IMG/VR virus record: IMGVR_UViG_3300045988_183505
Span: 63,428 to 127,427 of that record
Direction: 5' to 3' (one strand)
Length of the DNA stretch: 64,000 bases
DNA from: a virus
This document shows, piece by piece, positions 1 to 64,000 of this stretch (positions are counted from its first letter, which is position 1; each line of letters begins with the position of its first letter). A program made the position numbers and the translations under genes. The notes below the pieces were generated by a model. The model was not told the origin of the DNA, did not search any database, and saw nothing but the letters and a program-made list of their open reading frames with translations.

Positions 1-2
1 CA

Positions 3-1379
3 TTGCCATCTGGGAAACAGCCAAGAGAACGAAAAACACGACTTGAAAGATTTCGTGACAAATATGCAAACATGGCAGAAAATCAAGACACGTTCGTCAT
101 CAGCAAGCTGTTTGAGGACAACTCATTCCGTCTGAGATACCCTGATGGAAATATGCTTGTTGTTTCCAAGAAAGCAGAAGGCGAATATCGAACCAGCCTT
201 TATCGTAACACCTCTCCTTCCCTGACAATCAATGGTGCTTCTTCTGAAATTGGTGTCTGGAAAAGCGAAAACGGCAGAATCTCTGCCAACTTTACTTTGC
301 CAAATGAGCCGTCAGTCAGCATCTTGTTCCATTCCGCAGAGATGAAAGAATATCTCCAGACTATCGGTGTGCCGAAAGATATGATTCAGCAGCTGTCTGA
401 CAATACATCTAACGGCAAATCGGAACGTGTCAACAAGGCTGATTTTGAGAAGGTGCAGAAATTATATGACACTATCAGAGATTCCTTCGATAACGGCGTA
501 AATCAAATGGGCGAGGTCGTAGCAGACCATTGCCTTTCTATGCACCACCCCACATTTGGCAAGGGACATACCTATATCAATCTCAAACCAGAAGGAGTTT
601 TGAGAGATGTGCTTTCAATTGGATTTGACAGAAATGGTACTCCTACAACTCTGAATTATAAGCCTAATGCCAATGGACGGTTTGAGCCAATATACAATTT
701 GATTACAAATGACTTTGTTGGTGAAGCTGGTGCAAAGCTGTACGGTACAAATCCTGACTTCCACAGAGCTATGCAGCGGATTATCAAATCAATAGATAAA
801 ACCAGTGCATATCAGGCAGCATCTCTGCCGAATCCGAAAGCGGAAGAAATGAAGCGTGCCGGTGATGTAGTGAGCCGTTCTTTCCAGAGCAAAAGTAAAT
901 ATTCTGCCCTCAATCAGGAACGTACCGGCGTAATGCAGGAATGGTACAAGGCAGCTATCTTAATGGGTGCTGCTACAGAACTCGGAGACACTGCGTTGAG
1001 AAATTCTGCAATGCAGATTATGCAGAATGTTGTAGAGGGACACACCGGAAGTCAAAATGGATTCAAAAACATGGTAGAGCTTATGGAGAAATCCGAAACC
1101 TACAAAATGGAGATGGCTCGTTTTCAGGCAAAAGATTTGAAGGAAATCTTTTCACAGGACTGCACACAGGAAATGCGTGGCAGCAAAGATAACAACACTC
1201 TTTTTCAGGACGCAATCCGCAATTTGGCTGGCAGAATCGGCGGTGCAGAAGCTATGACTGCTATTGCCGCTGCACAGCACTTTCAGCAGGAACAGGTTGA
1301 AAAAGAATTGCAGGCACAGAAACAGGAGCGGAAGCCGAAAAAGAGCTACGGTAAATCAGGAAGTGAGGAAAGAACATAA
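3..1379 (+). CDS. hypothetical protein, 5' end cut by window edge
   Basis: Frame is open from the window edge to TAA at 1377-1379, whose last base is shared with the next ATG (TAATG). 458 aa, no motif recognised. Confidence 0.6.
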   Translation: MPSGKQPRERKTRLERFRDKYANMAENQDTFVISKLFEDNSFRLRYPDGNMLVVSKKAEGEYRTSLYRNTSPSLTINGASSEIGVWKSENGRISANFTLPNEPSVSILFHSAEMKEYLQTIGVPKDMIQQLSDNTSNGKSERVNKADFEKVQKLYDTIRDSFDNGVNQMGEVVADHCLSMHHPTFGKGHTYINLKPEGVLRDVLSIGFDRNGTPTTLNYKPNANGRFEPIYNLITNDFVGEAGAKLYGTNPDFHRAMQRIIKSIDKTSAYQAASLPNPKAEEMKRAGDVVSRSFQSKSKYSALNQERTGVMQEWYKAAILMGAATELGDTALRNSAMQIMQNVVEGHTGSQNGFKNMVELMEKSETYKMEMARFQAKDLKEIFSQDCTQEMRGSKDNNTLFQDAIRNLAGRIGGAEAMTAIAAAQHFQQEQVEKELQAQKQERKPKKSYGKSGSEERT

Positions 1380-3103
1380 TGCCGGAAATCACACTCGATG
1401 AGCTTTTACAGGAAGTGAAAGCAAAGGAAGAAAAGATGGGTGAATCGCCGGACGTTACTGCCAAAATCAATTTGACAGCTACACGACTGGAACAAACGGC
1501 ACGGTCTGGTTCTGTAAAGATTCTGACAGACTACGATGCAGACGGTATTTGTTCCGCATTCATTATGCAAAGGACAATTCAGAGCATTGCTCCAGACACC
1601 CATGTGGAAGTACAGTGCAATGACCGCAGAGGCTCATATGGCGTTTCCAGTGAGATAGAAAGTGATGGTGTTTCAAAGTATATCGTACTGGATATGGGAA
1701 GCAACCAGCTCCAGCAGTTACAAGAAACATTAGGTGATGATGTTATTATCATTGACCATCACTTAATAGAAGAACAGATAAACATAGATGCTTTCAATTA
1801 CAATACACGTCTTTTGAATCCGCATAGTATGTCTTATGAAGAAGGCAACAGTGCAGATTATTGTGCAACAGGGCTTGTATATCGTCTCTATCAGCAAATG
1901 CAGGAACGTATCCCAGAAATGATACATAGCGAAAAGCAAGACAACACTATCGCTATTATGGCAGCAATCGGCACTGCTGCGGATATGGTCGATGTTATGG
2001 ATATGCGTTCCAACAATCGACAGATTCTGAAAGACGGCGTAGAAAAGATAAATAATGCAGACGAGAACAACATTGAATATCCGATTGGCTATATGCTTGC
2101 TACAGCTGGTATCGGGCAGGACGATGTGACCGCCCATGATGTAGCTTTCAATGTTGGTGCATTCCTGAATGCAGCTTCACGAATGAGTGAAATCCTGCAA
2201 GAAAACGGTGCTCAGAGAATGTATGATGCTATCTCCAGCGGAGACAATCCGGCAACTTATCAGCAGATTGATATACTTGCCGAAATCAACAAAGACCGGA
2301 AAGCTTACATCAGTGAACTTACCGGTACTGAAAGCTATCGTCAATTCTTAGAAGAACAGAGAAATAGCCCCAACAACATTGCCCTTTATGAATTGCCACA
2401 GGATACCCCAGCTGCCTTTGCTGGACTTGTTGCAGGCAAGTTGGCAGAAGCAACGGACAAAGCTATCATCTGTGTCACTTACAGTTCCAGCAGAGAATGC
2501 TATACCGGAAGCGGCAGAAATGTTGCATCAAACGAAACTGGCTTGAAAGATTTTTTGGACAGCCTTGATTTAAGCGATAAGATGCAGTACGGCGGTCATA
2601 CAGACGCTATCGGCATTTCACGACTAGATGATATACGCTTTCTGGAAAGTCGCTTAGAAGCCAATATAAACGCTATGGAACGCAAGTCAGGCGACAGGCT
2701 GGTATTGAAAATGTCTCCGCAGGAACTATCCTCTCCTGAGACCTTGGAAAAAATGAAAGCAATCGAACCCCTTGGCACTGGATTAAAGCTTCCACCTATG
2801 GAGATAGAGGGGAAAGAACAATATCGAAATGGTTTGTACGTCAAAAAGAATCCGTCATGGAAAAAGGTGCGTATCAAAGCGGACGATACAACATTGAATA
2901 TTCCAGACTGGTCATACTCCCCTGCCTCTTATCCGCAGGACAGCAAAGGGAACATCAAAATTCTTGCAGAAGTCGGACTGAACTCATTCAATGGGCAGAG
3001 CGTTGAACTCACTGCAAAATTTGACCGTTCTTTCCAACAAGAACGCCAGAAGGAACTCCAGCATGATAAACCAGCACCGAAAAAAGGTGCGGAAAGGGAA
3101 TAA
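1379..3103 (+). CDS. DHH/DHHA1-family phosphoesterase, RecJ-like ssDNA exonuclease
   Basis: DHH motifs occur in order: DYDADG, VLDMG, IIIDHH, GTAADMVDV. A DHHA1-type GGHTDAIG lies near the C-terminus. Confidence 0.8.
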   Translation: MPEITLDELLQEVKAKEEKMGESPDVTAKINLTATRLEQTARSGSVKILTDYDADGICSAFIMQRTIQSIAPDTHVEVQCNDRRGSYGVSSEIESDGVSKYIVLDMGSNQLQQLQETLGDDVIIIDHHLIEEQINIDAFNYNTRLLNPHSMSYEEGNSADYCATGLVYRLYQQMQERIPEMIHSEKQDNTIAIMAAIGTAADMVDVMDMRSNNRQILKDGVEKINNADENNIEYPIGYMLATAGIGQDDVTAHDVAFNVGAFLNAASRMSEILQENGAQRMYDAISSGDNPATYQQIDILAEINKDRKAYISELTGTESYRQFLEEQRNSPNNIALYELPQDTPAAFAGLVAGKLAEATDKAIICVTYSSSRECYTGSGRNVASNETGLKDFLDSLDLSDKMQYGGHTDAIGISRLDDIRFLESRLEANINAMERKSGDRLVLKMSPQELSSPETLEKMKAIEPLGTGLKLPPMEIEGKEQYRNGLYVKKNPSWKKVRIKADDTTLNIPDWSYSPASYPQDSKGNIKILAEVGLNSFNGQSVELTAKFDRSFQQERQKELQHDKPAPKKGAERE

Positions 3104-4078
3104 ATGATGGGCAGTTATATTGATAAAAAAACCAGAGAAGCTATGGCGAATGAACCGTCAATGCAGGAAGTTGCTGACGCTGCATTGAAAAAGGCTGATG
3201 CCTTGATGCACGACTTGCAAGAAATCAACCTTGACGTTTACATAGACAAAAAAGGAGCTGAACAGCATAGCAAGGCAAAAGTATCTGTTCGCCAGAGTAT
3301 GATGCGTGATGATAATGGAAAGTACACCATTCCAGAAATACACAAAGATGGTTCTCCAGCATACGTTTATGAAATCGGTATTATGCACGGTAATGAAACA
3401 GTCGCCCTTACCGGAAAAGATACAAATGATTGTAATTATATTGGTGTCCGGAAATGGGATAATGAAGCTCCAAATAAAAAAGGTACGACTGGAAATATGA
3501 CCTATTTCAGAGAAGCGGATATTTCCGGTGCAGACCTAAAGCCTACTACGAAAGCTGTTGCTGCTTATGCCAGAGAATCCGGCTTTGTAAAGGAAACGGT
3601 TTGGAAGCAGCGAAAGCAGGAACATTCTTCTCCAGAAACACCCAAGGCAACTCAGCCGCAAAAGTCCTCTCCTGCTCCAAAGGAACTTTCAATGCAGGAA
3701 AGAGCAGAAAATGTAAACGATTTTCTTCGTGCAAAAACTCCCAAAATGATTGTTCAGGGGCGGCTTGTTTCTGACGGTACAGCAGAATATCGTAATGACG
3801 AACATCACGGCGAACGGATTCTTATGGTAAGCAGAAGCTGCAATGCGGCTGTAACAGTCAGAGATACTGAACAGGGTGCATCTGTTGAAATCGGAGTTCG
3901 TAATAAGGACGGCAACATTGAACGCTTCTCCGGTAATACAAATTGGGACATAGATAAGTATATTACCGACAGCACATTTGCCACCGCTATAAAGAACGTA
4001 AAAGCTGAAATTGATAAGTCACATGGTCTGACACCGGAACACGGTTCTACCAGACCAAAAAGTAACATCGAAAGATAA
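3104..4078 (+). CDS. hypothetical protein
   Basis: ATG immediately after the previous stop. 324 aa, followed by a hairpin terminator, no motif recognised. Confidence 0.6.
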   Translation: MMGSYIDKKTREAMANEPSMQEVADAALKKADALMHDLQEINLDVYIDKKGAEQHSKAKVSVRQSMMRDDNGKYTIPEIHKDGSPAYVYEIGIMHGNETVALTGKDTNDCNYIGVRKWDNEAPNKKGTTGNMTYFREADISGADLKPTTKAVAAYARESGFVKETVWKQRKQEHSSPETPKATQPQKSSPAPKELSMQERAENVNDFLRAKTPKMIVQGRLVSDGTAEYRNDEHHGERILMVSRSCNAAVTVRDTEQGASVEIGVRNKDGNIERFSGNTNWDIDKYITDSTFATAIKNVKAEIDKSHGLTPEHGSTRPKSNIER

Positions 4079-4100
4079 GAGAATTGTATTAAAGAAACGA

Positions 4101-4132
4101 AGCCCTGCTCCAGACGGAGCAAGGCTTTTTTG
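4101..4132 (+). terminator. Rho-independent terminator between convergent genes
   Basis: AGCCCTGCTCC-agac-GGAGCAAGGCT followed by TTTTTT. It lies between the stop of 3104-4078(+) and the stop of the integrase(-). Confidence 0.7.
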
Positions 4133-4133
4133 T

Positions 4134-5261
4134 TTATATCGCATCTAACACATTGACCGCTTCTTCATACTGGTCGTTTGTCAAATGAATATAGATATTG
4201 TAAGTGGTTGTGACACTGGAGTGACCCAGCAATTTTGAAACCACTTTTATATCAATCTTCTTTGCCAGTAGCAAACTGCCAAATGTATGTCTTAATTCAT
4301 GTGTTGTCAGCATTGGCAAATTTCCTGCCTTGCACACCTGCTGCAAATGATACCGGATTATCTCTCGCTCAGGAAGATTTCCATTGCTTTGTACAAAAAC
4401 ATACTCCGAACTTTTTACTTTTCGGAAGTAAGCAATCAATTCCCTTGCCTGCCTGTCAAGCGGTATCTTACGAATACTACATTCTGTTTTTGGTGTTTTC
4501 AGAACAAAATCGCTGCCGATTGTATTAAACTTATCATCATATTCGTTTATACGGATTCTGTTGTGATTGATAAATATTGCGTCATTTCTTACATCGCACC
4601 ATCGAAGCCCCATCAGCTCTCCGACACGAACACCGGTATGTGCGATAAACAATAACATCAATCTCGTATTTGTAACTTCTTCATACGACTTTCCTTTCAT
4701 TATGGTGTTTGTAAATATTCGCATTTCTTCCTCGTCAAAAAAGACGTGTTCTTTCTGCTCCAAAAACATATTCTTCTTCAATGTCAATTTCGACACTGGA
4801 TTTATTGTCATTAGTTTCTCTGTAACCGCCAGCTCGAACATCTCCAGAAGAACCTGTTTTATTCTCTTTGCAGTTCCATACCGAATACTCTTTTTATACC
4901 CAAGAAAAAAGTCCATCAACATTTTTGTCGTAATGCACGTCACTGGTTTGTTGACAAAATCGTACTCAGAACCTTTTAATGTTGTGATATAACTTACATA
5001 AGTATCATACGTTGCAAGTCCTGTCGTATCTCTTGTTTTGGTCAAAAAATGCTTGTAATATTCCAGCACTGTTGTTCTTGTCAGCAGCCGGATTCCATTT
5101 TCTTCTCGATATGTCTGATATGCTTTGAAGCGTTCCAAACAAATCGCTTTTGTTTTTCCGGTAAACGATTTTCTCCCCTCTGGGAATGTATACCGATATG
5201 TATACAATTTCTTTGTACTAGAAAAATTCCATGACCCCTCTCCGTTTGCTCTTTTACCCAT
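4134..5261 (-). CDS. tyrosine recombinase / phage integrase
   Basis: Carries the canonical C-terminal box HELRHTFGS...LLGHSSVTTTYNIYIHL and TGVRVGEL. The ORF track starts at 5306, but the ATG at 5261 (MGKRANGEGS) follows GGAG and leaves the upstream repeats non-coding. Confidence 0.9.
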   Translation of the reverse strand: MGKRANGEGSWNFSSTKKLYTYRYTFPEGRKSFTGKTKAICLERFKAYQTYREENGIRLLTRTTVLEYYKHFLTKTRDTTGLATYDTYVSYITTLKGSEYDFVNKPVTCITTKMLMDFFLGYKKSIRYGTAKRIKQVLLEMFELAVTEKLMTINPVSKLTLKKNMFLEQKEHVFFDEEEMRIFTNTIMKGKSYEEVTNTRLMLLFIAHTGVRVGELMGLRWCDVRNDAIFINHNRIRINEYDDKFNTIGSDFVLKTPKTECSIRKIPLDRQARELIAYFRKVKSSEYVFVQSNGNLPEREIIRYHLQQVCKAGNLPMLTTHELRHTFGSLLLAKKIDIKVVSKLLGHSSVTTTYNIYIHLTNDQYEEAVNVLDAI

Positions 5262-5295
5262 ACATCTCCTGTTCCGTTGGCTTATATACTGGATT

Positions 5296-5332
5296 TGGTA
5301 GACCAAAATGGTATACCAACGGGTATGCCAAC
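5296..5332. repeat. three spaced GGTATACC-type palindromic boxes upstream of the integrase
   Basis: ggtagaccaa / ggtataccaac / ggtatgccaac at 5296, 5310 and 5322. The core GGTATACC is self-complementary. Confidence 0.6.
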
Positions 5333-5390
5333 CCTAATAAATCCCAATAAACGTTGTCATGTAATAACGGTCGTTGTTACCACACTACAA

Positions 5391-5419
5391 ATGTTATCAT
5401 CTACTATATGTCTTGTCAA
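5391..5419 (-). promoter_or_regulatory. candidate sigma-A promoter reading toward the integrase
   Basis: Minus strand reads TTGACA (5419-5414), 17 nt, TAACAT (5396-5391). Confidence 0.4.
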
Positions 5420-5575
5420 GAGAATTGCCAAAAAAGCAAGTAAAATCAAGGCTTAAAACAAAATAAAAGAGACAATCACCGAACGATTGCCTCTTTTGGA
5501 GAAGGTATTTTTGTTACTTATGGGGTGTAAGAAAAATGTCCTTTTTTCCCTTATTTTATCAGCTTTTTGAACTGT

Positions 5576-5598
5576 GGTATACCAACCAATATACCAAT
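5576..5598. repeat. second cluster of GGTATACC-type boxes
   Basis: ggtataccaac at 5576-5586 and aatataccaat at 5588-5598. Same motif as at 5296-5332. Confidence 0.55.
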
Positions 5599-5661
5599 AG
5601 TTTTTCATTACATCAGCTATACAAAGTGCAATCTCTCTGCTACTATTATACCACAGATGCA

Positions 5662-5692
5662 AAAAAAGCACCATAGCTGGGACTATGGTGCT
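5662..5692 (-). terminator. Rho-independent terminator (minus strand)
   Basis: Perfect 9-bp stem GCACCATAG / CTATGGTGC with a 6-nt loop. Followed on the minus strand by a U7 run (plus-strand aaaaaaa at 5662-5668). Confidence 0.8.
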
Positions 5693-5797
5693 TGTGAAAT
5701 AAAAGTGATACACGCACATTCTGCGTTGCTTGCAATGCCACTCCCAATATTTCATGGGAGATTTTCTTCTTTCGTGAATGGTCTGCACCATCTCACA
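5662..5797 (-). ncRNA. candidate ~135-nt small RNA bracketed by a consensus promoter and a terminator
   Basis: Lies between promoter 5804-5832 and terminator 5662-5692. Contains hairpins GATGGT/ACCATT and CTCCCA/TGGGAG. The only ORF here lacks an RBS and runs through the terminator stem. Confidence 0.3.
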
Positions 5798-5803
5798 GTT
5801 ACT

Positions 5804-5832
5804 ATTATATCAGTTTACATAATACAAGTCAA
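5804..5832 (-). promoter_or_regulatory. near-consensus sigma-A promoter
   Basis: Minus strand reads TTGACT (5832-5827), 17 nt, TATAAT (5809-5804). Confidence 0.55.
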
Positions 5833-5946
5833 TGAAACGCTGATAAAATCTACGTTTTAGCCAGATTTGCGAATTGCATTTTCAGCATAATTGCCGAAAT
5901 AAACAAAAATAAACACTTGTAAACCACATAATAATAAGGAACAAAC

Positions 5947-6264
5947 TCAGCTCATAAGCTCTAGCCAATTCGCAGCATCTTCAAATCCACCCTTGCGGAG
6001 CAGGTCTGCGATTGAATCTTCGCCTTCAACTGTACCGTTTGCATTCCTTACGAATACGCTAAGTCGTTCTACAACGCTTGTTAAAGAAGTAATCTCAGAT
6101 TGCAAAGACTGAAACGCCTCTGTCGTGTTGTCATTATCATTCATTGCTGAAAAAATCATGAATTGGCTCATATTCATGCCAAGTTTCTCGGCTTTATTCC
6201 GAATGGCTTCATACTGTGCTTCTGTCATTCGGATTTGTACCGGTTTGGTCTTGTTTTCTGCCAT
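5947..6264 (-). CDS. ribbon-helix-helix protein (MobC/CopG-like)
   Basis: MAENKTKPVQIRMTEAQYEAIRNKAEKLGMNMSQF is a typical RHH N-terminus. The ATG at 6264 is preceded by AGGAGG and abuts the upstream stop at 6267. The ORF-track start at 6423 would overlap that gene. Confidence 0.7.
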   Translation of the reverse strand: MAENKTKPVQIRMTEAQYEAIRNKAEKLGMNMSQFMIFSAMNDNDNTTEAFQSLQSEITSLTSVVERLSVFVRNANGTVEGEDSIADLLRKGGFEDAANWLELMS

Positions 6265-6266
6265 GT

Positions 6267-6734
6267 TTATTGCCTCCTGCTTTTTTTGCTGTTGAAAGTT
6301 ATCACACATAACGCAACCTCTCCTATAAAGATAGACAATGCCGGTATCATACCAAATACTACGCCAAATGCCTGAAATTCCATACCATTTAGAACACTGT
6401 CTTGATTTATTTGTATAATCCACACGTTATGCAATATTGTAAATATGATACTGTAAGTTAGCATTGCCGTCAACACCAGCCACTCTACCAAAAGTAATAG
6501 CATTTTCTGAAACGGCAAAGGCTTTCGTGTAAGAAAATACAGTACCGGAATCACAATTGGCATTCCTAATGCGTATAAGCCAAGCACAGTTGTGCTGCTT
6601 CCTTTCTGGACAGCGTAATCTAATCCCGAAAAAACTATCCAACAAATCAGCTGCACCCAAGCACATTCTGCAAGCCTTGCATAAAAGAACCTTTCCTCTG
6701 CTTTTTTATTCTTTAAGTTCATGGTTCTTTTCAC
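6267..6734 (-). CDS. integral membrane protein
   Basis: 155 aa with about four hydrophobic helices. Tightly packed in the same-strand array. Confidence 0.6.
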   Translation of the reverse strand: MKRTMNLKNKKAEERFFYARLAECAWVQLICWIVFSGLDYAVQKGSSTTVLGLYALGMPIVIPVLYFLTRKPLPFQKMLLLLVEWLVLTAMLTYSIIFTILHNVWIIQINQDSVLNGMEFQAFGVVFGMIPALSIFIGEVALCVITFNSKKSRRQ

Positions 6735-6749
6735 CTGATTCTTCTTATC

Positions 6750-6992
6750 TCATACCAAAATGGAAGACAGGGCAGCCATAGCTTTCTCCACATCTTCTTC
6801 CTCTCCAGACAAAACCAGCTCTACCGGCTCAGAAATGTTCAACGAAAAGATTCCCATAATGCTTTTGGCATCAACAACAAATCTTCCTGAACGAAGTTCT
6901 GCGTCCAGCGGCTGTTCCGAAATAACACGGACAAATTCTTTTACCTTTGCCACCGTCTCAATGTGAATGCGTGTACTTACCTTGCTCTGCAC
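6750..6992 (-). CDS. HPr-fold (PTS phosphocarrier-like) small protein
   Basis: 80 aa. VDAKSIMGIFSL matches the HPr Ser46 block (KSIMG). The His15 context GIHARP is not conserved (RIHIET). Confidence 0.65.
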   Translation of the reverse strand: MQSKVSTRIHIETVAKVKEFVRVISEQPLDAELRSGRFVVDAKSIMGIFSLNISEPVELVLSGEEEDVEKAMAALSSILV

Positions 6993-7039
6993 AAAAATCA
7001 GCTCCTAATACATTTATTCCAGCCGGATTCCGGCATGGT

Positions 7040-7258
7040 TCACTTATTGTTTTGCAAAGTCTGCAAATCCTTTGCCAATGATTTGCTCGTAATAAAATAG
7101 GATATGCCTTGAACAAAAAACAACCCTATCACAAGAAGAAATTGCCAACTCGATTCTGCTGCAATCAGTCCCATAATTAAGAACCCTTTCAGCATAAAAT
7201 CCGCAGAACGAACAAGAGTAATCTTTCTTTTCAGTTCTGCTATATTCTTATTCTGCAT
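7040..7258 (-). CDS. small membrane protein
   Basis: 72 aa with two hydrophobic segments. Same-strand array. Confidence 0.5.
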   Translation of the reverse strand: MQNKNIAELKRKITLVRSADFMLKGFLIMGLIAAESSWQFLLVIGLFFVQGISYFITSKSLAKDLQTLQNNK

Positions 7259-7272
7259 TTTATCGCCTCTTA

Positions 7273-7731
7273 TCAGACTTTCAGTTCCACCTTCTGCGAA
7301 TCATAATTCAGATGCAAATTGATGCAAATGTCCTCAGCAATATAGTTTTCTGTTTCTTGACCATAAGCACTGTAAAACTTTTTTACCGTGCTATAAGGAA
7401 CTTTTTCGCATAGTTCCTTGCTGGTATATGGAGTAATGAAATACAGCATTCGATAAATCAATCCAATAAAGCCTGCAACATCTGCTTCTTCATCATCTGC
7501 TTTTTTTACTGCATTTTCTTTTAATTTATCGTCCGCTTCTTCCAAAATGAAATCCATACATTCTACTGGGGTTTCCAACTGAAATCTGGAATACAATACA
7601 TCAAATGCTCTTGAACAAAAATCGGAACTCAGAAAGAAATTTGAAAACTGCTCTATTTCATATCCGTGTCTTGCGGCATACTCATACAACCTCTGTTGTG
7701 TTCTGCAAATTTTATAATCAATGCCGTCCAT
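7273..7731 (-). CDS. hypothetical protein
   Basis: 152-aa ORF in the same-strand array. No motif recognised. Confidence 0.55.
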   Translation of the reverse strand: MDGIDYKICRTQQRLYEYAARHGYEIEQFSNFFLSSDFCSRAFDVLYSRFQLETPVECMDFILEEADDKLKENAVKKADDEEADVAGFIGLIYRMLYFITPYTSKELCEKVPYSTVKKFYSAYGQETENYIAEDICINLHLNYDSQKVELKV

Positions 7732-7776
7732 ATCTGCTCACCTGCCTTTCTTATGAACACTACATATTTTATCATT

Positions 7777-8595
7777 TTACGCCGTTGCTCTGCAAGCAAA
7801 CAAGTGTTTCTGCTTCGCAATATACTCCAGCATAATACGATTAAATTCATCTGTACTGTCAATGTTGCAAACATGACCAGAATGCTTCAAAACCACAAGT
7901 TCTGCGTTCGTCTGCATTGCCTCAGTGGTTGCACCTTTCAAAAAGCACTTATCCCACTCCCCCAGAATGTAGCAGTTGCTCTTGTGCTTCTTTTCTGCAA
8001 ATCGTTTTACCAGCGAAAAATGCTCTTTGAAAATATTCATATAAGCCTTGAACTCATACTTGTTCAAAGCTTTTGCACACTCACAGAATAACTTTCGGCT
8101 TTTTCTGCTTACTCGCATAGGCATTAAAATTTTGCTGAATATTCGATACACAAGCTTAAAAGGCAGCTTGTCTCCTATTTTTGAGAAGACGTTGACTGCC
8201 CCTTTCAGAAACGTTCCAACATCACCAATTGCTCCTACCAAAATTCCGTTCCGCACATATTTAGGATAATACATCTCTATGTACTTGACAAACACTGTTC
8301 CCAGCGATACTCCCATAAAAACGGCTTCCCGAATATGATACTTTTCCAACACTTGAAGGATTTCTTGTGTAATCACCGCCATTCCAGCATTTTGCAATTG
8401 TGTCAATTTGACATTTCCATCATAATGGCTTGGCAAATTGATTGCCAGCACGTTTGACACTTTTTGCAGCTCTGGTATCTGTTTCTTCCAGACACGATGA
8501 TTGCCGCCAAATCCATGCAGCAGCACTGTAAACTCCATAACATCTGCACTATTGCATGGATATAGTATATGGTGTAGCACCTTTTCGATTCCCAC
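7777..8595 (-). CDS. alpha/beta-fold hydrolase
   Basis: HG box LLHGFGGN, nucleophile elbow GVSLG, and a C-terminal GH (KHSGHV). Confidence 0.8.
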   Translation of the reverse strand: MGIEKVLHHILYPCNSADVMEFTVLLHGFGGNHRVWKKQIPELQKVSNVLAINLPSHYDGNVKLTQLQNAGMAVITQEILQVLEKYHIREAVFMGVSLGTVFVKYIEMYYPKYVRNGILVGAIGDVGTFLKGAVNVFSKIGDKLPFKLVYRIFSKILMPMRVSRKSRKLFCECAKALNKYEFKAYMNIFKEHFSLVKRFAEKKHKSNCYILGEWDKCFLKGATTEAMQTNAELVVLKHSGHVCNIDSTDEFNRIMLEYIAKQKHLFACRATA

Positions 8596-8598
8596 CTT

Positions 8599-8778
8599 TC
8601 AGATTTCTCTCAGGAATCTCTGACCAACCAGCATTCCGTGGCTCGATTCGTATTCTTTGATTTCTTTATGACTAAGTGTCATGCAGCAAATATCCCAACC
8701 GTCCTGAAACATATACTGATAGTATCTTATCAGCATATCCGTTCCCTTCAAGTACCACTTGCCGTTTCTCTTTTCCAC
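8599..8778 (-). CDS. small hypothetical protein (paralog of 8782-8922)
   Basis: GTG start preceded by GGAAGGTG. 59 aa ending ...EYESSHGMLVGQRFLREI, and the stop abuts the hydrolase start. Below the ORF-track size cutoff. Confidence 0.4.
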   Translation of the reverse strand: MEKRNGKWYLKGTDMLIRYYQYMFQDGWDICCMTLSHKEIKEYESSHGMLVGQRFLREI

Positions 8779-8781
8779 TTG

Positions 8782-8922
8782 TTACACCTTCCCATAAAAC
8801 GTCTTGTAAACCAGCACCCCATGCTGTCTTTCCTTTGCCTGTTTTTCGGCTTTGCTGAACCCTCTTGCGATAACACAATAGCCGTCTGCAAATGTAAATG
8901 TATAGTAATTGTATTTTGTCAC
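8782..8922 (-). CDS. small hypothetical protein (paralog of 8599-8778)
   Basis: GTG start. 46 aa (M)TKYNYYTFTFADGYCVIARGFSKAEKQAKERQHGVLVYKTFYGKV. Shares the motif F/L-S-x-x-E-x(4-5)-HG-x-LV with the next ORF. Confidence 0.4.
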   Translation of the reverse strand: MTKYNYYTFTFADGYCVIARGFSKAEKQAKERQHGVLVYKTFYGKV

Positions 8923-8966
8923 TGCTTCATACCCTCTCTTTCCTGTGCAGTTATCTTACATTATTT

Positions 8967-8995
8967 ATTATACCACTTTGTATAGCTGTTGTCAA
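8967..8995 (-). promoter_or_regulatory. class-1 consensus promoter (copy a)
   Basis: Minus strand reads TTGACA-ACAGCTATACAAAGTGG-TATAAT, then AATGTAAG downstream. Confidence 0.75.
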
Positions 8996-9128
8996 TACAT
9001 TTTAAGGCTGATAACGGTAAAATATATGTTTCCTTATTTTTCGATTTTTGTGTATCATATACAAATGGTATAGAATAAGCACAAATAAAGAATAAATGCC
9101 TGCACCAGTATCTGATGCAAGCACTTAT

Positions 9129-9698
9129 TCAAAAGCCTATTCTTTTCACTTTTTTATGTTCTTTCTTTTCAAAGTAATTGGCAGCAAATTCGGCTTCTGT
9201 GATACTGCGAAAAGAATACTCATAATCCACATAAACCGTGCCATCGGCATCATATGCAATGACATTGTAATTGCCTGATTTATTATAGCAGCTTATTCCC
9301 TTTCGATACTCAGAAATTCCATTTCTCAAAAAATCTTTCACATTCTCTGGCACGTTTCCTGAAAAAGTAACAAAAACGCTCTGCCTTGCATCTGCAATGA
9401 AATTGCAATATTGTTTGGCAAGTACCGATTTTGGATTCCATTCGCCATCTGCCCAATACCGAACGTGTTCAAACAGCGTAAAAATCTCAACGTCCATGTG
9501 GTATTTTCTTGCCCAAAGAATCACGTTTTCCGTTGCTTTTACTTCCGTATACACAATCATGCCATGCAGTTCGGAAAATCGTTTCAGCCTCTTTCCTGTA
9601 TCGGAAAATACCAAAAATCCATAGTACAGCGTTTGTGTGTCCGGAGCATACTCTCCCAGTAAGAAAACTTGAACCTTTTGCTTTCCTATCCTTTCCAT
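9129..9698 (-). CDS. RNase H-fold protein with a non-canonical active site, plus a C-terminal extension
   Basis: HVRYWADGEWNPKSVLAKQY...PENVKDFLRNG aligns with GLQKWADGEWKAKKVATQDY...NEKADALAKQG of the intact RNase HI at 52869-53480. The positions of the first and third acidic residues are not conserved. Confidence 0.55.
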   Translation of the reverse strand: MERIGKQKVQVFLLGEYAPDTQTLYYGFLVFSDTGKRLKRFSELHGMIVYTEVKATENVILWARKYHMDVEIFTLFEHVRYWADGEWNPKSVLAKQYCNFIADARQSVFVTFSGNVPENVKDFLRNGISEYRKGISCYNKSGNYNVIAYDADGTVYVDYEYSFRSITEAEFAANYFEKKEHKKVKRIGF

Positions 9699-9711
9699 AA
9701 AGCACTCCTTG

Positions 9712-10218
9712 TCACATTGCCCATTTCAAAAATGCCACACCCTGTATGTCTTTTTTCGGAATACAGCCTACATCTGCACTTCGACTATCCCTTGAATTGT
9801 TCCGATTATCACCCATTACAAAGTAACAATCATCTGGAACAGTTATCGGATAATCCCAGCCGCCCTCATCTGTTGTTGTCAATTCCTTGATATACGGCTC
9901 TACAAGAACCTCTCCGTTTACCTTTACAGTACCGGTATCAAAGTCAATATCCACAGTATCGCCGCCCTCTGCAATCACTCTCTTTACGAGAGCCTTCTCC
10001 AGCTTGCTGTTGCAGACAATAACATCTCCTTTCTTCGGCTCTGCGTGTCTCCAGAGAAGAAGATGGTCTCCGTTCTGGTAAGTATCATTCATCGAATTAC
10101 CGCTTACCACTGCCGGTTTGATAACCACCGTAAATGTTCCAAACACCAGAGCTGCCGGAATAAGAATAAACATGGATTCTTTCAGCCAATTTTTAATGTT
10201 CCGCTTTTTCTTTGCCAT
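9712..10218 (-). CDS. signal peptidase I (S26 family)
   Basis: N-terminal TM segment, SGNSMNDT (catalytic Ser), KRVIAEGGD (Lys box), GDNRNNSRDSR. The ATG at 10218 follows AAAGGAA. The ORF-track start at 10260 overlaps the upstream gene. Confidence 0.85.
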   Translation of the reverse strand: MAKKKRNIKNWLKESMFILIPAALVFGTFTVVIKPAVVSGNSMNDTYQNGDHLLLWRHAEPKKGDVIVCNSKLEKALVKRVIAEGGDTVDIDFDTGTVKVNGEVLVEPYIKELTTTDEGGWDYPITVPDDCYFVMGDNRNNSRDSRSADVGCIPKKDIQGVAFLKWAM

Positions 10219-10219
10219 T

Positions 10220-10606
10220 TCAATTTCCTTTCTTTCGGTTGATTTTTTTGTTTCCGGCACAATTTACCCATTCAAACGGCAACCCATCATTTTCTATTAT
10301 CTCATGTAAGAAAAGCCGAACTGCTTCTGACACTGAAATATCCAACTTTTTGAATGCAGACATTACTTGTTCCTTATCCTTTCGGCTGATTTTCAACGTC
10401 ATTGTGGTTGTCAAATTCTTATTCAGGTCTTCCTTCATACAGGAATTTTCAAATGGAAATACTCCATCTTTGCTTACCTTAATCAGAAAAAAACGAATTG
10501 CTGTTGTTATAGGAAATCTTGCATTATCGAAGACTTGTTGTGCCTGTTCCTTCATGTTTTTTTGTATACGAACTGTAATCAATACATCATATTTATTCAG
10601 CATCAT
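10220..10606 (-). CDS. tandem RelB/DinJ-like antitoxin-domain protein
   Basis: Two repeats of the DinJ-type RHH pattern: ITVRIQKNMKEQAQQVFDNARFPITTAIRFFL and LKISRKDKEQVMSAFKKLDISVSEAVRLFL. Confidence 0.7.
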   Translation of the reverse strand: MMLNKYDVLITVRIQKNMKEQAQQVFDNARFPITTAIRFFLIKVSKDGVFPFENSCMKEDLNKNLTTTMTLKISRKDKEQVMSAFKKLDISVSEAVRLFLHEIIENDGLPFEWVNCAGNKKINRKKGN

Positions 10607-10874
10607 CTTTCACCGTCCTCGCTTCATACGGTTGATTCAGAATATTTTCGATTTCTTCCGTGAATCTATTCAATACATCTGTATAGCCAACTGGAATCAG
10701 TGTTTGAAACAATGAACTTGCCTCAAAAGTAGCCTTCTTTAATTTGCCATCATGCACATACAGTGTTGTTACGGTACGCTTTTCCCCTCTGGACTGTCTG
10801 CCGATAAACAGGCTCACCCTTAACGGATTATCTGCACCAGCATATGTATTCAACAAAATAGTTCCTTTTTTCAT
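10593..10874 (-). CDS. hypothetical protein
   Basis: 93 aa, overlaps the downstream gene by 14 nt. Confidence 0.5.
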   Translation of the reverse strand: MKKGTILLNTYAGADNPLRVSLFIGRQSRGEKRTVTTLYVHDGKLKKATFEASSLFQTLIPVGYTDVLNRFTEEIENILNQPYEARTVKDDAE

Positions 10875-10879
10875 ACTTT

Positions 10880-11731
10880 TCAGACCTTTCTATCCACAGT
10901 GTCGTATGTTAAATCCACCAAATGTGTTATTTTATCCACTGTATATGTTTCTTTTTGAATGCAGACGGAATCGTCTAGTCCCCAGTCACCATAAGCTATT
11001 TGGACAATGTAAGCCTCATATACATATGTTGTGCTTTCTTCATGAAAGGAACGATATACAACCGGTTCGTCACTTAGAGCAGACGATAAATCCATGCAGC
11101 GATAGACTGTTTCTGCTGTCAGCTCTCCTACAATTCCCATGCAGAGACCAGCATCACTCTGTACAGAACATTTTCTTTTGGGATATATAATGCGATACGC
11201 TCTTGGAATCTTTTTTGAAACAAGTGAATCGTTGTCATAATACTCACGATTTTCAGTATAGCGAATGCTATACATCAGATAATCTTCATTTTCTCCACAA
11301 TAAATGACTTCCGTATTAGAAAACGTATCTCCGGAAACCATGTTTTGATTGGATTCATTCACAAAGTCTTGCAGCTGTTTGTCTGTCAATGCAGCGTCCA
11401 TATCAATCGGTGCTTTCAAGCGAATTGGACATACCAGAATTTTTTCTCCATCAGCCAGCGGAACATCGAATAAGTCTATTTCTCCGCACGACAAATCAGA
11501 AATAAAATCCGTTGTCTGATAATTCTTATCTACGATTTCCATTAGTTCTGAATCCGATAACTGTTGTAGTTCTTCTACAGAACGGAAGTGCTTTGCACGT
11601 TCTACGGAACTGCTTTGTGTCGTCTGAACATTTTGCATCTCCATTTCTGAACCTGTTGTTTCCATCTGATTCATGGAGCAGGCAGTCAGTCCCAACAGGC
11701 ACATGGCAAGTAACGTGATTTTTCTACGCAT
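10880..11731 (-). CDS. lipoprotein
   Basis: Signal peptide with lipobox LLGLTAC-S. Confidence 0.7.
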   Translation of the reverse strand: MRRKITLLAMCLLGLTACSMNQMETTGSEMEMQNVQTTQSSSVERAKHFRSVEELQQLSDSELMEIVDKNYQTTDFISDLSCGEIDLFDVPLADGEKILVCPIRLKAPIDMDAALTDKQLQDFVNESNQNMVSGDTFSNTEVIYCGENEDYLMYSIRYTENREYYDNDSLVSKKIPRAYRIIYPKRKCSVQSDAGLCMGIVGELTAETVYRCMDLSSALSDEPVVYRSFHEESTTYVYEAYIVQIAYGDWGLDDSVCIQKETYTVDKITHLVDLTYDTVDRKV

Positions 11732-11771
11732 AAGTTTTCTTCTCCTTTGTGTGTATCCGTTGTATATACCT

Positions 11772-11801
11772 ATTATATCATATTTGTATATCTATCGTCA
11801 A
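11772..11801 (-). promoter_or_regulatory. class-1 promoter (copy b)
   Basis: Minus strand reads TTGACG, 18 nt (ATAGATATACAAATATGA), TATAAT. Confidence 0.6.
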
Positions 11802-11897
11802 TACATATACATTTGTACTCTATAGAACTTTTTCGTTATTTTCCCATATAAATTATGCAGAGTACACAAAAGCACCAGCTTTCGCCGGTGCTTGCAG

Positions 11898-12236
11898 CTA
11901 ATCTCTTTCCAGATTTTCTTTTGTATGCTGTTTTGATGGATTCAATCCCATATCCGCAAATGGCGGTGTGCGTTCCAATTCAATCTGCTGCCCTGTTACT
12001 TCCTGCAACCGGTCAAGCAGAATTTTTTGTCCATCTGGTTGATTTGCCAATTCAGATGCCGCACTCATTAAGTTTTGTGAATACCAACCCTCTGGGGTAT
12101 CTTCACCTGCTGAACGATATACCAGAATGTTTTGCTTATTCTGAGGGTCTTGTTGAATCTGGTCATTTGCCACCAGTGCGTCCAGAAGCTGAATGCACTG
12201 ATAAAAATTGAGTTGTTCGTCTGTACTCTTACTCAT
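11898..12236 (-). CDS. hypothetical protein
   Basis: 112 aa, overlaps the next gene by 8 nt. Confidence 0.5.
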   Translation of the reverse strand: MSKSTDEQLNFYQCIQLLDALVANDQIQQDPQNKQNILVYRSAGEDTPEGWYSQNLMSAASELANQPDGQKILLDRLQEVTGQQIELERTPPFADMGLNPSKQHTKENLERD

Positions 12237-12465
12237 TGTCTACTCCTGTTCCATTCGCCTTGTCCCACAATTTGAGTGCATCTTGAATTGACAAATACCC
12301 TCTTGCAATACTGATTGCTGTACCGTCATTCACATGATGCTTTCTTTGAAAGTCATGACAAACCGCCAATTCGTCCGCTTGCGTATGCAGTTTTCCTGCC
12401 CTCTGCACTTCCTTGTACTGTTTGTGCAGTTCATTCATGCTTCTTACAAATGCTTCAAAATCCAT
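12229..12465 (-). CDS. hypothetical protein
   Basis: 78-aa ORF in the array. Confidence 0.5.
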   Translation of the reverse strand: MDFEAFVRSMNELHKQYKEVQRAGKLHTQADELAVCHDFQRKHHVNDGTAISIARGYLSIQDALKLWDKANGTGVDNE

Positions 12466-12474
12466 AATATAATC

Positions 12475-12675
12475 TCACTTCACTTCCACAGGCACAATTT
12501 CATAGTAATCATAATTTGACCATCGTTTCTGCCGTTCCATTTCTCTTTTTGCTTTTGATTCTGTACTGAACACATTCAGCAAAAATCTTCCATCTACGCC
12601 GTATTGTTTAACACAACCAAACAACACATATACATTCACGCAATCACCATCATCTTTTTTGTGTGCAAAAGCCAT
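12475..12675 (-). CDS. hypothetical protein
   Basis: An internal ATG (MAFAHKKDDGD) is used here, because the 12759 start would overlap the upstream gene by 110 nt. RBS is weak. Confidence 0.45.
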   Translation of the reverse strand: MAFAHKKDDGDCVNVYVLFGCVKQYGVDGRFLLNVFSTESKAKREMERQKRWSNYDYYEIVPVEVK

Positions 12676-13087
12676 TGCACCGGTCTCGCTGAAAGCAGAA
12701 CACACACCTGCACTTCTGCAATTTTTGTTCCGGCAATTCTCCTGCTGTCGGAAAATCATAATCTCTTATCTTCTCAAACGTGTGTATATGCTGGATAGAA
12801 AAATCATATGTACCATTCTTTCTCCGATAAAGATACGGCTCTCCCTTTATCCGGAATTTATCCCCTTGTTTCATGGAATACTGCATTAGGTCTATCATCT
12901 TACACCCTCGGAATATCCATAAATGATGTTCCCTTCCGACAAAAGGCTTCCCATTTGCCTGCACCCCTTCTACACGAATATATCGAAACAGATAGCCAGA
13001 ACCTTCCTTGCGGTCAAATGTGCCATAAACAGTTGCCCCAAGTCCAACAAACGCTTCTGCCAGATAACTTCTACCGTCCCTCAGCAT
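12650..13087 (-). CDS. hypothetical protein
   Basis: 145-aa ORF in the array. Confidence 0.55.
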   Translation of the reverse strand: MLRDGRSYLAEAFVGLGATVYGTFDRKEGSGYLFRYIRVEGVQANGKPFVGREHHLWIFRGCKMIDLMQYSMKQGDKFRIKGEPYLYRRKNGTYDFSIQHIHTFEKIRDYDFPTAGELPEQKLQKCRCVFCFQRDRCNGFCTQKR

Positions 13088-13089
13088 AT

Positions 13090-13536
13090 TCAGCCTTCTT
13101 CCACATCACTCCACACAAGTGCTGCATTATTCGCAACACACTCTTTCAGCAATGCAGAGAAATCCTGAAAGTGCATTTCAGAGTGGTCTGCAAGTGCATA
13201 ATTCAGTTCATCTTCATATCCTTTGATTTTTTCATAAATCTCATTGCAGTTCTTCGCAGACAGTGTTCCTTTGCAATACGGCTGTCCGATAAACCGTGCC
13301 GCACCCTCAGAAATTTCTCCATTCGCCTGCATACGACACAATGCTCCTTTGAGATGCTTCATATAAAACTGCTTTCTGCCGTCTGCCATATAAGCAAACA
13401 GAGGTGTTGTAAAAGCGTCCTGTACCTTTCTCAACGCTTTTCCATGAATCTGTGCAACTTTCCACCGTAGCATTTCAAAACCGCCATAGCCCAATTCGTA
13501 TCGTGTTCCTGTCTTTTCGCATTCTAAAACCAACAT
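13090..13536 (-). CDS. hypothetical protein
   Basis: 148 aa, first gene downstream of promoter c. Confidence 0.55.
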   Translation of the reverse strand: MLVLECEKTGTRYELGYGGFEMLRWKVAQIHGKALRKVQDAFTTPLFAYMADGRKQFYMKHLKGALCRMQANGEISEGAARFIGQPYCKGTLSAKNCNEIYEKIKGYEDELNYALADHSEMHFQDFSALLKECVANNAALVWSDVEEG

Positions 13537-13627
13537 ATTTATCCTACCTTTCGTCCTTTTCAGCTTGCTTTTACACGATTTCTACCGCTGTAGTTTATTC
13601 CTGTTTATTTTGGCTTACTCTACTACT

Positions 13628-13656
13628 ATTATACGTTTTTGTATAGCCATTGTCAA
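13628..13656 (-). promoter_or_regulatory. class-1 consensus promoter (copy c)
   Basis: Minus strand reads TTGACA-ATGGCTATACAAAAACG-TATAAT. Confidence 0.75.
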
Positions 13657-13729
13657 TACATATAATATGAACAACCATTAAAATATCCGTTGCCAATTAT
13701 CGTGACAGCGAATATATGAATACAGATAC

Positions 13730-14464
13730 TTATTGCACCTGTTTTCTGGAAGCTCTATCAAAATCCGGTTTAAGTTGTTGAACTATTGTCTCACAATCTC
13801 TGCATTTCCGTATATCCTTCTCCATCATCACATAATTGAAATGGTCTGTGATAACATCACACAGAGAACAGAACGCATTGTCCAAGTGCGGCGGTGTCCA
13901 GATGTCAGAACGGCACAGGAATATGCCGTCAAACACATAGTTCTTTTCTTCTATCTTTGAGAGGTTTTTCTGAACGATACCACGAAATGCTCTGTTCTCT
14001 TTTCTGTCTTTATCCAAGCCGAACATTTCAAGTGACACCGGATTTGCAACCCAAGTAAGCCCCATATCATATTCTTGCAGAAGATGGGAAATCCAGTTGC
14101 CACAGTCCAGTTCTTCGTTATTGTTTACAATGTCATGGTGCATATCTACATTGACAAGTCGCAGTTCATCGTCTTCTGAAACTGTATCATGCACAAAATC
14201 ATACGCATGAACGTGACTTTGAGCAATCATCACAGGGCAATCCGAAGATTGTTTTCGCAGGATTCGTTTGATGCAGTTCAGTTCATCAGAAAGCACCCCA
14301 ACAGAGCGTGTCAAAGAGCCTTGCCTTTCACCCAGATAGTGTGAAGCCCATATCAGAGTAGACAGTTCTGTCGGACGGTCAACGCCGTCAGGAAAGCTTC
14401 TCACCGCTTCTTTGGTTGCTTGCAGGAAATAATCAAAATCTATGGATAAGATTCTTCTAATCAC
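13730..14464 (-). CDS. conserved hypothetical protein, paralog A (possible metal-dependent hydrolase fold)
   Basis: Colinear with 18200-18949 (LSIDFxYF, LTRSV, CPVxIAxSxVH, NxDMxHD, WVANPVSLE, IFLCRSD..PPHLD). This copy keeps more Asp/His (SIDFDYF, SHVH, DMHHD). Confidence 0.6.
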   Translation of the reverse strand: MIRRILSIDFDYFLQATKEAVRSFPDGVDRPTELSTLIWASHYLGERQGSLTRSVGVLSDELNCIKRILRKQSSDCPVMIAQSHVHAYDFVHDTVSEDDELRLVNVDMHHDIVNNNEELDCGNWISHLLQEYDMGLTWVANPVSLEMFGLDKDRKENRAFRGIVQKNLSKIEEKNYVFDGIFLCRSDIWTPPHLDNAFCSLCDVITDHFNYVMMEKDIRKCRDCETIVQQLKPDFDRASRKQVQ

Positions 14465-14801
14465 GTTCCATATCCTTTCCGGCTTTTTCTGCCTTTGGTG
14501 CTGACTTTTCTACATCTGCATACTTTGATTTCTCAAAGAACTCTGACATATAAGTTCCACGCAGGTCATGTGTTCTTCCAAATTCCAATGCTGCATTCCC
14601 TACCCAGTTTGGAATGTTTGCTTGTTCCATATCATGAAACACGCTGCTCATGGCTTCTTGTGCCTGCTGATACCCTTCCTTATCCCCTGTCTTTTCAGCA
14701 ATTTCCTTTTCAAAAGACCAGTACATAGCACCTTCCAAAATTGATTGCTCTTTCTTTCCGACTTCAAACTCCAAGTTGCCGTTTTTCAAATGATAGCTCA
14801 C
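14457..14801 (-). CDS. hypothetical protein
   Basis: 114 aa, overlaps both neighbours by 4-8 nt. Confidence 0.55.
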   Translation of the reverse strand: MSYHLKNGNLEFEVGKKEQSILEGAMYWSFEKEIAEKTGDKEGYQQAQEAMSSVFHDMEQANIPNWVGNAALEFGRTHDLRGTYMSEFFEKSKYADVEKSAPKAEKAGKDMERD

Positions 14802-15181
14802 TTTTTGTCCCCTTTCTCCGGATAAGGTCTGTAATGCCGCTTTAAGTAGGATTGCAGTTCTTTCTTCTTACCATATAAAAAATGGGAAGCAAGAATCTGT
14901 TCTCCAGCAATCTGTTTGGACAATGGCTTGATTTTTGTGCTTTCCTGCACACTCTCTGCTTTTTGTTCTTCCTCTGAGAAAAACCGGATTTCCACCGGTT
15001 CTTCTGCCGGTAAGAATTTCCCTTGTACTGGTTTGAGGATTCCGACTTTCCCTGTCCAAATCTGAATCACTTTTTCCGAAAGTCCTGTCTGCTGTAAAAT
15101 GCTTTGAAAATATGCCTGACACATTTGCTCATGTTCAGCAATGGCTTCAAGCATTTTATCTCTACTTTCTTCAATGTTCAA
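14798..15181 (-). CDS. hypothetical protein
   Basis: ORF-track frame 14798-15253. A start near 15181 (TTG after AAGAGG) or 15154 (ATG) avoids overlap with 15198-15500. Confidence 0.5.
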   Translation of the reverse strand: MNIEESRDKMLEAIAEHEQMCQAYFQSILQQTGLSEKVIQIWTGKVGILKPVQGKFLPAEEPVEIRFFSEEEQKAESVQESTKIKPLSKQIAGEQILASHFLYGKKKELQSYLKRHYRPYPEKGDKK

Positions 15182-15197
15182 TTTCTTACGCCTCTTT

Positions 15198-15500
15198 TCA
15201 AACCGTAAATTCACTGCGGTATTTGCTGTCTGATGATAGCAGCCATGCTGCACTGTCTACATGATTTACAAAGTCCAGCATAATTGCTTCAACGCTGTCA
15301 CAAGTCACGCAAATACGTTTTTGTGTGTACTTTTCATATGTGATATACACAAATTCTTCTCCGTCTTCTTCCACATAATCCATTCGCTTGATTCCGGAAA
15401 AGTAATTTGTTCCATGTGATTCGTTGAAGTCTGCCAGCAATTTTCCCAGTTCCTCAACAAATTCTTTCTTATCCATTGCTTCTTTTGTCATGGCTATCAT
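15198..15500 (-). CDS. hypothetical protein
   Basis: 100 aa, acidic, with a 4-nt overlap to the upstream gene. Confidence 0.55.
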   Translation of the reverse strand: MIAMTKEAMDKKEFVEELGKLLADFNESHGTNYFSGIKRMDYVEEDGEEFVYITYEKYTQKRICVTCDSVEAIMLDFVNHVDSAAWLLSSDSKYRSEFTV

Positions 15501-15946
15501 TCTCCTTCCTGAGATAGTTCCCTGTATACATTACACTCTTTGTCAACCAAGACCTGCTGCTTTAGTTCCATTAAGCCTTCCACGCCTCTTGTGCTGGTAA
15601 GTCGTTTCTTGCCCTCTCGTGGAATTTCTACTACACGAACAGAGCAGACACGCTTTGTTCTTTCATTCCAGCCATAATATTCCGTTTGTAATTGATGCGG
15701 AGCTTTTGCCCGATACTGATAAACCGATTCTTTACTGGCAAGGATTGCTTTGTGATGCTTTTTCAGATAGCTATATGCTCCAACGGAAATACCGTCTGTT
15801 ACTGCAAAATCATGCAACCCTTCTTTCTCCAGACAAGCTATAATTTCACCGGTGCGATTATCTTCGCCGCACAGCTCCAGCAGCTCACGGATTCTATCCG
15901 GTACATCATAGCCATTAAAAAGCAGAAACTTTGTATATCTTTCCAT
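15497..15946 (-). CDS. hypothetical protein
   Basis: 149 aa, first gene after promoter d (AAGGAG RBS). Confidence 0.6.
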   Translation of the reverse strand: MERYTKFLLFNGYDVPDRIRELLELCGEDNRTGEIIACLEKEGLHDFAVTDGISVGAYSYLKKHHKAILASKESVYQYRAKAPHQLQTEYYGWNERTKRVCSVRVVEIPREGKKRLTSTRGVEGLMELKQQVLVDKECNVYRELSQEGE

Positions 15947-16000
15947 AGCCGCATCTCCTTATGATTTATTTGCATTTATTTAGCTTTAACGACTATAACT

Positions 16001-16029
16001 ATTATATCATTTTGTATAGCTGTTGTCAA
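16001..16029 (-). promoter_or_regulatory. class-1 consensus promoter (copy d)
   Basis: Minus strand reads TTGACA-ACAGCTATACAAAATGA-TATAAT, a perfect consensus with a 17-nt spacer. Confidence 0.8.
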
Positions 16030-16101
16030 TACAAATAACTTTGCACTAATATAAATATATTCGTTATTTAACATGAAAAAAATATGAAAAATCACGAATG
16101 T

Positions 16102-16875
16102 TTACTTCAATAAAATTTCTGCTGCCTTATTGATTTTTTGAGCATACTCCTCACCCAATTCAGGGTGAACGTCAGGGTGTAACATACGCATCAATTTCTT
16201 CTGCTGTTTCTTTACTTCTTCTGCTGTGCAGTCGGTATTATCCAAAAATAAAACGCCTTTTGCCCACTCTTTTTCCTGTTCTGCTGTGGTGATTTTTCCC
16301 CTCAATCGCTGAATATCTTCCAGTTTTTTTAGAACTCGGTATCTGGCATCATCTATCATCTGATAGAAAATGCTCCGAAACATCGTCAACTTTTCCGGTT
16401 CTGTTATATCCAGCATTCCCTTTGAGGTAGGCTTACATTTACACGGTTCATTCTTCACCAGAAAATACTCCATACAGATTTTTTCTGTTTTTACTTTTGC
16501 CTTTATATCACACACAACACGATTCGTATTTGTCCCTACGTTTTTTACGTCAGTACAATAAATTCCAGTCTCCAGCAATTCATTTATGGAGAAAATATCG
16601 CCACGGTCTGTTGGCTCTCCATTCTTTTCGCCTTTGCTGAAACAGAACATTCCATGTACACTATCCAGATACATTTCGCCATATGAGTATGTGGCAGTGA
16701 ACACGGTAGCCTTTGCCTTTGCTGCTTCAATCAATCCCAAAAGATAATCTGTATCACAAGATTTCAGGTCAATTCGCATCGGCAGATAACTTCTGCAAGT
16801 CTTGCAAAGATAACCATTGTATGTTTTCTTCGCCAAAAGTCCTGCGTCTTGCTTGCAAACAACACATTCTTTCAT
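16102..16875 (-). CDS. J-domain (DnaJ-like) protein with an N-terminal zinc ribbon
   Basis: C-terminal J domain KKLMRMLHPDVHPELGEEYAQKINKAAEILL (HPD tripeptide). N-terminal CVVC...CKTC. Confidence 0.75.
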   Translation of the reverse strand: MKECVVCKQDAGLLAKKTYNGYLCKTCRSYLPMRIDLKSCDTDYLLGLIEAAKAKATVFTATYSYGEMYLDSVHGMFCFSKGEKNGEPTDRGDIFSINELLETGIYCTDVKNVGTNTNRVVCDIKAKVKTEKICMEYFLVKNEPCKCKPTSKGMLDITEPEKLTMFRSIFYQMIDDARYRVLKKLEDIQRLRGKITTAEQEKEWAKGVLFLDNTDCTAEEVKKQQKKLMRMLHPDVHPELGEEYAQKINKAAEILLK

Positions 16876-16886
16876 AGCTTTCCCCT

Positions 16887-18134
16887 TTACAGAATATTAC
16901 GGTTTACTGCTGTGCTGACATCGCAACCGCACAGGACGAACCGATTTTCTGCTCTGTCTGTAATCTGCTTTGGTTCGCCATTTTCTGTCACGGTACGAAC
17001 CAGCTGATTCTGTCCATAGTTCACAGCGTGACGGTCAATAGATTCGTCCAAGATGTTTCTGGCTGTTCTACCATTGCCAAAAGAAGATAGCTTTCGCTCT
17101 TTATCACACCGGATTTCAAAATTGTCCAATGCTTCCTGCGATACCATATATCCCTCGCTATGTGCCATTGCAGAAAAAATATCCTTCATTTCAGGAGTAG
17201 AGTAGTCAGGAAAGTTCAGATATTCTTTGATACGGCTCTTGAATCCTTCATTAGAATCCAACAACCGTTTCATATCATTTTTATATCCTGCCAGTATCAC
17301 AATCAATCTATCACGATTGTCTTCCATTTCTTTGATAAGTGTAGCCACAACTTCTTTTCCGTAGCCGCCGCTTCCGTCAACAATCGTATAAGCTTCATCA
17401 ATGAACAACACTCCACCATATGCTTTTTGAACAATCAATCGTGTTTTTGTTGCACTATCTTCTCCAGCCTTTAAGAAATTGCCATCAATTTCGATGCACT
17501 TATTTTCTTTGATATACCCATATTTGTATAGAAATCCAGTAATAATTCTGGCTACTGTAGTCTTACCTACGCCTGCACTGCCGTAGAATACCATGTGTCT
17601 TCCACTCATAGCACTGCCGGACATATTTCCACGCTTCCGCTTCTTCTTTTTCTCTTTTGCAGAATCTTGTTCAAATTGCATTCTGGCAACCATTTCGCTG
17701 GTCTTTTCTTTGACCGCATGAATGCCTATCAGACCAGCAAGGTCTTTGTCCGGATTATCGCTTCCCTTTTTTGTGATTTTCTTCAAAACACTTGACGACA
17801 GCAGACTTTCCATTTGTGCCACTTTCTGTAAGTCCATCGCCTCACGTTCCTGCCGTGTCAGATTTTCAAACTTCTTTTTTTTCGACATACCAAATTCGTC
17901 ATATTCGTTTTCCTGTACCGCCTCATGCAATTTGTGATTCAAAAAATTCCGAAGAATCAGCCATTGACCTATTGCGATAACACACGCAATGGCAGCGATG
18001 GTGCGATACTGCTTTAAGCTCTCCTGCAAATAAGTGTACAGTAAAAATCCTGCTCCAGCAAAAGGCAGAGCAATGCTTACTGTATTCAGAAGAATCATCA
18101 GCGGATAGCTTGTTTTCTTTTCTTTCTTACTCAT
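16887..18134 (-). CDS. membrane-anchored AAA+ ATPase (SpoVK/CbbX-like)
   Basis: Two N-terminal TM helices. Walker A GSAGVGKTT and Walker B VLFIDEAY. Overall CbbX/SpoVK-type layout. Confidence 0.8.
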   Translation of the reverse strand: MSKKEKKTSYPLMILLNTVSIALPFAGAGFLLYTYLQESLKQYRTIAAIACVIAIGQWLILRNFLNHKLHEAVQENEYDEFGMSKKKKFENLTRQEREAMDLQKVAQMESLLSSSVLKKITKKGSDNPDKDLAGLIGIHAVKEKTSEMVARMQFEQDSAKEKKKKRKRGNMSGSAMSGRHMVFYGSAGVGKTTVARIITGFLYKYGYIKENKCIEIDGNFLKAGEDSATKTRLIVQKAYGGVLFIDEAYTIVDGSGGYGKEVVATLIKEMEDNRDRLIVILAGYKNDMKRLLDSNEGFKSRIKEYLNFPDYSTPEMKDIFSAMAHSEGYMVSQEALDNFEIRCDKERKLSSFGNGRTARNILDESIDRHAVNYGQNQLVRTVTENGEPKQITDRAENRFVLCGCDVSTAVNRNIL

Positions 18135-18160
18135 GAATCTTTCTCCCTTTTATGCAACAA

Positions 18161-18189
18161 ATAGGAGTATCACGTTTTGACACTCCTAT
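18161..18189 (-). terminator. hairpin (terminator/attenuator) between 18200-18949 and the AAA+ gene
   Basis: 8-bp stem ATAGGAGT / ACTCCTAT with a 13-nt loop. On the minus strand it is followed by TTGTTG, a weak U tract. Confidence 0.4.
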
Positions 18190-18199
18190 TTGTTTCTGC

Positions 18200-18949
18200 T
18201 TATTTTTTCTTGTTTCTTTTACTTTTTGCACGTTTCTGAACGTCTTCCAATTCTCCGATGTATTGCCAATAATTCCGGCATTTATCAATACCTTGTTCCA
18301 TTTCTACCTGCTTGAAATGCCCTTTTATCGTATTGCAAAGCTGTGCAAAATACCGGTCAAGATGAGGCGGCGATTGCATATCAGAACGGCAAAGAAAAAT
18401 TGCATCGAAGGTTCTTCCACCAGTATAGATTTCTTCCAGCTGTTTCAGATTTGGCATCACAACTTTGGATAAGGAATCCTGCATTTTTTCTTCCGTATCG
18501 AATCCATGAAGTTCCAGCGATACCGGATTTGCTACCCAGTGAAAATTCATTCTGTATTCTGAAAAGACACGCATCACCCAATTTCTACAATTTAATACCG
18601 TCTTGCCGTCCAACAGGTCATGGTACATATCAAGGTTATATAAATTGATATGATGATTTGTCGGAATATGAGCATGGATAAAGTTATAGACGTGTACCTG
18701 ACTATTTGCAATCAAAACAGGGCAGTCTTTGGGCTGTGCCTGTAAGATTCTTTCCAGTCGCATAAATTCTTCTCCCATTATGCTCACAGAACGTGTCAGA
18801 ACGCCTTGTACAGCGTCCAAGTAATGACACGCCCATAATAATGTCGATAAGTATGTTTCTTTGTCTATGTCCTCTGGATAGCTTCTGAGGGCTTCTATTG
18901 TTGCCTTCTGGAAATAGGTGAAGTCAATGGATAAAACATTCTTACTCAT
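18200..18949 (-). CDS. conserved hypothetical protein, paralog B of 13730-14464
   Basis: Colinear similarity to paralog A. Several Asp/His positions are substituted (SIDFTYF, SQVH, DMYHD). Confidence 0.6.
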   Translation of the reverse strand: MSKNVLSIDFTYFQKATIEALRSYPEDIDKETYLSTLLWACHYLDAVQGVLTRSVSIMGEEFMRLERILQAQPKDCPVLIANSQVHVYNFIHAHIPTNHHINLYNLDMYHDLLDGKTVLNCRNWVMRVFSEYRMNFHWVANPVSLELHGFDTEEKMQDSLSKVVMPNLKQLEEIYTGGRTFDAIFLCRSDMQSPPHLDRYFAQLCNTIKGHFKQVEMEQGIDKCRNYWQYIGELEDVQKRAKSKRNKKK

Positions 18950-18962
18950 GCTTTGTGTCCTT

Positions 18963-19712
18963 TCAGTTCAGAATCAATGCCACGGTATCTGTTACATTGT
19001 CTTCATTATACACGATAAACAGAGTGTATGTCCCATTAGAATATGCAATTGTCGAATTATCCATTGCAGAACCTTCTCCAAGTTCTGCTTCCACAGTGCT
19101 TTTCGTGGTACTTCCAGCCGTGATAAATCCGCAATACACAACCGGTAAGCTGTTCTTATCACTGGCAATACCATGAATCATATAGTTCTCCGCACCACCA
19201 TCATTATACTTGCTTACCAGTTTTCCGTCTGCATCTGTCAGTTCCAGATACACCCTTGCACTGTCTTTGGAAATTTTTTCGTCTGTAGAAAATGCTTCCC
19301 CGAAAAAGTAAAGGTATTCTTTATCAACACAAAGCTTTCCGCTCTTTGCATGATTCAGCCCATTGGATTCCAAAAAATCTGCGGTATCTTCTCCAGCAAT
19401 CAGATATTCGTCTCCCAGAAAAGAAACTGTAGATAAGTTTGCATCACCGGAAACGTTGCTCGGTACTTCCTGCATGAAAATATCTTTGCTCGGTTTTTCT
19501 TCTGCAACACTTTCTTCTGTCTGCTTTTCTGAATCTTCCTGAGCAGGTGCTTCTGTTGCTTCCTCTGGCTGTCCATTGTCACTCAGCTTCGATTCCTGAA
19601 CATTGACCGCAAGAGAACTTTCTGTTATTGGGACTTCTTTCTTTGTACAGCCTGCAAATGATGCAATAGATACTGCACAAAGCAGAAGTGCCATATACTT
19701 TTGTTTACGCAT
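18963..19712 (-). CDS. lipoprotein
   Basis: MRKQKYMALLLCAVSIASFAGC-T lipobox. The ATG at 19712 lies 8 nt after AAGGAG. The ORF-track start is 19823. Confidence 0.65.
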   Translation of the reverse strand: MRKQKYMALLLCAVSIASFAGCTKKEVPITESSLAVNVQESKLSDNGQPEEATEAPAQEDSEKQTEESVAEEKPSKDIFMQEVPSNVSGDANLSTVSFLGDEYLIAGEDTADFLESNGLNHAKSGKLCVDKEYLYFFGEAFSTDEKISKDSARVYLELTDADGKLVSKYNDGGAENYMIHGIASDKNSLPVVYCGFITAGSTTKSTVEAELGEGSAMDNSTIAYSNGTYTLFIVYNEDNVTDTVALILN

Positions 19713-19794
19713 TGTCATCTCTCCTTTTATAAATTTATTGTATTTACAGCACGAATAAATATCTTCATTCGTGGAGCTGCCTTTAATGGATTTC

Positions 19795-20457
19795 TCATTC
19801 CGCTGTCTCCTCTGTACTCTCATCTACCGTACTCTGAATGCCTTGATACAACTGGAGTAGATACGGATATAATGTTCCTGCCAGTTTCCAAGTGTTGTTG
19901 TAGCAAATGACATACATCACATTAGAATCCATGTCTTTTATTCCGTAGTCACAAGTAATTTCATACGCACCAACAACCTTAAAATTATTTCCTGTTCCAT
20001 CAATGAAATAATCTGAACCCAAGAAGTTGTTGAACATCTTCACTGCGTCTTCGCTATATGAAATATCAGAGTATTCCATGCTGTCACTTTCATAATATGA
20101 AAAGGCAAGTCCGGCAGAATCGCTGTCGAACGTTTTTGAAAGTGCATCTGCCATTGTGCTGACATCTGCCAATTTCTCATATTCCTGATAATAAAAAATA
20201 TCCATGTCTGTATACGTCATGACATTCACGGAGTTTTTGTCGTGCATAGCCTGAACACCTTGCTGTGCAATTTCAAGAATGTAGTCTTCTGCTGCTTTCT
20301 GAAATGCCTCATCTGTACCGGCAGATTCGTTGACTGAATAATTGCCTATCACACCATTCCCACCAGAAATTGCATTGACAACAGTGGCTAAAGAGCCTAC
20401 CAGAATTACACCTGCCAGTGTTCCTGCTACCAGTCTTTGATTTTTTGAAAAACTCAC
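19795..20457 (-). CDS. membrane-anchored / secreted hypothetical protein
   Basis: N-terminal hydrophobic anchor LVAGTLAGVILVGSLATVV. 220 aa. Confidence 0.55.
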   Translation of the reverse strand: MSFSKNQRLVAGTLAGVILVGSLATVVNAISGGNGVIGNYSVNESAGTDEAFQKAAEDYILEIAQQGVQAMHDKNSVNVMTYTDMDIFYYQEYEKLADVSTMADALSKTFDSDSAGLAFSYYESDSMEYSDISYSEDAVKMFNNFLGSDYFIDGTGNNFKVVGAYEITCDYGIKDMDSNVMYVICYNNTWKLAGTLYPYLLQLYQGIQSTVDESTEETAE

Positions 20458-21491
20458 TCCACTTCTCCTCTCTTTCCTTCACATTTATGTATTACAACTG
20501 GCTCTTTACCATTTTTCATGCCGACAAAGCATTCGCTTATCCACTTTGCTCTGCGTACTTTATTCTCTCCGCTGCCATACCAGAAATGTGACCAGTGAGC
20601 TTTTCTACTGTGTGGTCTGACATTGTGTTTTGCTCGATGCACTCCGGACGATTCACATTCATTTTCACTTTTTTCCTTTTGCCACGTCCGATATGCAACT
20701 CCAAACCGAACACCAACGTCCCACTTTCTTATCTCAGAATATTTATTCTTTGGAGCTGCATTCGGTTGCGGCTTTCGATAAGTTTTTTGTGTTTCCTCAT
20801 TCTCTTTAATGTCCGGCTCAACAGAAGATAAATAATTCAGAATCTGGAGAAGCAATTTTGCCAACTTTTGAACATGAGATTCCAGCTCTGTGGTCACTCC
20901 ATTCAGCACAACTTTTTCGTACCGAACGTCAGGCAATTTACTTAATCCAATACTATCCGATTCGTTTCCAAACTCATAAGCATCTCCAAAAAATCTTTCT
21001 TCATTCACTCGGTATGCTCTCAGCATTACTCTTTCTTTTCCGGCACTCATAAAGAACTGTGTCTTTACAAATATTCCCTTGCATTGAAAGTCCCTGCACA
21101 GTTCGTTGCTCTCTGAAATATCTAAGTAAAAGCATTTATACGGCAGATACTTCCATGAATCTTTCTCATAAAAAATTTCATCTGTATTCAGTAATTCACG
21201 AATAAAATCATCGTCAACCTGAAAGACCTGCTTGTTGTTCCCCCACTCTGAAATCAGTGTCATTGCGTCCAGCAAATGATAAAGGTCATCGCCAGAATAA
21301 TCCTGCAACAGCTCGCTGTTTCTGGCTTCCTTATTGAAAAAACTTAATGCCCGACCTTTGCCTTTTTCTTCGTTCATCAATGCTTCTTCAATCGCTTCTA
21401 TGGTCACGTCATCTCTTAAATTACAAGAGAATAGTTCTGTCATTCTTCTGCTCCAAGCAAGCGGCAGATACGTCCCAGTTTTCTTTTTCAT
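20454..21491 (-). CDS. hypothetical protein
   Basis: 345 aa with a basic C-terminal block RPHSRKAHWSHFWYGSG. No family assigned. Confidence 0.6.
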   Translation of the reverse strand: MKKKTGTYLPLAWSRRMTELFSCNLRDDVTIEAIEEALMNEEKGKGRALSFFNKEARNSELLQDYSGDDLYHLLDAMTLISEWGNNKQVFQVDDDFIRELLNTDEIFYEKDSWKYLPYKCFYLDISESNELCRDFQCKGIFVKTQFFMSAGKERVMLRAYRVNEERFFGDAYEFGNESDSIGLSKLPDVRYEKVVLNGVTTELESHVQKLAKLLLQILNYLSSVEPDIKENEETQKTYRKPQPNAAPKNKYSEIRKWDVGVRFGVAYRTWQKEKSENECESSGVHRAKHNVRPHSRKAHWSHFWYGSGENKVRRAKWISECFVGMKNGKEPVVIHKCEGKRGEVE

Positions 21492-21506
21492 CGTGCATCA
21501 CCCATT

Positions 21507-21800
21507 TCATTTTACAGCCAGTTCTTTTTCTTCTGTGGCAATGTATGCTGTCGCATTTTCATTTACCCACTTCCGGAATGGCTCAATAGGAATGCAGTAT
21601 TTCTTTCCTACTCGTAAGCACGGAAAGCCTTTCGTATTCAGAATTTTATACACGGTATTCCTTCCACAGGAAAAAATCCGCATCATGTCTTCCAACGTGT
21701 AGTAGTACCGTGTCTGCGACCCCTGAAAAGAACAATCCGTTTCGATTTTCTTTACGTCCTTTTCCAGTTCCTCAATGCTTTTGTGATTCATTTCTGCCAT
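21507..21800 (-). CDS. excisionase/MerR-type helix-turn-helix DNA-binding protein
   Basis: YYTLEDMMRIFSCGRNTVYKILNTKGFPCLRVGKKYCIPIEPFRKWV fits the HTH_17/excisionase pattern. Confidence 0.65.
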   Translation of the reverse strand: MAEMNHKSIEELEKDVKKIETDCSFQGSQTRYYYTLEDMMRIFSCGRNTVYKILNTKGFPCLRVGKKYCIPIEPFRKWVNENATAYIATEEKELAVK

Positions 21801-21819
21801 GTCACATTTCCTTTCTCCA

Positions 21820-22668
21820 TTAGTTTATCGTTAGCAGAATCACTCTCACCAGCAGCAACAAAATAATGTGTGCTGGATAAAAAAATCTGCAAACCCACTT
21901 TGAATAATTGCTTGTCAAAAATCTTTCAGCCAAACCGTCTTGTGTTTTATCTTTGCTTTCCCAAAACAGAAAGAACAAACCACTCATTGCTGCAAGTACA
22001 CACCAGTTGTTTTCTATCAAAACAAACAGCATGATACTTACGCCGTACCAAAATACATAATGCTTTCTATTTCTGGAGAATGAGAAAAATGCTGCCAGTG
22101 CAACGCCCTTCCATGTATAATCTACCGAGAAGAAATACGCTAGCACACCTGCTGCTGCAAAGACTGTTACTCGCATACAAAAGGCAAGATACTTTCTTAC
22201 CTTTTCATTGCGATAATACTTTTCAAGACTGTTGTGTTGGAGTTTTTTCGTTATTATTAGTGCAAAAAAAATCAGAACAAATGTAAAGCACACGTTCTGC
22301 ATTGATAGTGCAATTGGCGAACCGGCAAACAATAGATTGAATGGCAGCTCGCTCACAACTGCAAGTAAAAATAATCGAAGCAGATGCTTCCATCTATGCT
22401 TTGTAAAGTGTACGCACTCCACAATTTCAAAACAAAAAAGTGGAAATGCAATTCTTCCGATTGTTCGCATTGCAATATATGTTGTGGAATCCAATCCGCA
22501 ATCGGAATGAAGCAAAAAAGCCAGATGGTCTATCAACATAGTTATCATTGCAATCCATTTAACTAAGTAATATCGCTTCGTTGTAATACCAGAAAAACGC
22601 TCTGGCTCTGCCTGCACCGGACTACTCCAGTCACTTTGCCGTTTCACTGTTCTTACTTTACTACTCAT
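21820..22668 (-). CDS. TraX-family membrane protein
   Basis: Polytopic membrane protein with KWIAMITMLIDHLAFLL, characteristic of TraX. Confidence 0.65.
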   Translation of the reverse strand: MSSKVRTVKRQSDWSSPVQAEPERFSGITTKRYYLVKWIAMITMLIDHLAFLLHSDCGLDSTTYIAMRTIGRIAFPLFCFEIVECVHFTKHRWKHLLRLFLLAVVSELPFNLLFAGSPIALSMQNVCFTFVLIFFALIITKKLQHNSLEKYYRNEKVRKYLAFCMRVTVFAAAGVLAYFFSVDYTWKGVALAAFFSFSRNRKHYVFWYGVSIMLFVLIENNWCVLAAMSGLFFLFWESKDKTQDGLAERFLTSNYSKWVCRFFYPAHIILLLLVRVILLTIN

Positions 22669-22709
22669 ATTAGACCTCTTTCCAAATAGCGTATATCCAT
22701 TGTATATCT

Positions 22710-22738
22710 ATTATACACCGTTTATTTGAGTTTGTCAA
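22710..22738 (-). promoter_or_regulatory. class-1 consensus promoter (copy e)
   Basis: Minus strand reads TTGACA-AACTCAAATAAACGGTG-TATAAT. Confidence 0.7.
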
Positions 22739-22841
22739 TCGTTGTATGGTATTATTTTTCGTTATTTCAGTGTATTTTGTAACCCTGCACAAGAAACATC
22801 GAAATATTGAGTTCCTTTTGTACAGGGTATGGGCTGTTTCT

Positions 22842-23906
22842 TTATAAAAATTTATTTTGTAAAATGTATGCAGCTCTAATATTGGAAATTGCACGCTCTG
22901 TCTTATATCCGTATCTTTTGGCAAGTTCTTTCTCTGATACACCTTTTTCCAGTTCAGAAATTATCACTGCTTGGTGAATCGTTTTAGAGATGATACCTAG
23001 TGGCATACCGAGACGATTTGTAATAGCGGTCAGTGTTCCTTTAAGTGAATTTACTGTCGGAGAATTTCCGAGTTTATTAACAAATAGCAAGTTGGTATAT
23101 CTTGTTATACCAATACTACTGTCCGTACACTCCTGAGCTGATGGCATTTCCAGTATTTTACTTTCTCTCATCTGTTCGAGCCACTGGCAACACTCCTCTG
23201 TCAGCGGAAATGGCTTATCGTCCACTACAATGATTTTCTTTTCAAGGTTGACATCATAGCTGTGAATCGTTTTCGCCTTTTGGAATCGTAATCCGGTGAA
23301 TAGGCAGAATATAAGAACCAGTTCGTTTATTCCATACATAACACAGTTCTCTTGTATGCAATAATTTCTTAACTGTACGAGTTCTTTTTCTGCCATAATA
23401 TATCCACTGGCATAAGGAATAACATCTTCTTTTTGGGGACTTGCTATATCTGATATATCTACTACTTCAAGACCTGATTCAGCTGCAAGTGCAAAAGTTT
23501 TTCTTAGTACATCAATAATATCTATTACGTCCTTAAAGCTGTACTTATGTGACAGCTTGACATAAAATTCTGCAATTTCTTCCCGTGTGATTGACTGCAC
23601 ATCTCTATTCAACGGAGTACGAGAAACTGCATTATCTACTATATTGATTAGTCTGTTAAGCCTTGTTGCGTGTATCGTCCCAACAACACTCTTAAAATAA
23701 AACATGATATATTCTCTCAGATTTGTGTTGTTCGGTTTCTGATAAGATAAGCTGTGTTTTCGTTCCTGTTCGGCAGCTTCAATTTTCTTTTTCACTTCAT
23801 CTATTGATTTTCCGTATACACGTTTTCTCTTACCGCTGCTATCCACAACAAGGTCGTACACAAAATATGTTCCACTTCCTGTAGTTACTTTACGGATTTT
23901 TCTCAT
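22842..23906 (-). CDS. integrase-like protein with a divergent catalytic region
   Basis: N-terminal arm/SAM-like region and FTGLRFQKAKTI (box I Arg). Where HxLRH is expected it reads KTIHQAVII, so the second Arg appears absent. Confidence 0.6.
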   Translation of the reverse strand: MRKIRKVTTGSGTYFVYDLVVDSSGKRKRVYGKSIDEVKKKIEAAEQERKHSLSYQKPNNTNLREYIMFYFKSVVGTIHATRLNRLINIVDNAVSRTPLNRDVQSITREEIAEFYVKLSHKYSFKDVIDIIDVLRKTFALAAESGLEVVDISDIASPQKEDVIPYASGYIMAEKELVQLRNYCIQENCVMYGINELVLIFCLFTGLRFQKAKTIHSYDVNLEKKIIVVDDKPFPLTEECCQWLEQMRESKILEMPSAQECTDSSIGITRYTNLLFVNKLGNSPTVNSLKGTLTAITNRLGMPLGIISKTIHQAVIISELEKGVSEKELAKRYGYKTERAISNIRAAYILQNKFL

Positions 23907-24015
23907 GCCATCACCTCATCTATGTTCTATGTCCTGATTCGTTGTCATGTAAGCTTTTTCATTATATCGTATTTAATTCTATTTTGCAAAGTGAATCTGT
24001 GTAGTGTACTGATAC

Positions 24016-24047
24016 AAAAAAGGAGCAGGCTTTTCTCTGCCTGCTCC
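24016..24047 (-). terminator. Rho-independent terminator after the XRE gene
   Basis: 9-bp stem GGAGCAGGC / GCCTGCTCC with an 8-nt loop. Followed by a U6 run on the minus strand. Confidence 0.75.
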
Positions 24048-24052
24048 ATCAT

Positions 24053-24343
24053 TCAACGATTCATAATCCTGCGAATTTCATCAAGTTTTCTTTCACATTC
24101 TTTCATAGAAGCTCTTGCTTCCGGATAATCGGTTAGCCCCAGAAGATAATCACTGGACACATTCAGCTCTTGTGAAATCAGCACCAGAAGGCTTGCTGGA
24201 AATTCATGTTTTCCTGTCATGTACTTTCGTAAAGACACGCACGGCATTCCAAGCTTTTTTGAAAATTCCTGAATTGAAATATCGCTTTTTTCTATCCTGT
24301 TTCCGATTCTGTCAATCGTCACCTTCGGGTTGTAAACCATCAT
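24053..24343 (-). CDS. XRE-family helix-turn-helix regulator (candidate repressor)
   Basis: ISIQEFSKKLGMPCVSLRKYMTGKHEFPASLLVLISQELNVSSDYLLGLTD is a classic XRE HTH with the DYLLG tail. Confidence 0.8.
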   Translation of the reverse strand: MMVYNPKVTIDRIGNRIEKSDISIQEFSKKLGMPCVSLRKYMTGKHEFPASLLVLISQELNVSSDYLLGLTDYPEARASMKECERKLDEIRRIMNR

Positions 24344-24503
24344 TCTTCTCCTGTTCTTTTTCTGCGTCCTCTGCCTTCTGCAAGCGATGCGGACAGCGTT
24401 TTTCGATGAAGTGCTGCTTTCCGATTTTCAGCCACCACACCAGTACAAGAAGTGTCAACGCAAATAAAATGCCACATACGATTACAATGATTTTGTCTAC
24501 CAT
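24312..24503 (-). CDS. small single-pass membrane protein
   Basis: 63 aa with one TM segment, IIVIVCGILFALTLLVLVWW. Confidence 0.5.
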   Translation of the reverse strand: MVDKIIVIVCGILFALTLLVLVWWLKIGKQHFIEKRCPHRLQKAEDAEKEQEKNDGLQPEGDD

Positions 24504-24516
24504 ATCTTTACGCTCC

Positions 24517-24762
24517 TTACCCTCTTTTCAAGGCTTTTTCCAGAATGATTTCCTGAACGATATGCTCAATCGCAAAATATCGCAGCGTGTCTTTCACACT
24601 CTTTTCTGCACTGCGGAATTGATATGCAACCAGTTCCTCTGTCGAGAATTTCTCTACCGCTTTGGTAACACTTTGATAGATACTTTCTTTCTCATCTCTT
24701 GCCTGAATTGCACTTTCAATCTGTTTCATTTCCTCATCAGAACAATCAATTATACTTGCCAT
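24517..24762 (-). CDS. hypothetical protein
   Basis: 81-aa ORF in the array. Confidence 0.5.
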   Translation of the reverse strand: MASIIDCSDEEMKQIESAIQARDEKESIYQSVTKAVEKFSTEELVAYQFRSAEKSVKDTLRYFAIEHIVQEIILEKALKRG

Positions 24763-24784
24763 TTTGCACCTGTCCTTTCTGGGA

Positions 24785-24964
24785 TTATTCCGCTCTGCTT
24801 ACGGAAGTTGCAAGCTCTGGCATCTCCGTTTCCTGCACCGAATTTTCTTCTGTCACATGGCTTGTCTGTTCTTCTCTGTAATGGATAACCGCATCTCTTG
24901 TAACGCAAGTAATGGCTGTTACCACAAGCATTGCCACAACCAAGAGAATGCTCTTTTTATTCAT
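24785..24964 (-). CDS. small secreted/membrane protein
   Basis: MNKKSILLVVAMLVVTAITCV signal/anchor sequence. An ATG lies at 24964. Confidence 0.5.
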   Translation of the reverse strand: MNKKSILLVVAMLVVTAITCVTRDAVIHYREEQTSHVTEENSVQETEMPELATSVSRAE

Positions 24965-25535
24965 TTGCATTCTCCTTCTCTTTCTTTGCAGCACGATAGC
25001 TCAGACTGTTGTCTATCCGGTTAAATCCATACATCGAAAGCACATACATTACTCCGATATAGATACCTGCAATTCCGCATACTGTCCACACCACCGTCCA
25101 TGCAATTCGATTATTTTTGCCAAAAAAGACTGCGACCACAACTGCTGTAAGCACCATCAAAACAAGCAGTACACTTCCTACCGCCAACAGCTGGATTGCC
25201 AGATTATTTTCCTTCATCTTTTCGCCCTCATGATACAACCGAAAATCTCCAGCCTGACAGCGAATGAGGTCATCTGTTTCTTCCGAAGCCAGAATGAAAG
25301 AAACATACTTTGTGACAAATCGGCTGACATCATACTCTTTCAGATTTCTTGTACTTGTGTCTGCCTGAATATCACAAATGCGAAATTTTGAACCAGCAGA
25401 ATAGACACCCTTATCACCGCTTACAGTTATGGTGTTGTACACAACATCACCCACTTCATAGACCGCTTCTTTCTTCCACTGCTCATCGCTCACATATTTT
25501 GTCAGCATCTCTCGCCACTCCTTACTTCTTATCAC
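24957..25535 (-). CDS. membrane protein
   Basis: 192 aa with two C-terminal TM helices. Confidence 0.55.
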   Translation of the reverse strand: MIRSKEWREMLTKYVSDEQWKKEAVYEVGDVVYNTITVSGDKGVYSAGSKFRICDIQADTSTRNLKEYDVSRFVTKYVSFILASEETDDLIRCQAGDFRLYHEGEKMKENNLAIQLLAVGSVLLVLMVLTAVVVAVFFGKNNRIAWTVVWTVCGIAGIYIGVMYVLSMYGFNRIDNSLSYRAAKKEKENANE

Positions 25536-26031
25536 ACAGCATCTTCAACATTGCTTCACTAAGAAGGTGATGCTGTTTCGCATACAAAAGGACTTTATCC
25601 GCAGGGAACAATTCTCCCATGCGTTTCAAAGTCATTCTTCTTGTGACAATGTATTCTACCTTGAATGCCCAATACAGCTCCTTGTGTTGCCGTTCTCGAT
25701 ACAAATATTCATACTTTTCTGAACTTCCAGCATAATGGTCAAACAGATAGATACGCCGTCCGCTTTCCTTGCTCTCTCTCAGGTCGCAGAAGCAGAGCAA
25801 GTTTTCTTCAAAGTCCGTGTGTTTTGTACCATGCAGGAACTTCCACAGGCTATCAAAAGTATCGCCGTCATATACGCCCTCGTCCAGATGGCTCTTTACG
25901 TCCGGATTGTCCATGTCCAAAAGAACATGAACCGGTTCAGCTGTCGTAAACCGCTTGCATCTCCCTTGTGTCAGGTTGTATCTGCCCTTGGCAATTTGAA
26001 AAGTGCATCTCTTGATATAAACTTCAAGCAT
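25522..26031 (-). CDS. hypothetical protein
   Basis: The ATG at 26031 (MLEVYIKR) follows GAGAGGAAA. The ORF track starts at 26097. Confidence 0.55.
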   Translation of the reverse strand: MLEVYIKRCTFQIAKGRYNLTQGRCKRFTTAEPVHVLLDMDNPDVKSHLDEGVYDGDTFDSLWKFLHGTKHTDFEENLLCFCDLRESKESGRRIYLFDHYAGSSEKYEYLYRERQHKELYWAFKVEYIVTRRMTLKRMGELFPADKVLLYAKQHHLLSEAMLKMLCDKK

Positions 26032-26125
26032 CTTTTTTCCTCTCAAAAAATTAGTTGGCACACCCGAAGCAATCCTGCTCCGAGAACCATGCCCCACATT
26101 GTAAATGCTGTGTAGGTTACTGCAT

Positions 26126-26605
26126 TCATTTCACGATTTCCTCTCTATTTCGCAACTTTTTTGCCAACGTTAGCAAGCACTCTGCCATAGTAGATTTTGA
26201 AATTACAGTGAGTTGCCACATATTGTTCCTGCAAATTTCCACGTTGTAAAAAGACTTGTCGCTTACTCTGTTTGTAGCAACCGATACCCTATAACGATTT
26301 TTCTGCAAATAGAACGGTTCGTTCACTCGCAGGGCAATGATGCCGAAATCCGTTACCACTCTGATGCTGTCACAGGTGTCTGCTCCTGAAACGGCATAAA
26401 TACTGTTCAAAGCCTGCTCTCTGCGATTCAAATACAGTTCCTTCCCCAAAGGCGTTCCGCACTTCGGACAGTAAGAAAACTGCATATCAATCTGGTGTAC
26501 ATCATCTGGGTCAAGCTCAATAATCACCCAGTCTTCTATGCGGATATTGCATACTTCACATTGAAAAATCTTTTTTGGGTTCATATCGCTTACCTTTCTG
26601 CCCAT
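26126..26605 (-). CDS. zinc-ribbon hypothetical protein
   Basis: CEVC ... CPKCG pair near the N-terminus. 159 aa. Confidence 0.55.
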   Translation of the reverse strand: MGRKVSDMNPKKIFQCEVCNIRIEDWVIIELDPDDVHQIDMQFSYCPKCGTPLGKELYLNRREQALNSIYAVSGADTCDSIRVVTDFGIIALRVNEPFYLQKNRYRVSVATNRVSDKSFYNVEICRNNMWQLTVISKSTMAECLLTLAKKLRNREEIVK

Positions 26606-26889
26606 CTATCAACTACCACATATGTACCAAAAAGTATATGCACTGTTGCCATAACAGCAGCCGTTACAGTGAATGTAATGGACTTCTCAACCCCACCAGC
26701 AACTATGCTACACACAGCAGCAATTATTCCGATTCCGTAAGCGGCAAATGTGATTCCCATAATAAAGAATGTCACATCTAACACTTTGTTCCAGCTTTTG
26801 AAGAACGTATACACCAAGGCGAACATGGTGTAAATCAGTAACATCATGTAGGGTGAACCTACTGAAAACATCTGCAAAGCTTCTCTCAT
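26590..26889 (-). CDS. membrane protein
   Basis: 99 aa with three hydrophobic helices. Confidence 0.55.
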   Translation of the reverse strand: MREALQMFSVGSPYMMLLIYTMFALVYTFFKSWNKVLDVTFFIMGITFAAYGIGIIAAVCSIVAGGVEKSITFTVTAAVMATVHILFGTYVVVDRWAER

Positions 26890-26919
26890 TGATTACATCT
26901 CACTTTCTGCTCGCCGTTG

Positions 26920-27030
26920 TTACATATAACACAGCGGAATTGGTGTTGCTGTATCACAGCCGGAGCAGGCAAGCAAGAATGCTCCAGCAATCATCATCAA
27001 AACTGTCATTTTCAACATTCTTCTTAACAT
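26920..27030 (-). CDS. micro-lipoprotein (36 aa)
   Basis: MLRRMLKMTVLMMIAGAFLLAC-SGC lipobox. The start abuts the upstream stop at 27032. Below the ORF-track cutoff. Confidence 0.45.
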   Translation of the reverse strand: MLRRMLKMTVLMMIAGAFLLACSGCDTATPIPLCYM

Positions 27031-27031
27031 T

Positions 27032-27265
27032 TCAACACCTCGGTTCGCTTTCTTTCGTTTCTTTCACTTTCTTTCTCTTTCTATGAGTTTTCCTGATACG
27101 ATTCACGACAGTCCAGAACGTAATCCACAGTATCGGAGAAACGATTACTGCTATCATCTCCACGAAGAAGTCCAATGGAGAAGTTTGTTCTTCGACAGAG
27201 TTCATGATAAAAAGTATCATCAGATTGATGAACAACCACAACAAAACAAAAAATGCAATCGTCAT
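27032..27265 (-). CDS. small membrane protein
   Basis: 77 aa, two TM helices and a basic tail. Confidence 0.55.
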   Translation of the reverse strand: MTIAFFVLLWLFINLMILFIMNSVEEQTSPLDFFVEMIAVIVSPILWITFWTVVNRIRKTHRKRKKVKETKESEPRC

Positions 27266-27356
27266 AGTTTCACCTCATGCACTTATCGGAACACTGCGAA
27301 AACAGCTCTGATAAGATGCCCTCTTGTCAAATGGTAAAATACCCAGAATAGCTTTC

Positions 27357-27761
27357 TCATGCTTCTCCCTCACATTTCAGCTGATAGCGAACGTCCTCAA
27401 TCACCCTGTCGATTTCATTTGTGCCAACAGCTCGCAGAACTGTATGCCACTCGTCATCGCCAAGAGGTTTCAGTGTTGACATCTTCAAGGAACGCTCTTT
27501 CAGCTGTTCCTGAACCATCGTCAGCACCTGCTCCGCAAGGTTCAGAGCTTCCGGAGAAATATCTCTCGGAACGACAAGTTCTCTTTTGAACGGAACATTC
27601 TTCATGCCCATCATTGTTCGCCCACAATTTGCACAAGGTTCAAGACTGTATGCAAAGAAAGTGTGTTCGTGTCCGCAGACACTGCAACGGCACAATACTC
27701 CAGTACAGTTGCCGTGGTTGCCGTTGTTTTTACCTACCCAATACGCTTCTGTTTCAATCAC
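27357..27761 (-). CDS. zinc-ribbon hypothetical protein
   Basis: CSVCGHEH ... CANCG. 134 aa. Confidence 0.55.
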   Translation of the reverse strand: MIETEAYWVGKNNGNHGNCTGVLCRCSVCGHEHTFFAYSLEPCANCGRTMMGMKNVPFKRELVVPRDISPEALNLAEQVLTMVQEQLKERSLKMSTLKPLGDDEWHTVLRAVGTNEIDRVIEDVRYQLKCEGEA

Positions 27762-28074
27762 GAATTTTCATTCCTTTCATTTTTCCACTGAGGATATTTT
27801 TGATAAGCCAGTCATATCCTGCGAATCCGGCAGAGTTCTTTCTGGCTTTCTGTGCTTCGGCAGCAGTTACGATGTCAACCCGAATGCTCGCCCTCCAGCC
27901 ATCGCCGAAGTCATGAACGAAGTAGTGCTTATCCAGCTTCTCATACTTCTCAATGTCAGCCTTTCTCCGAAATGTCTTGCAGACTGTATGGCTTCGTTCA
28001 TCACCAGACCATCTGCCATTCCAGCTTCCGCAGTTGGGCATTCTAAGTGTGAATTTCAGAACCATATCTCCCAC
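27754..28074 (-). CDS. hypothetical protein
   Basis: 106 aa, 8-nt overlap with the downstream gene. Confidence 0.55.
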   Translation of the reverse strand: MGDMVLKFTLRMPNCGSWNGRWSGDERSHTVCKTFRRKADIEKYEKLDKHYFVHDFGDGWRASIRVDIVTAAEAQKARKNSAGFAGYDWLIKNILSGKMKGMKIRD

Positions 28075-28174
28075 TCTCCTTATCTTTTAGCCTGTCAGCG
28101 GACTTGTGACCGCTTGTCAGTCGCATTACTTGCAACCGACATTCGTGTCGGTCGCAATCACTCTGCGTTGCAGG

Positions 28175-28375
28175 TTACTTTCTCAGAACAGAAACAACAT
28201 CATGCAGGCTGTCCGAAACCTTTGCAATCAGTTCCTTTGTTTCCGGTGTCATCGGAATGTCCGGTTCGCAATACTCATAGAATGAGCATTCCGTTCCATA
28301 GCTGGCACAATAGTCGATGTAGTGCTGTGCCATTCTTACAACATTCTCCCTTGCTTCCTGATATGTTTCACTCAT
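28175..28375 (-). CDS. hypothetical protein
   Basis: 66-aa ORF in the array. Confidence 0.45.
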   Translation of the reverse strand: MSETYQEARENVVRMAQHYIDYCASYGTECSFYEYCEPDIPMTPETKELIAKVSDSLHDVVSVLRK

Positions 28376-28385
28376 AAAAATCCCC

Positions 28386-28634
28386 TCACTTGCGATATTC
28401 TTTCAATTCTTTCGCTTTCCACGTTGCACTGTCACTATCACATCTCTGAATCGTCACATTAAGAATCTTTCTGATTGCATCACTTTCTGTACGTCCAAGG
28501 ACTACAGCCACTGCACCGCTTTCTTCCGGAACACTGATTACTTCATCGTAAGCTGCACAAGCATACACGATGCTTTCTATTTTTTCATTGTAACGAAATA
28601 GGTCAATTGCAAAAATTTTCATCAATAACACCAT
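28386..28634 (-). CDS. hypothetical protein
   Basis: 82 aa, first gene after cassette A. Confidence 0.5.
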   Translation of the reverse strand: MVLLMKIFAIDLFRYNEKIESIVYACAAYDEVISVPEESGAVAVVLGRTESDAIRKILNVTIQRCDSDSATWKAKELKEYRK

Positions 28635-28656
28635 ACCTTCCGGTTATTTATGTGTG

Positions 28657-28735
28657 CCTTACATTATTTATTATACAATATCTAGCGGTAGATATATTGT
28701 GGTTTATCTTTCTAGTCCGTAAACCTTTTGTAAAC
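28657..28735 (-). promoter_or_regulatory. class-2 promoter/operator cassette (copy A)
   Basis: Minus strand reads GTTTACAAAAGGTTTAC ... CACAATATATCTACCGCTAGATAT-TG-TATAAT ... AATGTAAGG. The palindrome is ATATCTA-ccgc-TAGATAT. Confidence 0.65.
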
Positions 28736-28747
28736 GATACACATAAG

Positions 28748-28775
28748 AAAAACTGCCTATCCAGAAGATAGACAG
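28748..28775 (-). terminator. Rho-independent terminator after the HEPN gene
   Basis: Minus-strand RNA reads CUGUCUAUC-uucug-GAUAGGCAG + UUUUU. One pair is G.U, so it forms only on the minus strand. Confidence 0.7.
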
Positions 28776-28812
28776 TAATAAGCCTCGGCATTATTTGTAC
28801 TAAAAAAACGGC

Positions 28813-29418
28813 TTATTTGCCGTATTCTTTATCATCTCGATGCTTTTTCTTTGAATGTTCTGTTTTATCAGGATTTTCCTTATGAGTGAATGACTTTTTC
28901 CAATTAGAGTTTTTGTCATTAAGATATATTTTGCCGGCTTCTTTCATTTGAATCTTTGCGTGTTGGTGTATTTCCTCTTTTCCAACATGATGCTCCTGCA
29001 TATACGCATTTTCCAATTCATATAATAGGTTTTTTGCGTTCTTCATCAAAATGTAGACATCAGGTTTTGAAATTGTCTTATTCCCATATCGCATACCGTT
29101 AAACGCTGACAGAGTAAAAGCATTGTCAGCAATAAAAGGGTGCTTTTGAATAAAGCCAGCAGAGAATCGCTCTGCCTGTAGCAGCAAATGCTCCATGTTG
29201 TGAGCATACATTGTATCTTGCGATACCGGCTCTGTTGCCTTTTCCCGAATCACTGCTTTTACACTTTTTTCGATTGCCTGTGAAAAATGATACGCTGCCA
29301 TGCCAATCATAATCGGATTATCCTTGTCGTGCATAGCACTAAGCCCTACGGTAATATCAGCCCTTACCAGTTCTAAATCCTTTGCACTTACCGCCATATC
29401 AGCACCGCTCCTTATCAT
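28813..29418 (-). CDS. HEPN-domain protein
   Basis: AKDLELVRADI...AAYHFSQAIEKSVKAVI...HNMEHLL...NGMRYGN fits the HEPN helix pattern. Lys/His-rich C-tail. Confidence 0.65.
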   Translation of the reverse strand: MIRSGADMAVSAKDLELVRADITVGLSAMHDKDNPIMIGMAAYHFSQAIEKSVKAVIREKATEPVSQDTMYAHNMEHLLLQAERFSAGFIQKHPFIADNAFTLSAFNGMRYGNKTISKPDVYILMKNAKNLLYELENAYMQEHHVGKEEIHQHAKIQMKEAGKIYLNDKNSNWKKSFTHKENPDKTEHSKKKHRDDKEYGK

Positions 29419-29815
29419 AAATGGTGTAGAATCGTCCTTCTTCCAACTCTCTCAGCAGCTCGTTCTGCAACCCGATAATCACATCGTCTCCGGCAATCAG
29501 GTCTTCATCAAAGTCGTATGTGACATCATTCTGGATAAATGAGAAGATTTCATCATCTGTTTCCATACGCTCCAGTGTACCTTTTGCCAGCGGAGAACGT
29601 ACTAAAATATGAGGCTTTCCAGTCTCATAGGTCAATGCCGGTAAATACCAGATACCAGTCACATTCTTCGGGTTCAGTTTATGCCGGTTCTGCTCTGTTC
29701 TGTTCAGAAGTGTTTCCTGTAAGTCAATGAATTTTTCTTCCAGCTTTTCATTCAGCTCCATTTCAGAGTAATATGGAGCTTGCAGCACTGCCAGTTTAAT
29801 AGCGATTTCGTTCAT
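29399..29815 (-). CDS. hypothetical protein overlapping the HEPN gene
   Basis: The ATG at 29815 (MNEIAIKL) follows AAAGGAA. 20-nt overlap with the HEPN start. No nucleotidyltransferase motif seen. Confidence 0.55.
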   Translation of the reverse strand: MNEIAIKLAVLQAPYYSEMELNEKLEEKFIDLQETLLNRTEQNRHKLNPKNVTGIWYLPALTYETGKPHILVRSPLAKGTLERMETDDEIFSFIQNDVTYDFDEDLIAGDDVIIGLQNELLRELEEGRFYTIYDKERC

Positions 29816-29892
29816 GCTCTTATTCCTTTCTGTGAGATACCACAACTATTTTCCACTATACAGCATTGTTCTATGCAATTTTACCACTTCAA

Positions 29893-30078
29893 TCAGTATT
29901 CCGAAATGTATACCTCATGTTCAGCTTTCGCTAAGTTCATAATGCAATAGATATTCAAGATTTCAAAAGAACCGCCGGTATCTAACGGATTATAGCCTTC
30001 GGGAAGAATATATACCTCTGCATTTTCATCACATTGCTGCAATTGCTCAATCATTTCTTTTACCTTCATTGTAAACAA
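29893..30078 (-). CDS. hypothetical protein
   Basis: 61-aa ORF in the array. Confidence 0.45.
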   Translation of the reverse strand: MFTMKVKEMIEQLQQCDENAEVYILPEGYNPLDTGGSFEILNIYCIMNLAKAEHEVYISEY

Positions 30079-30086
30079 TCCACCTT

Positions 30087-30467
30087 TCAGATTTCACGTC
30101 TTGCCCAGCACTCGAAGCACATCTTTCCCTTCGATGTACTTATCCCCAGTTCTTTATATTCTCCGCACACACAGCACTTCCCCAGCAAGCTTTCCCGATA
30201 CCATTTGCCGTCTTCTTTCTGGATAAACTTGTGCTTATAGTTCCGCATGATTTCCGGAACATTCCCGATGTATGTCACCACTCTCGCTTCATAAAGAATC
30301 CCATTGGAACAATCTACGAAAACCACGTTTTTGTTCTGTGCCTGAACATCTTCCTTCACTTTGCTCAGAAGCTGCTCCATCTCTCGTCTTGTCATTGCAG
30401 AGATGAATCTGTCATTGCTTTCGCAATTCTCATAGATGCTTCTGCCGTTGCAGCTTGACTTTTTCAT
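30087..30467 (-). CDS. hypothetical protein (Cys-rich C-terminus)
   Basis: 126 aa with CCVCGEY...CFEC. Confidence 0.55.
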   Translation of the reverse strand: MKKSSCNGRSIYENCESNDRFISAMTRREMEQLLSKVKEDVQAQNKNVVFVDCSNGILYEARVVTYIGNVPEIMRNYKHKFIQKEDGKWYRESLLGKCCVCGEYKELGISTSKGKMCFECWARREI

Positions 30468-30478
30468 AGCCGTCTCCT

Positions 30479-30991
30479 TTATCGGTCACTTTCTGCCGTG
30501 ACTTCTTCCGCAAAATCACGAACTTTTTCTCTTAATTCCCTTTGATGGCTGTTGTCACAAACCAGAATTGTGATGTCCTCATCGTTGAACACTTCGATGA
30601 TGATGGAAAGCACAACCTTCCACGGCATCTTGTCAAGTCCTGCTCCGATTTTCGGCATAGCCAACATCTTGATTCTCTGTTCTTTTGCCTGTTCTCTTAA
30701 ATCGAGCAAGGCATTTCTCATGGTTTCCTCAGTCGGCTTGTGGAAGTAGTTCCGTTTCGTTACCAGATTGAACACTCTGCCGTCCTGTACACAGAAACCC
30801 TTTGTCCAAGAGCCGTCCCATTCTGCAACCACGTTGCCGTATCTCTTTTTCAAATTTTCCTTTACATTGAAGTGCTTATTGAACTGAACCGCAATGCCTG
30901 CTCCCATAGCAAAATCAGCACTGATGCACTGCACCAGATAGTAGCTGCTTGGCACACAAAACAAGTCACATTCTTCATATTTGTAAATCAT
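30479..30991 (-). CDS. TARG1/OARD1-like macrodomain (ADP-ribose glycohydrolase)
   Basis: CDLFCVPSSYYLVQCISADFAMGAGIAVQFNKHF and NLVTKRNYFHKP...MPKIGAGLDKMPW align with human TARG1 (LAHCISEDCRMGAGIAVLF; ITKKRASHKP; MPRIGCGLDRLQW). This includes the catalytic Lys and Asp positions. Confidence 0.8.
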   Translation of the reverse strand: MIYKYEECDLFCVPSSYYLVQCISADFAMGAGIAVQFNKHFNVKENLKKRYGNVVAEWDGSWTKGFCVQDGRVFNLVTKRNYFHKPTEETMRNALLDLREQAKEQRIKMLAMPKIGAGLDKMPWKVVLSIIIEVFNDEDITILVCDNSHQRELREKVRDFAEEVTAESDR

Positions 30992-31009
30992 GTTTTCTCC
31001 TTTCAAGAA

Positions 31010-31249
31010 TCAATCGTACTTCCACTCTTTTGACAGACATCTGTACCAGTAGTAAGAGCTGCTTTCCTCTGGAATCGACTTTGGCATAGAAGTTGCAAAT
31101 CCATCGTCTGAACAATAAATTTCCGGATTGTCTGATACCTTAACAGCCAATCCGACCAGCTCCAAATCGCCCTGAATCATGTTCAGAAAATGGCACAGCT
31201 GCAAGTCGTTCAAATTTCGGATTTTATCTAAAATTGTCATAATTATCAC
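31010..31249 (-). CDS. hypothetical protein
   Basis: 79-aa ORF in the array. Confidence 0.5.
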   Translation of the reverse strand: MIIMTILDKIRNLNDLQLCHFLNMIQGDLELVGLAVKVSDNPEIYCSDDGFATSMPKSIPEESSSYYWYRCLSKEWKYD

Positions 31250-31284
31250 CTCTCATTTTTCAACAAAATCAAACTTTTTGTATG

Positions 31285-31563
31285 TCATGTAGTTTCAGGC
31301 ATATCAATCTCAATGCCATTCAATATCGTTTTTTGTTCAGCTTGAAGTGCATCATATAATTTATTGAATGCCAAAGCTGCATCGAGTGATAATTCGGATA
31401 TTGTTCTGTCCTGAGAACGACAGATTTGAGAATGAAGTTCACTGATATTGCGATACAATGTTTTTGCAGTGTACATTAACTCTGTGATTGCTTGTAAGTT
31501 CTGAAAGTCTTCGTTATCCATACCGTAAAAAATATCAAAATGTTTCATAACAAACACTTCCAA
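31285..31563 (-). CDS. hypothetical protein
   Basis: 92-aa ORF in the array. Confidence 0.5.
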   Translation of the reverse strand: MEVFVMKHFDIFYGMDNEDFQNLQAITELMYTAKTLYRNISELHSQICRSQDRTISELSLDAALAFNKLYDALQAEQKTILNGIEIDMPETT

Positions 31564-31578
31564 TCAATAATCAATGTT

Positions 31579-31941
31579 TCATACCGCTGGCTCTGCATCA
31601 ACAGGCGGTTCTGCATCAGCCACGCCCTGCATTGCCTGCTCCATCTTCTGCCGCAGATAATATCGCATATCTTCTCTGATTGCCTTTGTTGCAACGATAT
31701 GCTTTACGTCTGATGCAACCTCAGTCATCATGCTGTCCACGATTTTCTTTGCAATCAGCTGTTCGATATTTTCAGTCAGATACCGCTTGATTTTTTCCAT
31801 ATCAACGTGCTTGTAAACGTCTTCGATAACCTCGTCAGGCAGCATAAACTTTTTGAACTGCACAGTGTTATACCGTCCGATGTCATGGATAACAGCATTC
31901 TCCACTGCTTCTACGATTCTTTCTTCAAATGTCATAATCAT
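31579..31941 (-). CDS. hypothetical protein
   Basis: 120-aa ORF in the array. Confidence 0.55.
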   Translation of the reverse strand: MIMTFEERIVEAVENAVIHDIGRYNTVQFKKFMLPDEVIEDVYKHVDMEKIKRYLTENIEQLIAKKIVDSMMTEVASDVKHIVATKAIREDMRYYLRQKMEQAMQGVADAEPPVDAEPAV

Positions 31942-31953
31942 CGCTCCTTTGTT

Positions 31954-32172
31954 TTACTTCTGGTCAATGGTCGGTCTTTCTTCATAAGCGGAGCAGGTCA
32001 TCTTCATTTCTCCGCTTGTCATATCAATGTTTGTGGTCTTCGGGATTGTACAAAGGCACATTACATTGTTCTTTCCATGTTGCGAAATAACCATTCCGTT
32101 GTTCATGAGAAGAACCGTGTCGCCACTTGAAACATTCGCCCATTTACATTTTTTACAATTCACATTGAACAC
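31954..32172 (-). CDS. hypothetical protein
   Basis: 72-aa ORF in the array. Confidence 0.45.
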   Translation of the reverse strand: MFNVNCKKCKWANVSSGDTVLLMNNGMVISQHGKNNVMCLCTIPKTTNIDMTSGEMKMTCSAYEERPTIDQK

Positions 32173-32638
32173 CCCTTATATTCATTTTTGCACCGCAGTA
32201 CGGACAATACGGCGTTTTCACGATTGCAGTGAAAAAACTTCCGCAATGTCCACACACCAGAAAGTTTCCCATGAGTGTTTCACGCCGTTCCCATTTTGCA
32301 TGAATCACAGGCTGAATATCTTCCACCGCTGCATTGTCTATCTGTTCCAGTATCTCCAAATCATTGGGGTAAAACTTGCGTATCACAGCTTTCAGCTTGT
32401 CAACGTCAATATACCGGACAGTCTTGTCTTCATACGGTTCAAGGATTTTAGCAAACGGAGAATTTTCAAGAAAAGAATTGTCGTCATCTTCGTCCTCTGG
32501 TAGCACTTCACCAGAAACGACTTCATAATAGCAGTCTGCCCTGCCATAAAGGTCTGCCTTTCGTGTAATCTTGATTACATTTCCAGTGTATCGGCAGTTG
32601 CCACCAACCCTATACTTTTTGCCAACCTCAATTTTCAT
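32153..32638 (-). CDS. zinc-ribbon hypothetical protein
   Basis: The ATG at 32638 follows AAGGAGAG. C-terminal CGHCGS...CPYCGAKM. Confidence 0.55.
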   Translation of the reverse strand: MKIEVGKKYRVGGNCRYTGNVIKITRKADLYGRADCYYEVVSGEVLPEDEDDDNSFLENSPFAKILEPYEDKTVRYIDVDKLKAVIRKFYPNDLEILEQIDNAAVEDIQPVIHAKWERRETLMGNFLVCGHCGSFFTAIVKTPYCPYCGAKMNIRGVQCEL

Positions 32639-32837
32639 GTGCTTTCTCTCCTTCATCTTCCAAGGCACTTACAGCCGGAGCATTGGCAATATCATCAATC
32701 ACCTTTTCCAGAAGCTTTATTCGTGCATCTGCACACTTCGCTTCTTCTCCTGCTAAAGCATTACGGAACGCCATCAGCCGTTTCAGCAATGCCTTTTCCT
32801 TTTCCAGCAGCTTTTCTGCATCAATATACTTACTCAT
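32628..32837 (-). CDS. hypothetical coiled-coil protein
   Basis: 69-aa ORF in the array. Confidence 0.5.
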   Translation of the reverse strand: MSKYIDAEKLLEKEKALLKRLMAFRNALAGEEAKCADARIKLLEKVIDDIANAPAVSALEDEGEKAHEN

Positions 32838-32861
32838 TTTTCTTTCTCCTTTAATGTCACT

Positions 32862-33191
32862 TTACGCATTCGCTACAGCTTTCGCCCAGCTTGTCACATC
32901 TGCGATGCACAAGTTTGCTTCTCTCAGTGAGAACTCTGCATGGTATGCAGGAGCATTTGCTTTTGTTTCTCCACCGAAGAAGTGTTCCTTTGCAAGCAGG
33001 CGGTAAACGTCATCTCGCTTCTCAACGTGACACAGAAACATCTTCCTCTCTGCATCTACGTCCATGTAAATCATGATGTCCTCGCACCGTCTGACAGCAT
33101 CTTCAATCCGCTTGCTGTTGCTTTTTGTGATAACGAATTTTCCCAGAGTGTTCCGGTACATATACAATACATTTTTCACACGATTGCTCAT
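32862..33191 (-). CDS. hypothetical protein
   Basis: The ATG at 33191 (MSNRVKN) lies downstream of cassette B. The ORF-track start at 33305 would run through the promoter. Confidence 0.55.
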   Translation of the reverse strand: MSNRVKNVLYMYRNTLGKFVITKSNSKRIEDAVRRCEDIMIYMDVDAERKMFLCHVEKRDDVYRLLAKEHFFGGETKANAPAYHAEFSLREANLCIADVTSWAKAVANA

Positions 33192-33224
33192 ACGATTCAC
33201 GCCTTTCTCTCGGTGTCTTAACGA

Positions 33225-33303
33225 CCTTACATATACTATTTTATCATATCTTACAGTAGATATATTGTGCTTTACTTTTCTGATTGGTAAACCTTTTGTA
33301 AAC
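33225..33303 (-). promoter_or_regulatory. class-2 promoter/operator cassette (copy B)
   Basis: Minus strand reads TTTACAAAAGGTTTAC ... CACAATATATCTACTGTAAGATA-TGATAAAAT ... TATGTAAGG. Confidence 0.65.
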
Positions 33304-33322
33304 ATCGGAAATTGCAGTGTAA

Positions 33323-33709
33323 TTATGATTCGCTGTACCCATTGTTTTTCAAGAAAGAGTTTGCAACGTCTTCCTGATTCTCAAATAACAAATGCGGTCT
33401 TAGACAAGGCTCTGCATAAGGGACATTGAGTTCGATTGTTGTATCTTCGTCCACTTTCTTTATCTTTGAAATGATAAAATCGAAATCGTCATAACAGCAA
33501 TCTCTGAACAAAAGAGATGGTTCTCCTCGAAACAATTCCATACAGCCAACATTCACCAAGCCATAATCACTATCCATGTGTACCCCATATATCTTTGACT
33601 TTTTAATGTTTGGATATAGCAACAGAATACGATTATGCTTCTTTTCAGCATAATGCGTTTTATATCCATTTTCTCGGTAAAGGCTTTCTATTCTTCTGAA
33701 CGTATTCAT
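33323..33709 (-). CDS. hypothetical protein
   Basis: The ATG at 33709 (MNTFRRIE) follows AAAGGAA. Confidence 0.55.
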   Translation of the reverse strand: MNTFRRIESLYRENGYKTHYAEKKHNRILLLYPNIKKSKIYGVHMDSDYGLVNVGCMELFRGEPSLLFRDCCYDDFDFIISKIKKVDEDTTIELNVPYAEPCLRPHLLFENQEDVANSFLKNNGYSES

Positions 33710-33802
33710 GTTTTTCCTTTCTGAACGATGCAATGTGTGCTGGCAAATAAAAAGTGGAATAAATGCTATGTGCATCACTCCACTTCTCGTGCTTTCGTAT
33801 TC

Positions 33803-34606
33803 TCAAAAAAGTTGAATGTGTTTCAGTCCTTTTTCAATGTCAAAGTCCGGATAAGGCTCTCTCTTACTCAGATTCCGGAGCAGGTCTTCACATTCCAGAA
33901 TGTTGTTCATAAGAACCGACACATCTTCCTTCAATTCTGCCAACAGCTGATTGGGAGATGCTTCTCTCCATTCGCCCCACCGTTGGCAAGGGTTACGGTC
34001 TATTTCAGAATGGTCTTTTCTGCCGTAGGTGTCTGTCGCAATAGCGATTCTCTCAGCAATTTCAGCAACAGTCTTATCACCCTCATTGGCTACAGAATAA
34101 TTGACTGCAAAGCTATTTGTCTGTGCTGTGTTCTCCTCAGAGAATGCAAGGCGGTCTGCTGCCAGTCTGCAATTCCAGTCATCATTGTCGAAAGAACCAC
34201 GCTTTTTTGCTCTCTTAAATCGAACTTCTTCTGATGCGTTTACTCGCACTACAAAGCAATCATACTTTCCGAAGTAGGAAACATAATCCTTTGCTCCCTG
34301 CACATCTACGACAGCCACATATTCCTGCTCTGGATTCAGCTGCATTTTAGGCGTTCCATAATATCTGACATCTTCTTTACCATTCCAAATCGTGTTACAG
34401 GAGCGATACTCAAAGAATCGTCCCTCAGTGATACCTTTTTCAAATTCCTTTCTGGAGATAAAGTTGTAGTCCTTGCCGTTGACCTCTCCCTTACGCATCG
34501 GACGTGTAGTGGTTGTCACGATTTCACGGAATCCGTGATTCGCAACCAGTTCTCTCAGAATTGCATCTTTGCCACTTGCAGACATTCCTATCAGTATCGT
34601 CAACAT
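33803..34606 (-). CDS. guanylate-kinase-like nucleotide kinase with a C-terminal extension
   Basis: P-loop GMSASGKD followed by TTTTRPMRKGEVNGKDYNFISRKEFE, the GK signature TTRxxRxGExxGxDYxF. About 80 extra C-terminal residues. Confidence 0.7.
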   Translation of the reverse strand: MLTILIGMSASGKDAILRELVANHGFREIVTTTTRPMRKGEVNGKDYNFISRKEFEKGITEGRFFEYRSCNTIWNGKEDVRYYGTPKMQLNPEQEYVAVVDVQGAKDYVSYFGKYDCFVVRVNASEEVRFKRAKKRGSFDNDDWNCRLAADRLAFSEENTAQTNSFAVNYSVANEGDKTVAEIAERIAIATDTYGRKDHSEIDRNPCQRWGEWREASPNQLLAELKEDVSVLMNNILECEDLLRNLSKREPYPDFDIEKGLKHIQLF

Positions 34607-34665
34607 AAATCATTCCACCTTTTTATTTGTTCCTTACCGTTGGTTTTCGTTTGTTTTCGTTTCTT

Positions 34666-35250
34666 TCAGACATGAAATTCAGTCTTTACAAGCCAGTATG
34701 TTTCAGCCTTTTTCAAATTTTTCTCACGCTCTGCACGTTCCATGCTACGACGCTTATCAATCAAGACAATTGCTTTTTCTTTCAATGCCTTGATTCTTTT
34801 CTGTGTTGTTTCCGGTCTGAGGTCTTTTCTGCATACCGGACAAATATTCGGACAAATATTCGACCGCAGATATTTCAGTGCAATTTTTGAACCGCAGTTC
34901 TTACAGCCAACAGTTGCACTCTTATGATTTCCAAAATGAAACGCTTCGTTCAATGTACGATAAGCCACAATTGCCTGTCTTGCCTTTTCTGTAGTGTTTT
35001 CCAGAGCCTTGGAAGGCACGAAGTCATTCTGATACTTGAACTGAACCGCAACCTGTCTGTAAAAGCCACCCAGATTATTCAGATATTTCTCGGCATCTTC
35101 TCTGCTGTCAAAGCAACGATTCTGCCACTCGATGCTTGTGATTGGCTCATGGTAATCACCGTCACGTTCTGCACGAGCAGAAACCATTGCAAGAATCCGT
35201 TCTTTGCTTGTTGTCACCTTAAAATCGTCATGATGAATTTCGTGTCCCAT
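34666..35250 (-). CDS. hypothetical protein with a zinc ribbon
   Basis: 194 aa with CKNCGS...CPNICPVC. First gene after promoter f. Confidence 0.55.
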   Translation of the reverse strand: MGHEIHHDDFKVTTSKERILAMVSARAERDGDYHEPITSIEWQNRCFDSREDAEKYLNNLGGFYRQVAVQFKYQNDFVPSKALENTTEKARQAIVAYRTLNEAFHFGNHKSATVGCKNCGSKIALKYLRSNICPNICPVCRKDLRPETTQKRIKALKEKAIVLIDKRRSMERAEREKNLKKAETYWLVKTEFHV

Positions 35251-35300
35251 AATTCAAAACTCCTTATTTTTTGTTTGGTTTCTTGTACCTTACATATATT

Positions 35301-35329
35301 ATTATAGCATTCTGTATAGCCGTTGTCAA
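35301..35329 (-). promoter_or_regulatory. class-1 consensus promoter (copy f)
   Basis: Minus strand reads TTGACA-ACGGCTATACAGAATGC-TATAAT, then ATATGTAAGG. Confidence 0.75.
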
Positions 35330-35408
35330 TACATTACAAGCAAATAACGAGTTTTTCTGCATTTTTCACAAATATCAACTTTTTGATTTGTATATACATT
35401 TTTCCAAG

Positions 35409-35438
35409 AAAAAACCACCAGCAGATTTTGCCGGTGGT
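35409..35438 (-). terminator. Rho-independent terminator after the dockerin gene
   Basis: Minus-strand RNA reads ACCACCGGC-aaaaucu-GCUGGUGGU + UUUUU(U), with one G.U pair. Confidence 0.7.
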
Positions 35439-35475
35439 CTTCTCTCTATTGAATTTTTGTAGGGTATGTCTTAAA

Positions 35476-38400
35476 TCACTTCGTCACAGGCAAGGTGTCG
35501 ATGTAACGAACCAAGAACTGCAACAGTGCGGTTGCATCATTGGAATCAATCTTATCATCAGAGAAAGTGTTTGCATTGATTGCAGCCTGTCCCTTCAAAG
35601 TGATAGTGCCGATTACTGCCTTATTGAGCATAACTGCATCTGTAAGATTTACCTTTCCGTCCAAGTTCAAATCGCCATACAGCGTATTCTTCGGAACATC
35701 AGTGCCTGTTGCCGTGGTTGTTGTGCCAGAGCCTGCTCCGCTGTTGTCTGTGGAAGATGCCGTGGTGGTATCTGAACCGTTTCCAGAACCGCTTGTACCT
35801 GTTGTACCAGTGCCAGAACCATTGCCTGTTCCAGCGGTGGTCACACTGCCACTTGTGGTAGTTGCACTGCCATTGCCAGAGGATTGGTCTGTACCTGTTC
35901 CTGTAGCTGTGCTGTCGCTGTCCACAGTGGACGAAGTAACGTCAGTCGTAGAAACAGTCGTCTCTGTTCCAGAGCCGCTTACAGAGGATTCTGAACCGCC
36001 TGTGGCTGTTGTCACGGTGGTGGTTGTCTGCTTCGGAGAAGCATTGATTACCAGCGTACCAGTTACCTTGTCATAGTTATCATCATCGGGAGTATATTCC
36101 CATGTCAGAGTATTGTCGCCTTCGGTCAGCTTCTTTACCTCATCGACTACCCATGAAACAGAACCGCTCGGTGTGTCCTTACCCAGAATCAGGTCAGGCA
36201 GGTCATCTCCAGCTTCGTAGTCCTTGTCCGGAACACTTACTTCAACATTCGGGACTGCCTTTTTCACACGGAATGTCACATTCAGCTCCAGCTGAGAGCC
36301 ATTTCCGGCGGTGATTGTGATTCTTGCCTTTGTCTGTCCCACTTCTGTCGGCGTACCGGAGAGAACACCATCTTCCAATGTGATTCCCTTCGGCAGACCA
36401 GAGCCGGTTTTTGTAGTGCTTGTTGCGACCGGAACTTCCGGAGCAGGCTGATTTTCGGACAGTTCAATAGATTTGATACCGCCCACTTTACCAGCATTGC
36501 CGATATAGCTTCTCAAATCAATATCTTCCATCGGCACATTGTAGGTCAGGTCTACTGCTGCCACACCAGACTTTCCGTTTGCCCATTCCATCATCGGAGT
36601 ATCGCCGTTGTCCATATCGTCAATGTCAACATCTCTGTAGTCGCTGGTAAAAGAACCGATTGTAACATCTGTGACATCGTAGTCGTCATTACCGCCGTCC
36701 AGCTCAACCAGTGCGGTAACAGTATAATCACCTACCGGCAGCAGGACATCATAGTTTCCGTCCTTTACAGCATAGCAAGTGCCGCCGTCCGCATAAGCAT
36801 CAGCCGGAGAAGCATATTTGCTGTCGTAAAAGTATAAGATACCTCGGTTGTCGCCTTGGTCTTCTTTGAACGGCTTATATGCGTTCAGGTCTGTAAAGCT
36901 TTTCAGACGTACCCGAACAAGGTCTGTACCATCTGCCAGCTCATAAGTGCAGTCCGGAAGGAACAGCAGCTTGTCACTTCCACCTTCGGTTGTGACATCT
37001 ACGACCGGAGCATCTTTGCAATCACGCTTTTCTTCTGAAAGAACCTCGTAGTTGCCATCGCCGTCCAGATAATCCGTAGACACTTCACGAATATCCTGCA
37101 AGCCAGAATAAGACAGCAGCTTGTAGTCAGCATCGTGTGTAACAAACGCCATCTTACCGCCGACAAATTCAACAAAATAGTCGTTGCTTTCGCCATCGAA
37201 CATTTTCTTCGCTGTATCAGCTCCATATGTTCCGGTAGCATCAACTGTCAGGTCTCCAGAATCGACATTGCTGATAATCGGATATTTGTAGTCTTCCTTT
37301 GCAGTGTACAGTTCCTGCAAGCCGGTGATATAATCGCCGTTTCCCTTTGCCTTAGAAGAATCCATTTCAGAAGCAGGTGTACGGCTTGCCAGTTTATCTG
37401 TGATTGCATAGAAATTGTCAACCACATCAATCTTACCGGTATCATCACTTACCAGCTTGTCAATATCTGTAGACCGAATGATGTTGCCGTACTCTGTCTG
37501 ATTATCCGTAACAGGATTTGTCAGTCCCAGCTCACGATAATAATTATCGTAGCCAAATAAAGATACGATGTCATAAATCATTCCGGATTCATGCTGCGTA
37601 CTCGGATTCAGCTTGCTGTCAATGATACTGGACATAACAGCACCAGCAATCAAATATCCAGAGGAATCAAAAATCTGCGGCGAATGGTTCGCCGAGTAAA
37701 CCTCGCCTTCGGTTTCACCATCCATATATTCCGACTTCATCGTAAAATCCGCATTGTAATAAGTCCCCTTCGGGAGAGCGATTGCATAACCACCCTTTAC
37801 CGTATACGATGTTCCGGTAGTCGGCAAAATCTGTGTAAGTGTCATATCCTTCATCTTCGGAGAAGCATATGCCAGATTGAAGTCGTTTTCTGTCACACTT
37901 GTAACATTGCCGTTGCTGTCCGCAACATACTTGTAAAAGGTTCTGTCCCCGATTGCATGGGGCATACCCGACAGGTCAAACATATCCAGCAAAAGGCTTT
38001 TGCCGTTGATAACCGTTACAGGCTTGCCCTTATACATCTTGATGCGACAATTGGTACTCGTAGTGAAATACCCAGTCAGCTCTCTGCCTTCTTCTCCGGT
38101 AATCGCATAGAACTCATTGGTTGCAGTGCTGTCCGTGATTCCGGAAACATCGACCGGAATAATGCAGGAAGTATCAACTGTTGTCACCTGCGGTGAGTAA
38201 TTGCCGTTCTGCTTTACGATTCTTATGCTAATCAAGGGGCTGCCAACTGCTGTGCCGCCATGTGGTTCAGCATAAACCACACTGTAGCCTGCGTTGTACA
38301 TCTCGCCGAGAACCGAATTGCAGATAAGACGATTTGTAACTACCGCCTTGTACTTCTTGAAGTCTCCAGTCGTGACGAGAGAAAAGCCGATGCTCTTGGT

Positions 38401-38664
38401 GTTACCGGCTACATTCGTATCACTGTAGGAATACTTCTCCAGATTGTTGGCAAACGCCGTGTTGGGCAGTACCAGATTGATTTCCGTATCACTGAACGTA
38501 TACACGGTTTCGCTCAGCTTCTGTGTCTGCTTCTGCGAAATGTTTGTGCCTGTCACTGCACTGTTTACTGCACTCGCTGAAAGACTAGCAGTTCCAGTTG
38601 CCATACAAGCCACGGCGGTCAGTAAAGCCACATATGACTTTACCTTTCTGTGATTTGTCTTCAT
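35476..38664 (-). CDS. large secreted protein with an Ig-like repeat, a Thr/Ser/Gly linker and a C-terminal type-I dockerin
   Basis: Signal peptide after the ATG at 38664. He_PIG-like GITLEDGVLSGTPTEVG. Long TS/G-rich linker. C-terminus GDLNLDGKVNLTDAVMLNKAV ... DDKIDSNDATALLQFLV gives two dockerin Ca-binding repeats. Confidence 0.85.
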   Translation of the reverse strand: MKTNHRKVKSYVALLTAVACMATGTASLSASAVNSAVTGTNISQKQTQKLSETVYTFSDTEINLVLPNTAFANNLEKYSYSDTNVAGNTKSIGFSLVTTGDFKKYKAVVTNRLICNSVLGEMYNAGYSVVYAEPHGGTAVGSPLISIRIVKQNGNYSPQVTTVDTSCIIPVDVSGITDSTATNEFYAITGEEGRELTGYFTTSTNCRIKMYKGKPVTVINGKSLLLDMFDLSGMPHAIGDRTFYKYVADSNGNVTSVTENDFNLAYASPKMKDMTLTQILPTTGTSYTVKGGYAIALPKGTYYNADFTMKSEYMDGETEGEVYSANHSPQIFDSSGYLIAGAVMSSIIDSKLNPSTQHESGMIYDIVSLFGYDNYYRELGLTNPVTDNQTEYGNIIRSTDIDKLVSDDTGKIDVVDNFYAITDKLASRTPASEMDSSKAKGNGDYITGLQELYTAKEDYKYPIISNVDSGDLTVDATGTYGADTAKKMFDGESNDYFVEFVGGKMAFVTHDADYKLLSYSGLQDIREVSTDYLDGDGNYEVLSEEKRDCKDAPVVDVTTEGGSDKLLFLPDCTYELADGTDLVRVRLKSFTDLNAYKPFKEDQGDNRGILYFYDSKYASPADAYADGGTCYAVKDGNYDVLLPVGDYTVTALVELDGGNDDYDVTDVTIGSFTSDYRDVDIDDMDNGDTPMMEWANGKSGVAAVDLTYNVPMEDIDLRSYIGNAGKVGGIKSIELSENQPAPEVPVATSTTKTGSGLPKGITLEDGVLSGTPTEVGQTKARITITAGNGSQLELNVTFRVKKAVPNVEVSVPDKDYEAGDDLPDLILGKDTPSGSVSWVVDEVKKLTEGDNTLTWEYTPDDDNYDKVTGTLVINASPKQTTTTVTTATGGSESSVSGSGTETTVSTTDVTSSTVDSDSTATGTGTDQSSGNGSATTTSGSVTTAGTGNGSGTGTTGTSGSGNGSDTTTASSTDNSGAGSGTTTTATGTDVPKNTLYGDLNLDGKVNLTDAVMLNKAVIGTITLKGQAAINANTFSDDKIDSNDATALLQFLVRYIDTLPVTK

Positions 38665-38721
38665 TGGACATAATCTCCTTTGCAAAAAAGATTTTAGGCT
38701 TTATTCAGCCATTATTTGATT

Positions 38722-38769
38722 GGAACGCTGTGGAATTGAACCACTTTGAGGCAGCTACCCTCGCATTCC
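38722..38769 (-). ncRNA. 48-nt tRNA-like minihelix (acceptor + T-arm + one hairpin) in the leader of the dockerin gene
   Basis: Minus strand reads GGAATGC | GAGG-GTAGCTG-CCTC | AAA | GTGG-TTCAATT-CCAC | A | GCGTTCC. The T-loop TTCAATT is canonical. There is no D arm and no CCA. Confidence 0.3.
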
Positions 38770-38792
38770 GTCCTTCAAAGGAGATGTTTTCC

Positions 38793-39047
38793 TTAAAGAA
38801 TCACCGGCTGTTCCATCTGCTCCATCGTTTGTATCAAATGATTTCTTCCGTAGTGTTCTACACATTCTCTGCAAATATTATACTTGCCGAGAATCTTTAT
38901 CCAGCCTCGCTCTTTTGCAGAAATTTCCATATCTTGTCTGCTTGAACAATCTGGCATTCGAGTACCACAAGTGATAAGATAAGTTCCGCAGCTATCACAG
39001 TACAATGTTGTTTGGCACTGAAATCCCATAAACTTCACCTCACTCAT
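38793..39047 (-). CDS. small zinc-ribbon protein
   Basis: 84 aa with CDSCG ... CREC. Confidence 0.55.
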   Translation of the reverse strand: MSEVKFMGFQCQTTLYCDSCGTYLITCGTRMPDCSSRQDMEISAKERGWIKILGKYNICRECVEHYGRNHLIQTMEQMEQPVIL

Positions 39048-39060
39048 TTTTGCTGTTTTT

Positions 39061-39069
39061 ATTATAACA
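39061..39069 (-). promoter_or_regulatory. extended -10 promoter element
   Basis: Minus strand reads TGTTATAAT (TGnTATAAT), ~14 nt upstream of the start at 39047, which leaves little room for a leader. No good -35. Confidence 0.4.
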
Positions 39070-39126
39070 AGTCCAAATAAAACAAAATGTATATCCGTCC
39101 ATTCATCAAAATATTTCCGAAAAAAA

Positions 39127-39160
39127 GAAAACAGCCTATGCTTTTTCTACGCACAGACTG
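39127..39160 (-). terminator. Rho-independent terminator after the LRR-dockerin gene
   Basis: Minus-strand RNA reads CAGUCUGUGC-loop-GCAUAGGCUG + UUUUC. Two G.U pairs make it minus-strand specific. Confidence 0.7.
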
Positions 39161-39192
39161 ATTTCTTTGAAGTTATTTTAATTTATGGCTGT

Positions 39193-41307
39193 TTATTCTG
39201 TCACCGGCAAAGAAGTGATTGTGTGAACCAAGAACCGCAGCAATGTTGTTGCATCGTTGCCATCAAGATTACCGTCTGCATAGCACTCCGCATTATCCTT
39301 TGCCTGCTCATTCAACACAACAGAGCCTGCGATTGACTTGTTCAGCAGAACAGCATCAGAGATGTCCACTCTGCCGTCCAGCGTAACATCGCCCAGCAGA
39401 ATTGTACCACTGCTGCCCTGTGTGGTTACTGTAGTGGTGGTTGTGGAAGAACCCTGTCCTGTGGTGCTGGTGGTCGTTGTGCCACCGTCCAGAGCAACGA
39501 ACGGAATGTTGTTCGCAGTAGCATATGCTTCTACAGTAGAACCTGTATAACCATACAGTGTCAGGTTATCGCAACTACCAAATGCTTTGTTCTCAATCAT
39601 AATATCTGTTCTGGTAATCTTAGCTTCTCGCAATCCGGTATTCACAAATGCGTATTTTCCAATGAATGTAACATTAGAAAAATCAAAAGATTCCAGCTGT
39701 CGGCAGCTGGAAAACTGACCGCCGTTCAATCTGAGTTCTCCGTCTCCATAGGTCTTTACAGTTGTGAGATTGTACATACTTGTAAATTCTATATTTGCAG
39801 AACAGTTTACGCCCTTTTTCCCAAGCTCGAACGGTCGTTCTGTGTTGTTCATGTACAGCTCCAATGTTGAAGAAATTTTATTTCCATCTTCATCAGAAGT
39901 TGCTGTCATAATATCATCAAAAGCACCTTCATACCATTGGCTATCGTCATATACACCCAGCTTCAAGGATTCCAGTTCGGCACAATTCTTGAAAGCTTCG
40001 TTGTCAAAAAGGTGTGCAGAAGTTAAGTCCAAGCTTTTCAATTTATAGCAATTCACGAAAGCTTCTCTGCCGAAGCCAAGAGCGTTGCCAACATTGACCT
40101 TCGTCAGGTTTTCACAATAAGAGAAGTTTCCGTCACTATAATACAGCTCACCATTTCCGACTACTTCAAAAGTGTTCAGCAATCTATCTTCACGTTCAAA
40201 GTCATCAGGGAGAACATAAGCGTCCTCATTGTTGGTGTAAATCGTCATCGAATACGGCTTGACGTTTCCTTCACTTTTTTGTCTTCGTCCAAACGCATAT
40301 TCTCCTATTTCCAGCTTATCGTTCAGGGCAATTTGAATATCGTTTGCACTTGTGCAGCCAAGAAAAGCAGCATCGCCAATGTACCGCAGATTTTTGTTCT
40401 TCAACTGAATCTCTGACAGCTGTGTACAGCCTTCAAACGCATCATCAGCAACAACAACAACATGAGAGAAGTCAAAATTTCTCAGCATAGTGTTGTTCCG
40501 AAACGCCATGTTTCCGATGCCGACTTCTCCGTCACCTTCAAAGCGTACTTCACGGATTCTGTTGCTGTCATAAAATCCACTTGAAATTGTCATCATGTTG
40601 CTTTTATTCATGTTGAGTTGGAAGGTCAAAACGAATGCCGTTCCAGCAAACGAATCCCCTTCGCCAAAAATATGCTGACCTATGCCGTTAAGCTGTGCTG
40701 CTTCACAGTTTTTATCAGTAATACTGATTGTGACATCTTCCAGAGAAGAACAGCCACTGAACGCTTCGCTGCCAACACACCCCAGTTTCGTATTTGTCAG
40801 ATTTACAGTCGTCAGCTTTTCACAGCCCATAAATGCGTAATCTAACATATCTACGATTTTCTCAAAAGCCACAGTTTTCAAGCGAGAACAGCCGTGAAAT
40901 GCGTCCTTGTAGAGTACCATTTCTTCATTTTCAAAGTCTACGGACTTCAAATTAGTGCAGTTCGCAAATGCGGCTTCGCCAATAAATTTCACATCTTCTG
41001 CCAGCGTCAGACTGACGTTTTCCAGTTCACGGAATGCTTCTGTAGTGCCAGTCACAGTATAATTACCGTCACCATTATCTTCAAACGTAAAGTAATCTGT
41101 CTGACTGGTATCACACTGTACCTCTATAGGAACATTTGTAGTGGCTTCTACAAGCACAGGTGCTGTATCAGATACAGTAGTGTCACCGTCTGTTACAACA
41201 ACATCACTTGCAGTAAGGTCTACCGCCCACGCAGTCATCGGCAACGCCTGTACACACATGACACCAGCCAACAGTAAACCTGCTGCCGTTCGTTTCAACT
41301 TCTTCAT
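39193..41307 (-). CDS. BspA-type leucine-rich-repeat surface protein with a C-terminal type-I dockerin
   Basis: Signal peptide. Many repeats of the form IGxxAFxxCxxLxxV. Thr-rich linker. C-terminus GDVTLDGRVDISDAVLLNKSI ... ADGNLDGNDATTLLRFLV. The ATG at 41307 lies 9 nt after AAAGGA. Confidence 0.85.
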   Translation of the reverse strand: MKKLKRTAAGLLLAGVMCVQALPMTAWAVDLTASDVVVTDGDTTVSDTAPVLVEATTNVPIEVQCDTSQTDYFTFEDNGDGNYTVTGTTEAFRELENVSLTLAEDVKFIGEAAFANCTNLKSVDFENEEMVLYKDAFHGCSRLKTVAFEKIVDMLDYAFMGCEKLTTVNLTNTKLGCVGSEAFSGCSSLEDVTISITDKNCEAAQLNGIGQHIFGEGDSFAGTAFVLTFQLNMNKSNMMTISSGFYDSNRIREVRFEGDGEVGIGNMAFRNNTMLRNFDFSHVVVVADDAFEGCTQLSEIQLKNKNLRYIGDAAFLGCTSANDIQIALNDKLEIGEYAFGRRQKSEGNVKPYSMTIYTNNEDAYVLPDDFEREDRLLNTFEVVGNGELYYSDGNFSYCENLTKVNVGNALGFGREAFVNCYKLKSLDLTSAHLFDNEAFKNCAELESLKLGVYDDSQWYEGAFDDIMTATSDEDGNKISSTLELYMNNTERPFELGKKGVNCSANIEFTSMYNLTTVKTYGDGELRLNGGQFSSCRQLESFDFSNVTFIGKYAFVNTGLREAKITRTDIMIENKAFGSCDNLTLYGYTGSTVEAYATANNIPFVALDGGTTTTSTTGQGSSTTTTTVTTQGSSGTILLGDVTLDGRVDISDAVLLNKSIAGSVVLNEQAKDNAECYADGNLDGNDATTLLRFLVHTITSLPVTE

Positions 41308-41347
41308 GTCATCTTGTCCTTTCAAAGTATCTATCTAATTTGTTTTT

Positions 41348-41380
41348 ATAAAAGCTGGAGAATGGTGCATCATTTCCAGC
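41348..41380 (-). terminator. bidirectional hairpin terminator
   Basis: GCTGGAGAATG-gtgcat-CATTTCCAGC flanked by an A-run and a T-run. Confidence 0.6.
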
Positions 41381-41433
41381 GTTTTACCTCAGTTGATTTG
41401 TCAGTAAATATACTGACTTTTCACTGTTTTCTG

Positions 41434-41571
41434 TTACTTATTTTTGATGTCAATGCGAACACTCACATCTGCCTTTGGCTTGTAGACAATTACGCCGTCC
41501 TTTTCCAAGCGTTCAGTTTCGCCAGCCTTTACAGCTTCGATTGCTTTCATGAGCCAAACCATGTCAATCAT
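41434..41571 (-). CDS. small hypothetical protein (45 aa)
   Basis: ATGA start/stop overlap with the upstream gene. Sequence MIDMVWLMKAIEAVKAGETERLEKDGVIVYKPKADVSVRIDIKNK. Below the ORF-track cutoff. Confidence 0.45.
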   Translation of the reverse strand: MIDMVWLMKAIEAVKAGETERLEKDGVIVYKPKADVSVRIDIKNK

Positions 41572-42206
41572 ACTCCGCACTTCCTTTCCAAATAGATTGA
41601 TTGAATTTCTACGCCTTTTTCCAGCCTCGGCAGCAGGACGTTTCTCACTTCCTGCACAGCTTCTCTTGCCAGCTTTTCAGCTTCTTCCTTTCGTGAGAGT
41701 GTGTCCGTATGTTTTCCCAGCTTGCTGACAGGAAACGGAATAAGTTCTCCATTCGCCAGCTGCACATTGACAAAGAAAATGTACTGAATCGCCACGCTGT
41801 CGAAAATCATACCTTCCTGAATCTGTTCCTCAAAAGAAAGTGTTTCTCTCCAAGGAAACGATTTTACAAGGCGATATACGCCATGTTTCCAATACGATTT
41901 CGGACTGTACGGTTCAAACATGAAAATGCTTTCGCTTTTCAGCCGATGCAATTCTGCCCGAACTTTCTTCGGATTCAGACTGCTTCGAGCAGATGCGATT
42001 TTCTTGACGGTTTTGTCATCTGCATCGTCTATCAGATAAATCGTGCCGTCTTCATTTCTGGAACAATTCCGGAAAATTTCTGCTGTTACCTGAAAGCAAA
42101 ACTTGCCGTCACAGCTGTCGTGCATGGCTTCTGTAATATCCAGATAACCGCCGTCCTTCATGGCAACATACTTTCCTTCAAACCAGTTTGATGATTTCTT
42201 TTTCAT
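41568..42206 (-). CDS. hypothetical protein
   Basis: 212-aa ORF in the array. Confidence 0.6.
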   Translation of the reverse strand: MKKKSSNWFEGKYVAMKDGGYLDITEAMHDSCDGKFCFQVTAEIFRNCSRNEDGTIYLIDDADDKTVKKIASARSSLNPKKVRAELHRLKSESIFMFEPYSPKSYWKHGVYRLVKSFPWRETLSFEEQIQEGMIFDSVAIQYIFFVNVQLANGELIPFPVSKLGKHTDTLSRKEEAEKLAREAVQEVRNVLLPRLEKGVEIQSIYLERKCGV

Positions 42207-42274
42207 GCTTAACCTCTTATTTGTGTGCTTGTGGGATTTGCGAATGATTGGAGCAGTCAGACAATGTAACGTCC

Positions 42275-42330
42275 TTTGGAATTTTCATGATATAAGATAT
42301 ATAGCAAATCAATTGAACAATATGATAACT
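42275..42330 (-). promoter_or_regulatory. degenerate class-2 cassette (copy G)
   Basis: Minus strand reads TTTGCTATATATCTTATATCATGAAAAT. It resembles copies C and F, but the palindrome is shortened by ~6 nt. Confidence 0.35.
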
Positions 42331-42408
42331 CTTTGCGAACAGCAAAAACCCCTTGTAAGTTATCATTTTGCCGTTGATTATTCGCTCGTCCGCAGGAAAT
42401 GCCACGTT

Positions 42409-42867
42409 TTATTTTGCGGAATACAGCTTATGCTTGTCCGAAAAATTCATGAGCCATTCATGAGCCATTTTTTCTGCTTCATCAAACGTGTTGCCTGTTA
42501 CTTTAAGGAAAATTGCTCGCTTGTGAAGTAGTGTACTCAGCAGAACATTATCTCTGTCTGCATCGTTGCTGACAGTATACCACTGTCCGGATTTACCGAA
42601 ATACACAATGTATTCTCGCTTTTCCACTCCGTTATCAGAAGTTGTTTCCACAGAAAGAATGTCGTTCTCAAAGATTGGATTGTCGCTCCGGTCTTGAAAT
42701 CCGGTATACTGGCTCACGGTTTCTCCGCAAACCACATAATCGGTGTCGTCCTTGCCACGAATGAAGTGCTGTACAGACTTTCCGGTTAAAAAGTTCTCCT
42801 TGTAATAGTAGCCTTCTACCCATTTTCTGTTGCTTTCTCGCTTTGCCTTAAATAAAATCTCTCTCAT
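42409..42867 (-). CDS. YopX-family phage protein (paralog 1 of 3)
   Basis: MREILFKAKRESNRKWVEGYYY... N-terminus, shared with 44310-44717 and 44736-45140. Confidence 0.7.
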   Translation of the reverse strand: MREILFKAKRESNRKWVEGYYYKENFLTGKSVQHFIRGKDDTDYVVCGETVSQYTGFQDRSDNPIFENDILSVETTSDNGVEKREYIVYFGKSGQWYTVSNDADRDNVLLSTLLHKRAIFLKVTGNTFDEAEKMAHEWLMNFSDKHKLYSAK

Positions 42868-42902
42868 GACAGGTCAGCTCCTTTGGTTTCTTATTGCCTT
42901 TA

Positions 42903-42981
42903 CCTTACATATACTATTTTATCATATCCGCTGTAAGATATATTGTGCTTTGCATTTCGGAAATGAAAACAATCTGTAAAT
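42903..42981 (-). promoter_or_regulatory. class-2 promoter/operator cassette (copy C)
   Basis: Minus strand reads TTTACAG ... CACAATATATCTTACAGCGGATA-TGATAAAAT ... TATGTAAGG. Confidence 0.6.
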
Positions 42982-43424
42982 CACAATTCTTTGCCTGTTT
43001 CATTGCTGATAATCACAATCACCTTTGGATTATCACTATACCATTTTTCTACGGAAAGAGAGGTGATTTGCTTGTCGTCCGGATAAGCGATACCATTCAG
43101 ACCATCACAAATGATTTTTGCAATATTGTCTGCATCGCACTTCTTCAACGGACGGATTTTCCCTTGCAGCATTGCTTCACGTTTCACCCTGCTTGTTGAT
43201 TTGGGGATTCCAAAATGGGCAATGATTTCTACACGGATTGCATCACTCTCAGAGAACCGGAAGCCACGGCTGACCGCCTTGTAGCACCAACCAACTTGTG
43301 TTTCATAGTCCTTGGTTTCTGTCGGCGTGTAAGTGCTACCTTTACCGAATCTCGGTCTGCCTTTCCCCTTTGGTTCACCATCAATCTTAAATGAGATTTT
43401 TGTAATGAAAATACCTTCTTTCAT
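42981..43424 (-). CDS. rusA: RusA-family Holliday-junction resolvase
   Basis: PKGKGRPRF..TYTP..T..YE and CDADNIAKIICDGLNGIAYPDDKQI, the RusA catalytic Asp cluster. Confidence 0.85.
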   Translation of the reverse strand: MKEGIFITKISFKIDGEPKGKGRPRFGKGSTYTPTETKDYETQVGWCYKAVSRGFRFSESDAIRVEIIAHFGIPKSTSRVKREAMLQGKIRPLKKCDADNIAKIICDGLNGIAYPDDKQITSLSVEKWYSDNPKVIVIISNETGKEL

Positions 43425-43441
43425 TAAGAATTTTCAGAAAT

Positions 43442-43476
43442 AAAAAAACAGAATGTATTTTTCAACATTCTGTTTT
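43442..43476 (-). terminator. bidirectional Rho-independent terminator
   Basis: CAGAATGT-atttttca-ACATTCTG flanked by A7 and T4. Confidence 0.7.
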
Positions 43477-43534
43477 GAGGGGAGATGCAGTGAAGCCACT
43501 GCATTTTTATTATATCTCGCCTGACGTAGATGCG

Positions 43535-44188
43535 TCAAACGCTTCTTCGCTGCCTTGAAAAAGCGGAACGTTCAAATCCGTATTGGCAGTATGTACAAGT
43601 GAACTGCAAGAACAACTCTCGCAGCAGTGAAGCCGGAGTATCTGCAAAACCTTTTTCACGGCTCATTTTGTAAAGCGTTCTGGACAGTTCAAACAAATCG
43701 CAAGAAGCTTCTGTATCTCCCAGAATCTTTTTTGCCCAAGAAATTTTATTTCCTTCATGTCCTCTGAATGGTTCACACCATTTCAAATAAAACTCTCTGT
43801 CATCAATATTCTTTGTGGCGTGGTTATAAATGCTCACCATTCTATTGTATGCCTCGAAGCATAGCTGACTTACCAGAGCGTTCCAGTTATTGTAACTGAT
43901 AGTTTCTGTGCATTGACGCATCAGCTTATAGATGAAATCGTCCTTCGGGTTCTGAGCTGGAGCAGACTGTTCCTGATTCTTCTGATAAGAGCAGGAATCA
44001 TCGCTGGCATTCTCAAATGCCATGACCAGTTTCAGGTCGTTGCCGTCTTTCCGGTAAAATCCTGCACTGATACCCTCACAGTCCAGATAGAGCAACGGTT
44101 CACACTTAAAGCCCTTACCGTTCAGAGATTTTCTCTGATACCACTTACCACTCTCCAGCTTCACCTTGCTTGTTACTTTACAAATCAT
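43535..44188 (-). CDS. hypothetical protein
   Basis: The ATG at 44188 (MICKVTSK) follows AAAGAGG. The ORF track starts at 44266. Confidence 0.55.
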   Translation of the reverse strand: MICKVTSKVKLESGKWYQRKSLNGKGFKCEPLLYLDCEGISAGFYRKDGNDLKLVMAFENASDDSCSYQKNQEQSAPAQNPKDDFIYKLMRQCTETISYNNWNALVSQLCFEAYNRMVSIYNHATKNIDDREFYLKWCEPFRGHEGNKISWAKKILGDTEASCDLFELSRTLYKMSREKGFADTPASLLRELFLQFTCTYCQYGFERSAFSRQRRSV

Positions 44189-44309
44189 ACTGTACCTCTT
44201 TCTGCTTGTTTTGCTTCGTGATAGCTTATTGCCAAAGTTTATGCTTTTGCAGGCTGCTGCAAGCATTGGACACCACCTCTTTCAGCCTGCTGTACCTGTT
44301 GTGAAGTTT

Positions 44310-44717
44310 TTATCCTAACAATTCTGGATTATCCACAATATTTCCAAGGACTTCTACATCTTCTCCATTTATATTTGACATGAAGTCAACCACGAATGTC
44401 GATGCCTTCACGACAAAACCACCGTTCTCATATGTTATGACACCTCGTTCTTCATTTTCGGTCAATATATCTACGATGTCGCCTTCAAAAATTTTCTTTC
44501 CGGTTTCGTCAAGTACACCTGTAAACTGCTGTACAGTCTTTGAAATGACCGGATAAGCTATGCAGCTTCCGGTTTCTTTTTCTTCATCATACGATGATAC
44601 GAAAATATGAGGCTCTAAAAAGCCACTAAACTGGTTAGGATATTTGCAGAAATATCCTTCAACCCATTCTCCTGTATCAGCTCTTTTGCCTCTGAATAAA
44701 ATGGCATCAATTTTCAT
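44310..44717 (-). CDS. YopX-family phage protein (paralog 2)
   Basis: MKIDAILFRGKRADTGEWVEGYF... Confidence 0.7.
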   Translation of the reverse strand: MKIDAILFRGKRADTGEWVEGYFCKYPNQFSGFLEPHIFVSSYDEEKETGSCIAYPVISKTVQQFTGVLDETGKKIFEGDIVDILTENEERGVITYENGGFVVKASTFVVDFMSNINGEDVEVLGNIVDNPELLG

Positions 44718-44735
44718 AAATCGTGTTACACTCCT

Positions 44736-45140
44736 TTATTCTTTCCCGAATGCTTCCTCAGAGATTTTTTCCATATTATCAAATGCGTTGTCAACGACCT
44801 CATAGCGAACCGCCAGCGTCAGCTTAAACAAGTCATACACTTCCTGTTCTTTGTTTATGCTGACAGCAACCCAGTTTCCAGTAGGCTCGCAGAAATACAC
44901 AAGAAAGTCGGTGAAATCTTCTGGCTTTTCCGAGTGCCACACACGGAGAATATCGCTTTCAAAGATTCTCCGGACGTTTGCATCATAGAATCCGGTAAAT
45001 TCGCATAACGTCTCCGGATAGACGTGATAATCTGTATCGCCCTGTCGGATATAGTAGTTTTTCTCATCGTCTTTGAAGAAATACCCTTCTACCCACCGTG
45101 CATTGCTTGTTCGCTTTGCTCTGAACAAAATTTCTCTCAT
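44736..45140 (-). CDS. YopX-family phage protein (paralog 3)
   Basis: MREILFRAKRTSNARWVEGYFF... Confidence 0.7.
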   Translation of the reverse strand: MREILFRAKRTSNARWVEGYFFKDDEKNYYIRQGDTDYHVYPETLCEFTGFYDANVRRIFESDILRVWHSEKPEDFTDFLVYFCEPTGNWVAVSINKEQEVYDLFKLTLAVRYEVVDNAFDNMEKISEEAFGKE

Positions 45141-45153
45141 AAAAAAACTTCCT

Positions 45154-46077
45154 TTACAGAATTATTTTTGCAAACAAGCTTTCCAGCACTGGAACTGCAA
45201 TGCTGTTTCCTGCTTGTTTGTATAAAGCCATTCGATACCTACCAGTCTTAGGTGTAACAGCCTCAGCCCTTTTGTAATCTTCGTCATTATACCCTTGCAA
45301 TCTCCAGCATTCCAACTCAGTCAAGTAACGATACCTACCTTGTCCGCAATCAACTACCTGAGCAGGTGTTCTGTCTTGCCTTGTTGTGATTGTATACGCA
45401 TAATCCTGAATCACTGTTGCCCTTTTGATTCCTTTGCCACCAATGGCTTGCAACACACTCGGTTGCGTAACATCATATACATTCGGGACAATTCGATTAT
45501 CCAAAAGAAACTCTGATATGTTTTTCATCGGTGTATGTGCTAAGCTATCAAAATCAAACGGACTGCTGCCGAGCGTTGACACTGTAAACACTCTTTGCCG
45601 TGCTTGCGGCAAACCAAAGCTTCTTGCGTCCAGTACAGCATATGCGTTGGCATATCCTAACTTCTCCATTTCATGCAGATAACGGTTGAAATTTGCTACC
45701 ATGTATTTTGACAAAACATTCTTCACATTTTCCCAGATAACGTATCTCGGTTTCCACACACCCATGTTTTGAATAATGTGAATTGTTTCCCACATCAGAC
45801 TTGACCGTGTTTCACTGCCTTCTGTGCCACCTTTCTGATGTCCTGCGATAGAGAAGTCCTGACATGGACTGCCGTGTATCAGAATATCTGGCTTCAAGTT
45901 CCACCCTACCACTGATTGTGTCTTATATTCCAACTCTTCCTTGAACATGGCGTTGTACGACCTGACAGCCTTTTTGTCTATTTCAACGTAATCAATAGCT
46001 TTGATAGGGATTCCAAGATTTCGTAAAGCACATCTCGGCGACCCGATTCCACCGAAAAGTTCCAGAATCTGAATCAT
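45154..46077 (-). CDS. DNA (cytosine-5)-methyltransferase
   Basis: Motif I LFGGIGS, motif IV GSPCQDFS, motif VI ENVKN, motif X QAGNSIAVPV. Confidence 0.9.
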   Translation of the reverse strand: MIQILELFGGIGSPRCALRNLGIPIKAIDYVEIDKKAVRSYNAMFKEELEYKTQSVVGWNLKPDILIHGSPCQDFSIAGHQKGGTEGSETRSSLMWETIHIIQNMGVWKPRYVIWENVKNVLSKYMVANFNRYLHEMEKLGYANAYAVLDARSFGLPQARQRVFTVSTLGSSPFDFDSLAHTPMKNISEFLLDNRIVPNVYDVTQPSVLQAIGGKGIKRATVIQDYAYTITTRQDRTPAQVVDCGQGRYRYLTELECWRLQGYNDEDYKRAEAVTPKTGRYRMALYKQAGNSIAVPVLESLFAKIIL

Positions 46078-46117
46078 GTATTTCCTTTCTCCAGAAAGTT
46101 TATCTGTTTTTGAATGA

Positions 46118-46390
46118 TTAAAGAATAGACTGAATCACCTCATCTTCGACTATAAATTTACACTTGACCTTTCGCACATCTATTGCTTCGGAATCGCCAA
46201 TGTAAAAAGAATCAAAGGCAGTTAAGTCAATCACAATTCTCTCGCCGACATAGTTTTCGTCCACGCACATATAAATATGGTCTGTGAAACGATGTTCTCT
46301 ATCGCCATATCTGAATGTGAACGTCTCTCCGTCTTTGAGTTCTGAAAACGAAACGTACACCGAAGGTGGAAAATACTTATGCTCGCTCAT
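46118..46390 (-). CDS. hypothetical protein
   Basis: 90-aa ORF in the array. Confidence 0.5.
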   Translation of the reverse strand: MSEHKYFPPSVYVSFSELKDGETFTFRYGDREHRFTDHIYMCVDENYVGERIVIDLTAFDSFYIGDSEAIDVRKVKCKFIVEDEVIQSIL

Positions 46391-46418
46391 CGTGTTACTC
46401 CTCTGTATTAAGGACAGA

Positions 46419-46946
46419 TTAGTTGTCGAAGACGTGTTCTTCGCAGTAATCGTGCCATTCCTTTTTCATGTCAGCGATAGCCTGTTCGTAGTCCTCTCCG
46501 TTCAGGATTCGTTCCAGTGCTTTCTTTCCGGCAGAGGCTCTTACATCGTTGCTGGAAGAATAAACATAGCCCTCAGCCTTCATGTAAGCATTTGCTCTGG
46601 GGTATTTCCGCACCAGTTCTTCCAGACTTGCTTCCGGCTTCTTCGGTGCTTTTCCCTCTGCACCGTCTTCGATAAAGTGACGGTAATCACTGTAGTATTT
46701 CTTCCATGCGATTGAAGCGTCTTCCAGTTCCTGCAATCCTTCAATTGCATTTATCTTTTTAAGCCGTTCCAGATGCTTCTGTTCTTCGATTGCCTTCTGC
46801 TCCTCAATATAGGCAATGATTTCATCTCTGTGTTCCATGATGTACACCTTATCGTCTTCATGTTTCAGAATTTCTCTCCTTACACAAAGGCTCTTGTTCG
46901 GGTTCACCCTGATAGTGTACTTCTTAACAATTTCCGGAATAGTCAT
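46419..46946 (-). CDS. hypothetical protein
   Basis: 175 aa, first gene after cassette D. Confidence 0.55.
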   Translation of the reverse strand: MTIPEIVKKYTIRVNPNKSLCVRREILKHEDDKVYIMEHRDEIIAYIEEQKAIEEQKHLERLKKINAIEGLQELEDASIAWKKYYSDYRHFIEDGAEGKAPKKPEASLEELVRKYPRANAYMKAEGYVYSSSNDVRASAGKKALERILNGEDYEQAIADMKKEWHDYCEEHVFDN

Positions 46947-47039
46947 AACTACTTCTCCTCAGTCTTGGATTTTTAGATTTTTGGGGGATTGAAATACGAA
47001 TTAAGATTAAAGAATTTATCGGGATTCTGTTCTCCCTTT

Positions 47040-47113
47040 GATATTATCATTATAGCATATCTTACGGTAGATATATTGTCATTTACTTTGCCAACTTGTA
47101 AACCTTTTGTAAA
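47040..47113 (-). promoter_or_regulatory. class-2 promoter/operator cassette (copy D)
   Basis: Minus strand reads TTTACAAAAGGTTTACA ... ATGACAATATATCTACCGTAAGATA-TGCTATAAT. Confidence 0.65.
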
Positions 47114-47126
47114 GGTCTGAAAACGT

Positions 47127-47157
47127 AAAAATCAGCCTATACCGCAGTACAGACTGA
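47127..47157 (-). terminator. Rho-independent terminator ending the 50.3-47.2 kb operon
   Basis: Same stem family as 39127-39160 (tcagcctata...tacagactga), followed by U5 on the minus strand. Confidence 0.6.
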
Positions 47158-47178
47158 CTTGTCATCGCTTTTTTCCTT

Positions 47179-47373
47179 TCACTTCTTACCTTTGATGTGC
47201 TGTGACATCACTTGTGGAGCAAGCTTTTGAATATGGTCAAGTATCACTTTAGATTCACAAAGTTGCACAAGCCCTTTCATAAAGCTTTGAAAATCAAAAA
47301 GTGCAATATCATTCAGATGTTCCTGTAACAATTTCAAAAACTTATCTGAACAATGTTCTCCAAAAAAGCACAT
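47179..47373 (-). CDS. hypothetical protein
   Basis: 64-aa ORF in the array. Confidence 0.45.
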   Translation of the reverse strand: MCFFGEHCSDKFLKLLQEHLNDIALFDFQSFMKGLVQLCESKVILDHIQKLAPQVMSQHIKGKK

Positions 47374-47378
47374 AACAC

Positions 47379-47747
47379 TTATGAAATTTTGAATATGAAA
47401 GCCATTGGTGTCAGCAAAATATGCAGTTCGATATTTTGCAAATCATACGCCGAAATTTGCAAATTATACGCACATATTTCAATCCATTCTTTTTCATTCA
47501 TTACCACAGCATCAATCGTAGCTTTCATGAGCAAGTCAGGAATCAATTCGTGGCACATATCAGACGCTTTACAAGAACTTTCGTGTATCGCAAATTCAGC
47601 GATTTTTGTTTTCTTTTTATCTCCGCAAAAAGAAATGTAAACATTGCTCCACGGAAGTCCCATTTCGTCATATCCGTTTTTCAAAAATGTTCCAGTTATT
47701 GCATCGCTGCGATAAATCGCATTCTCTGCGATGATTTTCCGTATCAT
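47379..47747 (-). CDS. hypothetical protein
   Basis: 122 aa, 4-nt overlap with the upstream gene. Confidence 0.55.
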   Translation of the reverse strand: MIRKIIAENAIYRSDAITGTFLKNGYDEMGLPWSNVYISFCGDKKKTKIAEFAIHESSCKASDMCHELIPDLLMKATIDAVVMNEKEWIEICAYNLQISAYDLQNIELHILLTPMAFIFKIS

Positions 47748-47938
47748 TCTGTTTCCTTTCTTCGCTCATAAAGCTCTGCCTTATACACGATTTCCTCAGC
47801 CGTGTAATGGTCAAATACGGAGTGAATATCTCCTTCCTCTCCACTGTCGAATGCGTCAGCAAATCTGTCGTCAAAGCAGCCGTCTTTCAGCCACTGCACC
47901 AGTTCTGTACTGGTCATTGGAGTTTTCTTCAATTTCAT
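47744..47938 (-). CDS. hypothetical protein
   Basis: 64 aa, acidic. Confidence 0.5.
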   Translation of the reverse strand: MKLKKTPMTSTELVQWLKDGCFDDRFADAFDSGEEGDIHSVFDHYTAEEIVYKAELYERRKETE

Positions 47939-47956
47939 ACCTCTTTTTGATTTTGT

Positions 47957-48466
47957 TTAATCGCCATATTCAAACGAACTTTTCTTCGGCTTTTTTGCCT
48001 TAGATTGTTTCTGCGAAGCTTTTGAGAAAGCAGTAGACTTCTGAGCCTCTTGCATCAGATTCTTCTGTTGCTGCTGGCTCTGACCTTGCTGGGATTGATT
48101 CTGCTGTGGAAGTCCTTGTTCTTCAGCTCTCGCAGCTCTTGCAGCAGCATCAAAAGTCTCGATTTTCTTCATCATGTCATACTGCTCTCCGATATTCGTG
48201 ACATCAAACTTTTCCACACACTGAGCAAACCACGGGAAGGTTCTTGTCATATTTTGGACTAAGTAATCAACCTGTGCCTTGCTAAGCGGTTCTTTGGAAA
48301 CATATCCAGACCATTGCCTATGTAAAAAGCCTTTTGATTTCATAAAGTCTTTGATTTCTCCATAGGCTTTTAAGTATTCCAGAGGTCTATTGGTAACACA
48401 ATAAGCATCTTTCAGCTTCTTTGTGTCCAAATCAAAGTTAATCGCTTTTCTCATTTGTTTAGCCAT
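47957..48466 (-). CDS. VapD-like (Cas2-fold) endoribonuclease with a Gln-rich tail
   Basis: KAINFDLDTKKLKDAY...AYGEIKDFMKSKGFLHRQWSGYVS...WF...V..FDVT is colinear with H. pylori VapD (YALAFDL...AYDDLRQELELLGFEWTQGSVYV...WF..SV.DIRAF). Confidence 0.7.
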   Translation of the reverse strand: MAKQMRKAINFDLDTKKLKDAYCVTNRPLEYLKAYGEIKDFMKSKGFLHRQWSGYVSKEPLSKAQVDYLVQNMTRTFPWFAQCVEKFDVTNIGEQYDMMKKIETFDAAARAARAEEQGLPQQNQSQQGQSQQQQKNLMQEAQKSTAFSKASQKQSKAKKPKKSSFEYGD

Positions 48467-48468
48467 GA

Positions 48469-48798
48469 TTAGTCACCATATTTGTTCTTGAAATCTTCAA
48501 TTTCCTTGAAAATATCTTCTGTACTGTCATCACTTGCATCGTACCATTCCATTTTATTGAGGTACTTCCCAAGCCAGCTTTCACGTAGAACGCCGGTTGC
48601 AATTCCAACTTCACTGAAAGAATCCTTCCCTTTGCCGATAGTGAAGACAAGATTTCCGTTTTCCGATTCCTGTTCCTTGAAATTGCATCTGGCAAAAGTA
48701 TTTCTCACAGTTTTGTACACTGCATTCAAATCGTGCTGTCGCATACTCAGCACCTTATCGTCATCAATTCCTATTGTAATTTTGTACAAGTAATCCAT
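48469..48798 (-). CDS. hypothetical protein immediately upstream of the VapD-like gene
   Basis: 109 aa with a 2-nt gap to the VapD-like gene. Confidence 0.55.
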   Translation of the reverse strand: MDYLYKITIGIDDDKVLSMRQHDLNAVYKTVRNTFARCNFKEQESENGNLVFTIGKGKDSFSEVGIATGVLRESWLGKYLNKMEWYDASDDSTEDIFKEIEDFKNKYGD

Positions 48799-48818
48799 AG
48801 TTTTTCCTACCTTTCGTA

Positions 48819-49313
48819 TTAGTTTTCTTTTGGAGAGCTTGCATTGAACTCTGCAACTTGCAGGAGTTTTTTTGCAATCTCATAGTTCTGTTCCCAGACA
48901 CTTTTTTGAACCGGCTGCACGTCCATAATGTTCAATAGAGCCAGAAGTTTCTTCCAAAGGTCTGCCTCTGCAACAGGTCTGCCTTGCTCAGTTTCCCAGT
49001 TGTTTTGCTGCCATTGCTGATACCGTTCCTGAATCAGCACGTCTCTGACATATCCACAGTTGATGTACAAGGAAACTTTTGAACCGGATTCAACCGCTTC
49101 GGAAAGTGTACGGTTCAGAGCTGCCAATGTTGCTGTCCGCAGCATTTCTGCCTGATTGCCGTCACTCTTGCCAAATGTAAGCGATGTCATCATTCCAGTA
49201 CAGCCGCTTGCTCTATCAAGTAGATATACGGTGGAGCAAGCTTTTGAAGACGCACAATTCCATACAGATTCCACATAGATGTCATAGTGTCTTTGGTTCA
49301 CGTTGCTACACAC
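48819..49313 (-). CDS. RNase H-fold protein with substituted catalytic residues (copy 1)
   Basis: LYINCGYVRDVLIQERYQQWQQNNWETEQGRPVAEADLWKKLLALL aligns with E. coli RNase HI [46 protein letters not shown]. By this alignment D10 becomes E, E48 is kept, D70 becomes N and D134 becomes E. Confidence 0.7.
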   Translation of the reverse strand: MCSNVNQRHYDIYVESVWNCASSKACSTVYLLDRASGCTGMMTSLTFGKSDGNQAEMLRTATLAALNRTLSEAVESGSKVSLYINCGYVRDVLIQERYQQWQQNNWETEQGRPVAEADLWKKLLALLNIMDVQPVQKSVWEQNYEIAKKLLQVAEFNASSPKEN

Positions 49314-49459
49314 TCCTTTTCCAGCCCCAGCTCTGGAGCAGGTTTCTTTGCCATAATCTCATCACAGGAGCGTTCTCGCCGATATTTCTTATCCAGCTCT
49401 GCCAGCTTTGCAGCTAACTGCTCCTTGGTATAGTTCATGAGATACTGTTCTTTTGACAT
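49298..49459 (-). CDS. conserved micro-ORF (53 aa), copy 1
   Basis: MSKEQYLMNYTKEQLAAKLAELDKKYRR... after the GGAG RBS. The N-terminus matches copy 2 (MTKEEYFMNYTKEQLAEML). Overlaps the RNase H-like gene. Confidence 0.6.
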   Translation of the reverse strand: MSKEQYLMNYTKEQLAAKLAELDKKYRRERSCDEIMAKKPAPELGLEKECVAT

Positions 49460-49556
49460 TTTCTTTTTTCTCCTATCTCAGGCTTCGCTTAGGGTACGGA
49501 ACAACTTTTTGTGTTAATATAATCGCTATAAATTCTTGTTCCATACCCTGTTCCGA

Positions 49557-49683
49557 TGGTGTCCGATGCAGGATTTGCACCTGCGTAGCACATCAAAAGC
49601 AATTGAAAGAACTGCACATGATTCAATCTACGAGAGAAAGAGGTTGCTTTGGACAATGCTGTTTTCACCTAAACTACTCGGAC
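49557..49683 (-). ncRNA. tRNA-shaped RNA 1 (127 nt) with a 60-nt insertion in the anticodon loop position
   Basis: Reading the minus strand: acceptor GTCCGAG/ATCGGAC, U8-A9, D arm GTTT-AGGTGA-AAAC. Anticodon stem GCATT/GATGT closes 60 nt. Variable region GCTAC, T arm GCAGG-TGCAAAT-CCTGC, discriminator A, then CCA. Confidence 0.55.
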
Positions 49684-49751
49684 ATTGTGAGGGAAAGCTA
49701 AATCAATGAAGAAAAAGCCTTCCCTCAGAAGATATATTGGAGTGAAAATGG

Positions 49752-49876
49752 TGGTGTCTGAGACAGGGATTGCACCTGCATTCTGTATCGTCTATCACTA
49801 CACAACTTCTCTCTTACGTTGCGTTTTGCGAACAGCTTTTGCTCCAGTTACAGTGTTTTACTTAAACTACTCAGAC
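49752..49876 (-). ncRNA. tRNA-shaped RNA 2 (125 nt) with a 61-nt insertion in the anticodon loop position
   Basis: Perfect acceptor GTCTGAG/CTCAGAC, U8-A9, D arm GTTT-AAGTA-AAAC. Stem CTGTA/TACAG closes 61 nt. T arm GCAGG-TGCAATC-CCTGT, then A-CCA(CCA). Confidence 0.55.
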
Positions 49877-50054
49877 GCAAGACGGAGAAATGGAAAAACT
49901 CCGTCCTGTAAGATATATAAAAGGAGATGTTAATGGTATAACAGGCTCAAATGGGATAAAACCCTGCTATACCGAAAGGAAGCCGAATCACAGGAGCGAC
50001 CTGCTTTTCGGCGTTTGACAGGCTATCACCGCCACGCCATGAGTTTCACATATA
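49877..50054 (-). ncRNA. structured leader RNA upstream of the tRNA-like pair
   Basis: Three minus-strand hairpins: GCCGAA..CAGG-tcgct-CCTG..TTCGGC; GGTATAGCAGG/CCTGTTATACC (11 bp, one G.U, so minus-strand specific); GACGGAG/CTCCGTC just before the tRNA-like RNA. Confidence 0.35.
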
Positions 50055-50228
50055 TTACGTCTCGTTCAGTTTCAACCGTCTTCTGATTACTCCAACCACA
50101 GACGAATTGTCCTTTTCAGCCAGCTTTTTAAGCTTTTCATATTCGGAATTTGTTAAAACCAACGACACACGTTTTCTGGAAGCAATATACTTCTTCTGGG
50201 CTTTCTTCGCCGCTGCCGTCTTCGACAC
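50055..50228 (-). CDS. small ribbon-helix-helix (CopG/Arc-like) protein
   Basis: GTG start after AGGGAAG. 57 aa: ...KKYIASRKRVSLVLTNSEYEKLKKLAEKDNSSVVGVIRRRL. Below the ORF-track cutoff. Confidence 0.5.
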   Translation of the reverse strand: MSKTAAAKKAQKKYIASRKRVSLVLTNSEYEKLKKLAEKDNSSVVGVIRRRLKLNET

Positions 50229-50280
50229 TGGTACTTCCCTGCCTTTCTAAAGTCCATAGTTCACATAAACGGATAATCTA

Positions 50281-50309
50281 ATTATACACTATCTGCTGTT
50301 TGCTGTCAC
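50281..50309 (-). promoter_or_regulatory. promoter of the RHH / tRNA-like / RNase H-like / VapD operon
   Basis: Minus strand reads GTGACA-GCAAACAGCAGATAGTG-TATAAT with a 17-nt spacer. Confidence 0.55.
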
Positions 50310-50342
50310 ACTCTGTAACATCAACGGGATAGTCTCTGCAAA

Positions 50343-50687
50343 TCACGCTCCCTTTTCCCAAGTGTCTTCAAATTCACCTCTGTGAATCCAGCGTACACCT
50401 GTTACATAGTTTTCTCTGTCCATACAGCATCTGTTGTATGAGCAGTCTGCACAAGGCGAATATTTTGAATCAGGCGTAGTCGCATGACAAAGGTCTTTCA
50501 TCAGCTTTTCAATTTCATCAACAGCTGTTTTCAGCATACCTTGCATCTTCTTCACATCGTCTATTGCTTGAATCGCACTACGCAGTGTTTCCTCATCAGC
50601 ATCAGTTACATAGCAAACAGCATAATCAGTAGCTGTGGCTTCTTCGAGAATCTCCTGCAATGCCTTTCGTGTATCAGTCAGTGTCAT
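50343..50687 (-). CDS. hypothetical protein
   Basis: 114-aa ORF in the array. Confidence 0.55.
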   Translation of the reverse strand: MTLTDTRKALQEILEEATATDYAVCYVTDADEETLRSAIQAIDDVKKMQGMLKTAVDEIEKLMKDLCHATTPDSKYSPCADCSYNRCCMDRENYVTGVRWIHRGEFEDTWEKGA

Positions 50688-50751
50688 GTCAGACCAGCTC
50701 CTTCGTCAGTTCTTTTTCATATCAGCTTTTCGATTTCATCAACAACTGTTT

Positions 50752-51327
50752 TCAGTATACTTCTTCCTTCGAGAAAAGCAGCAGAGTAAAAACACCTACA
50801 ACAAATAGCGATGATGCCGAAGCAACTGCTATTTGCCAAGTGCTTTTTTCACCATCTTCAATCAGTTCCTTCTGAATTGCTGTTGTATCATAATTCTCAT
50901 CATCTGTCAGAATCACTTTTTCACCGTCAGAAAGTTTATCCAATTGACACTGAATCAGAACTGCCTGCTCCGGCTTTCTGGAAAACATTTCTTTTGATAC
51001 ATCAGCCGTTACCGTTTCATCTGGGCTTATCTGCACTTCTGCCTGATAGGTGGTTTTGTTCTTTGTTGCCTTTTCCACATAACTGATTCCGGAATCAATT
51101 TTTGTTCTGGTTTCAGTCACAGTCGTATCGAAAAGTCTGTTCATCAAAAGAGGGGACAAAAGTACAATAAGGCACATCACCAGAACTGTAGTTATATTTA
51201 TCGCAGTCATAATTTTCTTGTTTTTTCCCACTAAGTCCATCAATGGACACATGAGTATCACAACAAAAATCGAACAAAAAATAAAGAACATAAAAATTAC
51301 CAGCTGCAATCCAGCGACAGTACCCAT
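50752..51327 (-). CDS. membrane protein
   Basis: 191 aa with two N-terminal and one C-terminal TM helices. Confidence 0.6.
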   Translation of the reverse strand: MGTVAGLQLVIFMFFIFCSIFVVILMCPLMDLVGKNKKIMTAINITTVLVMCLIVLLSPLLMNRLFDTTVTETRTKIDSGISYVEKATKNKTTYQAEVQISPDETVTADVSKEMFSRKPEQAVLIQCQLDKLSDGEKVILTDDENYDTTAIQKELIEDGEKSTWQIAVASASSLFVVGVFTLLLFSKEEVY

Positions 51328-51342
51328 ACTACTTTCCCTTTC

Positions 51343-51822
51343 TTAGCAGTTCACCAAATTTTCGTTGATGAACTTCGTGATTTCCGTGTTATCCTGCATA
51401 CAGGACAAACGCAGCCCGACTGTCGGATTGTTGCGACATTCGCAACTTTTTCCAGCTTTCAAATAGAACCACCAGATTCGTTCTGTTGCTCCCACTGCGT
51501 CCTTGTAATCATCAACACTGCAACAACTGAGTTCATTCATCTGGAGCAGGTTGACAGCTCTGTGAAGCACTTCTGTGCCGTTCACTGTTTCTCTCCTGAA
51601 AAGGCATCGGTGCAAGACGGTTCTTCTGGACGCTTTGCTGACCACCAGCACTGCATCTTTCCATTCACCGTTGCTCTTATAAGAACCTTCATAAATGGCA
51701 TATGGTGCAGTTTTGGGAATCAAACCATTCCCCCACAAGACTTCTTTGACCTCATCAGCGTATTTCAGCTGAATCAGCTGAACCTTTTTCTCCAGCCGAA
51801 TCCAGTAATAATTATCAGCCAT
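51343..51822 (-). CDS. hypothetical protein
   Basis: 159-aa ORF in the array. Confidence 0.55.
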   Translation of the reverse strand: MADNYYWIRLEKKVQLIQLKYADEVKEVLWGNGLIPKTAPYAIYEGSYKSNGEWKDAVLVVSKASRRTVLHRCLFRRETVNGTEVLHRAVNLLQMNELSCCSVDDYKDAVGATERIWWFYLKAGKSCECRNNPTVGLRLSCMQDNTEITKFINENLVNC

Positions 51823-51842
51823 GTTTCTTCACCTCTGCTTTT

Positions 51843-52175
51843 TCAGGAAATGATGAATGACTGCTGCCGTACCTTTTCAGGCAACGTGTATGCGAAAGCT
51901 TTTGCATAGCCGTCAAACAACTGTATAATTGCAATAGTTTCTCCGCATTGAAAGCGAGGAACTTCCTGCTCTCTCCGTCTCCGTGCTGTCAGCATGATTG
52001 CTCCTGCTTCGAGGGAAAGCTTGCCGTTTTCGCTCATCAGCTCAAATGGAAAGCCATCAATTTTGCACTTCATGCCTACATGAAAATCATACTTTTCGTA
52101 GTCCTTGACAGGCGTAACCATGTCAATCATCAGCTGTGGCATCTGAATAGCTTCCAAAATGTTGATTTCTTTCAT
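51843..52175 (-). CDS. hypothetical protein
   Basis: 110-aa ORF in the array. Confidence 0.55.
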   Translation of the reverse strand: MKEINILEAIQMPQLMIDMVTPVKDYEKYDFHVGMKCKIDGFPFELMSENGKLSLEAGAIMLTARRRREQEVPRFQCGETIAIIQLFDGYAKAFAYTLPEKVRQQSFIIS

Positions 52176-52188
52176 GTTTCCTCGCTCC

Positions 52189-52398
52189 TTATACTCTTCT
52201 GTTCCACGCTTTATAAGCGTCCTCTTTTGAAAAATACTGTCTTCTGGGCTGGCTCAGCCCGCACTGTGTGCAATAGATTCCATACCAATGCTTATCAAGT
52301 TCTGCATCGCCATAACTGCCCAGAACATTATATTTTGCTTGTTTCAGCCTTGCTTTACCACCACAGCAAGGACAAGGCTGAATGACGCTTTTGCTCAT
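52189..52398 (-). CDS. lar: Lar-family restriction-alleviation protein
   Basis: 69 aa. PCPCCGGKARL ... YCTQCG ... SKEDAYKAWNRRV is the typical Lar zinc-ribbon pattern with the AWNRR tail. Confidence 0.75.
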   Translation of the reverse strand: MSKSVIQPCPCCGGKARLKQAKYNVLGSYGDAELDKHWYGIYCTQCGLSQPRRQYFSKEDAYKAWNRRV

Positions 52399-52411
52399 GT
52401 CGATATTCCTT

Positions 52412-52759
52412 TCATGTTACATTCCAGAACTTCGATTCGTCATCGTTCTCTTCGCTGTATTTTTCATCTATATCATCAATGTTATAGATGTCAACCTTGC
52501 CCCAAATCATTGTTGTACAGTCATTCTCGTCAAAGATGGCTTCGATGTTGATTTTCTTGAACTTTCCCTCTTCACCTTCTTCACTGATGCAATAGTGACT
52601 TCCGTCTTTGTACTGCACCCACAGCAAATCGTCTGTACGCTGCCCGATTTCGATTGCATATCTAATGCCATCAATGATGTCAGCAACGTCATGCAGGGCT
52701 TCTTTTCTGCTTTCCCATACCTCAAAAATCTGTCCACCCTTTGTTGTGAATGTTCTCAT
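52412..52759 (-). CDS. hypothetical protein
   Basis: 115 aa, acidic, first gene after cassette E. Confidence 0.55.
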   Translation of the reverse strand: MRTFTTKGGQIFEVWESRKEALHDVADIIDGIRYAIEIGQRTDDLLWVQYKDGSHYCISEEGEEGKFKKINIEAIFDENDCTTMIWGKVDIYNIDDIDEKYSEENDDESKFWNVT

Positions 52760-52782
52760 TTTTCCTCGCTCCTCTGTCTGTA

Positions 52783-52858
52783 CCTTACATTATCTATTAT
52801 ACAGTATCTAGCAGTAGATATATTGCAGTTTATTTTTCTGGTTTGTAAACCTTTTGTG
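52783..52858 (-). promoter_or_regulatory. class-2 promoter/operator cassette (copy E)
   Basis: Minus strand reads CACAAAAGGTTTACA ... TGCAATATATCTACTGCTAGATAC-TG-TATAAT ... AATGTAAGG. Confidence 0.65.
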
Positions 52859-52868
52859 AAAGCGAAAA

Positions 52869-53480
52869 TCATACCGCCGGTTCTGCTTCCAGAACGGGAG
52901 CATTTTCCATAATCCACCTTGCGAAGCCATCAGCTCCACCTACCGCATCATATTCCGCTTTTGTCAATTTGACATTCACAGTAATCATTACCGGTACTTC
53001 ATCACGCACAACAGGCTGTTTTTCAGATTGGTTATCTGCCGCCTTCAAACCTTTTTCCATTCCTTGTTTTGCAAGAGCATCTGCTTTTTCATTAAGTCTG
53101 TCACTGGAGTGAGCCTTGACTTTAACAAACTGAATCGGCAGATATTGTCTTGCCTTCGCCACTCTGTCCCGATAATCCTGTGTTGCCACCTTTTTTGCTT
53201 TCCATTCGCCATCAGCCCACTTCTGTAATCCTTCATAGTCATGGTATACAGTTACAGAATCTACATCACGACTGCTCTGATTGATTTTGAACAGCAGCCG
53301 GAGAGCTTCCAGTACGCCATAGATTTCTCCGGCAACATTACGGATTCCGTCAGCATCTTCGCCGTAAAAAGAAAGTTCCTGAACCGGATTAAATCCGAAG
53401 GGAGTTTCTTGCAGAATAACTGCACCAGCTCCCCAGATGCCGTTCTTATACGAACCATCAGAATAAATTGCGTATTTCAT
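52869..53480 (-). CDS. ribonuclease HI (catalytic residues intact) with a C-terminal extension
   Basis: IYSDGS (D), AGEIYGVLEAL (E), VYHDYEG (D), VKAHSS...NEKADALAK (H, D). This is the full DEDD-type set. Confidence 0.8.
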   Translation of the reverse strand: MKYAIYSDGSYKNGIWGAGAVILQETPFGFNPVQELSFYGEDADGIRNVAGEIYGVLEALRLLFKINQSSRDVDSVTVYHDYEGLQKWADGEWKAKKVATQDYRDRVAKARQYLPIQFVKVKAHSSDRLNEKADALAKQGMEKGLKAADNQSEKQPVVRDEVPVMITVNVKLTKAEYDAVGGADGFARWIMENAPVLEAEPAV

Positions 53481-53492
53481 ATCGCTACTCCT

Positions 53493-53744
53493 TTACCACA
53501 TCATTTCCAGCACTCTGATTGATTTACTCCGAAGTTGTTCCTCGGTGTATCGGTTATGGTTATAACCCTTCGCCAGAATGTCCTGAATCAAAGATTCCTT
53601 GTATGCTCTTGTCCGTTCTCTTTCCAGCTGAATCTTCTCAGCTTCTTCCTTGTGTCTTTTCTCCATGTGTGCGAAATAGATTTCTTTTTCCTGCGGTGTC
53701 ATTCCGGCAGTCACTTCGTTCAGTCCCATAAGCCTTCTCCTCAC
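53493..53744 (-). CDS. hypothetical protein
   Basis: 83-aa ORF in the array. Confidence 0.5.
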   Translation of the reverse strand: MRRRLMGLNEVTAGMTPQEKEIYFAHMEKRHKEEAEKIQLERERTRAYKESLIQDILAKGYNHNRYTEEQLRSKSIRVLEMMW

Positions 53745-53749
53745 TTCAC

Positions 53750-53977
53750 TTAGTCAATGACTACACCGAGAATTTCAGCAGCATGATAGATGACTTCCTC
53801 AAAAGTATCTGCATCAGCATCTTCCCAGTCAGTTTCGAGCCTTGCACGCTTGCACAGCTCTTTGCAGGCTTCCATTTCCCAATAGTTAAGGCGATTGATT
53901 TCTTCAACCAACGCTTCCAGTGACCACGCACTGTATTCCGTATGCCATGCTGTGTTTTTTACCATGATACTTACCAT
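53750..53977 (-). CDS. hypothetical protein
   Basis: 75 aa, first gene after cassette F. Confidence 0.5.
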   Translation of the reverse strand: MVSIMVKNTAWHTEYSAWSLEALVEEINRLNYWEMEACKELCKRARLETDWEDADADTFEEVIYHAAEILGVVID

Positions 53978-53998
53978 TCCTTTCGGTCGTATGTGTTT

Positions 53999-54076
53999 CT
54001 TACACTATATATTATACTATATCTACCGGTAGATATATAGCAGATTTACTGAAATATCTTGAAATAAACTGTAAAC
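53999..54076 (-). promoter_or_regulatory. class-2 promoter/operator cassette (copy F, perfect palindrome)
   Basis: Perfect 20-bp palindrome TATATCTACC|GGTAGATATA at 54018-54037, adjacent to TATAAT (54016-54011). TTTACA box at 54070-54075. Confidence 0.7.
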
Positions 54077-54127
54077 AAAATAAAGGCTCTGCTCGAAAGC
54101 AAAACCTTTATTCGTGTATTGATTCAA

Positions 54128-55777
54128 TTATCGTGTTATGTCATCTTTATGGGGAGTTTTTTCTCCAGCTGCTTTCATAAGAGATTGAAAGTGCTTTTTA
54201 TCGGATACCGGTTCTTGCAAAAGAGCTTGCATCAGTTGTTCCGGCTGTTTCAAAAATGTTTCTACATTCATATACAGCACCTTATCTTCCGGAGTGATTG
54301 CCTGAAACGGATTAAACGCACTTTTACCCTGATACAGCACAATCTTATTTTGGATTTCTGCACCGGTTTCCTTTTCAAACGCCTCACAAAGCTGCTTGTT
54401 TGTTAAATGTCGTACCTGCTTCTCGGTCTGCTTATCAGACAGTTTTACCTCTACAGCACAAGCTGTCCGGCGTTCAAGGTCGGCAAAAAACACATCAAAT
54501 TCACCAACGTATGTTTTCGGTTCATACTTTGATGCAACTACACTGCCGCCTATTTCCTTTGCGGACTGTATCGCTTGATACAACACAATGTCTTCCAGAA
54601 CGTGACCACTAATATCCTGCTCCAGCTTATCCAGAATTTCCTTCTGTTCCACCATAGAATATTCACCGTTGCGGAATACATCTGTGTTAAGTAATGCCTC
54701 TGCCTCATCTTTCGCTTGACTGTATCGCATTCCGGACTGTGTGAAAAGATAGCTCGGTTCACCGCTTTTTTCCGGCAATTCGTATAACACGTCCATTTCT
54801 TTTAGAAAATGAATGATAGCCTGTACACACTCTGGGTCTACCGGTATTGGATTTTCTTTAATGTGTAAAGCAATCCGGATTCTATCCGTCAAGTCTTCTC
54901 TTGCTTTGATAGAGGCTTCATCATTACCAGAAGGGTAAAGCAGCTCTGGGTCTGAACTGCCTGACTTCGTGAGAAGGTCAGCCAACGAGCCAATATCATG
55001 TGACTTAAAGTCACTGTTAATGATACTTGCTAAGAACTGTCGGTTGTTGTATTCCAACACTTTGTTGATATAGGACGGTAAATCGCCTCTGCGAACAGCA
55101 CCGTCCAGAATGCCATTATTTCGTCCTTGATTCCATCTTTCAAGGCTGTGCGTGATATTAAACACAATCGCTGAATTGGAATACTCTCCAGTTTGTTCTT
55201 TATTATAGAATACGCCCTCTGGAGACAGTGTGCCACCATATCGGATATAATCCATAATTCCTGTTCCTAAAAGTTCATGCTGCTCTCGGAAAGGAATATA
55301 CGTTGTGTGAATGAAATGCACCCTGTCGTACAACTCGTCTTTTCTTGCAAGGGCGAATCCTAATGAATCTGTTCCGGCAAGTATAATCTTTTTACCCTCA
55401 GCCGCATAATTATCTGACAGCACGCTGGCTGTACTGATAAAATTTTGTGCCTTTGTTGCTTCGTCTACAAAAATATACTTACTGTCCGGATAAGCTTCTA
55501 TCATTTTTCGCATCTGCATGACAGAGCTTCCACTTTCACAGTGTAAGAGCAGGCACTTGTCATAATCTCCGATACGCTCTATTTCTTGTAGCATCATCGT
55601 GGTCTTGCCTGTTCTCCGTAAACCATATAAGCAGCAAACCTTCCGGTCATTTGGTGCATTCAAATAATCACGCAGCTGACTGGCGATAAATCGCTCTTTG
55701 TCAATTCCGGTCAAAGTGTTTTCTATATGCGTTTTCAGCGATTCCCCATGGTAAATCGTCATTTCATAATTGCTCAC
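54128..55777 (-). CDS. AAA_14/DUF4143-type ATPase with a C-terminal nuclease-like block
   Basis: Walker A GLRRTGKTT, Walker B YIFVDEATK. C-terminal D...EVK block (GEFDVFFAD...CAVEVKLS). GTG start after AAGGAG. Confidence 0.75.
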   Translation of the reverse strand: MSNYEMTIYHGESLKTHIENTLTGIDKERFIASQLRDYLNAPNDRKVCCLYGLRRTGKTTMMLQEIERIGDYDKCLLLHCESGSSVMQMRKMIEAYPDSKYIFVDEATKAQNFISTASVLSDNYAAEGKKIILAGTDSLGFALARKDELYDRVHFIHTTYIPFREQHELLGTGIMDYIRYGGTLSPEGVFYNKEQTGEYSNSAIVFNITHSLERWNQGRNNGILDGAVRRGDLPSYINKVLEYNNRQFLASIINSDFKSHDIGSLADLLTKSGSSDPELLYPSGNDEASIKAREDLTDRIRIALHIKENPIPVDPECVQAIIHFLKEMDVLYELPEKSGEPSYLFTQSGMRYSQAKDEAEALLNTDVFRNGEYSMVEQKEILDKLEQDISGHVLEDIVLYQAIQSAKEIGGSVVASKYEPKTYVGEFDVFFADLERRTACAVEVKLSDKQTEKQVRHLTNKQLCEAFEKETGAEIQNKIVLYQGKSAFNPFQAITPEDKVLYMNVETFLKQPEQLMQALLQEPVSDKKHFQSLMKAAGEKTPHKDDITR

Positions 55778-55811
55778 AATACTTTCTCCTTTCCACGTTT
55801 TAATTGCTGAT

Positions 55812-55820
55812 AGTATATCA
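55812..55820 (-). promoter_or_regulatory. extended -10 element upstream of the ATPase gene
   Basis: Minus strand reads TGATATACT (TGnTATACT), 35 nt upstream of the GTG start. Confidence 0.35.
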
Positions 55821-55876
55821 TATTTATCGAAATATAGGAACAGGCTCTGCCAAACAGCAAAGCCTGCATGAAGCTT

Positions 55877-56122
55877 TTATTTTTGCACTTCCAGTCTTTT
55901 CAGTAAAATAAGAATGAGTGCATTTGTTTCTTCCTCATCGAGATAATAAATCGTTCCTTGACAGTTTGGAGCATCTTGCACCTTTTCTTCCAAAGAATCC
56001 AGATGTGTACGCAAGAATTGTTCCTGTGTTCTTTCTTTATTATCCCACGCCTGCTGAACACTCTCCTTTAACAGCGAAATATGTTCAGCCATAACGCAAA
56101 GACGAAATTTTCGCCGGAGCAT
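55877..56122 (-). CDS. hypothetical protein
   Basis: The ATG at 56122 follows AAGGGGGAG. The ORF track starts at 56188. Confidence 0.5.
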   Translation of the reverse strand: MLRRKFRLCVMAEHISLLKESVQQAWDNKERTQEQFLRTHLDSLEEKVQDAPNCQGTIYYLDEEETNALILILLKRLEVQK

Positions 56123-56135
56123 ACTTCTCCCCCTT

Positions 56136-56330
56136 TTAACGCACGCCCTTTTTCGCTTTTTCCTCTGCAATTTCCTTTCTTGCTTCATCGGTCAGTCTGA
56201 CTGCTTCTTCTGTTGTAGGATAATAACCATTTGCTTTGAAAAAATCTTCCTGTGCTTCTTCGCAAACTTCCCTCAGACTTCTTCCACTAGGCTTCATATC
56301 AGCTGGAAAATTCCAATTGAAATCACTCAT
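56136..56330 (-). CDS. hypothetical protein
   Basis: 64-aa ORF in the array. Confidence 0.5.
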   Translation of the reverse strand: MSDFNWNFPADMKPSGRSLREVCEEAQEDFFKANGYYPTTEEAVRLTDEARKEIAEEKAKKGVR

Positions 56331-56425
56331 AACTTTTCTCCTTTCAAATCGTCATAAGCATCGTATTGTATATAGATTACTTTACCGAATCTATCTCAAT
56401 TATTCAATTGGCAAATCGGCAGTTT

Positions 56426-56731
56426 TTAGAAGCCTCGGCTCTTGCGGAGCAGGAACTCCTCATTCAGCCGCTTTGAAGAATCAGAACCGAATCCTTCAAG
56501 AGCATCATAACTCTGTTCTTCCTCAACAATTTCCGAATCCAGATTTCGCAGCTCATTATATGCTCTTGTCATATCGTCTATCGCATCTTTGATTTTCATA
56601 AAAATCTGCGTATTTTTACTTTCATCTTCCGGATTCTTGATTGACTGTGCCTGCATCTGAATGTCCTTGGTCTTATCTGCCAGCACAGAAACGTATTCTT
56701 CCTTCTTTCGTTCAATTTCCCTCTGTGTCAT
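56426..56731 (-). CDS. hypothetical coiled-coil protein
   Basis: 101-aa ORF in the array. Confidence 0.5.
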   Translation of the reverse strand: MTQREIERKKEEYVSVLADKTKDIQMQAQSIKNPEDESKNTQIFMKIKDAIDDMTRAYNELRNLDSEIVEEEQSYDALEGFGSDSSKRLNEEFLLRKSRGF

Positions 56732-56754
56732 ACTTTGCTCTCCTTTAGTTTATT

Positions 56755-57129
56755 TTAATTTATTTGTGCCTGCGGTATGTATCGCAATTCCGTTTTATCC
56801 CAGTGCCAGCATTCACATTCTGCCGGATACTTATTGTGATAATGTGCAACAGCAAATTGCTCAATCGCAGAATGCACTTTGCTGTCTGGAACAGTATATA
56901 AAATTGCAAGCCGGTAAGTACCGGTGCTATCCCATACAAAAACCGTCACACACCTGTTGTGTGGCTTTGCAACGTGCTTATCAGCTCCAACAATTTCAAA
57001 ATGCCATCTTTTGCAATCTCGAACGATGCTTATACCATTTTCTGTTGTCACACAATAGCCGTATTGTTTGGGCAAATTTCCAAAGATACGCTGAAATCGT
57101 TTACTTTGCTGCTTTACTATGTCGCTCAT
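56755..57129 (-). CDS. hypothetical protein
   Basis: 124 aa, 1-nt overlap with the upstream stop. Confidence 0.55.
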   Translation of the reverse strand: MSDIVKQQSKRFQRIFGNLPKQYGYCVTTENGISIVRDCKRWHFEIVGADKHVAKPHNRCVTVFVWDSTGTYRLAILYTVPDSKVHSAIEQFAVAHYHNKYPAECECWHWDKTELRYIPQAQIN

Positions 57130-57668
57130 TACAGCACTCCGTTCAGAGCTGATACGGTATCGCCATCTGCAACGGTAAGCCCTGCTTCCTCAATCAGTTC
57201 TTCTGGTGTCTTATCCTTCGCTTCCTGCTCCGCACGCTCCAGAACCTGCTTGCATTCCTTTGCAAGGTCAACTTCCTGCTTCAAACGGAGATTGCCTTTA
57301 TTGTCCGCATGGTACAATCCCTGCTTGTAATGAAATTCACTGCATTCCATACAGAGCAGGAACGTTCTTGTCATACTGGAATATGCCATACCGCTTACAT
57401 TGCCCAAATTTTTGTCCGCAAGTTCCTCTGCAACCTTCGGCATCACTTCCGGCTTACAGGTCACAGAGAGAACCACAGCCCCTTCACTGGGAGAAAAGAC
57501 TTCCAGCTTCACAGCATTCTCACAGTGATACAGAGCAAGGTATCCTTTTACGACCTGCTCCAGACTTCCTTTCGGCAATTTGTCGCCGTCTAAATGCCAT
57601 ACCTTTTCTGTCGTCAGAGGATTGGCTTCTTCGTGAATCTGTACTTTATTTACCATGAAATCTCTCAT
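57129..57668 (-). CDS. hypothetical protein
   Basis: The ATG at 57668 follows GAAGGAG and forms an ATGA overlap with the helicase stop. Confidence 0.55.
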
Positions 57669-59158
57669 GCAGTTCTCCTTCCCCAGCCTTTTGGTTTGGT
57701 CTGTTCTTCTGCTTCCCATTCGGCAACCAGCTTTTCAATTTTGTCTACATATTTCGCCGGTACAAACACAGCTACTTTATCCTTCTGGAAAAAGCTATAA
57801 TTGTCCGGATTTTCATAGTATTTCAGCACTTCCAAAGAAGTGCGTACCATACTGCTTTTCAACGGATTGCTACTGTAGATACCTTCCACTGTCTTGCATC
57901 TGGAGAGTGCAACATACAACTGCCCATTTGCAAATATCTCCGGTTCAAGATTCATTGCCTCATAGGTCTGCCCCTGAGACTTATGAATCGTAACGGCATA
58001 GCCCAGACGCATCGGAAACTGTTCTGCATAACCTTTTTCCTCGCATTCCAGTTTCTTTTTCTTCCGTGTTTTTTCCTTGCCGTCTTTATCCAGCTTCGGT
58101 GTGCCGTCCTTGTTCAGGACAATTTCCTGCTCCTCTTTGACAACATATTCGGATTTTGTATATTTCCGGCGTTCCACTCTGACCGGAACATCATTGCCAT
58201 CTATCTTGACCACGATTTCATCGTCACCGAAAGTGGAAATTATCGTACCCATGCTGCCGTTCTGGTAAGCACCATACACATCATTTACCAGCATGACTAC
58301 TCTTGCTCCGATTTTATAAACAAACAAATCATCGCATAACCGGTCTTTTTCTGTTGTGTCATTATATTCTGCTTTAGCATATATCTTTGCTCCAGCAAGC
58401 TTATCCAAAGCTTCCATGTTCCGCTGATAAGCTGTTGCATTTTTGCCACACAGCCAGATTGCATTCGGATTTTCCTTTGTTGCCATGTGTGTATTGAAAT
58501 AAGACAAACATGACGCATTTCCTTCTTTGCACAAATCCAATGCAGCACAGAAGTTCTTATCGTCCTGCCGGACAACCTCTGTCAGTTTGCAAAGCTGTAC
58601 CTGAAACATCTTCCAGTAAGAGGACTGAAAGCAGTAGCCGTCTTGTACACTTTTCTTATAAAACTGTGTCAAATGCGGCTTATCTCCCTGTGGAATGACG
58701 GGTGCAAGCTGAAAGAAATCTCCGCAGAACACCATCTGAATCGGCTTTTTGGACTTTGGACGCTTCTCATTTGCAATCGCTACATATTGCATGATTTTGT
58801 CAAATACATCAATTCGCACCATACTGATTTCGTCAATCAGAAGTGCATCTGTTTGTTTTAACCATTCCGGCACTTTTTTCGGTTTTTCAAAGTCAAGAGT
58901 TGTTTTTAATTTGAACTGAGAATGAAGCGTTGCTCCAGAAATGTTTTGTGCCGCAATTCCTGTAGGTGCTGTCCGCACCAGTTCAATACCATGCTCCTTA
59001 CAATATGCTGTATAGGCACTCACCAAAAAGCTTTTTCCTGTGCCTGCATTGCCTGTAATGAACACATTTTCTCCTGCCTGTAGCTTCTGCATAACCGCCT
59101 TCTGCCCTGCATTCAATGCCTTATCATAGTCTGCGTAAGACATTCCCTTCTCGCTCAC
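57665..59158 (-). CDS. Pif1/RecD-like SF1B DNA helicase
   Basis: Walker A GNAGTGKS, Walker [32 protein letters not shown]. Confidence 0.85.
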
Positions 59159-59170
59159 GCCACATCACCT

Positions 59171-60265
59171 CTACTTGATTTTCTCAATCTTCTCGATATT
59201 GTTCAGTGTAAAGCCTTTCCAAGCTCCAGTACCGTAATCTCCAGTCTTCTTAACAGATGCCGGAAGGTCGGATTCCTCTGTCACAAACTTCATCAGAATG
59301 TGATACATTCCATCTGTCTCGTACTCTGCACTGCCATTTACTGCAACCTGATACACATTGAAGTCCATGCCGTTGGACAATGTAATATGGTATCTGTCAC
59401 CCACATTACCATAGAACGAACTCATAGCCACGCAATAATCGCCCAGCTCATTCCGCAGGATTCCTGTACCTGTAACCATATCAGGGAAGCATTCTGCAAT
59501 TGCATTCTGGTCTGCCACACTATCCAGAACATACGGATATTTGTTCTGTGCCTGCTCCACTTTGTATTCCTTTGATGCTGTAGGCTTATCCAGAACTACA
59601 ATGTTCTCTGCCGGAAAAATCTGTGTTGTGGATTCGCAGCCTGCCTCTTTTTCTTCATCAGACAGAAGGGGCGTTACCCGAACCGTATAAGAAATGCCAG
59701 ATTCCAGACCGGAAATCACACAAGTACCAAGCCCAAAAGAAAAGTCAAAATACGAATCATACACTGTATTTGACATACCGGACAGGTAAATCTCATACGA
59801 ACGGCTTGCATCTGCGTCCCAGCTGATAAGAATGCTGTTTCCATAAGTGTCTGTTTCAAAATTGTCTGTAGAGAGCTGCAACGGCAGTTCCACAACACTG
59901 GATTCCAGAGGTGTTTCTGTAGCTTCGGCAACTTCGCTTCTGCTGCTGCCGCTACCACTGCTGTTTCCACCGCCGCCAGAACCGCTTGAAGGATTATACG
60001 GAACACCTACTTCCTCAGATGTAAAAGTCACTTCTGTCATGGTGGTCTCTGTCGTCTCTGAGGTTTCTGTCGTTGACAGCTTTGTTGTCGCTGTTGCAAC
60101 CAGCTCATAATTTGTCGGTGTAGCCACCTTTACCTTTTCATCAGTGACCTTGACATTCAAATCGGAACTCTCCTCGGCTGAATTGTCATTTTTGGAACAG
60201 CCAGTTGCAGTTACCATAGCAAACGCCATTACAAATGCCATTACACGCCACATTTTCTTTCTCAT
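59171..60265 (-). CDS. lipoprotein (paralog of 60424-61581)
   Basis: Lipobox MVTATGC-S and a Thr/Glu-rich linker. The C-terminal domain shares VTGTGILRNELGDYCVAM...GDRYHITLSNGMDF with its neighbour. Confidence 0.65.
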   Translation of the reverse strand: MRKKMWRVMAFVMAFAMVTATGCSKNDNSAEESSDLNVKVTDEKVKVATPTNYELVATATTKLSTTETSETTETTMTEVTFTSEEVGVPYNPSSGSGGGGNSSGSGSSRSEVAEATETPLESSVVELPLQLSTDNFETDTYGNSILISWDADASRSYEIYLSGMSNTVYDSYFDFSFGLGTCVISGLESGISYTVRVTPLLSDEEKEAGCESTTQIFPAENIVVLDKPTASKEYKVEQAQNKYPYVLDSVADQNAIAECFPDMVTGTGILRNELGDYCVAMSSFYGNVGDRYHITLSNGMDFNVYQVAVNGSAEYETDGMYHILMKFVTEESDLPASVKKTGDYGTGAWKGFTLNNIEKIEKIK

Positions 60266-60283
60266 ATTGAACTCCTTTTCAAT

Positions 60284-60403
60284 TCATTTGTGATTACTTT
60301 CGTCTTTTTTATGTTTCGCCAGAAGATATTCAATGAATCCACTGGCGACAAAACACATTAAAATGATACCAATTACCAAAGCGATTGCTCCCGAACTACT
60401 CAT
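60284..60403 (-). CDS. small single-pass membrane peptide (39 aa)
   Basis: MSSSGAIALVIGIILMCFVASGFIEYLLAKHKKDESNHK. Below the ORF-track cutoff. Confidence 0.4.
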   Translation of the reverse strand: MSSSGAIALVIGIILMCFVASGFIEYLLAKHKKDESNHK

Positions 60404-60423
60404 GCCGCACACCTGCCTTATGA

Positions 60424-61581
60424 TTAGTACGAAATCGGGTCGCCGTAGTTAATCATCTGAATACACTCAATATTTGCAGTCAGATTCAGACCGCTCCAAT
60501 CAAAGTAGCCGTAATTACCAGTAAAATGTGCTTCTTCCGGCAGATAGCCATCTGCATGGATAAACTCAATCACACTTTTCCCTACACCTGCATAACTGTG
60601 ATACCGCCTGTCTCCCTTGCTGTCACATATCTTTACTGTAAACTGAATGCCATTCTCCAATGTGACAAGAAATCTGTCCCAACAGTAGCCATACCACGTT
60701 CCCATTGCTACGCAATAGTCTCCGTATTCGTCACGCATGATTCCGGTATTGGTCACTACGTCCGGTTCTGCACCATAAATCGCTGAATATGAAGGATTTG
60801 CGGTCAGCCCTTTGGCATTTTCAAAGGTAAAGCAGTTTGTCCAGCCATCTTCTTTCGGATAAGTCCAAACAACCTCTACAGTTTCCGTCTTACCGATTAC
60901 CGGTTCAGATTCAATCATCTGTGCCGAGCTTCCTTGCTCAGATTCACACTGCATCATCTGCGGTGTAATCGTGATAGAATACTCCGCATTTTCTCTCAAA
61001 CCAGTGATATAGCATACAGAATTTCCTTTGAAGCAGAATGCCATGTTTTCCGCATAGCCTGCATCGGTTTCTACATACACATAGTAGTCTCTGCCTGCAT
61101 CAGCATTCCATGTCAGCTTTAAGCATGACACCGAGATGGTACTCACCTGAATGTTTTGAACTGTCACTTCTCCTTCCAAAACCGGAATAACCTGCACAGG
61201 CTCTGCTTCTTCCTGTGCTGGGTCATTGATGACCAGATTTTCTTCCGGCACATATGGCTCTGGAGATTGTACTTCCTGCTCTGTCATCTGAGTTGTCTGC
61301 ACCATTTCAGAAGTGACCGTTGCAGCTTCTGTTGTAGTAGTCTCTGTTGTAGCAGTTGTTGTCAGCTCTGTAGTGGTCGTAGCTATCGTAGTAGTCTGTG
61401 TCGCAACTCTGGTGAGAGATGTTGCCACAGCCACATCATCAGCCGTAGACGCTTTCCGAGTTGTTTTTACCGGCAACTCTCTTTGCAGTGGCAATGTCGT
61501 ATAACCGCCGCAACCTGCACAAAGCACGCAAACTGCGGTTATCGCAGCAATTACCTTAATGTACTTTCTCTTTTTCTGCAT
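60424..61581 (-). CDS. lipoprotein (paralog of 59171-60265)
   Basis: Lipobox VLCAGC-G and a Thr-rich linker. Shared C-terminal block VTNTGIMRDEYGDYCVAM...WDRFLVTLENGIQF. The ATG at 61581 follows AAGAGG. Confidence 0.65.
   Translation of the reverse strand: MQKKRKYIKVIAAITAVCVLCAGCGGYTTLPLQRELPVKTTRKASTADDVAVATSLTRVATQTTTIATTTTELTTTATTETTTTEAATVTSEMVQTTQMTEQEVQSPEPYVPEENLVINDPAQEEAEPVQVIPVLEGEVTVQNIQVSTISVSCLKLTWNADAGRDYYVYVETDAGYAENMAFCFKGNSVCYITGLRENAEYSITITPQMMQCESEQGSSAQMIESEPVIGKTETVEVVWTYPKEDGWTNCFTFENAKGLTANPSYSAIYGAEPDVVTNTGIMRDEYGDYCVAMGTWYGYCWDRFLVTLENGIQFTVKICDSKGDRRYHSYAGVGKSVIEFIHADGYLPEEAHFTGNYGYFDWSGLNLTANIECIQMINYGDPISY

Positions 61582-64000: not shown

What the first reader, a model, noticed from the sequence alone, without database searches (positions are those of the whole stretch)
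35476..41307. Phage-borne dockerin proteins: a 1062-aa Ig-repeat protein and a 704-aa BspA-type LRR protein
Seen in sequence: both proteins have signal peptides, Thr/Ser-rich linkers and C-terminal duplicated Ca-binding dockerin segments (DxNxDGxxxxxD ... DA..LL.FLV).

Established knowledge: type-I dockerins plug into cohesins of cellulosome/amylosome scaffoldins in Ruminococcus/Clostridia.

Inference: a temperate phage supplies cargo that is displayed on the host's cohesin scaffold. This could be lysogenic conversion of the cell surface, adhesion or superinfection exclusion, or it could mask cohesin-bearing receptors. Each gene has its own terminator, and the downstream gene has a tRNA-like minihelix in its leader, consistent with moron-like units.
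Basis: partly seen in the sequence, partly recalled or inferred. Interest (0 to 1): 0.7.

Follow-up and report, generated by a model that had tools for sequence, protein, structure and literature searches.

The report
Dockerin-tailed adhesins on a conjugative element
Two secreted proteins with genuine dockerin "plug" tails are real, but they are carried by a ~128-kb conjugative element of the gut bacterium Coprococcus eutactus, not by a phage, and no matching cohesin "socket" has been found.

Summary
Both genes exist as described: A (35476-38664, minus strand, 1062 aa) and B (39193-41307, minus strand, 704 aa). Each has a signal peptide, a Thr/Ser-rich linker and a C-terminal type I dockerin. 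Pfam passes the dockerins only marginally, but a profile of the family's dockerins matches solved dockerins at E 5.6e-11. B is a BspA-type LRR protein. A is mostly an orphan domain followed by a short Ig/cadherin-like stalk, so it is not an "Ig-repeat protein".

The carrier is not a phage. The host is Coprococcus eutactus (Lachnospiraceae). The window spans the attP junction of a ~128-kb integrative conjugative element. On the same contigs that carry B, this element encodes a tyrosine integrase, a Mob_Pre relaxase, a coupling protein, a VirB4-like ATPase, PrgI and a topoisomerase. No virion gene was found.

A and B occur as deeply divergent allele classes. The ectodomains fall to 41-51% identity, while signal peptide, linker, dockerin and flanking genes stay 83-100% identical. 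Within a class, selection is purifying.

No cohesin is encoded on the element, and I could not test for host cohesins. The nearest dockerins outside the family are ruminococcal. The most likely role is dockerin-tethered surface adhesins carried as conjugative-element cargo.

The parts
35476..38664 (-). Gene A, 1062 aa. Signal peptide residues 1-31, orphan domain 32-745, Ig/cadherin-like modules ~746-877, T/S/G linker 878-991, type I dockerin 992-1062.
   Evidence: ORF. Domain map. Exhaustive HMMER. AF2 and Foldseek. No PDB sequence relative for residues 32-745.
35479..35691 (-). Dockerin module of A. First loop is DLNLDGKVNLTD. Second loop is NTFSDDKIDSND, with an aromatic residue at ligand position 3.
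   Evidence: Pfam PF00404 23.0 bits against gathering cut-off 22.9. Family profile against solved dockerins, E 5.6e-11. dN = 0 in three within-class comparisons.
36430..38571 (-). Orphan N-terminal ectodomain of A (residues 32-745).
   Evidence: Among 1.84 billion representative proteins, only 3-4 clusters are related (P0257 56%, P0256 50%, P0341 36%, P0347 partial). AF2 pLDDT is below 50 for most of it.
39193..41307 (-). Gene B, 704 aa. Signal peptide 1-27, BspA-type LRR (LRR_5) ~90-600, T/S linker ~601-634, type I dockerin 635-704. Identical to RGS43525.1 (DWX94_04195) of Coprococcus eutactus.
   Evidence: Nearest solved LRRs are 4fs7, 4gt6, TpLRR and PcpA.
39196..39405 (-). Dockerin module of B. 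Loops are DVTLDGRVDISD and ECYADGNLDGND.
   Evidence: Pfam 25.5 bits. Profile against solved dockerins. 83-100% conserved across B alleles whose LRR region is only 51% identical.
35406..35446 (-). Intrinsic terminator after A.
   Evidence: dG -27.4 kcal/mol, z -6.45, followed by a U-run.
39124..39168 (-). Intrinsic terminator after B.
   Evidence: dG -21.5 kcal/mol, z -3.8, followed by a U-run.
41348..41387 (-). Terminator-like hairpin plus U-run immediately upstream of B's ribosome-binding site. It ends the preceding unit and leaves no room for an obvious sigma-70 promoter for B.
   Evidence: The promoter scan shows no strong site between the hairpin and the start codon.
38665..38795 (-). Structured 5' leader of A. 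The ribosome-binding site AAGGAGA pairs with an upstream UCUCCUUU. It contains the T-loop-like hairpin GUGGUUCAAUUCCAC.
   Evidence: dG -42.5, z -4.2. The motif is kept in the 51%-identical A allele with one compensatory pair change. No tRNA and no Rfam family.
38793..39047 (-). 84-aa Cys-rich small ORF between B and A. In other allele backgrounds four different ORFs take its place.
   Evidence: No Pfam or PHROG hit.
5453..5529 (.). Attachment-site core (attP in this window). The stretch is shared by the 'integrase arm | host' and 'host | accessory arm' junctions.
   Evidence: Contigs L012-L014 match window 1-5529. Contigs L015-L020 match 17730 down to 5453-5462.
4134..5306 (-). Tyrosine integrase of the element.
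   Evidence: phrog_1, 205 bits. PF00589.
5530..64000 (-). Part of the ~103-kb unidirectional arm of the conjugative element. It holds two NikA-like genes, an S26 signal peptidase, TraX, an AAA ATPase, a macro-domain gene, a guanylate-kinase-like gene, A, B, three YopX genes, RusA, a C5 methylase, RNase H, a PIF1/Dda helicase, lipoproteins and ERF.
35286..35340 (-). Copy of repeated promoter element D2 (TTGACA-17-TATAAT), directly after A's terminator. It is placed to drive the next gene (34666-35250).
42899..42980 (-). Copy of repeated promoter/operator-like element D1 (inverted repeat ATATCTA-N4-TAGATAT next to TGTATAAT). It heads the unit that ends just before B.

Best explanation
A and B are accessory cargo of a ~128-kb integrative conjugative element (ICE) of Coprococcus eutactus. 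The window shows its excised, circular (attP) junction.

Both proteins are exported through the Sec pathway. Each presents a variable ectodomain: a BspA-type LRR solenoid in B, and an orphan domain on an Ig/cadherin-like stalk in A. A long Thr/Ser-rich spacer follows, then a Ca-binding type I dockerin.

The dockerin most likely tethers each protein non-covalently to a cohesin-type partner on a cell surface. That would make them swappable adhesins. They could promote cell-cell aggregation (mating pairs) or attachment to particles, mucus or neighbouring bacteria.

Shown:
- Gene structure and domain identities.
- ICE identity and its boundaries.
- The allele-class (cassette) pattern with purifying selection inside each class.

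Inferred:
- Surface display through a cohesin.
- An adhesin role.
For: Domains:
- establish the signal peptides, linkers, dockerins and LRR.

Host:
- names C. eutactus and Coprococcus sp. isolates for B and six other window proteins.

Element boundaries:
- define the shared ~65-77-bp att core.
- Searches place B (95.2-97.3 kb) and the integrase arm next to host FtsH/TilS (186.9-189 kb) on one 826-kb contig.

Conjugation genes on contigs that carry B or continue its arm:
- Mob_Pre relaxase.
- 852-aa P-loop_TraG/DUF87 ATPase.
- 606-aa coupling protein (T4SS-DNA_transf, TrwB_AAD_bind, TraG-D_C).
- PrgI.
- 1913-aa membrane protein with an NlpC/P60-like end.
- Topoisomerase, HU and a RepL-like gene.
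- The relaxase matches MobM 4lvi at E 2e-12.

Constraint on the anchor:
- B alleles keep signal peptide 93-100% and dockerin 83-100% identical; linker 94-97% in seven of eight alleles and 74% in the eighth; the LRR falls to 51%.
- One A allele keeps 90% dockerin identity against 41-48% in the N-terminal domain.
- DNA flanks are 95-99% identical, against ~70% or unalignable inside A.
- Within-class dN/dS is 0.07-0.25, and dockerin dN = 0 in A.

Precedent:
- Conjugative elements of Gram-positive bacteria encode adhesins needed for efficient mating (PMC8092201).
Against: - No cohesin partner has been identified. None is listed among the called genes of the element. None appeared in my Pfam scans or in a PDB sequence scan of its other secreted proteins.
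- C. eutactus genomes could not be scanned. Both genome-collection scans returned nothing.
- Lachnospiraceae are mostly listed with 0 cohesins.
- The second Ca-binding loop has F or Y in the window's A and B (H in two other A alleles; the P0018 B allele has Leu at position 2 and Tyr at position 3) where a ligand residue is expected.
- A and B lie at least ~30 kb downstream of the transfer genes (>=23 kb of window plus 4-10 kb beyond its end), inside their own terminator-bounded units. They are not part of the transfer operon.
- No expression or localisation data exist.
Confidence: 0.5

Rival explanations
1. One reading: morons of a temperate phage, expressed in the lysogen and displayed on the host's cellulosome- or amylosome-type cohesin scaffold. 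Proposed roles were lysogenic conversion, superinfection exclusion or receptor masking.
For: - Phage-typical genes lie nearby: three YopX genes, RusA, ERF and a Dda/PIF1 helicase.
- IMG/VR lists relatives as viral genomes of 131 and 145 kb, one of them assembled as a circle.
- Each gene has its own terminator.
Against: - The same contigs carry a relaxase, a coupling protein, a VirB4-like ATPase, PrgI and a topoisomerase.
- No capsid, portal, terminase or tail hit appeared anywhere: not in the window, in ~65 kb of further element sequence, or in ~77 kb of the IMG/VR relative (plus precomputed Pfam).
- megablast and tblastn against 50,697 phage records give nothing relevant.
- The host is C. eutactus, which is not known to build cellulosomes.
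Confidence: 0.03
2. Dedicated mating adhesins. A and B would be functional parts of the conjugation machinery, aggregating donor and recipient cells like PrgB of pCF10 or the thioester adhesin of pLS20. Allele classes would set mating specificity.
For: - They are carried on an ICE.
- Gram-positive conjugative elements encode adhesins required for efficient transfer.
- The adhesin-type folds fit: an LRR resembling surface proteins and PcpA, and a stalk resembling SraP, Rib and cadherins.
- Conserved anchors with variable heads fit a specificity switch.
Against: - The genes sit at least ~30 kb from the type IV secretion block, between DNA-metabolism and accessory genes. Each is insulated by terminators.
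- The content between B and A varies among backgrounds.
- No regulatory link to the transfer genes has been shown.
Confidence: 0.17
3. Cross-species docking. The dockerins are ruminococcal in type and would plug C. eutactus proteins, or whole cells, onto cohesins of neighbouring Ruminococcus species. C. eutactus would then ride on their fibre- or starch-degrading complexes.
For: - The nearest dockerins outside the family (54-68% identity) that carry names come from Ruminococcus callidus and Ruminococcus sp..
- One such hit sits after a GH9-CBM3 cellulase, next to another dockerin protein.
- Non-cellulolytic taxa including Coprococcus are reported to colonise fibre alongside the degraders.
Against: - Cohesin-dockerin pairs are usually species-specific (own knowledge).
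- 55-65% identity does not predict cross-binding.
- The dockerin search returned only short fragments, so the naming is a biased sample.
- There is no co-occurrence analysis.
Confidence: 0.1
4. Orphan dockerins. C. eutactus has no cohesin. The C-terminal modules would act only as Ca-dependent folding or stability modules, or bind some other wall component. A and B would then be released or loosely associated proteins.
For: [quoted passage not shown]
- A rumen strain whose closest 16S relative is C. eutactus (91%) has 0 cohesins and 0 dockerins.
- No paper links C. eutactus with cohesins.
- The second Ca loop is partly degenerate.
Against: - The dockerins are the best-conserved protein parts across allele classes, and dN = 0 in A. 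This argues for a specific binding partner.
- Even the most distant A-like protein, at 31-35% identity in the head, keeps a 52%-identical dockerin.
Confidence: 0.2

Closest known systems
LRR-dockerin and other non-catalytic dockerin proteins of ruminococcal cellulosomes and amylosomes (R. flavefaciens, R. champanellensis, R. bromii)
   Same: - Same architecture: signal peptide, LRR_5 or other binding module, Thr/Ser-rich linker, C-terminal type I dockerin.
- Many LRR_5 + Dockerin_1 proteins appear among B's distant hits.
- The dockerin profile matches solved R. flavefaciens and R. bromii dockerins.
   Different: - Here the genes sit on a conjugative element in a Lachnospiraceae host with no known scaffoldin.
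- Neither protein has a carbohydrate-active domain.
- The heads occur as deeply divergent allele classes.
Adhesins encoded by Gram-positive conjugative elements (PrgB/aggregation substance of pCF10; thioester adhesin p34 of pLS20)
   Same: - Large secreted surface proteins encoded by a conjugative element.
- Adhesin-type folds on a stalk.
- Proposed role in cell-cell contact (PrgB from own knowledge).
   Different: - Those are anchored by LPXTG/sortase or other means and sit inside the transfer operon.
- A and B end in dockerins and sit at least ~30 kb away, in terminator-bounded units.
- I saw no thioester motif on reading A's sequence.
Single-cohesin anchoring as proposed for Ruminococcus albus
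   Same: A few dockerin proteins could be hung on the cell surface by one cohesin rather than built into a complex.
   Different: No cohesin has been shown for C. eutactus.
Virus-encoded dockerin-bearing secreted proteins proposed for putative ANME viruses (ISME J 2026, PMC13452462)
   Same: A mobile genetic element carries a signal-peptide protein next to dockerin domains, with adhesion proposed as the role.
   Different: - That case is a viral contig from archaeal consortia, and the idea is equally untested.
- Here the carrier is demonstrably conjugative.

Membership tests
Type I dockerin (Pfam PF00404) | Sequence match to the family model over the whole ~60-70-residue module | tested here: met
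   A scores 23.0 bits and B 25.5 bits against the gathering cut-off of 22.9, which is marginal. A family profile matches solved dockerins over positions 2-68 at E 5.6e-11, with 23 PDB dockerins at E<=0.01.
Type I dockerin (Pfam PF00404) | Two duplicated segments, each an EF-hand-like Ca loop (ligands at positions 1, 3, 5, 9, 12) followed by a helix | tested here: inconclusive
   First loops are complete or nearly so: A has D,N,D,N,D and B has D,T,D,D,D. Second loops keep positions 1, 5, 9 and 12 but have F/Y (A and B) or H (two A alleles) at position 3; the P0018 B allele has Leu at position 2 and Tyr at position 3 (sequence). Ca binding was not measured.
Type I dockerin (Pfam PF00404) | Binds a cognate cohesin | not testable with these tools
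   No cohesin on the element. Host genomes could not be scanned.
BspA-type leucine-rich repeat (Pfam LRR_5) | Repeated LRR_5 units above the family threshold | tested here: met
   164.9 bits against cut-off 27.7, in four stretches. PDB relatives are 4fs7 (E 1.6e-27), 4gt6 and TpLRR.
He_PIG / Ig-repeat protein | Pfam Ig-like repeat hits along the protein | tested here: not met
   Pfam reports only Dockerin_1 for A at E<=0.01. Only residues ~750-877 match Ig-like repeats of other proteins. Residues ~580-878 model as tandem beta-sandwiches.
Temperate phage / prophage | Virion and packaging genes (terminase, portal, capsid, tail) | tested here: not met
   None found in the window or in the loci that close the element (precomputed Pfam).
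Temperate phage / prophage | Similarity to known phage genomes | tested here: not met
   megablast finds no match. tblastn of A and B gives only weak LRR hits and one 5-kb metagenomic dockerin.
Integrative conjugative element | Integrase plus direct att repeats flanking the integrated copy, and a circular junction | tested here: met
   Tyrosine integrase. The shared att core is present at both junction types and inside the window. Both ends lie ~128 kb apart on one contig.
Integrative conjugative element | Relaxase | tested here: met
   451-aa Mob_Pre protein. It matches the MobM relaxase domain 4lvi at E 2.1e-12.
Integrative conjugative element | Coupling protein and type IV secretion components | tested here: met
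   606-aa protein with T4SS-DNA_transf, TrwB_AAD_bind and TraG-D_C. 852-aa P-loop_TraG/DUF87 ATPase. PrgI. 1913-aa membrane protein with an NlpC/P60-like end, the last read from its sequence. The coupling-protein/PrgI block is absent in some variants (L087).
Integrative conjugative element | Demonstrated transfer | not testable with these tools
   Needs mating experiments.
Moron-like independent unit | Own promoter and own terminator | tested here: inconclusive
   Terminators are clear. A has candidate promoters upstream of the 84-aa ORF: 39204-39175 (10 of 12 matches) and an extended -10, TGTTATAAT. B has no evident sigma-70 promoter between the upstream hairpin and its start.
Cellulosome / amylosome system | Dockerins attached to carbohydrate-active enzymes, plus a scaffoldin with cohesins | tested here: not met
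   No carbohydrate-active domain in A or B. No cohesin on the element. Host scaffoldin remains untested.

The most novel reading that the evidence does not exclude
A conjugative element spreads plug-in surface modules. These are interchangeable adhesin heads on a conserved ruminococcal-type dockerin. They would work only where a matching cohesin socket exists.

That socket could be an unrecognised single-cohesin anchor in a non-cellulosomal Lachnospiraceae. Alternatively it could be a scaffoldin of neighbouring Ruminococcus, so that C. eutactus physically docks onto another species' fibre- or starch-degrading complex.
Probability: 0.12. Interest if true: 0.8.

Novelty: new variant of a known kind. 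Interest (0 to 1): 0.45.

Why it matters
Cohesin-dockerin pairing is treated as the assembly logic of cellulosomes and amylosomes in a few Ruminococcaceae and clostridia. This case differs in three ways:
- Two well-conserved dockerins sit on non-enzymatic adhesin-like proteins.
- They are moved by a conjugative element.
- The host is an abundant butyrate-producing Lachnospiraceae with no known cohesin. Exact copies of B occur in 337 blocks of the assembly collection.

If a partner exists, cohesin-dockerin anchoring serves as a general, horizontally exchangeable surface-display system in the gut. Cell-surface adhesion specificity could then be swapped by recombination of allele cassettes.

There is also a practical warning. 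Large conjugative elements rich in ERF, RusA and YopX genes are listed as viral genomes in IMG/VR and read like prophages.

Tried and rejected
- **Host identification by genome scan.** Scans of the genome collection with B and with the RecJ-like protein found no relative. The host was identified instead from exact-sequence cluster names.
- **Hunt for virion genes.** I spent eight IMG/VR scans and one metagenome scan walking the 145-kb circular relative and the integrase arm. They yielded only DNA-metabolism and accessory genes. About 68 kb of that relative remains unseen.
- **What settled the question.** Exact-protein look-ups on the contigs that carry B.
- **Single-element versus tandem model.** I first read the integrase at 4134-5306 as the left end of a prophage with host genes to its left. 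The att analysis disproved this. I considered two separate elements in tandem. I now favour one element, because the type IV secretion genes, accessory arm and integrase arm are contiguous between one attL and one attR.
- **Structure of A.** The AF2 model of residues 32-878 has mean pLDDT 52 and the N-terminal ~550 residues are unusable. The Foldseek hits therefore speak only for the C-terminal stalk.
- **Positive selection.** Not supported. Within-class dN/dS is 0.07-0.25.
- **Negative searches.** Rfam, ARAGORN, plasmid megablast, PDB search of the 1913-aa protein and of the coupling protein.
- **Lipoprotein reading of A.** A's N-terminus fits a lipobox (LTAVAC). Other alleles have TC or VC at that position, so I did not adopt a lipoprotein reading.

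Full report
**1. The observation**

Both ORFs lie on the minus strand at the stated coordinates.
- Gene A runs from the ATG at 38664 to the stop at 35476 (1062 aa).
- Gene B runs from the ATG at 41307 to the stop at 39193 (704 aa).
- Both start codons follow GGAG-type ribosome-binding sites.
- Both proteins begin with a basic n-region, a hydrophobic core and an AxA site. I judged this by eye, as no predictor was available.
- T/S/G-rich spacers lie at A 876-991 and at B ~607-634 (composition windows 602-644).

Pfam results:
- Dockerin_1 in A: 23.0 bits. In B: 25.5 bits. The gathering score is 22.9, so both are marginal.
- LRR_5 in B: 164.9 bits.
- Nothing else in A at E<=0.01.

I aligned the C-terminal modules of seven family members and searched the profile against PDB sequences. 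It matched 23 solved dockerins over its full length. The best was C. thermocellum CelD at E 5.6e-11. Others were CelS, Xyn10B, and dockerins of R. flavefaciens and R. bromii. The dockerin call is therefore solid.

One detail needs a caveat. The first Ca loops are canonical. The second loops carry F or Y in the window's A and B (H in two other A alleles) at ligand position 3.

**2. What A and B are**

B is a typical BspA-type LRR protein.
- Its nearest solved relatives are gut-bacterial surface LRR proteins 4fs7 and 4gt6, TpLRR and PcpA.
- The LRR_5 + dockerin architecture recurs in many metagenomic proteins.

A is not an "Ig-repeat protein".
- An exhaustive HMMER search of 1.84 billion representative proteins found relatives of residues 32-745 in only three or four clusters (56%, 50%, 36%, and one partial at 33%).
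- Residues ~750-877 match Ig-like repeats of many giant proteins.
- No PDB sequence relative exists for residues 32-745.
- An AF2 model had mean pLDDT 52. Only residues ~580-878 were confident, forming tandem beta-sandwiches.
- Foldseek matched that part to protocadherin arrays, the SraP adhesin and Rib domains.
- A is therefore an orphan head on an adhesin-type stalk.

**3. Terminators and leaders**

- Strong hairpins followed by U-runs lie after A (dG -27.4, z -6.5) and after B (dG -21.5, z -3.8).
- A third hairpin lies just upstream of B.
- A perfect TTGACA-17-TATAAT promoter follows A's terminator.
- A's 131-nt leader is structured (dG -42.5, z -4.2) and pairs the ribosome-binding site with an upstream UCUCCUUU.
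- The "tRNA-like minihelix" is a T-loop-like hairpin inside that fold.
- ARAGORN finds no tRNA in the window and Rfam finds no family.
- The leader motif is kept upstream of a 51%-identical A allele, with one compensatory pair change.
- B has no evident promoter of its own.

**4. Host**

Exact-sequence look-ups name B as RGS43525.1 (DWX94_04195) of Coprococcus eutactus. UniRef calls it a "Dockerin domain-containing protein". Six other window proteins are named from C. eutactus or Coprococcus sp. MSK.21.13. The lineage is Lachnospiraceae.

The exact B sequence occurs in 337 blocks of the assembly collection, on contigs of up to 826 kb. These are mostly assemblies that appear from their sample names to be human-gut metagenomes.

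**5. The carrier is a conjugative element, not a phage**

The neighbourhood looks phage-like. It has three YopX genes, RusA, a C5 methylase, ERF and a Dda/PIF1 helicase. IMG/VR lists relatives of 131 and 145 kb, the latter with a 93-bp terminal overlap that indicates a circular assembly.

No virion gene appeared anywhere, and the junction analysis pointed elsewhere.
- Contigs with the RecJ-like gene and integrase match window 1-5529 and then continue into host genes FtsH, HPRT, TilS and SpoIIE.
- Contigs with the other arm match window 17730 down to ~5453 and then continue into host genes.
- The shared stretch 5453-5529 is therefore an att core, and the window spans attP.
- On one 826-kb contig, B lies at 95.2-97.3 kb. 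The integrase arm abuts FtsH at 187-189 kb.

On contigs that carry B, the region between the two arms encodes:
- a RepL-like protein, a topoisomerase and HU;
- a Mob_Pre relaxase;
- an 852-aa P-loop_TraG/DUF87 ATPase;
- a 1913-aa membrane protein with an NlpC/P60-like end;
- a 606-aa coupling protein (T4SS-DNA_transf, TrwB_AAD_bind, TraG-D_C);
- PrgI.

The relaxase matches MobM at E 2e-12. The other arm carries LPD1 and LPD11 polyvalent proteins.

The element measures ~128 kb from attL to attR. One ~103-kb unidirectional arm begins with the transfer genes and ends with NikA-like genes at attL. A and B lie in its distal accessory part.

The IMG/VR viral label for relatives is probably a misclassification, although ~68 kb of the circular relative was not seen.

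**6. Allele classes**

- In two IMG/VR relatives the flanking genes are 91-100% identical to the window. A is only 51% identical and B 57-96%.
- By domain, B alleles keep signal peptide 93-100% and dockerin 83-100% identical. The linker is 94-97% in seven of eight alleles and 74% in the eighth. The LRR region falls to 51%.
- One A allele keeps 90% dockerin identity against 41-48% in the head.
- Even the most distant A-like protein retains a dockerin.
- At DNA level, identity drops from 95-99% in the flanks to ~70% or unalignable inside A.
- Within an allele class, dN/dS is 0.07-0.25. The dockerin of A shows no non-synonymous change.

So these are functional genes under purifying selection, with old head variants exchanged by recombination on a conserved export-and-anchor frame. 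This is not ongoing positive selection.

**7. The missing partner**

- No cohesin is listed for any called gene of the element.
- None appeared in my Pfam scans of its other secreted proteins.
- None appeared in a PDB sequence scan of nine secreted or lipoproteins.
- I could not scan C. eutactus genomes.
- No paper links C. eutactus with cohesins.
- That survey lists a rumen strain 91% related by 16S to C. eutactus with 0 cohesins and 0 dockerins.
- The nearest named dockerins outside the family (54-61% identity) are from Ruminococcus callidus and Ruminococcus sp..
- One such dockerin follows a GH9-CBM3 cellulase.

**8. Mechanism**

The best reading is conjugative-element cargo that places variable adhesin heads on a cell surface through a dockerin-cohesin-type contact. 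The role would be either mating aggregation or niche adhesion. Gram-positive conjugative elements are known to encode adhesins needed for efficient transfer.

Strong conservation of the dockerins argues that a partner exists. Its identity is the open point.

Rivals, with my confidence in each:
- Dedicated mating adhesins: 0.17.
- Orphan dockerins without a cohesin: 0.2.
- Docking onto Ruminococcus cohesins: 0.1.
- The original phage-moron idea: 0.03.

**9. Novelty and score**

Each component is known: LRR-dockerin proteins, adhesins on conjugative elements, and dockerins without cohesins. The combination appears to be undescribed. It consists of dockerin-anchored, cassette-variable adhesins carried by a conjugative element in a non-cellulosomal Lachnospiraceae. 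I found only a speculative mention of dockerin proteins on putative archaeal viruses.

I rate it a new variant of a known kind, with interest 0.45. The phage claim fails and the key functional link (a cohesin) is untested. The system is widespread, well conserved and directly testable.

Noticed in passing
window 5453-5529 (with integrase 4134-5306): The window spans the attP junction of the element. The same ~65-77-bp core lies at both integrated junctions in other contigs. It contains a terminator-like hairpin whose host-side half varies between contigs. The host flank beside the accessory arm also differs between contigs (GH13 amylase in some, CysS in another).
   Followed up: yes
window 28653, 33221, 42899, 47032, 52779, 53994 (82 nt each) and 8952, 13613, 15986, 35286 (55 nt each): There are two families of repeated intergenic promoter-like elements, all oriented for minus-strand transcription. 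One pairs an inverted repeat (ATATCTA-N4-TAGATAT) with an extended -10. The other is a consensus TTGACA-17-TATAAT. The long arm appears cut into many units under common control. Whether these act as single-strand promoters during DNA entry was not examined.
   Followed up: partly
window 38665-38795 (minus strand): A's leader is a structured RNA that sequesters the ribosome-binding site. It is conserved upstream of a 51%-identical allele, with a compensatory C-G to U-A change. It belongs to no Rfam family. It is a candidate cis-regulatory element of unknown ligand or trigger.
   Followed up: partly
IMGVR_UViG_3300029243_000160 (loci L010, L022, L041, L042, L049, L059): This 145,208-bp contig is listed as viral. 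It has a 93-bp identical terminal overlap, so it was assembled as a circle. It carries B (96% identity), an A allele (51%), ParA/ParB and more than 77 kb of same-strand accessory genes, with no virion gene in the parts seen. It is probably a misclassified conjugative element or plasmid.
   Followed up: partly
window 59171-60265 and 60424-61602: These are two paralogous lipoproteins with Thr-rich linkers, a weak FN3-like segment and a shared C-terminal domain (motif GDYCVAM...G..F.V). The relatives carry further lipoproteins. Their function is unknown and they are not cohesin-like by sequence.
   Followed up: partly
window 62401-62538: A tandem 69-nt repeat (two copies, 80% identical) lies inside ORF 62000-62647, which has a weak RNase H match.
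   Followed up: no
window 22842-23906 and 21820-22668: A second, weak integrase-like gene (PF00589, 19.5 bits, below cut-off) sits next to a TraX-family gene in the middle of the arm. In the IMG/VR relatives its homolog lies elsewhere, which suggests internal rearrangement or a nested element.
   Followed up: no
L085 4120-9861; L009 1-4935: A 1913-aa protein has a membrane segment and an NlpC/P60-like C-terminus (motifs SCTAGNSEDFARFIY and YVIYLG) but no Pfam, PHROG or PDB hit. It lies between the VirB4-like ATPase and the coupling protein. It is probably the cell-wall-opening component of the transfer channel.
   Followed up: partly
L087/L009 versus L085/L086 versus L007/L008: Variants of the element differ just upstream of ERF. 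Some have the coupling protein and PrgI there. Some have DUF4942, ParA, ParB and a UvrD-like helicase. Some have neither. Not all copies may be self-transmissible.
   Followed up: no
L011 18062-19672; L010/L011 between B and A: In other allele backgrounds the 84-aa ORF between B and A is replaced by four ORFs (100, 75, 285 and 175 aa). A 536-aa PBECR4 nuclease-domain protein follows A. The B-A interval is a hotspot for cargo exchange.
   Followed up: no
L088 (contig ERR13983719_301): The most distant A-like protein (P0341, 962 aa, 31-35% identical head, dockerin retained) sits in a similar same-strand accessory region. That region has a topoisomerase IV-like gene, a DnaB_C gene, an AAA_14 gene and a primase zinc-ribbon gene, followed by an unannotated 1008-aa protein.
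   Followed up: no

What the first reader, a model, noticed from the sequence alone, without database searches (positions are those of the whole stretch)
47127..50309. RNA-centred operon: RHH, structured leader, two tRNA-shaped RNAs, micro-ORF, pseudo-RNase H, 109-aa protein, VapD-like RNase
Seen in sequence:
- One promoter (50281-50309) and one terminator (47127-47157) bracket a gap-free unit.
- In order it holds a small RHH protein, ~180 nt of hairpins, two tandem tRNA-shaped RNAs, a conserved 53-aa micro-ORF, an RNase H-fold protein with substituted catalytic residues, a 109-aa protein, a VapD/Cas2-fold RNase and three small ORFs.

Non-decoding tRNA mimics placed beside two RNA-nuclease folds and a DNA-binding RHH do not match any named phage module I know. 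The core (tRNA-like RNA, micro-ORF, RNase H-like protein) recurs at 62.0-62.8 kb.

Inference, three alternatives:
- a counter-defence cassette, with tRNA decoys against host anticodon nucleases or tRNA-targeting toxins
- a toxin-antitoxin-like RNA-protein system
- an RNA-processing device
Basis: partly seen in the sequence, partly recalled or inferred. Interest (0 to 1): 0.85.

Follow-up and report, generated by a model that had tools for sequence, protein, structure and literature searches.

The report
Prophage tRNA-mimic RNAs with dead RNase H
A common human-gut prophage of Coprococcus eutactus carries, in two copies, an undescribed cassette that encodes folded non-coding RNAs shaped like tRNAs that cannot decode, followed by a tiny protein and an RNase H that has lost its catalytic residues; the neighbouring "109-aa + VapD" genes are a separate, known VapW-VapD toxin-antitoxin pair.

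Summary
A strong promoter (50309-50281) and a terminator (47160-47129) bracket, on the minus strand: an RHH gene, a roughly 180-nt structured leader, two tRNA-shaped RNAs, a 53-aa micro-ORF, a catalytically dead RNase HI homologue, a 109-aa gene, VapD and tail ORFs.

The core recurs at 64.0-62.0 kb and also includes a second RHH gene. Both copies are conserved in related gut prophages, where the non-coding parts diverge less than the flanking genes.

Corrections:
- The 109-aa protein models as VapW, so 109-aa + VapD is a VapWD type II toxin-antitoxin pair. It is absent from the sister lineage, so it is an inserted cassette, not part of the RNA device.
- The last two "small ORFs" are one frameshifted 189-aa gene.
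- Relatives have a second perfect promoter between the RHH gene and the leader. One lineage also has a terminator between the RNA array and the micro-ORF.

The tRNA-like units keep covarying acceptor, D and T stems and an encoded CCA end, but lack a usable anticodon loop. They are nearest to phage tRNA-Arg genes.

Function is unproven. My best guess is that host tRNA-processing enzymes release tRNA mimics, with the dead RNase H and micro-protein as partner. Nothing in Rfam, Pfam, PADLOC or the searched literature describes this module.

The parts
50281..50309 (-). sigma-70-type promoter (GTGACA-17-TATAAT) in front of RHH1
   Evidence: 11/12. A similar GTGACA-17-TATAAT element precedes the RHH2 gene in L176.
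50055..50228 (-). RHH1, a 57-aa probable ribbon-helix-helix regulator
   Evidence: Pfam RHH_7 22.3 bits, below cut-off. PHROG Arc-like repressor E 4e-5. 45% identical to RHH2 of the second copy and 60% to the L001-type orthologue.
49982..50051 (-). leader 5' domain: three conserved hairpins H1-H3. H2 has a T-loop-like 7-nt loop, UGAnAGC.
   Evidence: The signature pattern occurs only twice in the window, with 0 expected by chance.
49877..49981 (-). leader 3' part: a long hairpin plus a hairpin that abuts the 5' end of unit A
   Evidence: fold (z = -6.2 for the whole leader); alignment
49752..49876 (-). tRNA-like unit A: acceptor, D and T arms and an ACCA end, with the anticodon arm replaced by a branched insert of about 70 nt
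   Evidence: CM R1 49.6 bits, E 1e-9. Fold. Orthologue in L001 at 2489-2607, with Rfam tRNA 32.8 bits.
49689..49726 (-). inter-unit hairpin that immediately precedes unit B
   Evidence: read from the sequence. An equivalent hairpin is present in L001.
49557..49683 (-). tRNA-like unit B: cloverleaf with a long extended anticodon arm and an ACCA end
   Evidence: Rfam tRNA 29.4 bits against a gathering score of 29. MFE cloverleaf. R1 41.1 bits.
49298..49459 (-). micro-ORF 1 (53 aa), with a Shine-Dalgarno sequence. Its stop overlaps the GTG start of the next gene (GTGA).
48819..49301 (-). dead RNase HI homologue 1 (160 aa)
48469..48798 (-). VapW-like antitoxin candidate (109 aa)
   Evidence: AF2 pLDDT 92.8. 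The Foldseek top hit is 9kan_B, C. jejuni VapW, with TM 0.71. No sequence-level similarity to VapD.
47957..48466 (-). VapD toxin (169 aa, with a Q-rich tail)
47744..47938 (-). 64-aa ORF of unknown function, conserved in the L001 lineage
47179..47747 (-). 189-aa gene of unknown function, split by a frameshift in this window into 122-aa and 64-aa ORFs
47129..47160 (-). intrinsic-terminator-like hairpin plus T-run
   Evidence: The same element is present in L001 at 4774-4813.
63981..64000 (-). 3' end of RHH2, the paralogue of RHH1. The gene runs off the window.
63862..63890 (-). perfect sigma-70 promoter (TTGACA-17-TGnTATAAT) of the second copy
   Evidence: 12/12. The L001 lineage has an equivalent promoter between the RHH gene and the leader.
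63812..63843 (-). attenuator-like hairpin plus T-run just downstream of that promoter
63026..63748 (-). ERF-family single-strand annealing protein, lying between the promoter and the leader in copy 2
   Evidence: Pfam ERF E 2e-33. The same order is kept in L170.
62792..63024 (-). leader of copy 2: 5' domain at about 63003-62920, then hairpins
62711..62790 (-). tRNA-like unit C: an 80-nt cloverleaf with a 6-bp anticodon-like stem, a 10-nt loop and an ACCA end
   Evidence: MFE cloverleaf, z = -3.0. R1 80.5 bits.
62588..62690 (-). micro-ORF 2 (34 aa), overlapping the start of the next gene
62000..62599 (-). dead RNase HI homologue 2 (199 aa, 37% identical to copy 1)

Best explanation
This is an accessory module of a Coprococcus eutactus prophage, present in two diverged copies.

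Shown:
- Each copy has the order RHH regulator gene, strong sigma-70 promoter, non-coding transcript, micro-protein gene, nuclease-dead RNase HI gene.
- The non-coding transcript has a conserved three-hairpin leader and one to three tRNA-derived cloverleaf RNAs.
- The cloverleafs keep acceptor, D and T arms and an encoded (A/G)CCA end. The anticodon arm is replaced, so they cannot decode.
- The micro-protein and dead RNase HI genes are translationally coupled.

Inferred mechanism:
- The host tRNA-maturation machinery (RNase P at the 5' side, trimming to the CCA at the 3' side) excises the units.
- This yields stable tRNA mimics and also sets free the downstream micro-ORF/dead-RNase-H mRNA.
- The mimics act in trans as ligands or decoys for a factor that reads the acceptor/T-arm/CCA part of tRNA rather than the anticodon.
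- The dead RNase H, with its micro-protein, binds nucleic acid without cutting and is the RNA's protein partner or regulator.

The VapW-VapD pair downstream of copy 1 is a separate type II toxin-antitoxin cassette, inserted in this lineage only.
For: RNA is under selection:
- In the six-sequence core alignment, the 16 pairs of the acceptor, D and T stems are 97.9% paired. Eight pairs change on both sides. With the partners slid by 1-3 columns, pairing is at most 53%.
- All seven distinct units end in CCA. L170 changed only the discriminator base, A to G.
- Between copy 2 and L170, the leader 5' domain is 88% identical and the tRNA-like unit 81.5%, against 65% for the flanking ERF and dead RNase H genes.

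tRNA ancestry and tRNA-like substrate features:
- A covariance model built from the units scores genuine phage tRNA-Arg genes best among real tRNAs, at 48 and 37.6 bits.
- The T-loop variant UG[C/A]AA is also found in bona fide phage tRNAs.
- The base 5' of the acceptor is U in 5 of 7 units (sequences).

Not decoding:
- ARAGORN finds no tRNA in the window or in the relatives tested (L001, L002); L170 was not scanned.
- The anticodon-like arms have 6-, 10- or 11-nt loops, or inserts of 60-75 nt.

Linkage:
- The order leader, tRNA-like RNA, micro-ORF, dead RNase H is kept in four versions.
- The RHH gene is duplicated with the module.

RNA as a product in its own right:
- The L001 lineage has a 12/12 promoter directly upstream of the leader and a terminator-like hairpin between the last unit and the micro-ORF.
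- One natural variant, L180, has deleted the dead RNase H but keeps the promoter, leader and three units.

Dead RNase H: full RNase HI fold with the DEDD residues replaced. The phage also encodes an intact RNase H elsewhere.

VapWD as a separate cassette; PMC11980593.
Against: - There is no expression, processing or binding data. Every functional step is inferred.
- The family is tiny. HMMER against 1.84 billion representatives, IMG/VR and a metagenome scan found only three prophage lineages. Covariation therefore rests on six or seven sequences that are partly paralogues.
- Distant dead-RNase-H relatives have no tRNA-like RNA or micro-ORF, so the protein does not generally need such an RNA.
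- Nothing identifies the supposed target of a decoy, and there are no PADLOC hits.
- The window's copies have no terminator between the RNA and the ORFs, which fits a purely cis-acting 5' UTR equally well.
Confidence: 0.4

Rival explanations
1. The RNA is a purely cis-acting 5' UTR. The tRNA-like units are processing ('punctuation') signals, and the leader is an operator. Together they set the 5' end, stability and translation of the micro-ORF/dead-RNase-H mRNA, perhaps with feedback binding by the encoded proteins. The excised RNAs would have no function of their own.
For: - In both window copies the RNA runs straight into the Shine-Dalgarno sequence of the micro-ORF, with no terminator.
- The linkage and order are strict.
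- The leader 5' domain is the most conserved element, as operators often are.
- Co-transcription of tRNAs with mRNAs is established biology (own knowledge: the E. coli tufB operon).
Against: - One to three units with different, lineage-conserved arms is more than processing needs.
- The D arm and CCA end are kept, although a minihelix would suffice.
- L001 has a terminator between the array and the ORFs.
- L180 keeps the array after losing the protein.
Confidence: 0.25
2. This is a type III-like (RNA antitoxin) or composite toxin-antitoxin system. The structured RNA array, the micro-protein, or both neutralise the RNase H-fold protein, which would be toxic through binding or through a non-canonical activity. 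The RHH protein would autoregulate the system.
For: - The L001 layout of promoter, tandem structured RNA units, terminator and protein gene mirrors the ToxIN layout (the ToxIN layout is own knowledge).
- A small upstream ORF overlaps the start of the larger gene, as in type II pairs.
- RHH domains are typical of antitoxins and TA regulators.
- The only natural deletion seen removes the protein and keeps the RNA.
Against: - The protein has lost the RNase H catalytic residues.
- It matches no ToxN/AbiQ/CptN-type or other toxin or defence family.
- The units are not identical repeats.
- Having two copies in one prophage, inside the replication/recombination region, is unusual for a TA.
Confidence: 0.12
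3. The module acts in replication priming or R-loop control. The structured transcript with a free CCA-3'OH end forms or primes at an RNA:DNA hybrid. The dead RNase H binds that hybrid and shields it from the active phage or host RNase H.
For: - Copy 2 sits between the ERF gene and a PIF1-type helicase, in the replication/recombination module.
- Distant dead-RNase-H relatives directly follow rolling-circle Rep genes.
- The phage also has an active RNase H.
- Catalytically dead RNase H binds hybrids specifically (PMC8266564).
Against: - There is no GC-skew switch at either copy.
- No site elsewhere in the window is complementary to the 3' ends of the units.
- The basic residues of the RNase HI handle region are partly lost (alignments).
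- This explains neither the tRNA shape nor the micro-ORF.
Confidence: 0.1
4. The units are decaying tRNA pseudogenes, left over from a phage tRNA cluster and without function.
For: They resemble phage tRNA-Arg genes and have lost the anticodon loop.
Against: - The stems covary rather than decay.
- They diverge less than the neighbouring protein genes.
- The CCA end is retained in all units.
- They are kept in two paralogous modules and three lineages.
Confidence: 0.05

Closest known systems
Phage-encoded tRNA genes, especially tRNA-Arg of gut phages (IMG/VR loci L122 and L106)
   Same: Acceptor, D and T arms; an encoded ACCA end; a G1-U2...A71-C72 acceptor stem; the T-loop variant GGUGCAAnUCC. 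These are the best-scoring real tRNAs with the model of the units.
   Different: There is no 5-bp stem with a 7-nt anticodon loop. Instead there are 6-, 10- or 11-nt loops, or extensions of 60-75 nt. ARAGORN rejects them. Each unit is preceded by a hairpin, and the units are tied to a leader, a micro-ORF and a dead RNase H.
Viral tRNA-like RNAs used as processing handles or stable RNAs: murid herpesvirus 4 vtRNA/TMER arrays, and phage T4 stable RNAs C and D (own knowledge; vtRNAs also appear in the abstract list, PMC2888160)
   Same: These are virus-encoded, non-decoding tRNA-shaped units that alternate with hairpins in tandem. They are presumably matured by host tRNA enzymes, and their function is largely unknown.
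   Different: Different hosts and transcription systems. No sequence relation was tested. None of them is linked to an RNase H-fold protein or a micro-ORF.
VapW-VapD type II toxin-antitoxin systems (Gilep et al. 2025, PMC11980593; PDB 9KAN)
   Same: The VapD here matches C. jejuni VapD (E 2.9e-23) and the NCBIfam VapD model. The upstream 109-aa protein models with VapW as its best structural match. The gene order is antitoxin then toxin, with a 2-nt gap.
   Different: The 109-aa family shows no detectable sequence similarity to VapD or VapW. Its 66%-identical relatives are stand-alone chromosomal genes. Toxicity and neutralisation are untested.
RNase HI (Pfam PF00075)
   Same: The whole fold is shared, with TM 0.70-0.75 over about 157 residues. 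The helix and handle segment YV..W...W..GW...G.....LW is conserved.
   Different: The catalytic D10/E48/D70/D134 and H124 are replaced or lost. A small specific family carries the motifs IYVE..WN and LYI(N/S)CGYVR.
Type III toxin-antitoxin loci (ToxIN type; own knowledge)
   Same: The layout matches in the L001 lineage: promoter, tandem structured RNA units, terminator, protein gene.
   Different: The protein is not a ToxN/AbiQ-type endoribonuclease. The units are tRNA-like and not identical. There is also an RHH gene and a micro-ORF.
Bacterial Y RNA (YrlA) with Rsr/Ro60 (own knowledge; mentioned in PMC7824862)
   Same: A non-coding RNA with a tRNA-like module is encoded next to a protein partner.
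   Different: There is no TROVE/Ro protein here and no Rfam YrlA match. In these units the 5' and 3' ends form the acceptor stem itself.

Membership tests
canonical (decoding) tRNA | Cloverleaf with acceptor, D and T stems | tested here: met
   The 16 pairs are 97.9% paired, and 8 of them show changes on both sides. MFE cloverleafs.
canonical (decoding) tRNA | 5-bp anticodon stem with a 7-nt loop carrying an anticodon; recognised by tRNA finders | tested here: not met
   ARAGORN finds no genes in the window, L001 or L002. The loops are 6, 10 or 11 nt, or the arm carries a 60-75-nt insert. Rfam tRNA reaches its gathering score only for unit B (29.4 against 29) and for L001 unit 1 (32.8).
canonical (decoding) tRNA | 3' CCA end | tested here: met
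   All units end in ACCA. The L170 unit ends in GCCA.
tmRNA | tRNA-like domain plus an internal tag reading frame, detected by ARAGORN | tested here: not met
   ARAGORN finds none. The micro-ORF has its own Shine-Dalgarno sequence and ATG, and lies outside the tRNA-like fold.
active RNase HI | RNase H fold | tested here: met
   Pfam RNase_H 30 bits. Foldseek TM 0.70-0.75 to E. coli RNase HI.
active RNase HI | DEDD catalytic carboxylates, plus H124 | tested here: not met
   E at D10; E, I or V at E48; N, S or R at D70; no H124 or D134 equivalents. The third paralogue, at 53480-52869, keeps all of them.
VapD toxin | Match to the curated VapD model and to solved VapD structures | tested here: met
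   NCBIfam NF041506 scores 116.4 bits, above its cut-off of 100. 9kan_A E 2.9e-23, with the NFDL and SGY motifs aligned.
VapW antitoxin (VapWD) | VapD-like fold, encoded immediately upstream of vapD | tested here: met
   The Foldseek top hit is 9kan_B (VapW), with TM 0.71 over 107 of 111 columns. There is a 2-nt gap to vapD.
VapW antitoxin (VapWD) | Loss of the catalytic Asp and/or Ser of VapD; detectable homology to VapD | tested here: inconclusive
   A by-eye alignment puts G and T at those positions. BLASTP and hhalign find no significant similarity.
VapW antitoxin (VapWD) | Binds and neutralises the cognate VapD | not testable with these tools
   Needs co-expression and pull-down experiments, as in PMC11980593.
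type III toxin-antitoxin | Toxin of a ToxN/AbiQ/CptN/TenpN endoribonuclease family that processes its own RNA repeats | tested here: not met
   There are no Pfam, PHROG or PADLOC matches of that kind. The protein has an RNase HI fold.
type III toxin-antitoxin | Tandem RNA repeats, then a terminator, then the toxin gene | tested here: inconclusive
   A terminator-like hairpin is present in the L001 lineage only. It is absent in both window copies. The units are dissimilar, not repeats.
RHH (CopG/Arc) regulator | Match to RHH family models | tested here: inconclusive
   RHH_7 scores 22.3 bits against a cut-off of 27. PHROG Arc-like repressor E 4e-5. RHH2 gives NikA-like 21.4 bits against a cut-off of 27.
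any Rfam family for the leader (riboswitch, T-box, ROOL/GOLLD and others) | Score at or above the gathering threshold | tested here: not met
   The best leader match is AdoCbl-II at 13.4 bits, against a gathering score of 36.5.

The most novel reading that the evidence does not exclude
This could be a previously unrecognised kind of phage RNA-protein system. In it, tRNA-derived mimic RNAs, released by the host's own tRNA-processing enzymes, work together with a nuclease-dead RNase H and a micro-protein, under an RHH regulator. One possibility is a counter-defence decoy against tRNA-end-directed host toxins. The other is an RNA-neutralised (type III-like) toxin-antitoxin or exclusion module. 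Similar arrays of degenerate tRNA-like units in unrelated gut phages (for example L094) hint that non-decoding tRNA mimics may be a wider phage strategy.
Probability: 0.22. Interest if true: 0.85.

Novelty: new variant of a known kind. Interest (0 to 1): 0.62.

Why it matters
Phage tRNAs are now known to serve as counter-measures to tRNA-cleaving defences. Non-decoding tRNA mimics tied to a dedicated protein partner would be a different use of the tRNA scaffold.

The element is very common in human gut metagenomes. The exact VapD sequence is indexed in 1,036 blocks of the collection, on contigs up to 0.8 Mb. It sits in a cultivable species, Coprococcus eutactus, so the hypotheses can be tested directly.

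The work also adds:
- a phage-borne VapWD pair;
- a naturally nuclease-dead RNase HI family;
- the observation that close relatives of the VapW-like protein are stand-alone chromosomal genes.

Tried and rejected
- INPHARED phage genomes: blastn with the whole operon gave no match.
- D-arm DNA pattern scan of IMG/VR: only chance hits and ordinary tRNAs.
- T-arm/CCA pattern scan of IMG/VR: mostly chance hits and genuine phage tRNAs. It showed that the T-loop variant is not unique to these units.
- Leader pattern scans of IMG/VR and of the metagenome collection: only the same three lineages plus five chance hits.
- tmRNA, group I intron, riboswitch, T-box, ROOL/GOLLD and Y RNA: no Rfam support. 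The AdoCbl-II match (13.4 bits) covers only hairpin H1 and was rejected.
- tRNA-primer idea: no complement of the unit 3' ends elsewhere in the window.
- Replication-origin idea: no GC-skew switch.
- Defence or anti-defence annotation: no meaningful PADLOC hits.
- Distant dead-RNase-H relatives (L032-L035): no tRNA-like RNA and no micro-ORF. They sit beside rolling-circle Rep genes instead.
- Sequence-level link between the 109-aa protein and VapD: none. The assignment rests on the predicted structure and on gene context.
- Reading hairpin H1 as a T-loop: ambiguous, because a 5-bp stem with a 3-nt loop fits equally well. I claim a T-arm-like shape only for H2.

Full report
OBSERVATION. All features lie on the minus strand.
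- A promoter-like site (GTGACA-17-TATAAT, 11/12) lies at 50309-50281, and a terminator-like hairpin with a T-run at 47160-47129.
- Between them the ORFs are contiguous.
- No canonical tRNA or tmRNA is called anywhere in the 64 kb.
- At Rfam gathering thresholds the window holds only a Twister-P5 ribozyme, at 28.1 kb.
- A permissive Rfam scan of the region finds one tRNA match, at 49683-49560. It scores 29.4 bits against a gathering score of 29, with acceptor, D and T arms aligned and 64 nt inserted in the anticodon arm.

THE RNA PART. Downstream of the RHH stop codon lies a 178-nt leader that folds far better than shuffled sequence (-65.9 kcal/mol, z = -6.2). Two units of 125 and 127 nt follow, at 49876-49752 and 49683-49557. 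Each is preceded by a hairpin and each ends in ACCA.

A third unit of 80 nt, at 62790-62711, folds as a clean cloverleaf (z = -3.0).

Related contigs add four more distinct units:
- Three lie in tandem in the IMG/VR contigs L001 and L002.
- One lies in the ENA contig L170.

I aligned six sequences, trimming the long arms of three of them. On this alignment:
- The 16 pairs of the acceptor, D and T stems are 97.9% paired.
- Eight pairs change on both sides.
- When the 3' partners are slid by 1-3 columns, pairing falls to 53% or less.

A covariance model built from that alignment (R1) behaves as follows:
- It recovers exactly three units in the window and three in L001, including one that was not used to build it. 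It also recovers the one in L170.
- It finds nothing near distant relatives of the protein.
- Among genuine tRNAs it scores phage tRNA-Arg genes best.

The T-loop variant UG[C/A]AA also occurs in bona fide phage tRNAs. The units are therefore tRNA-derived.

What replaces the anticodon arm differs from unit to unit:
- a 6-bp stem with a 10-nt loop in unit C;
- a stem with an 11-nt loop in L001 unit 3;
- a 6-nt loop in L170;
- inserts of 60-75 nt in units A and B.
None of these could present an anticodon in the normal way.

The leader's 5' domain consists of three hairpins, found in all four versions with some compensatory changes. H2 has a 7-nt loop, UGAnAGC, which resembles the units' own T-loops. 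Its signature pattern occurs twice in the window, against 0 expected by chance.

THE PROTEINS.
- RHH1 (57 aa) gives sub-threshold RHH and Arc-like matches.
- The micro-ORFs (53 and 34 aa) share 18 of their first 24 residues. They have Shine-Dalgarno sequences and overlap the start of the next gene (GTGA/ATGA). They evolve mostly by synonymous change: 7 synonymous against 2 non-synonymous in 24 codons versus L170, and 13 against 8 versus L001.
- The next gene encodes an RNase HI homologue (Pfam 30 bits). AF2 gives pLDDT 85.5, and Foldseek gives TM 0.70-0.75 to E. coli RNase HI over the whole length.
  - The catalytic residues are replaced: D10 by E; E48 by E, I or V; D70 by N, S or R. H124 and D134 are lost.
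  - The specific family is tiny. A profile search of 1.84 billion representative proteins returns only the two paralogue groups and fragments before generic RNase HI begins.
  - A third paralogue, at 53480-52869, keeps the full DEDHD set.
- The 169-aa protein is VapD (9kan_A E 2.9e-23; NCBIfam 116 bits above its cut-off of 100).
- The 109-aa protein models confidently (pLDDT 92.8). Its best structural match in the PDB is VapW, the VapD-derived antitoxin of C. jejuni (9kan_B, TM 0.71), as described by Gilep et al. 2025 (PMC11980593).
  - Sequence methods do not detect the relation.
  - Homologues 66% identical to it are stand-alone chromosomal genes. The VapW call therefore rests on fold and position alone.
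- The 122-aa and 64-aa tail ORFs are one 189-aa gene with a frameshift.

COMPARATIVE ANATOMY. The element is a prophage of Coprococcus eutactus. It carries integrases, ERF, a PIF1-type helicase, RusA, YopX and a DNA methylase. It is very common in gut metagenomes.

Three lineages carry the module: the window type, the L001 type and L170.

An RHH paralogue (45% identical) precedes copy 2, and its last 20 nt are at the window's edge.

The general layout is: RHH gene, perfect sigma-70 promoter, a short hairpin, (ERF in copy 2), leader, one to three tRNA-like units, micro-ORF, dead RNase H. In the window's copy 1 the internal promoter segment is missing, and the leader starts right after the RHH stop codon.

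The L001 lineage differs in two ways:
- It has a terminator-like hairpin between the last unit and the micro-ORF.
- It has unrelated 121-aa and 75-aa ORFs where the window has VapW-VapD. The toxin-antitoxin pair is therefore an insertion.

Between copy 2 and L170 the nucleotide identities are:
- leader 5' domain 88%;
- tRNA-like unit 81.5%;
- micro-ORF 82%;
- ERF and dead RNase H 65% each.

One natural variant, L180, has an in-frame deletion that removes the dead RNase H but keeps the RNA array.

Distant RNase H-like proteins with similar substitutions follow rolling-circle Rep genes and have no such RNA.

HOW IT PROBABLY WORKS.

Shown:
- a conserved, covarying, tRNA-derived but non-decoding RNA family with an encoded CCA end;
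- a conserved structured leader;
- a fixed association with a translationally coupled micro-protein and a nuclease-dead RNase HI;
- duplication of the whole unit together with its RHH gene.

Inferred:
- Each unit keeps what RNase P and the 3'-end machinery recognise: the acceptor/T-arm stack, the elbow and the CCA end. U is at position -1 in 5 of 7 units. The units are therefore most likely cut out of the transcript as stable tRNA mimics.
- That cut would also liberate the downstream mRNA.
- I rank a trans-acting role highest, as a decoy or ligand for a factor that reads the tRNA body or 3' end, with the dead RNase H and micro-protein as binding partner. My confidence is about 0.4.
- The reasons are the own promoter and terminator in L001, the multiple units with lineage-conserved arms, and the survival of the array in L180.

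Rivals:
- a purely cis-acting processing or operator leader;
- a type III-like or composite toxin-antitoxin;
- R-loop or primer control;
- decaying pseudogenes, the least likely given the covariation and conservation.

COMPARISON AND NOVELTY. The parts are members or variants of known kinds: tRNA-derived RNAs, the RNase HI fold, RHH proteins and VapWD. The combination matches no Rfam, Pfam, PHROG, NCBIfam or PADLOC family. Nothing found in the literature searches describes it.

Public annotation calls the proteins 'hypothetical' or 'ribonuclease HI'.

I rate it a new variant of a known kind, namely viral tRNA-like RNAs, with a modest chance of being a new kind of system. Interest is tempered by the narrow distribution and the lack of any functional data.

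Noticed in passing
window 28098-28167 (-): Type-P5 twister ribozyme (Rfam RF02684, 54.6 bits against a gathering score of 37.6) inside the prophage.
   Followed up: no
window 52869-53480 (-): A third RNase H homologue (203 aa) with all catalytic residues intact. The phage therefore has one active and two dead RNase H genes.
   Followed up: partly
window 35476-38685 (-) and 39193-41325 (-): Large prophage-borne proteins with C-terminal dockerin domains; one also has BspA-type leucine-rich repeats. They look like cell-surface 'moron' genes.
   Followed up: no
L094 13890-14265 (IMG/VR 3300036769_000172): An unrelated viral contig carries three tandem elements, each ending in a GGTGCAAnTCC T-arm plus an acceptor strand plus ACCA. 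ARAGORN does not call them. This may be another array of degenerate tRNA-like units.
   Followed up: partly
L083 7594-7665 (IMG/VR 3300045988_105696): A 72-nt tRNA-like RNA with a 5-nt 'anticodon' loop, preceded by a hairpin, lies between a 349-aa capsid-like ORF (not searched against any family library) and the next ORF. It scores 45 bits with the unit model, and ARAGORN is negative.
   Followed up: partly
L037-L043 (gut metagenome contigs): Homologues 66% identical to the 109-aa VapW-like protein are stand-alone genes at fixed chromosomal positions in what look like Clostridia (two cluster names: Ruminococcus sp., Ruminiclostridium sp.). One position is between a SpoU methylase and a patatin gene, the other after ftsH and before pfkB. 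No vapD lies nearby. Some carry an N-terminal extension of about 80 aa.
   Followed up: partly
L180 8264-8437 (480-kb gut contig): A natural in-frame deletion fuses micro-ORF codon 39 to the last ~18 codons of the dead RNase H. The RHH gene, promoter, leader and three tRNA-like units are intact.
   Followed up: yes
window 63812-63890 (-): A perfect sigma-70 promoter is followed within 20 nt by a hairpin and T-run, ahead of ERF. This looks like an attenuator. The L001 lineage has a similar promoter-hairpin pair ahead of its leader.
   Followed up: partly
window 47179-47747 (-): The 189-aa gene, intact in other copies of the prophage (L044), is frameshifted here.
   Followed up: yes
L033 607-1820 and L034 2246-3438: Small elements carry a rolling-circle Rep gene (PF23343) directly followed by an RNase H-like gene with similar active-site substitutions (IYVETTWK...FTQCEH). 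A wider family of degenerate RNase H genes appears to be tied to replication genes of mobile elements.
   Followed up: partly
window 49460-49556 (-): The spacer between unit B and micro-ORF 1 occupies the place of the third unit in L001. It contains two mutually exclusive or pseudoknot-like pairings: CGGAACA with UGUUCCG, and GGGUA with UACCC.
   Followed up: no

What the first reader, a model, noticed from the sequence alone, without database searches (positions are those of the whole stretch)
49557..49876. Two tandem tRNA-shaped genes with the anticodon loop replaced by ~60-nt arms
Seen in sequence (minus strand):
- Both RNAs have a 7-bp acceptor stem, U8-A9, a 4-bp D stem starting at A14, a 5-bp T stem with a 7-nt loop (T54/A58 kept, but U55 is G), discriminator A and a genome-encoded CCA.
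- A 5-bp anticodon stem (GCATT/GATGT; CTGTA/TACAG) closes 60 and 61 nt instead of 7.
- Each is preceded by a 7-bp hairpin (GAGGGAA/TTCCCTC; GACGGAG/CTCCGTC) and an ATATATCTT box that matches half of the class-2 operator.
- The arms share flanks (CAAAGCAAC / CAAAACGCAAC ... GTAG). Their centres are a pyrimidine run in RNA 1 (UUCUCUC) and a purine run in RNA 2 (GAGAGAA), which are exactly complementary over 7 nt. A kissing interaction is possible, though chance cannot be excluded for low-complexity runs.
- In RNA 1 the first loop bases read G-U-CCA-A (U33, anticodon CCA, A37). This also fits an intron at position 37/38, but RNA 2 does not fit that reading.

Bacterial tRNA introns are group I and far longer, so either reading is unusual.
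Basis: seen in the sequence. Interest (0 to 1): 0.85.

Follow-up and report, generated by a model that had tools for sequence, protein, structure and literature searches.

The report
tRNA-shaped RNAs with giant anticodon arms
A common human-gut prophage carries tRNA-shaped RNA genes that cannot decode codons, because the anticodon loop is replaced by a 10-61 nt arm; they sit in a conserved, twice-repeated cassette next to a small protein and a probably inactive RNase H, and nothing like this cassette was found in Rfam or the literature I could search.

Summary
On the minus strand, 49876-49752 (125 nt) and 49683-49557 (127 nt) each form a cloverleaf: acceptor stem, U8, 4-bp D stem, 5-bp T stem with a 7-nt loop, A73 and an encoded CCA. 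The 5-bp "anticodon" stem closes 61 and 60 nt. ARAGORN calls nothing; Rfam tRNA scores RNA1 at 29.4 bits with a 64-nt insertion. Six paralogues/orthologues keep 98% of cloverleaf pairs, and 13 of 21 pairs show compensatory changes.

These RNAs belong to a cassette present twice in the window (50051-48819 and 63003-62000). Each copy has a structured leader with two T-arm-like hairpins, a stable hairpin 1-4 nt upstream of each tRNA-like unit, and one to three tRNA-like units with aberrant anticodon arms. A conserved small ORF follows, overlapping an RNase HI-fold gene that lacks catalytic Asp70.

The proposed kissing pair is no better than chance. The intron reading is not supported.

Best reading (about 0.4): these are non-decoding, tRNA-derived modules that recruit RNase P and tRNA 3'-end maturation to cut and stabilise a leader transcript, and whose arms are free to carry extra RNA. 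An RNA-protein complex with the dead RNase H remains possible. The family is real and unannotated; its function is unknown.

The parts
50281..50309 (-). Sigma-70-like promoter (GTGACA-17-TATAAT) upstream of the RHH gene. It is the likely start of the module A transcript in this lineage.
   Evidence: 11 of 12 consensus positions. This is a consensus match only.
50055..50228 (-). Arc/CopG-like ribbon-helix-helix repressor gene directly upstream of module A.
   Evidence: Pfam RHH_7 at 1.7e-4; PHROG Arc-like repressor at 4e-5.
49982..50051 (-). Module A leader, hairpins P1-P3. P1 is AUG-UGAAACU-CAU and P2 is GGCGG-UGAUAGC-CUGUC; both are T-arm-like (7-nt loop starting UG, closed by G-C). P3 is GCCGAA...UUCGGC and encloses CAGG-UCGCU-CCUG.
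   Evidence: RNAalifold on six sequences from four module types gives three hairpins with 4 compensatory pairs. Coordinates.
49935..49973 (-). Module A leader hairpin P4. The stem varies with compensation between lineages; the loop UUUUAYCCCAUUUGA is conserved.
   Evidence: stem pairs kept through changes on both sides between the window type and the L type. Coordinates.
49878..49908 (-). 10-bp hairpin ending 1 nt before the 5' end of RNA2, preceded by an ATATATCTT box (49910-49918).
   Evidence: It is 96% identical between lineages whose spacers are 63% identical.
49752..49876 (-). tRNA-like RNA2 (125 nt). Its 61-nt anticodon arm carries the GAGAGAA run in a predicted hairpin loop.
   Evidence: The orthologue in L-type phages is 118 nt, and its three T-stem changes all preserve pairing.
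49688..49727 (-). 11-bp hairpin ending 4 nt before RNA1, preceded by an ATATATCTT box (49729-49737).
49557..49683 (-). tRNA-like RNA1 (127 nt). Its 60-nt arm is about 15 bp of helix followed by a pyrimidine-rich internal loop (CCUCUUUCU / UUCUUUCAA).
   Evidence: (Rfam tRNA, 29.4 bits).
49491..49549 (-). 14-bp hairpin between RNA1 and the small ORF, with no U tract. L-type relatives have an intrinsic terminator at this position.
   Evidence: Read from the sequence; coordinates. L-type terminator.
49298..49459 (-). Small ORF (53 aa, MSKEQYLMNYTKEQLA...), conserved at protein level in all four module types.
   Evidence: Differences between paralogues are mostly synonymous.
48819..49301 (-). RNase HI-fold protein of module A. 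The GTG start overlaps the small ORF's TGA stop (GTGA), which suggests translational coupling. Catalytic Asp70 is replaced by Asn.
   Evidence: (Foldseek hit to E. coli RNase HI, TM 0.71).
62931..63003 (-). Module B leader, hairpins P1-P3 (UGUG-UGAAAUU-CACA; AACCG-UGACAGC-CGGUU; GUCGGA...UCCGGC), starting just after the ERF gene stop.
62793..62824 (-). 10-bp hairpin ending 2 nt before the module B tRNA-like RNA.
   Evidence: The orthologous hairpin in L133 is kept with base changes.
62711..62790 (-). Third tRNA-like RNA in the window (80 nt). Its minimum-energy fold is a perfect cloverleaf with a 10-12-nt 'anticodon' loop, T loop UGAAAGU, A73 and CCA.
   Evidence: (57.1 bits to model R1).
62586..62690 (-). 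Module B small ORF (34 aa, MTKEEYFMNYTKEQLA...). Its ATG lies 20 nt after the CCA of the tRNA-like RNA.
62000..62599 (-). Module B RNase HI-fold paralogue. It is 33% identical to the module A protein and overlaps the small ORF by 14 nt. Asp70 is replaced by Ser and Glu48 is lost.

Best explanation
The two RNAs are non-decoding, tRNA-derived structural modules within a larger structured leader transcript of a prophage early operon.

**Proposed mechanism**
- Each cloverleaf keeps what the host tRNA-maturation machinery needs: a 7-bp acceptor stem stacked on a 5-bp T arm, G+1, usually U-1, and N73-CCA.
- RNase P is therefore expected to cut at G+1 of each unit.
- That cut would leave the upstream RNA ending in the stable 10-11-bp hairpin that sits 1-4 nt upstream, which would resist exonucleases. 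This is the same logic as 3'-end formation in MALAT1/mascRNA.
- It would also release compact, stable tRNA-shaped RNAs.
- The downstream mRNA (small ORF plus degenerate RNase HI) would be separated and keep only a short leader.
- The anticodon arm is not needed for this role. It is free to shrink, expand or carry extra RNA, as in synthetic 'tRNA scaffold' constructs.

**Shown**
- The cloverleaf and its conservation.
- The position of the hairpins.
- The cassette architecture and its duplication.
- The loss of any usable anticodon loop.

**Inferred**
- RNase P and 3'-end processing.
- The stabilising role of the hairpins.
- What the arms do.
For: **Cloverleaf kept, decoding lost**
- Four stems are 98.4% paired across six paralogues/orthologues, and 13 of 21 pairs show compensatory change.
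- Anticodon loops are 10, 11, 12, 54, 60 and 61 nt, and one unit has no D arm.

**RNase P-type determinants are the invariant part**
- Always G1-C72, U2-A71 and CCA; N73 is A or G.
- The base at -1 is U in 5 of 7 units.

**Hairpins**
- Every unit in every module has a strong hairpin ending 1-5 nt upstream.
- Hairpin 1 is 96% identical between lineages whose spacers are 63% identical.

**Transcription unit**
- In L-type relatives the RNA cluster has its own 12/12 consensus promoter and an intrinsic terminator.

**Conservation**
- Between lineages, RNA2 (85%, or 90% without the 7-nt indel) and the leader (79.5%) are as conserved as the coding genes (79%), while spacers are at 63%.

**No base-pairing target**
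- None was found for the arms locally, in the window or in phage genomes. This fits a structural role better than an antisense role.

**Precedent**
- RNase P processes tRNA-like elements in non-tRNA transcripts, including MALAT1/mascRNA, polycistronic mRNAs and phage P1 C4 RNA (review PMC4919922).
Against: - There is no expression or end-mapping data, so processing is wholly inferred.
- A hairpin 1-4 nt from the cleavage site could hinder RNase P rather than help.
- With an encoded CCA followed by a long mRNA, 3' maturation would also need an endonucleolytic cut that I cannot identify.
- A pure processing signal does not explain three things: why the RNA2 arm is about 90% conserved between lineages, why the leader carries two T-arm-like hairpins, or why the cassette is always tied to the small ORF and the degenerate RNase HI (4 of 4 modules).
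- Deletion variants with broken units exist (L112, L119, L115), so individual units are dispensable or those genomes are defective.
- The comparative depth is shallow: two lineages and four module types.
Confidence: 0.4

Rival explanations
1. The tRNA-like RNAs are the RNA component (ligand, guide, decoy or autoregulatory mimic) of a ribonucleoprotein formed with the co-encoded small protein and the catalytically degenerate RNase HI-fold protein. The tRNA core would be the handle the protein recognises. The variable arm would be the specificity or payload part. Alternatively, the leader mimics the protein's real target (host tRNA) for feedback control, as in thrS.
For: - The linkage is strict: all four modules (two in the window, two in the L lineage) have the order leader, tRNA-like unit(s), small ORF, RNase HI-fold gene.
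- The protein has an RNase HI fold (TM 0.71) and retains the substrate-binding 'handle' region (WxxxGWKT...LW). It has lost Asp70, and the B type has also lost Glu48. That is the profile of a nucleic-acid binder rather than a nuclease.
- The protein family is confined to this phage group: two 50%-identity clusters among 1.84 billion representatives. It has therefore co-evolved with the RNA.
- Conserved scaffolds with diverse inserts are typical of guide or template arrays.
Against: - No target complementarity was found for any arm.
- The number of units varies (1, 2 or 3) and the shape varies drastically (10-nt loop, 60-nt arm, no D arm).
- Variants keep the proteins but have lost or truncated RNAs.
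- No direct evidence of binding can be obtained with these tools.
Confidence: 0.22
2. They are cis/trans antisense regulators of the downstream operon, analogous to the C4 RNA of phage P1/P7 immI. C4 is processed by RNase P from the leader of its own operon and then blocks the ribosome-binding site of a small ORF (icd) that is translationally coupled to the effector gene (ant).
For: - The architecture is parallel: an Arc-like RHH repressor gene, RNA(s) with tRNA-like ends, a small ORF overlapping the next gene, then an effector gene.
- RNA1 exposes CU-rich strands that could pair with purine-rich ribosome-binding sites.
Against: - No arm or loop has complementarity to its own flanking 0.8-1.5 kb beyond what shuffles give: p = 0.17-0.92, with one unit at 0.05 that is not conserved.
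- The Rfam C4 model does not match either module at E <= 10.
- Module B has no RHH gene.
Confidence: 0.1
3. They are decoys or mimics of host tRNA. They would soak up a tRNA-binding host factor, such as an anticodon nuclease or other tRNA-targeting defence, a modification enzyme, a synthetase or the CCA-adding enzyme.
For: - The tRNA body and CCA end are retained while decoding is lost.
- They lie in the early/anti-defence region of the prophage, near a Lar-like restriction-alleviation gene and a C5 methylase.
- Phage tRNAs are known to counter tRNA-targeting defences (my own knowledge).
Against: - Anticodon nucleases recognise the anticodon loop, which is exactly the part that is missing.
- This does not explain the leader, the hairpins or the linkage to the RNase HI-fold gene.
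Confidence: 0.12
4. They are decaying tRNA pseudogenes or recombination scars with no function.
For: - The closest sequence relatives are ordinary phage tRNAs with the same GGUGCAA T loop and GUC...GAC-ACCA ends: Arg and Leu genes in phage tRNA arrays.
- Natural variants carry deletions whose junctions lie inside the units.
- One orthologous position (RNA1 versus L2) is only 53% identical.
Against: - Random decay would erode stems as fast as loops. Here all stems are intact with compensatory or wobble-preserving changes, including between orthologues (RNA2 window type versus L type; module B window versus L133). Only the anticodon loop is aberrant, in every one of seven or more units.
- The units are embedded in a duplicated, conserved cassette.
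Confidence: 0.1
5. They are genuine tRNAs interrupted by a small intron that is spliced out. The reader raised this for RNA1 as tRNA-Trp(CCA).
For: In one register the RNA1 loop starts G-U-CCA-A.
Against: - The inserts are 54-61 nt, against 200 nt or more for group I introns (my own knowledge), and no Rfam match other than tRNA covers either RNA at E <= 10.
- There is no bulge-helix-bulge.
- RNA2 and every other unit lack U33 and an anticodon in register.
- A73 does not fit bacterial Trp identity (my own knowledge).
- ARAGORN calls nothing.
- No splicing endonuclease or RNA ligase was found among the window proteins I scanned, although many ORFs remain unannotated.
Confidence: 0.03

Closest known systems
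MALAT1/MEN-beta with mascRNA/menRNA (eukaryotic lncRNA 3'-end formation by RNase P at a tRNA-like element)
   Same: A tRNA-like element lacking a normal anticodon loop sits inside a longer non-tRNA transcript. Directly upstream is a structure that would protect the newly made 3' end. The tRNA-like piece is released as a separate small RNA (review PMC4919922).
   Different: This one is bacterial and phage-borne. It has one to three units in tandem, a hairpin rather than a triple helix, and an encoded CCA. Processing has not been shown here. There is no sequence relationship.
C4 antisense RNA of phages P1/P7 (Rfam RF01695) and the immI operon
   Same: A phage regulatory RNA is cut out of the leader of its own operon by RNase P. 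It is followed by a small ORF translationally coupled to the next gene. An Arc-type repressor appears in comparable immI regions (my own knowledge, plus the reference list in PMC4919922).
   Different: There is no Rfam C4 match. No complementarity to the downstream ribosome-binding region was found. These RNAs are full cloverleaves, whereas C4 is not.
Bacterial Y RNA YrlA (tRNA-mimicking module bound with Ro60/Rsr)
   Same: A non-decoding RNA with tRNA-like D, T and acceptor elements, also found in phages (PMC4201824, listed).
   Different: In YrlA the RNA ends lie in the stem that replaces the anticodon stem, and the acceptor-like stem is closed (my own knowledge). Here the ends lie at the acceptor stem with CCA. 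No Ro60 gene was found among the proteins scanned and there is no Rfam hit.
tmRNA
   Same: A tRNA-like acceptor/T-arm domain with a large insertion between the halves.
   Different: There is no G3-U70, no pseudoknots and no conserved tag reading frame. ARAGORN finds no tmRNA. The RNAs are only 80-127 nt, and a D stem is present.
Engineered 'tRNA scaffold' RNAs (a foreign RNA inserted in place of the anticodon loop for stable expression; my own knowledge)
   Same: The topology is identical: an intact acceptor, T and D body, with the payload inserted in the anticodon stem. The rationale is processing by tRNA enzymes and nuclease resistance.
   Different: Those are synthetic. Whether the natural arms here are payloads is unknown.
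GOLLD and ROOL large phage-associated RNAs
   Same: Large structured non-coding RNAs of Firmicute phages that lie next to, or contain, tRNAs, with unknown function (my own knowledge).
   Different: Neither model matches at gathering level in the window or at E <= 10 in the two module regions. The fold and size differ.

Membership tests
Canonical tRNA (Rfam RF00005) | Cloverleaf with 7-bp acceptor, D, anticodon and T stems, N73 and CCA | tested here: met
   RNA1 has one G-A mismatch at pair 7-66.
Canonical tRNA (Rfam RF00005) | 7-nt anticodon loop with U33 and a readable anticodon | tested here: not met
   Loops are 60 and 61 nt here and 10-12 or 54 nt in relatives. ARAGORN makes no call.
Canonical tRNA (Rfam RF00005) | Score at or above the Rfam gathering threshold | tested here: inconclusive
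   RNA1 scores 29.4 against 29 bits, but only in a permissive local scan. It is not reported in the whole-window gathering scan. RNA2 is not reported at all.
Canonical tRNA (Rfam RF00005) | Conserved elbow nucleotides (G18 G19 in the D loop; U55 C56 in the T loop) | tested here: not met
   Position 55 is G in all units. Position 56 is C or A. D loops are 5-6 nt (AAGUA, AAAAA, AGGUGA).
tRNA with group I intron | Self-splicing group I core (over 200 nt) inserted in the anticodon loop | tested here: not met
   Inserts are 54-61 nt. No Rfam match other than tRNA with E <= 10 covers either RNA.
tRNA with archaeal/eukaryal-type intron | Bulge-helix-bulge at the exon-intron junctions, position 37/38, and a splicing endonuclease | tested here: not met
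   The predicted arm has 1-nt bulges on one strand only. Only RNA1 can be read with an anticodon. No endonuclease was found among the scanned proteins.
tmRNA | tRNA-Ala-like domain (G3-U70) plus a tag ORF and pseudoknots | tested here: not met
   Pair 3-70 is C-G or U-A. ARAGORN finds no tmRNA.
Y RNA / YrlA | RNA ends in the long stem opposite the tRNA-like module, and an Ro60 partner | tested here: not met
   The topology has its ends at the acceptor stem with CCA. No Rfam hit. No TROVE/Ro60 hit among the 30 window proteins scanned against Pfam; most small ORFs were not scanned.
P1/P7 C4 antisense RNA | Loops complementary to sites in its own operon leader or ribosome-binding site | tested here: not met
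   The best helices are no better than shuffles. No RF01695 match.
P1/P7 C4 antisense RNA | 5' end made by RNase P from the operon leader | not testable with these tools
   This needs end mapping or in vitro cleavage.
RNase P-processed tRNA-like punctuation element (mascRNA type) | Acceptor/T-arm stack with G+1 and a 3' RCCA or equivalent, embedded in a longer transcript | tested here: met
   The flanking promoter and terminator define a longer transcript in L-type relatives.
RNase P-processed tRNA-like punctuation element (mascRNA type) | Demonstrated cleavage and accumulation of the products | not testable with these tools
   No transcript data are available here.
RNase HI (Pfam PF00075), for the linked protein | RNase H fold | tested here: met
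   AlphaFold2 mean pLDDT 83. The Foldseek top hits are E. coli RNase HI, TM 0.71, E = 1e-10.
RNase HI (Pfam PF00075), for the linked protein | Catalytic Asp10, Glu48, Asp70 and Asp134 | tested here: not met
   The profile alignment places Asn (A type) or Ser (B type) at Asp70. By my reading, Asp10 is Glu, Glu48 is Ile in the B type, and no Asp aligns with Asp134.

The most novel reading that the evidence does not exclude
The cassette is a previously undescribed phage RNA-protein system. In it, a catalytically dead RNase HI-fold protein and its small partner would use tRNA-scaffolded RNAs whose variable 'anticodon' arms act as guide, decoy or payload. The leader's two T-arm-like hairpins might dock the tRNA elbow.

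More broadly, long-armed tRNA-shaped RNAs may be an overlooked class in phages. A narrowly patterned scan also turned up a 148-nt and a 100-nt example inside the tRNA arrays of unrelated phages.
Probability: 0.18. Interest if true: 0.85.

Novelty: new variant of a known kind. Interest (0 to 1): 0.68.

Why it matters
- tRNA finders and Rfam's gathering scan miss these genes, yet the prophage is common. The linked protein is indexed in 90 blocks of the assembly collection, 78 of them with contigs of 0.2-1 Mb, and every place shown came from a different metagenome sample.
- If the tRNA body is used as a natural scaffold for processing and stability, this would be a bacterial or phage counterpart of mascRNA-type 3'-end formation and of the synthetic tRNA-scaffold trick.
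- If instead the RNAs work together with the dead RNase HI, it would be a new kind of phage RNA-protein system.
- Either way it gives a concrete, testable case of tRNA genes being re-purposed after losing their decoding function.

Tried and rejected
**Kissing pair between RNA1 and RNA2: rejected**
- 413 of 1000 shuffles do as well.
- L-type relatives have no partner for the purine run.

**Antisense targets: none found**
- No complementary match longer than 12 nt in the window.
- Nothing above shuffles in the flanks.
- Nothing with E < 0.4 in 50,697 phage genomes.
- ViennaRNA duplexfold energies on the long arms gave loose, uninterpretable duplexes, and I did not use them.

**ORFs apparently reading into the arms (contigs L112 and L119): explained**
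- For a while these looked like a tmRNA-like or coding signal.
- BLAST against the window shows that both contigs are deletion variants joined inside RNA1 or RNA2.

**More distant homologues: none found**
- Eight IMG/VR scans, one GTDB scan and one metagenome scan, using DNA patterns or peptides.
- Three word-indexed protein searches and one full HMMER search.
- All returned only two lineages.

**No cultured or annotated relative**
- INPHARED phages and PLSDB plasmids gave nothing. The only hit was a remote RNase H.

**Other checks**
- Rfam matches to cow-rumen-1, GlsR8 and similar families in the region are far below their thresholds.
- UG27 reverse-transcriptase ncRNA arrays (bioRxiv 10.64898/2026.09.22.753630) were considered. 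Those units are about 150-nt hairpins and the system includes a reverse transcriptase; none was found among the proteins scanned here.
- Literature searches found no description of this cassette.
Full report
**1. The observation**

- Acceptor stems are GUCUGAG/CUCAGAC (7 of 7 pairs) and GUCCGAG/AUCGGAC (6 of 7, with a G7-A66 mismatch).
- Both have U8-A9, a GUUU/AAAC D stem, 5-bp T stems with 7-nt loops UGCAAUC and UGCAAAU (U54 and A58 kept, G at 55), A73 and an encoded CCA.
- The 5-bp 'anticodon' stems close 61 and 60 nt.

Software results:
- ARAGORN calls no tRNA or tmRNA anywhere in the window.
- The whole-window Rfam gathering scan reports only a Twister-P5 ribozyme elsewhere.
- A permissive local scan aligns RNA1 to the tRNA model end to end at 29.4 bits (gathering score 29), with a 64-nt insertion in the anticodon loop.
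- The minimum-energy fold of RNA1 is itself a long-armed cloverleaf. For RNA2 the cloverleaf lies 2.6 kcal/mol above the minimum.

**2. Relatives and covariation**

Pattern scans of IMG/VR, GTDB genomes and metagenomes, together with look-ups of contigs that encode the neighbouring protein, recovered two lineages.
- The window type is a prophage found inside contigs of 350-850 kb from many human-gut metagenomes.
- The 'L type' occurs on contigs of 116-258 kb, one of which carries ParA/ParB.

The L type has three units at the same locus:
- an orthologue of RNA2 (118 nt, 54-nt arm);
- a unit of 74-80 nt without a D arm;
- a 79-nt cloverleaf with an 11-nt loop.

A relaxed pattern then revealed a third unit in the window itself, at 62790-62711 (80 nt, 10-12-nt loop). 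An orthologue lies in L133 (77 nt, G73).

I made a gapless, hand-trimmed alignment of six distinct units and counted pairs on it.
- The cloverleaf is 98.4% paired.
- Thirteen of 21 pairs show changes on both sides.
- Controls with the 3' partner slid by 1-3 columns give 33-45% paired.

Two caveats apply. I fitted the alignment to the structure. Also, paralogues could descend from different tRNAs, in which case covariation between them is trivial.

The orthologue comparisons are therefore the more telling evidence. All three T-stem differences between window-type and L-type RNA2 preserve pairing, and the module B pair keeps every stem.

None of the seven or more units has a 7-nt loop with U33. 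The shape is kept while decoding is lost.

**3. The wider cassette**

Both loci in the window share one architecture.
- A leader comes first. P1 and P2 are hairpins with G-C-closed 7-nt loops that begin UG and have A at position 5, so they resemble T arms. P3 is a stem enclosing a small hairpin.
- More hairpins follow, then a 10-11-bp hairpin ending 1-4 nt before each tRNA-like unit.
- Then come one to three units.
- Next is a small ORF (M[ST]KE.Y.MN[YF]TKEQLA...), conserved at protein level.
- Its stop codon overlaps the start of an RNase HI-fold gene (GTGA in module A; a 14-nt overlap in module B).

RNAalifold recovers P1-P3 across four module types with four compensatory pairs. It also recovers P4 and hairpin 1 in module A with no broken pairs.

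The two linked proteins are 33% identical to each other.
- The AlphaFold model (pLDDT 83) matches E. coli RNase HI at TM 0.71.
- The profile alignment puts Asn or Ser at catalytic Asp70. The B type also lacks Glu48.
- The enzyme is therefore probably inactive, although the substrate-binding handle is conserved.
- A full HMMER search of 1.84 billion representative proteins finds only two clusters of this subfamily before ordinary RNase H sequences begin.

**4. Transcription**
- In the window, a promoter-like site (11 of 12 consensus positions) lies upstream of the Arc-like RHH gene that precedes module A.
- In the L type, a 12/12 consensus promoter and an intrinsic terminator bracket the RNA cluster.

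**5. Conservation**

Identity between the two lineages, by segment:

| Segment | Identity |
|---|---|
| Small ORF | 79% |
| RNase HI-fold gene | 79% |
| Leader P1-P3 | 79.5% |
| Hairpin 1 | 96% |
| RNA2 | 85% (90% without a 7-nt indel) |
| Spacers | 63% |
| RNA1 versus its positional counterpart (L2) | 53% |

Population variants exist in which deletions end inside RNA1 (L112) or RNA2 (L119), or remove 14 nt of a unit (L115).

**6.
- Kissing. The best inter-arm helix is the 8-bp UUUCUCUC/GAGAGAAG, and 41% of shuffles equal it. The L type has no partner for the purine run.
- Intron. The inserts are far too small for group I, and no Rfam match other than tRNA covers either RNA. There is no bulge-helix-bulge, and only RNA1 can be read that way.

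**7. Tests of my own ideas**
- Antisense regulation of the P1 C4 type is attractive because of the layout: Arc-like repressor, RNA, small overlapping ORF, effector gene.
- However, no arm pairs with its flanks better than shuffles do. The window and phage databases contain no target.

**8. Interpretation**

The invariant parts are the ones tRNA-maturation enzymes read: the acceptor/T-arm stack, G+1, N73-CCA and mostly U-1. The variable part is the anticodon arm. A stable hairpin sits immediately upstream of every unit.

The simplest mechanism that accounts for all three facts is RNase P-driven punctuation of a structured leader transcript. The hairpins would protect the new 3' ends, and the tRNA body would serve as a stable scaffold. 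This is the logic of MALAT1/mascRNA and of other non-tRNA RNase P substrates (PMC4919922).

I put this at about 0.4. It leaves two things unexplained: the strict link to the degenerate RNase HI, and the conservation of the RNA2 arm. The ribonucleoprotein reading (about 0.2) would explain both.

**9. Novelty**

I found no Rfam family and no paper describing the cassette. I rate it a new variant of a known kind, namely tRNA-derived non-coding RNA. The comparative depth is limited and there are no expression data.

Noticed in passing
window 28098-28167 (-): A Type-P5 twister ribozyme scores 54.6 bits against a gathering score of 37.6 (E = 1.4e-8). It is the only Rfam gathering-level hit in the window.
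   Followed up: no
window 62711-62790 (-) and 62000-63003 (-): A third tRNA-like RNA and a second full copy of the cassette (leader, hairpins, small ORF, RNase HI-fold paralogue) lie directly after the ERF recombinase gene.
   Followed up: yes
window 28921, 42294, 42935, 49729, 49910 (-); 33587, 58379 (+): ATATATCTT occurs 7 times against 0.58 expected. Two copies are extended as ATATATCTTACAG (42935 and 49910). This may be an operator or promoter element of the prophage.
   Followed up: partly
L073 13001-13148 (-) and L094 8520-8667 (+); L071 5053-5152 (+): Unrelated IMG/VR phages carry, inside their tRNA gene arrays, two RNAs that ARAGORN does not call. One is 148 nt and its minimum-energy fold is a cloverleaf with a 92-nt anticodon arm. 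The other is 100 nt with an acceptor stem, a long arm and a T arm but no D arm. Long-armed tRNA-like genes may be more widespread than this one lineage.
   Followed up: partly
L033 7594-7665 (+) and L062 13206-13277 (-): A 72-nt phage tRNA-like gene with a 5-nt 'anticodon' loop (UCUGG-UUAAU-CCAGA). ARAGORN does not call it, but it scores 43 bits with model R1.
   Followed up: no
L112 and L119 (human-gut metagenome contigs), against window 49676/50630 and 49846/52222: These are natural deletion variants whose junctions fall inside RNA1 and RNA2. In L119 the Lar-like gene (window 52189-52398) is fused in frame to the RNA2 arm. In L112 a short ORF reads into RNA1.
   Followed up: yes
window 52869-53480 (-), 52189-52398 (-), 45154-46077 (-): A third RNase H gene with a full-length Pfam match, a Lar-family restriction-alleviation-like gene and a C5 cytosine methylase lie between and downstream of the two cassettes.
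   Followed up: partly
window 35476-38685 (-) and 39193-41325 (-); 4134-5306 (-): Two large proteins end in dockerin type I domains, and one also has BspA-type leucine-rich repeats. This suggests a cellulosome- or amylosome-bearing Clostridia host such as Ruminococcus. A tyrosine integrase at 4134-5306 probably marks the prophage end.
   Followed up: no
L133 1066-2756 (+): The L-type relative encodes ParA/ParB upstream of ERF. That lineage may be an extrachromosomal phage-plasmid, whereas the window type is integrated.
   Followed up: no
window 49547-49586 (-): There is a weak Rfam match (18 bits against a gathering score of 53.4) of the RNA1 T arm, 3' acceptor strand and trailer to cow-rumen-1 RNA. 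The tail matches fairly well (CGGACAC.AUCG.A..AGG). It is probably chance, but I could not inspect the seed alignment.
   Followed up: partly
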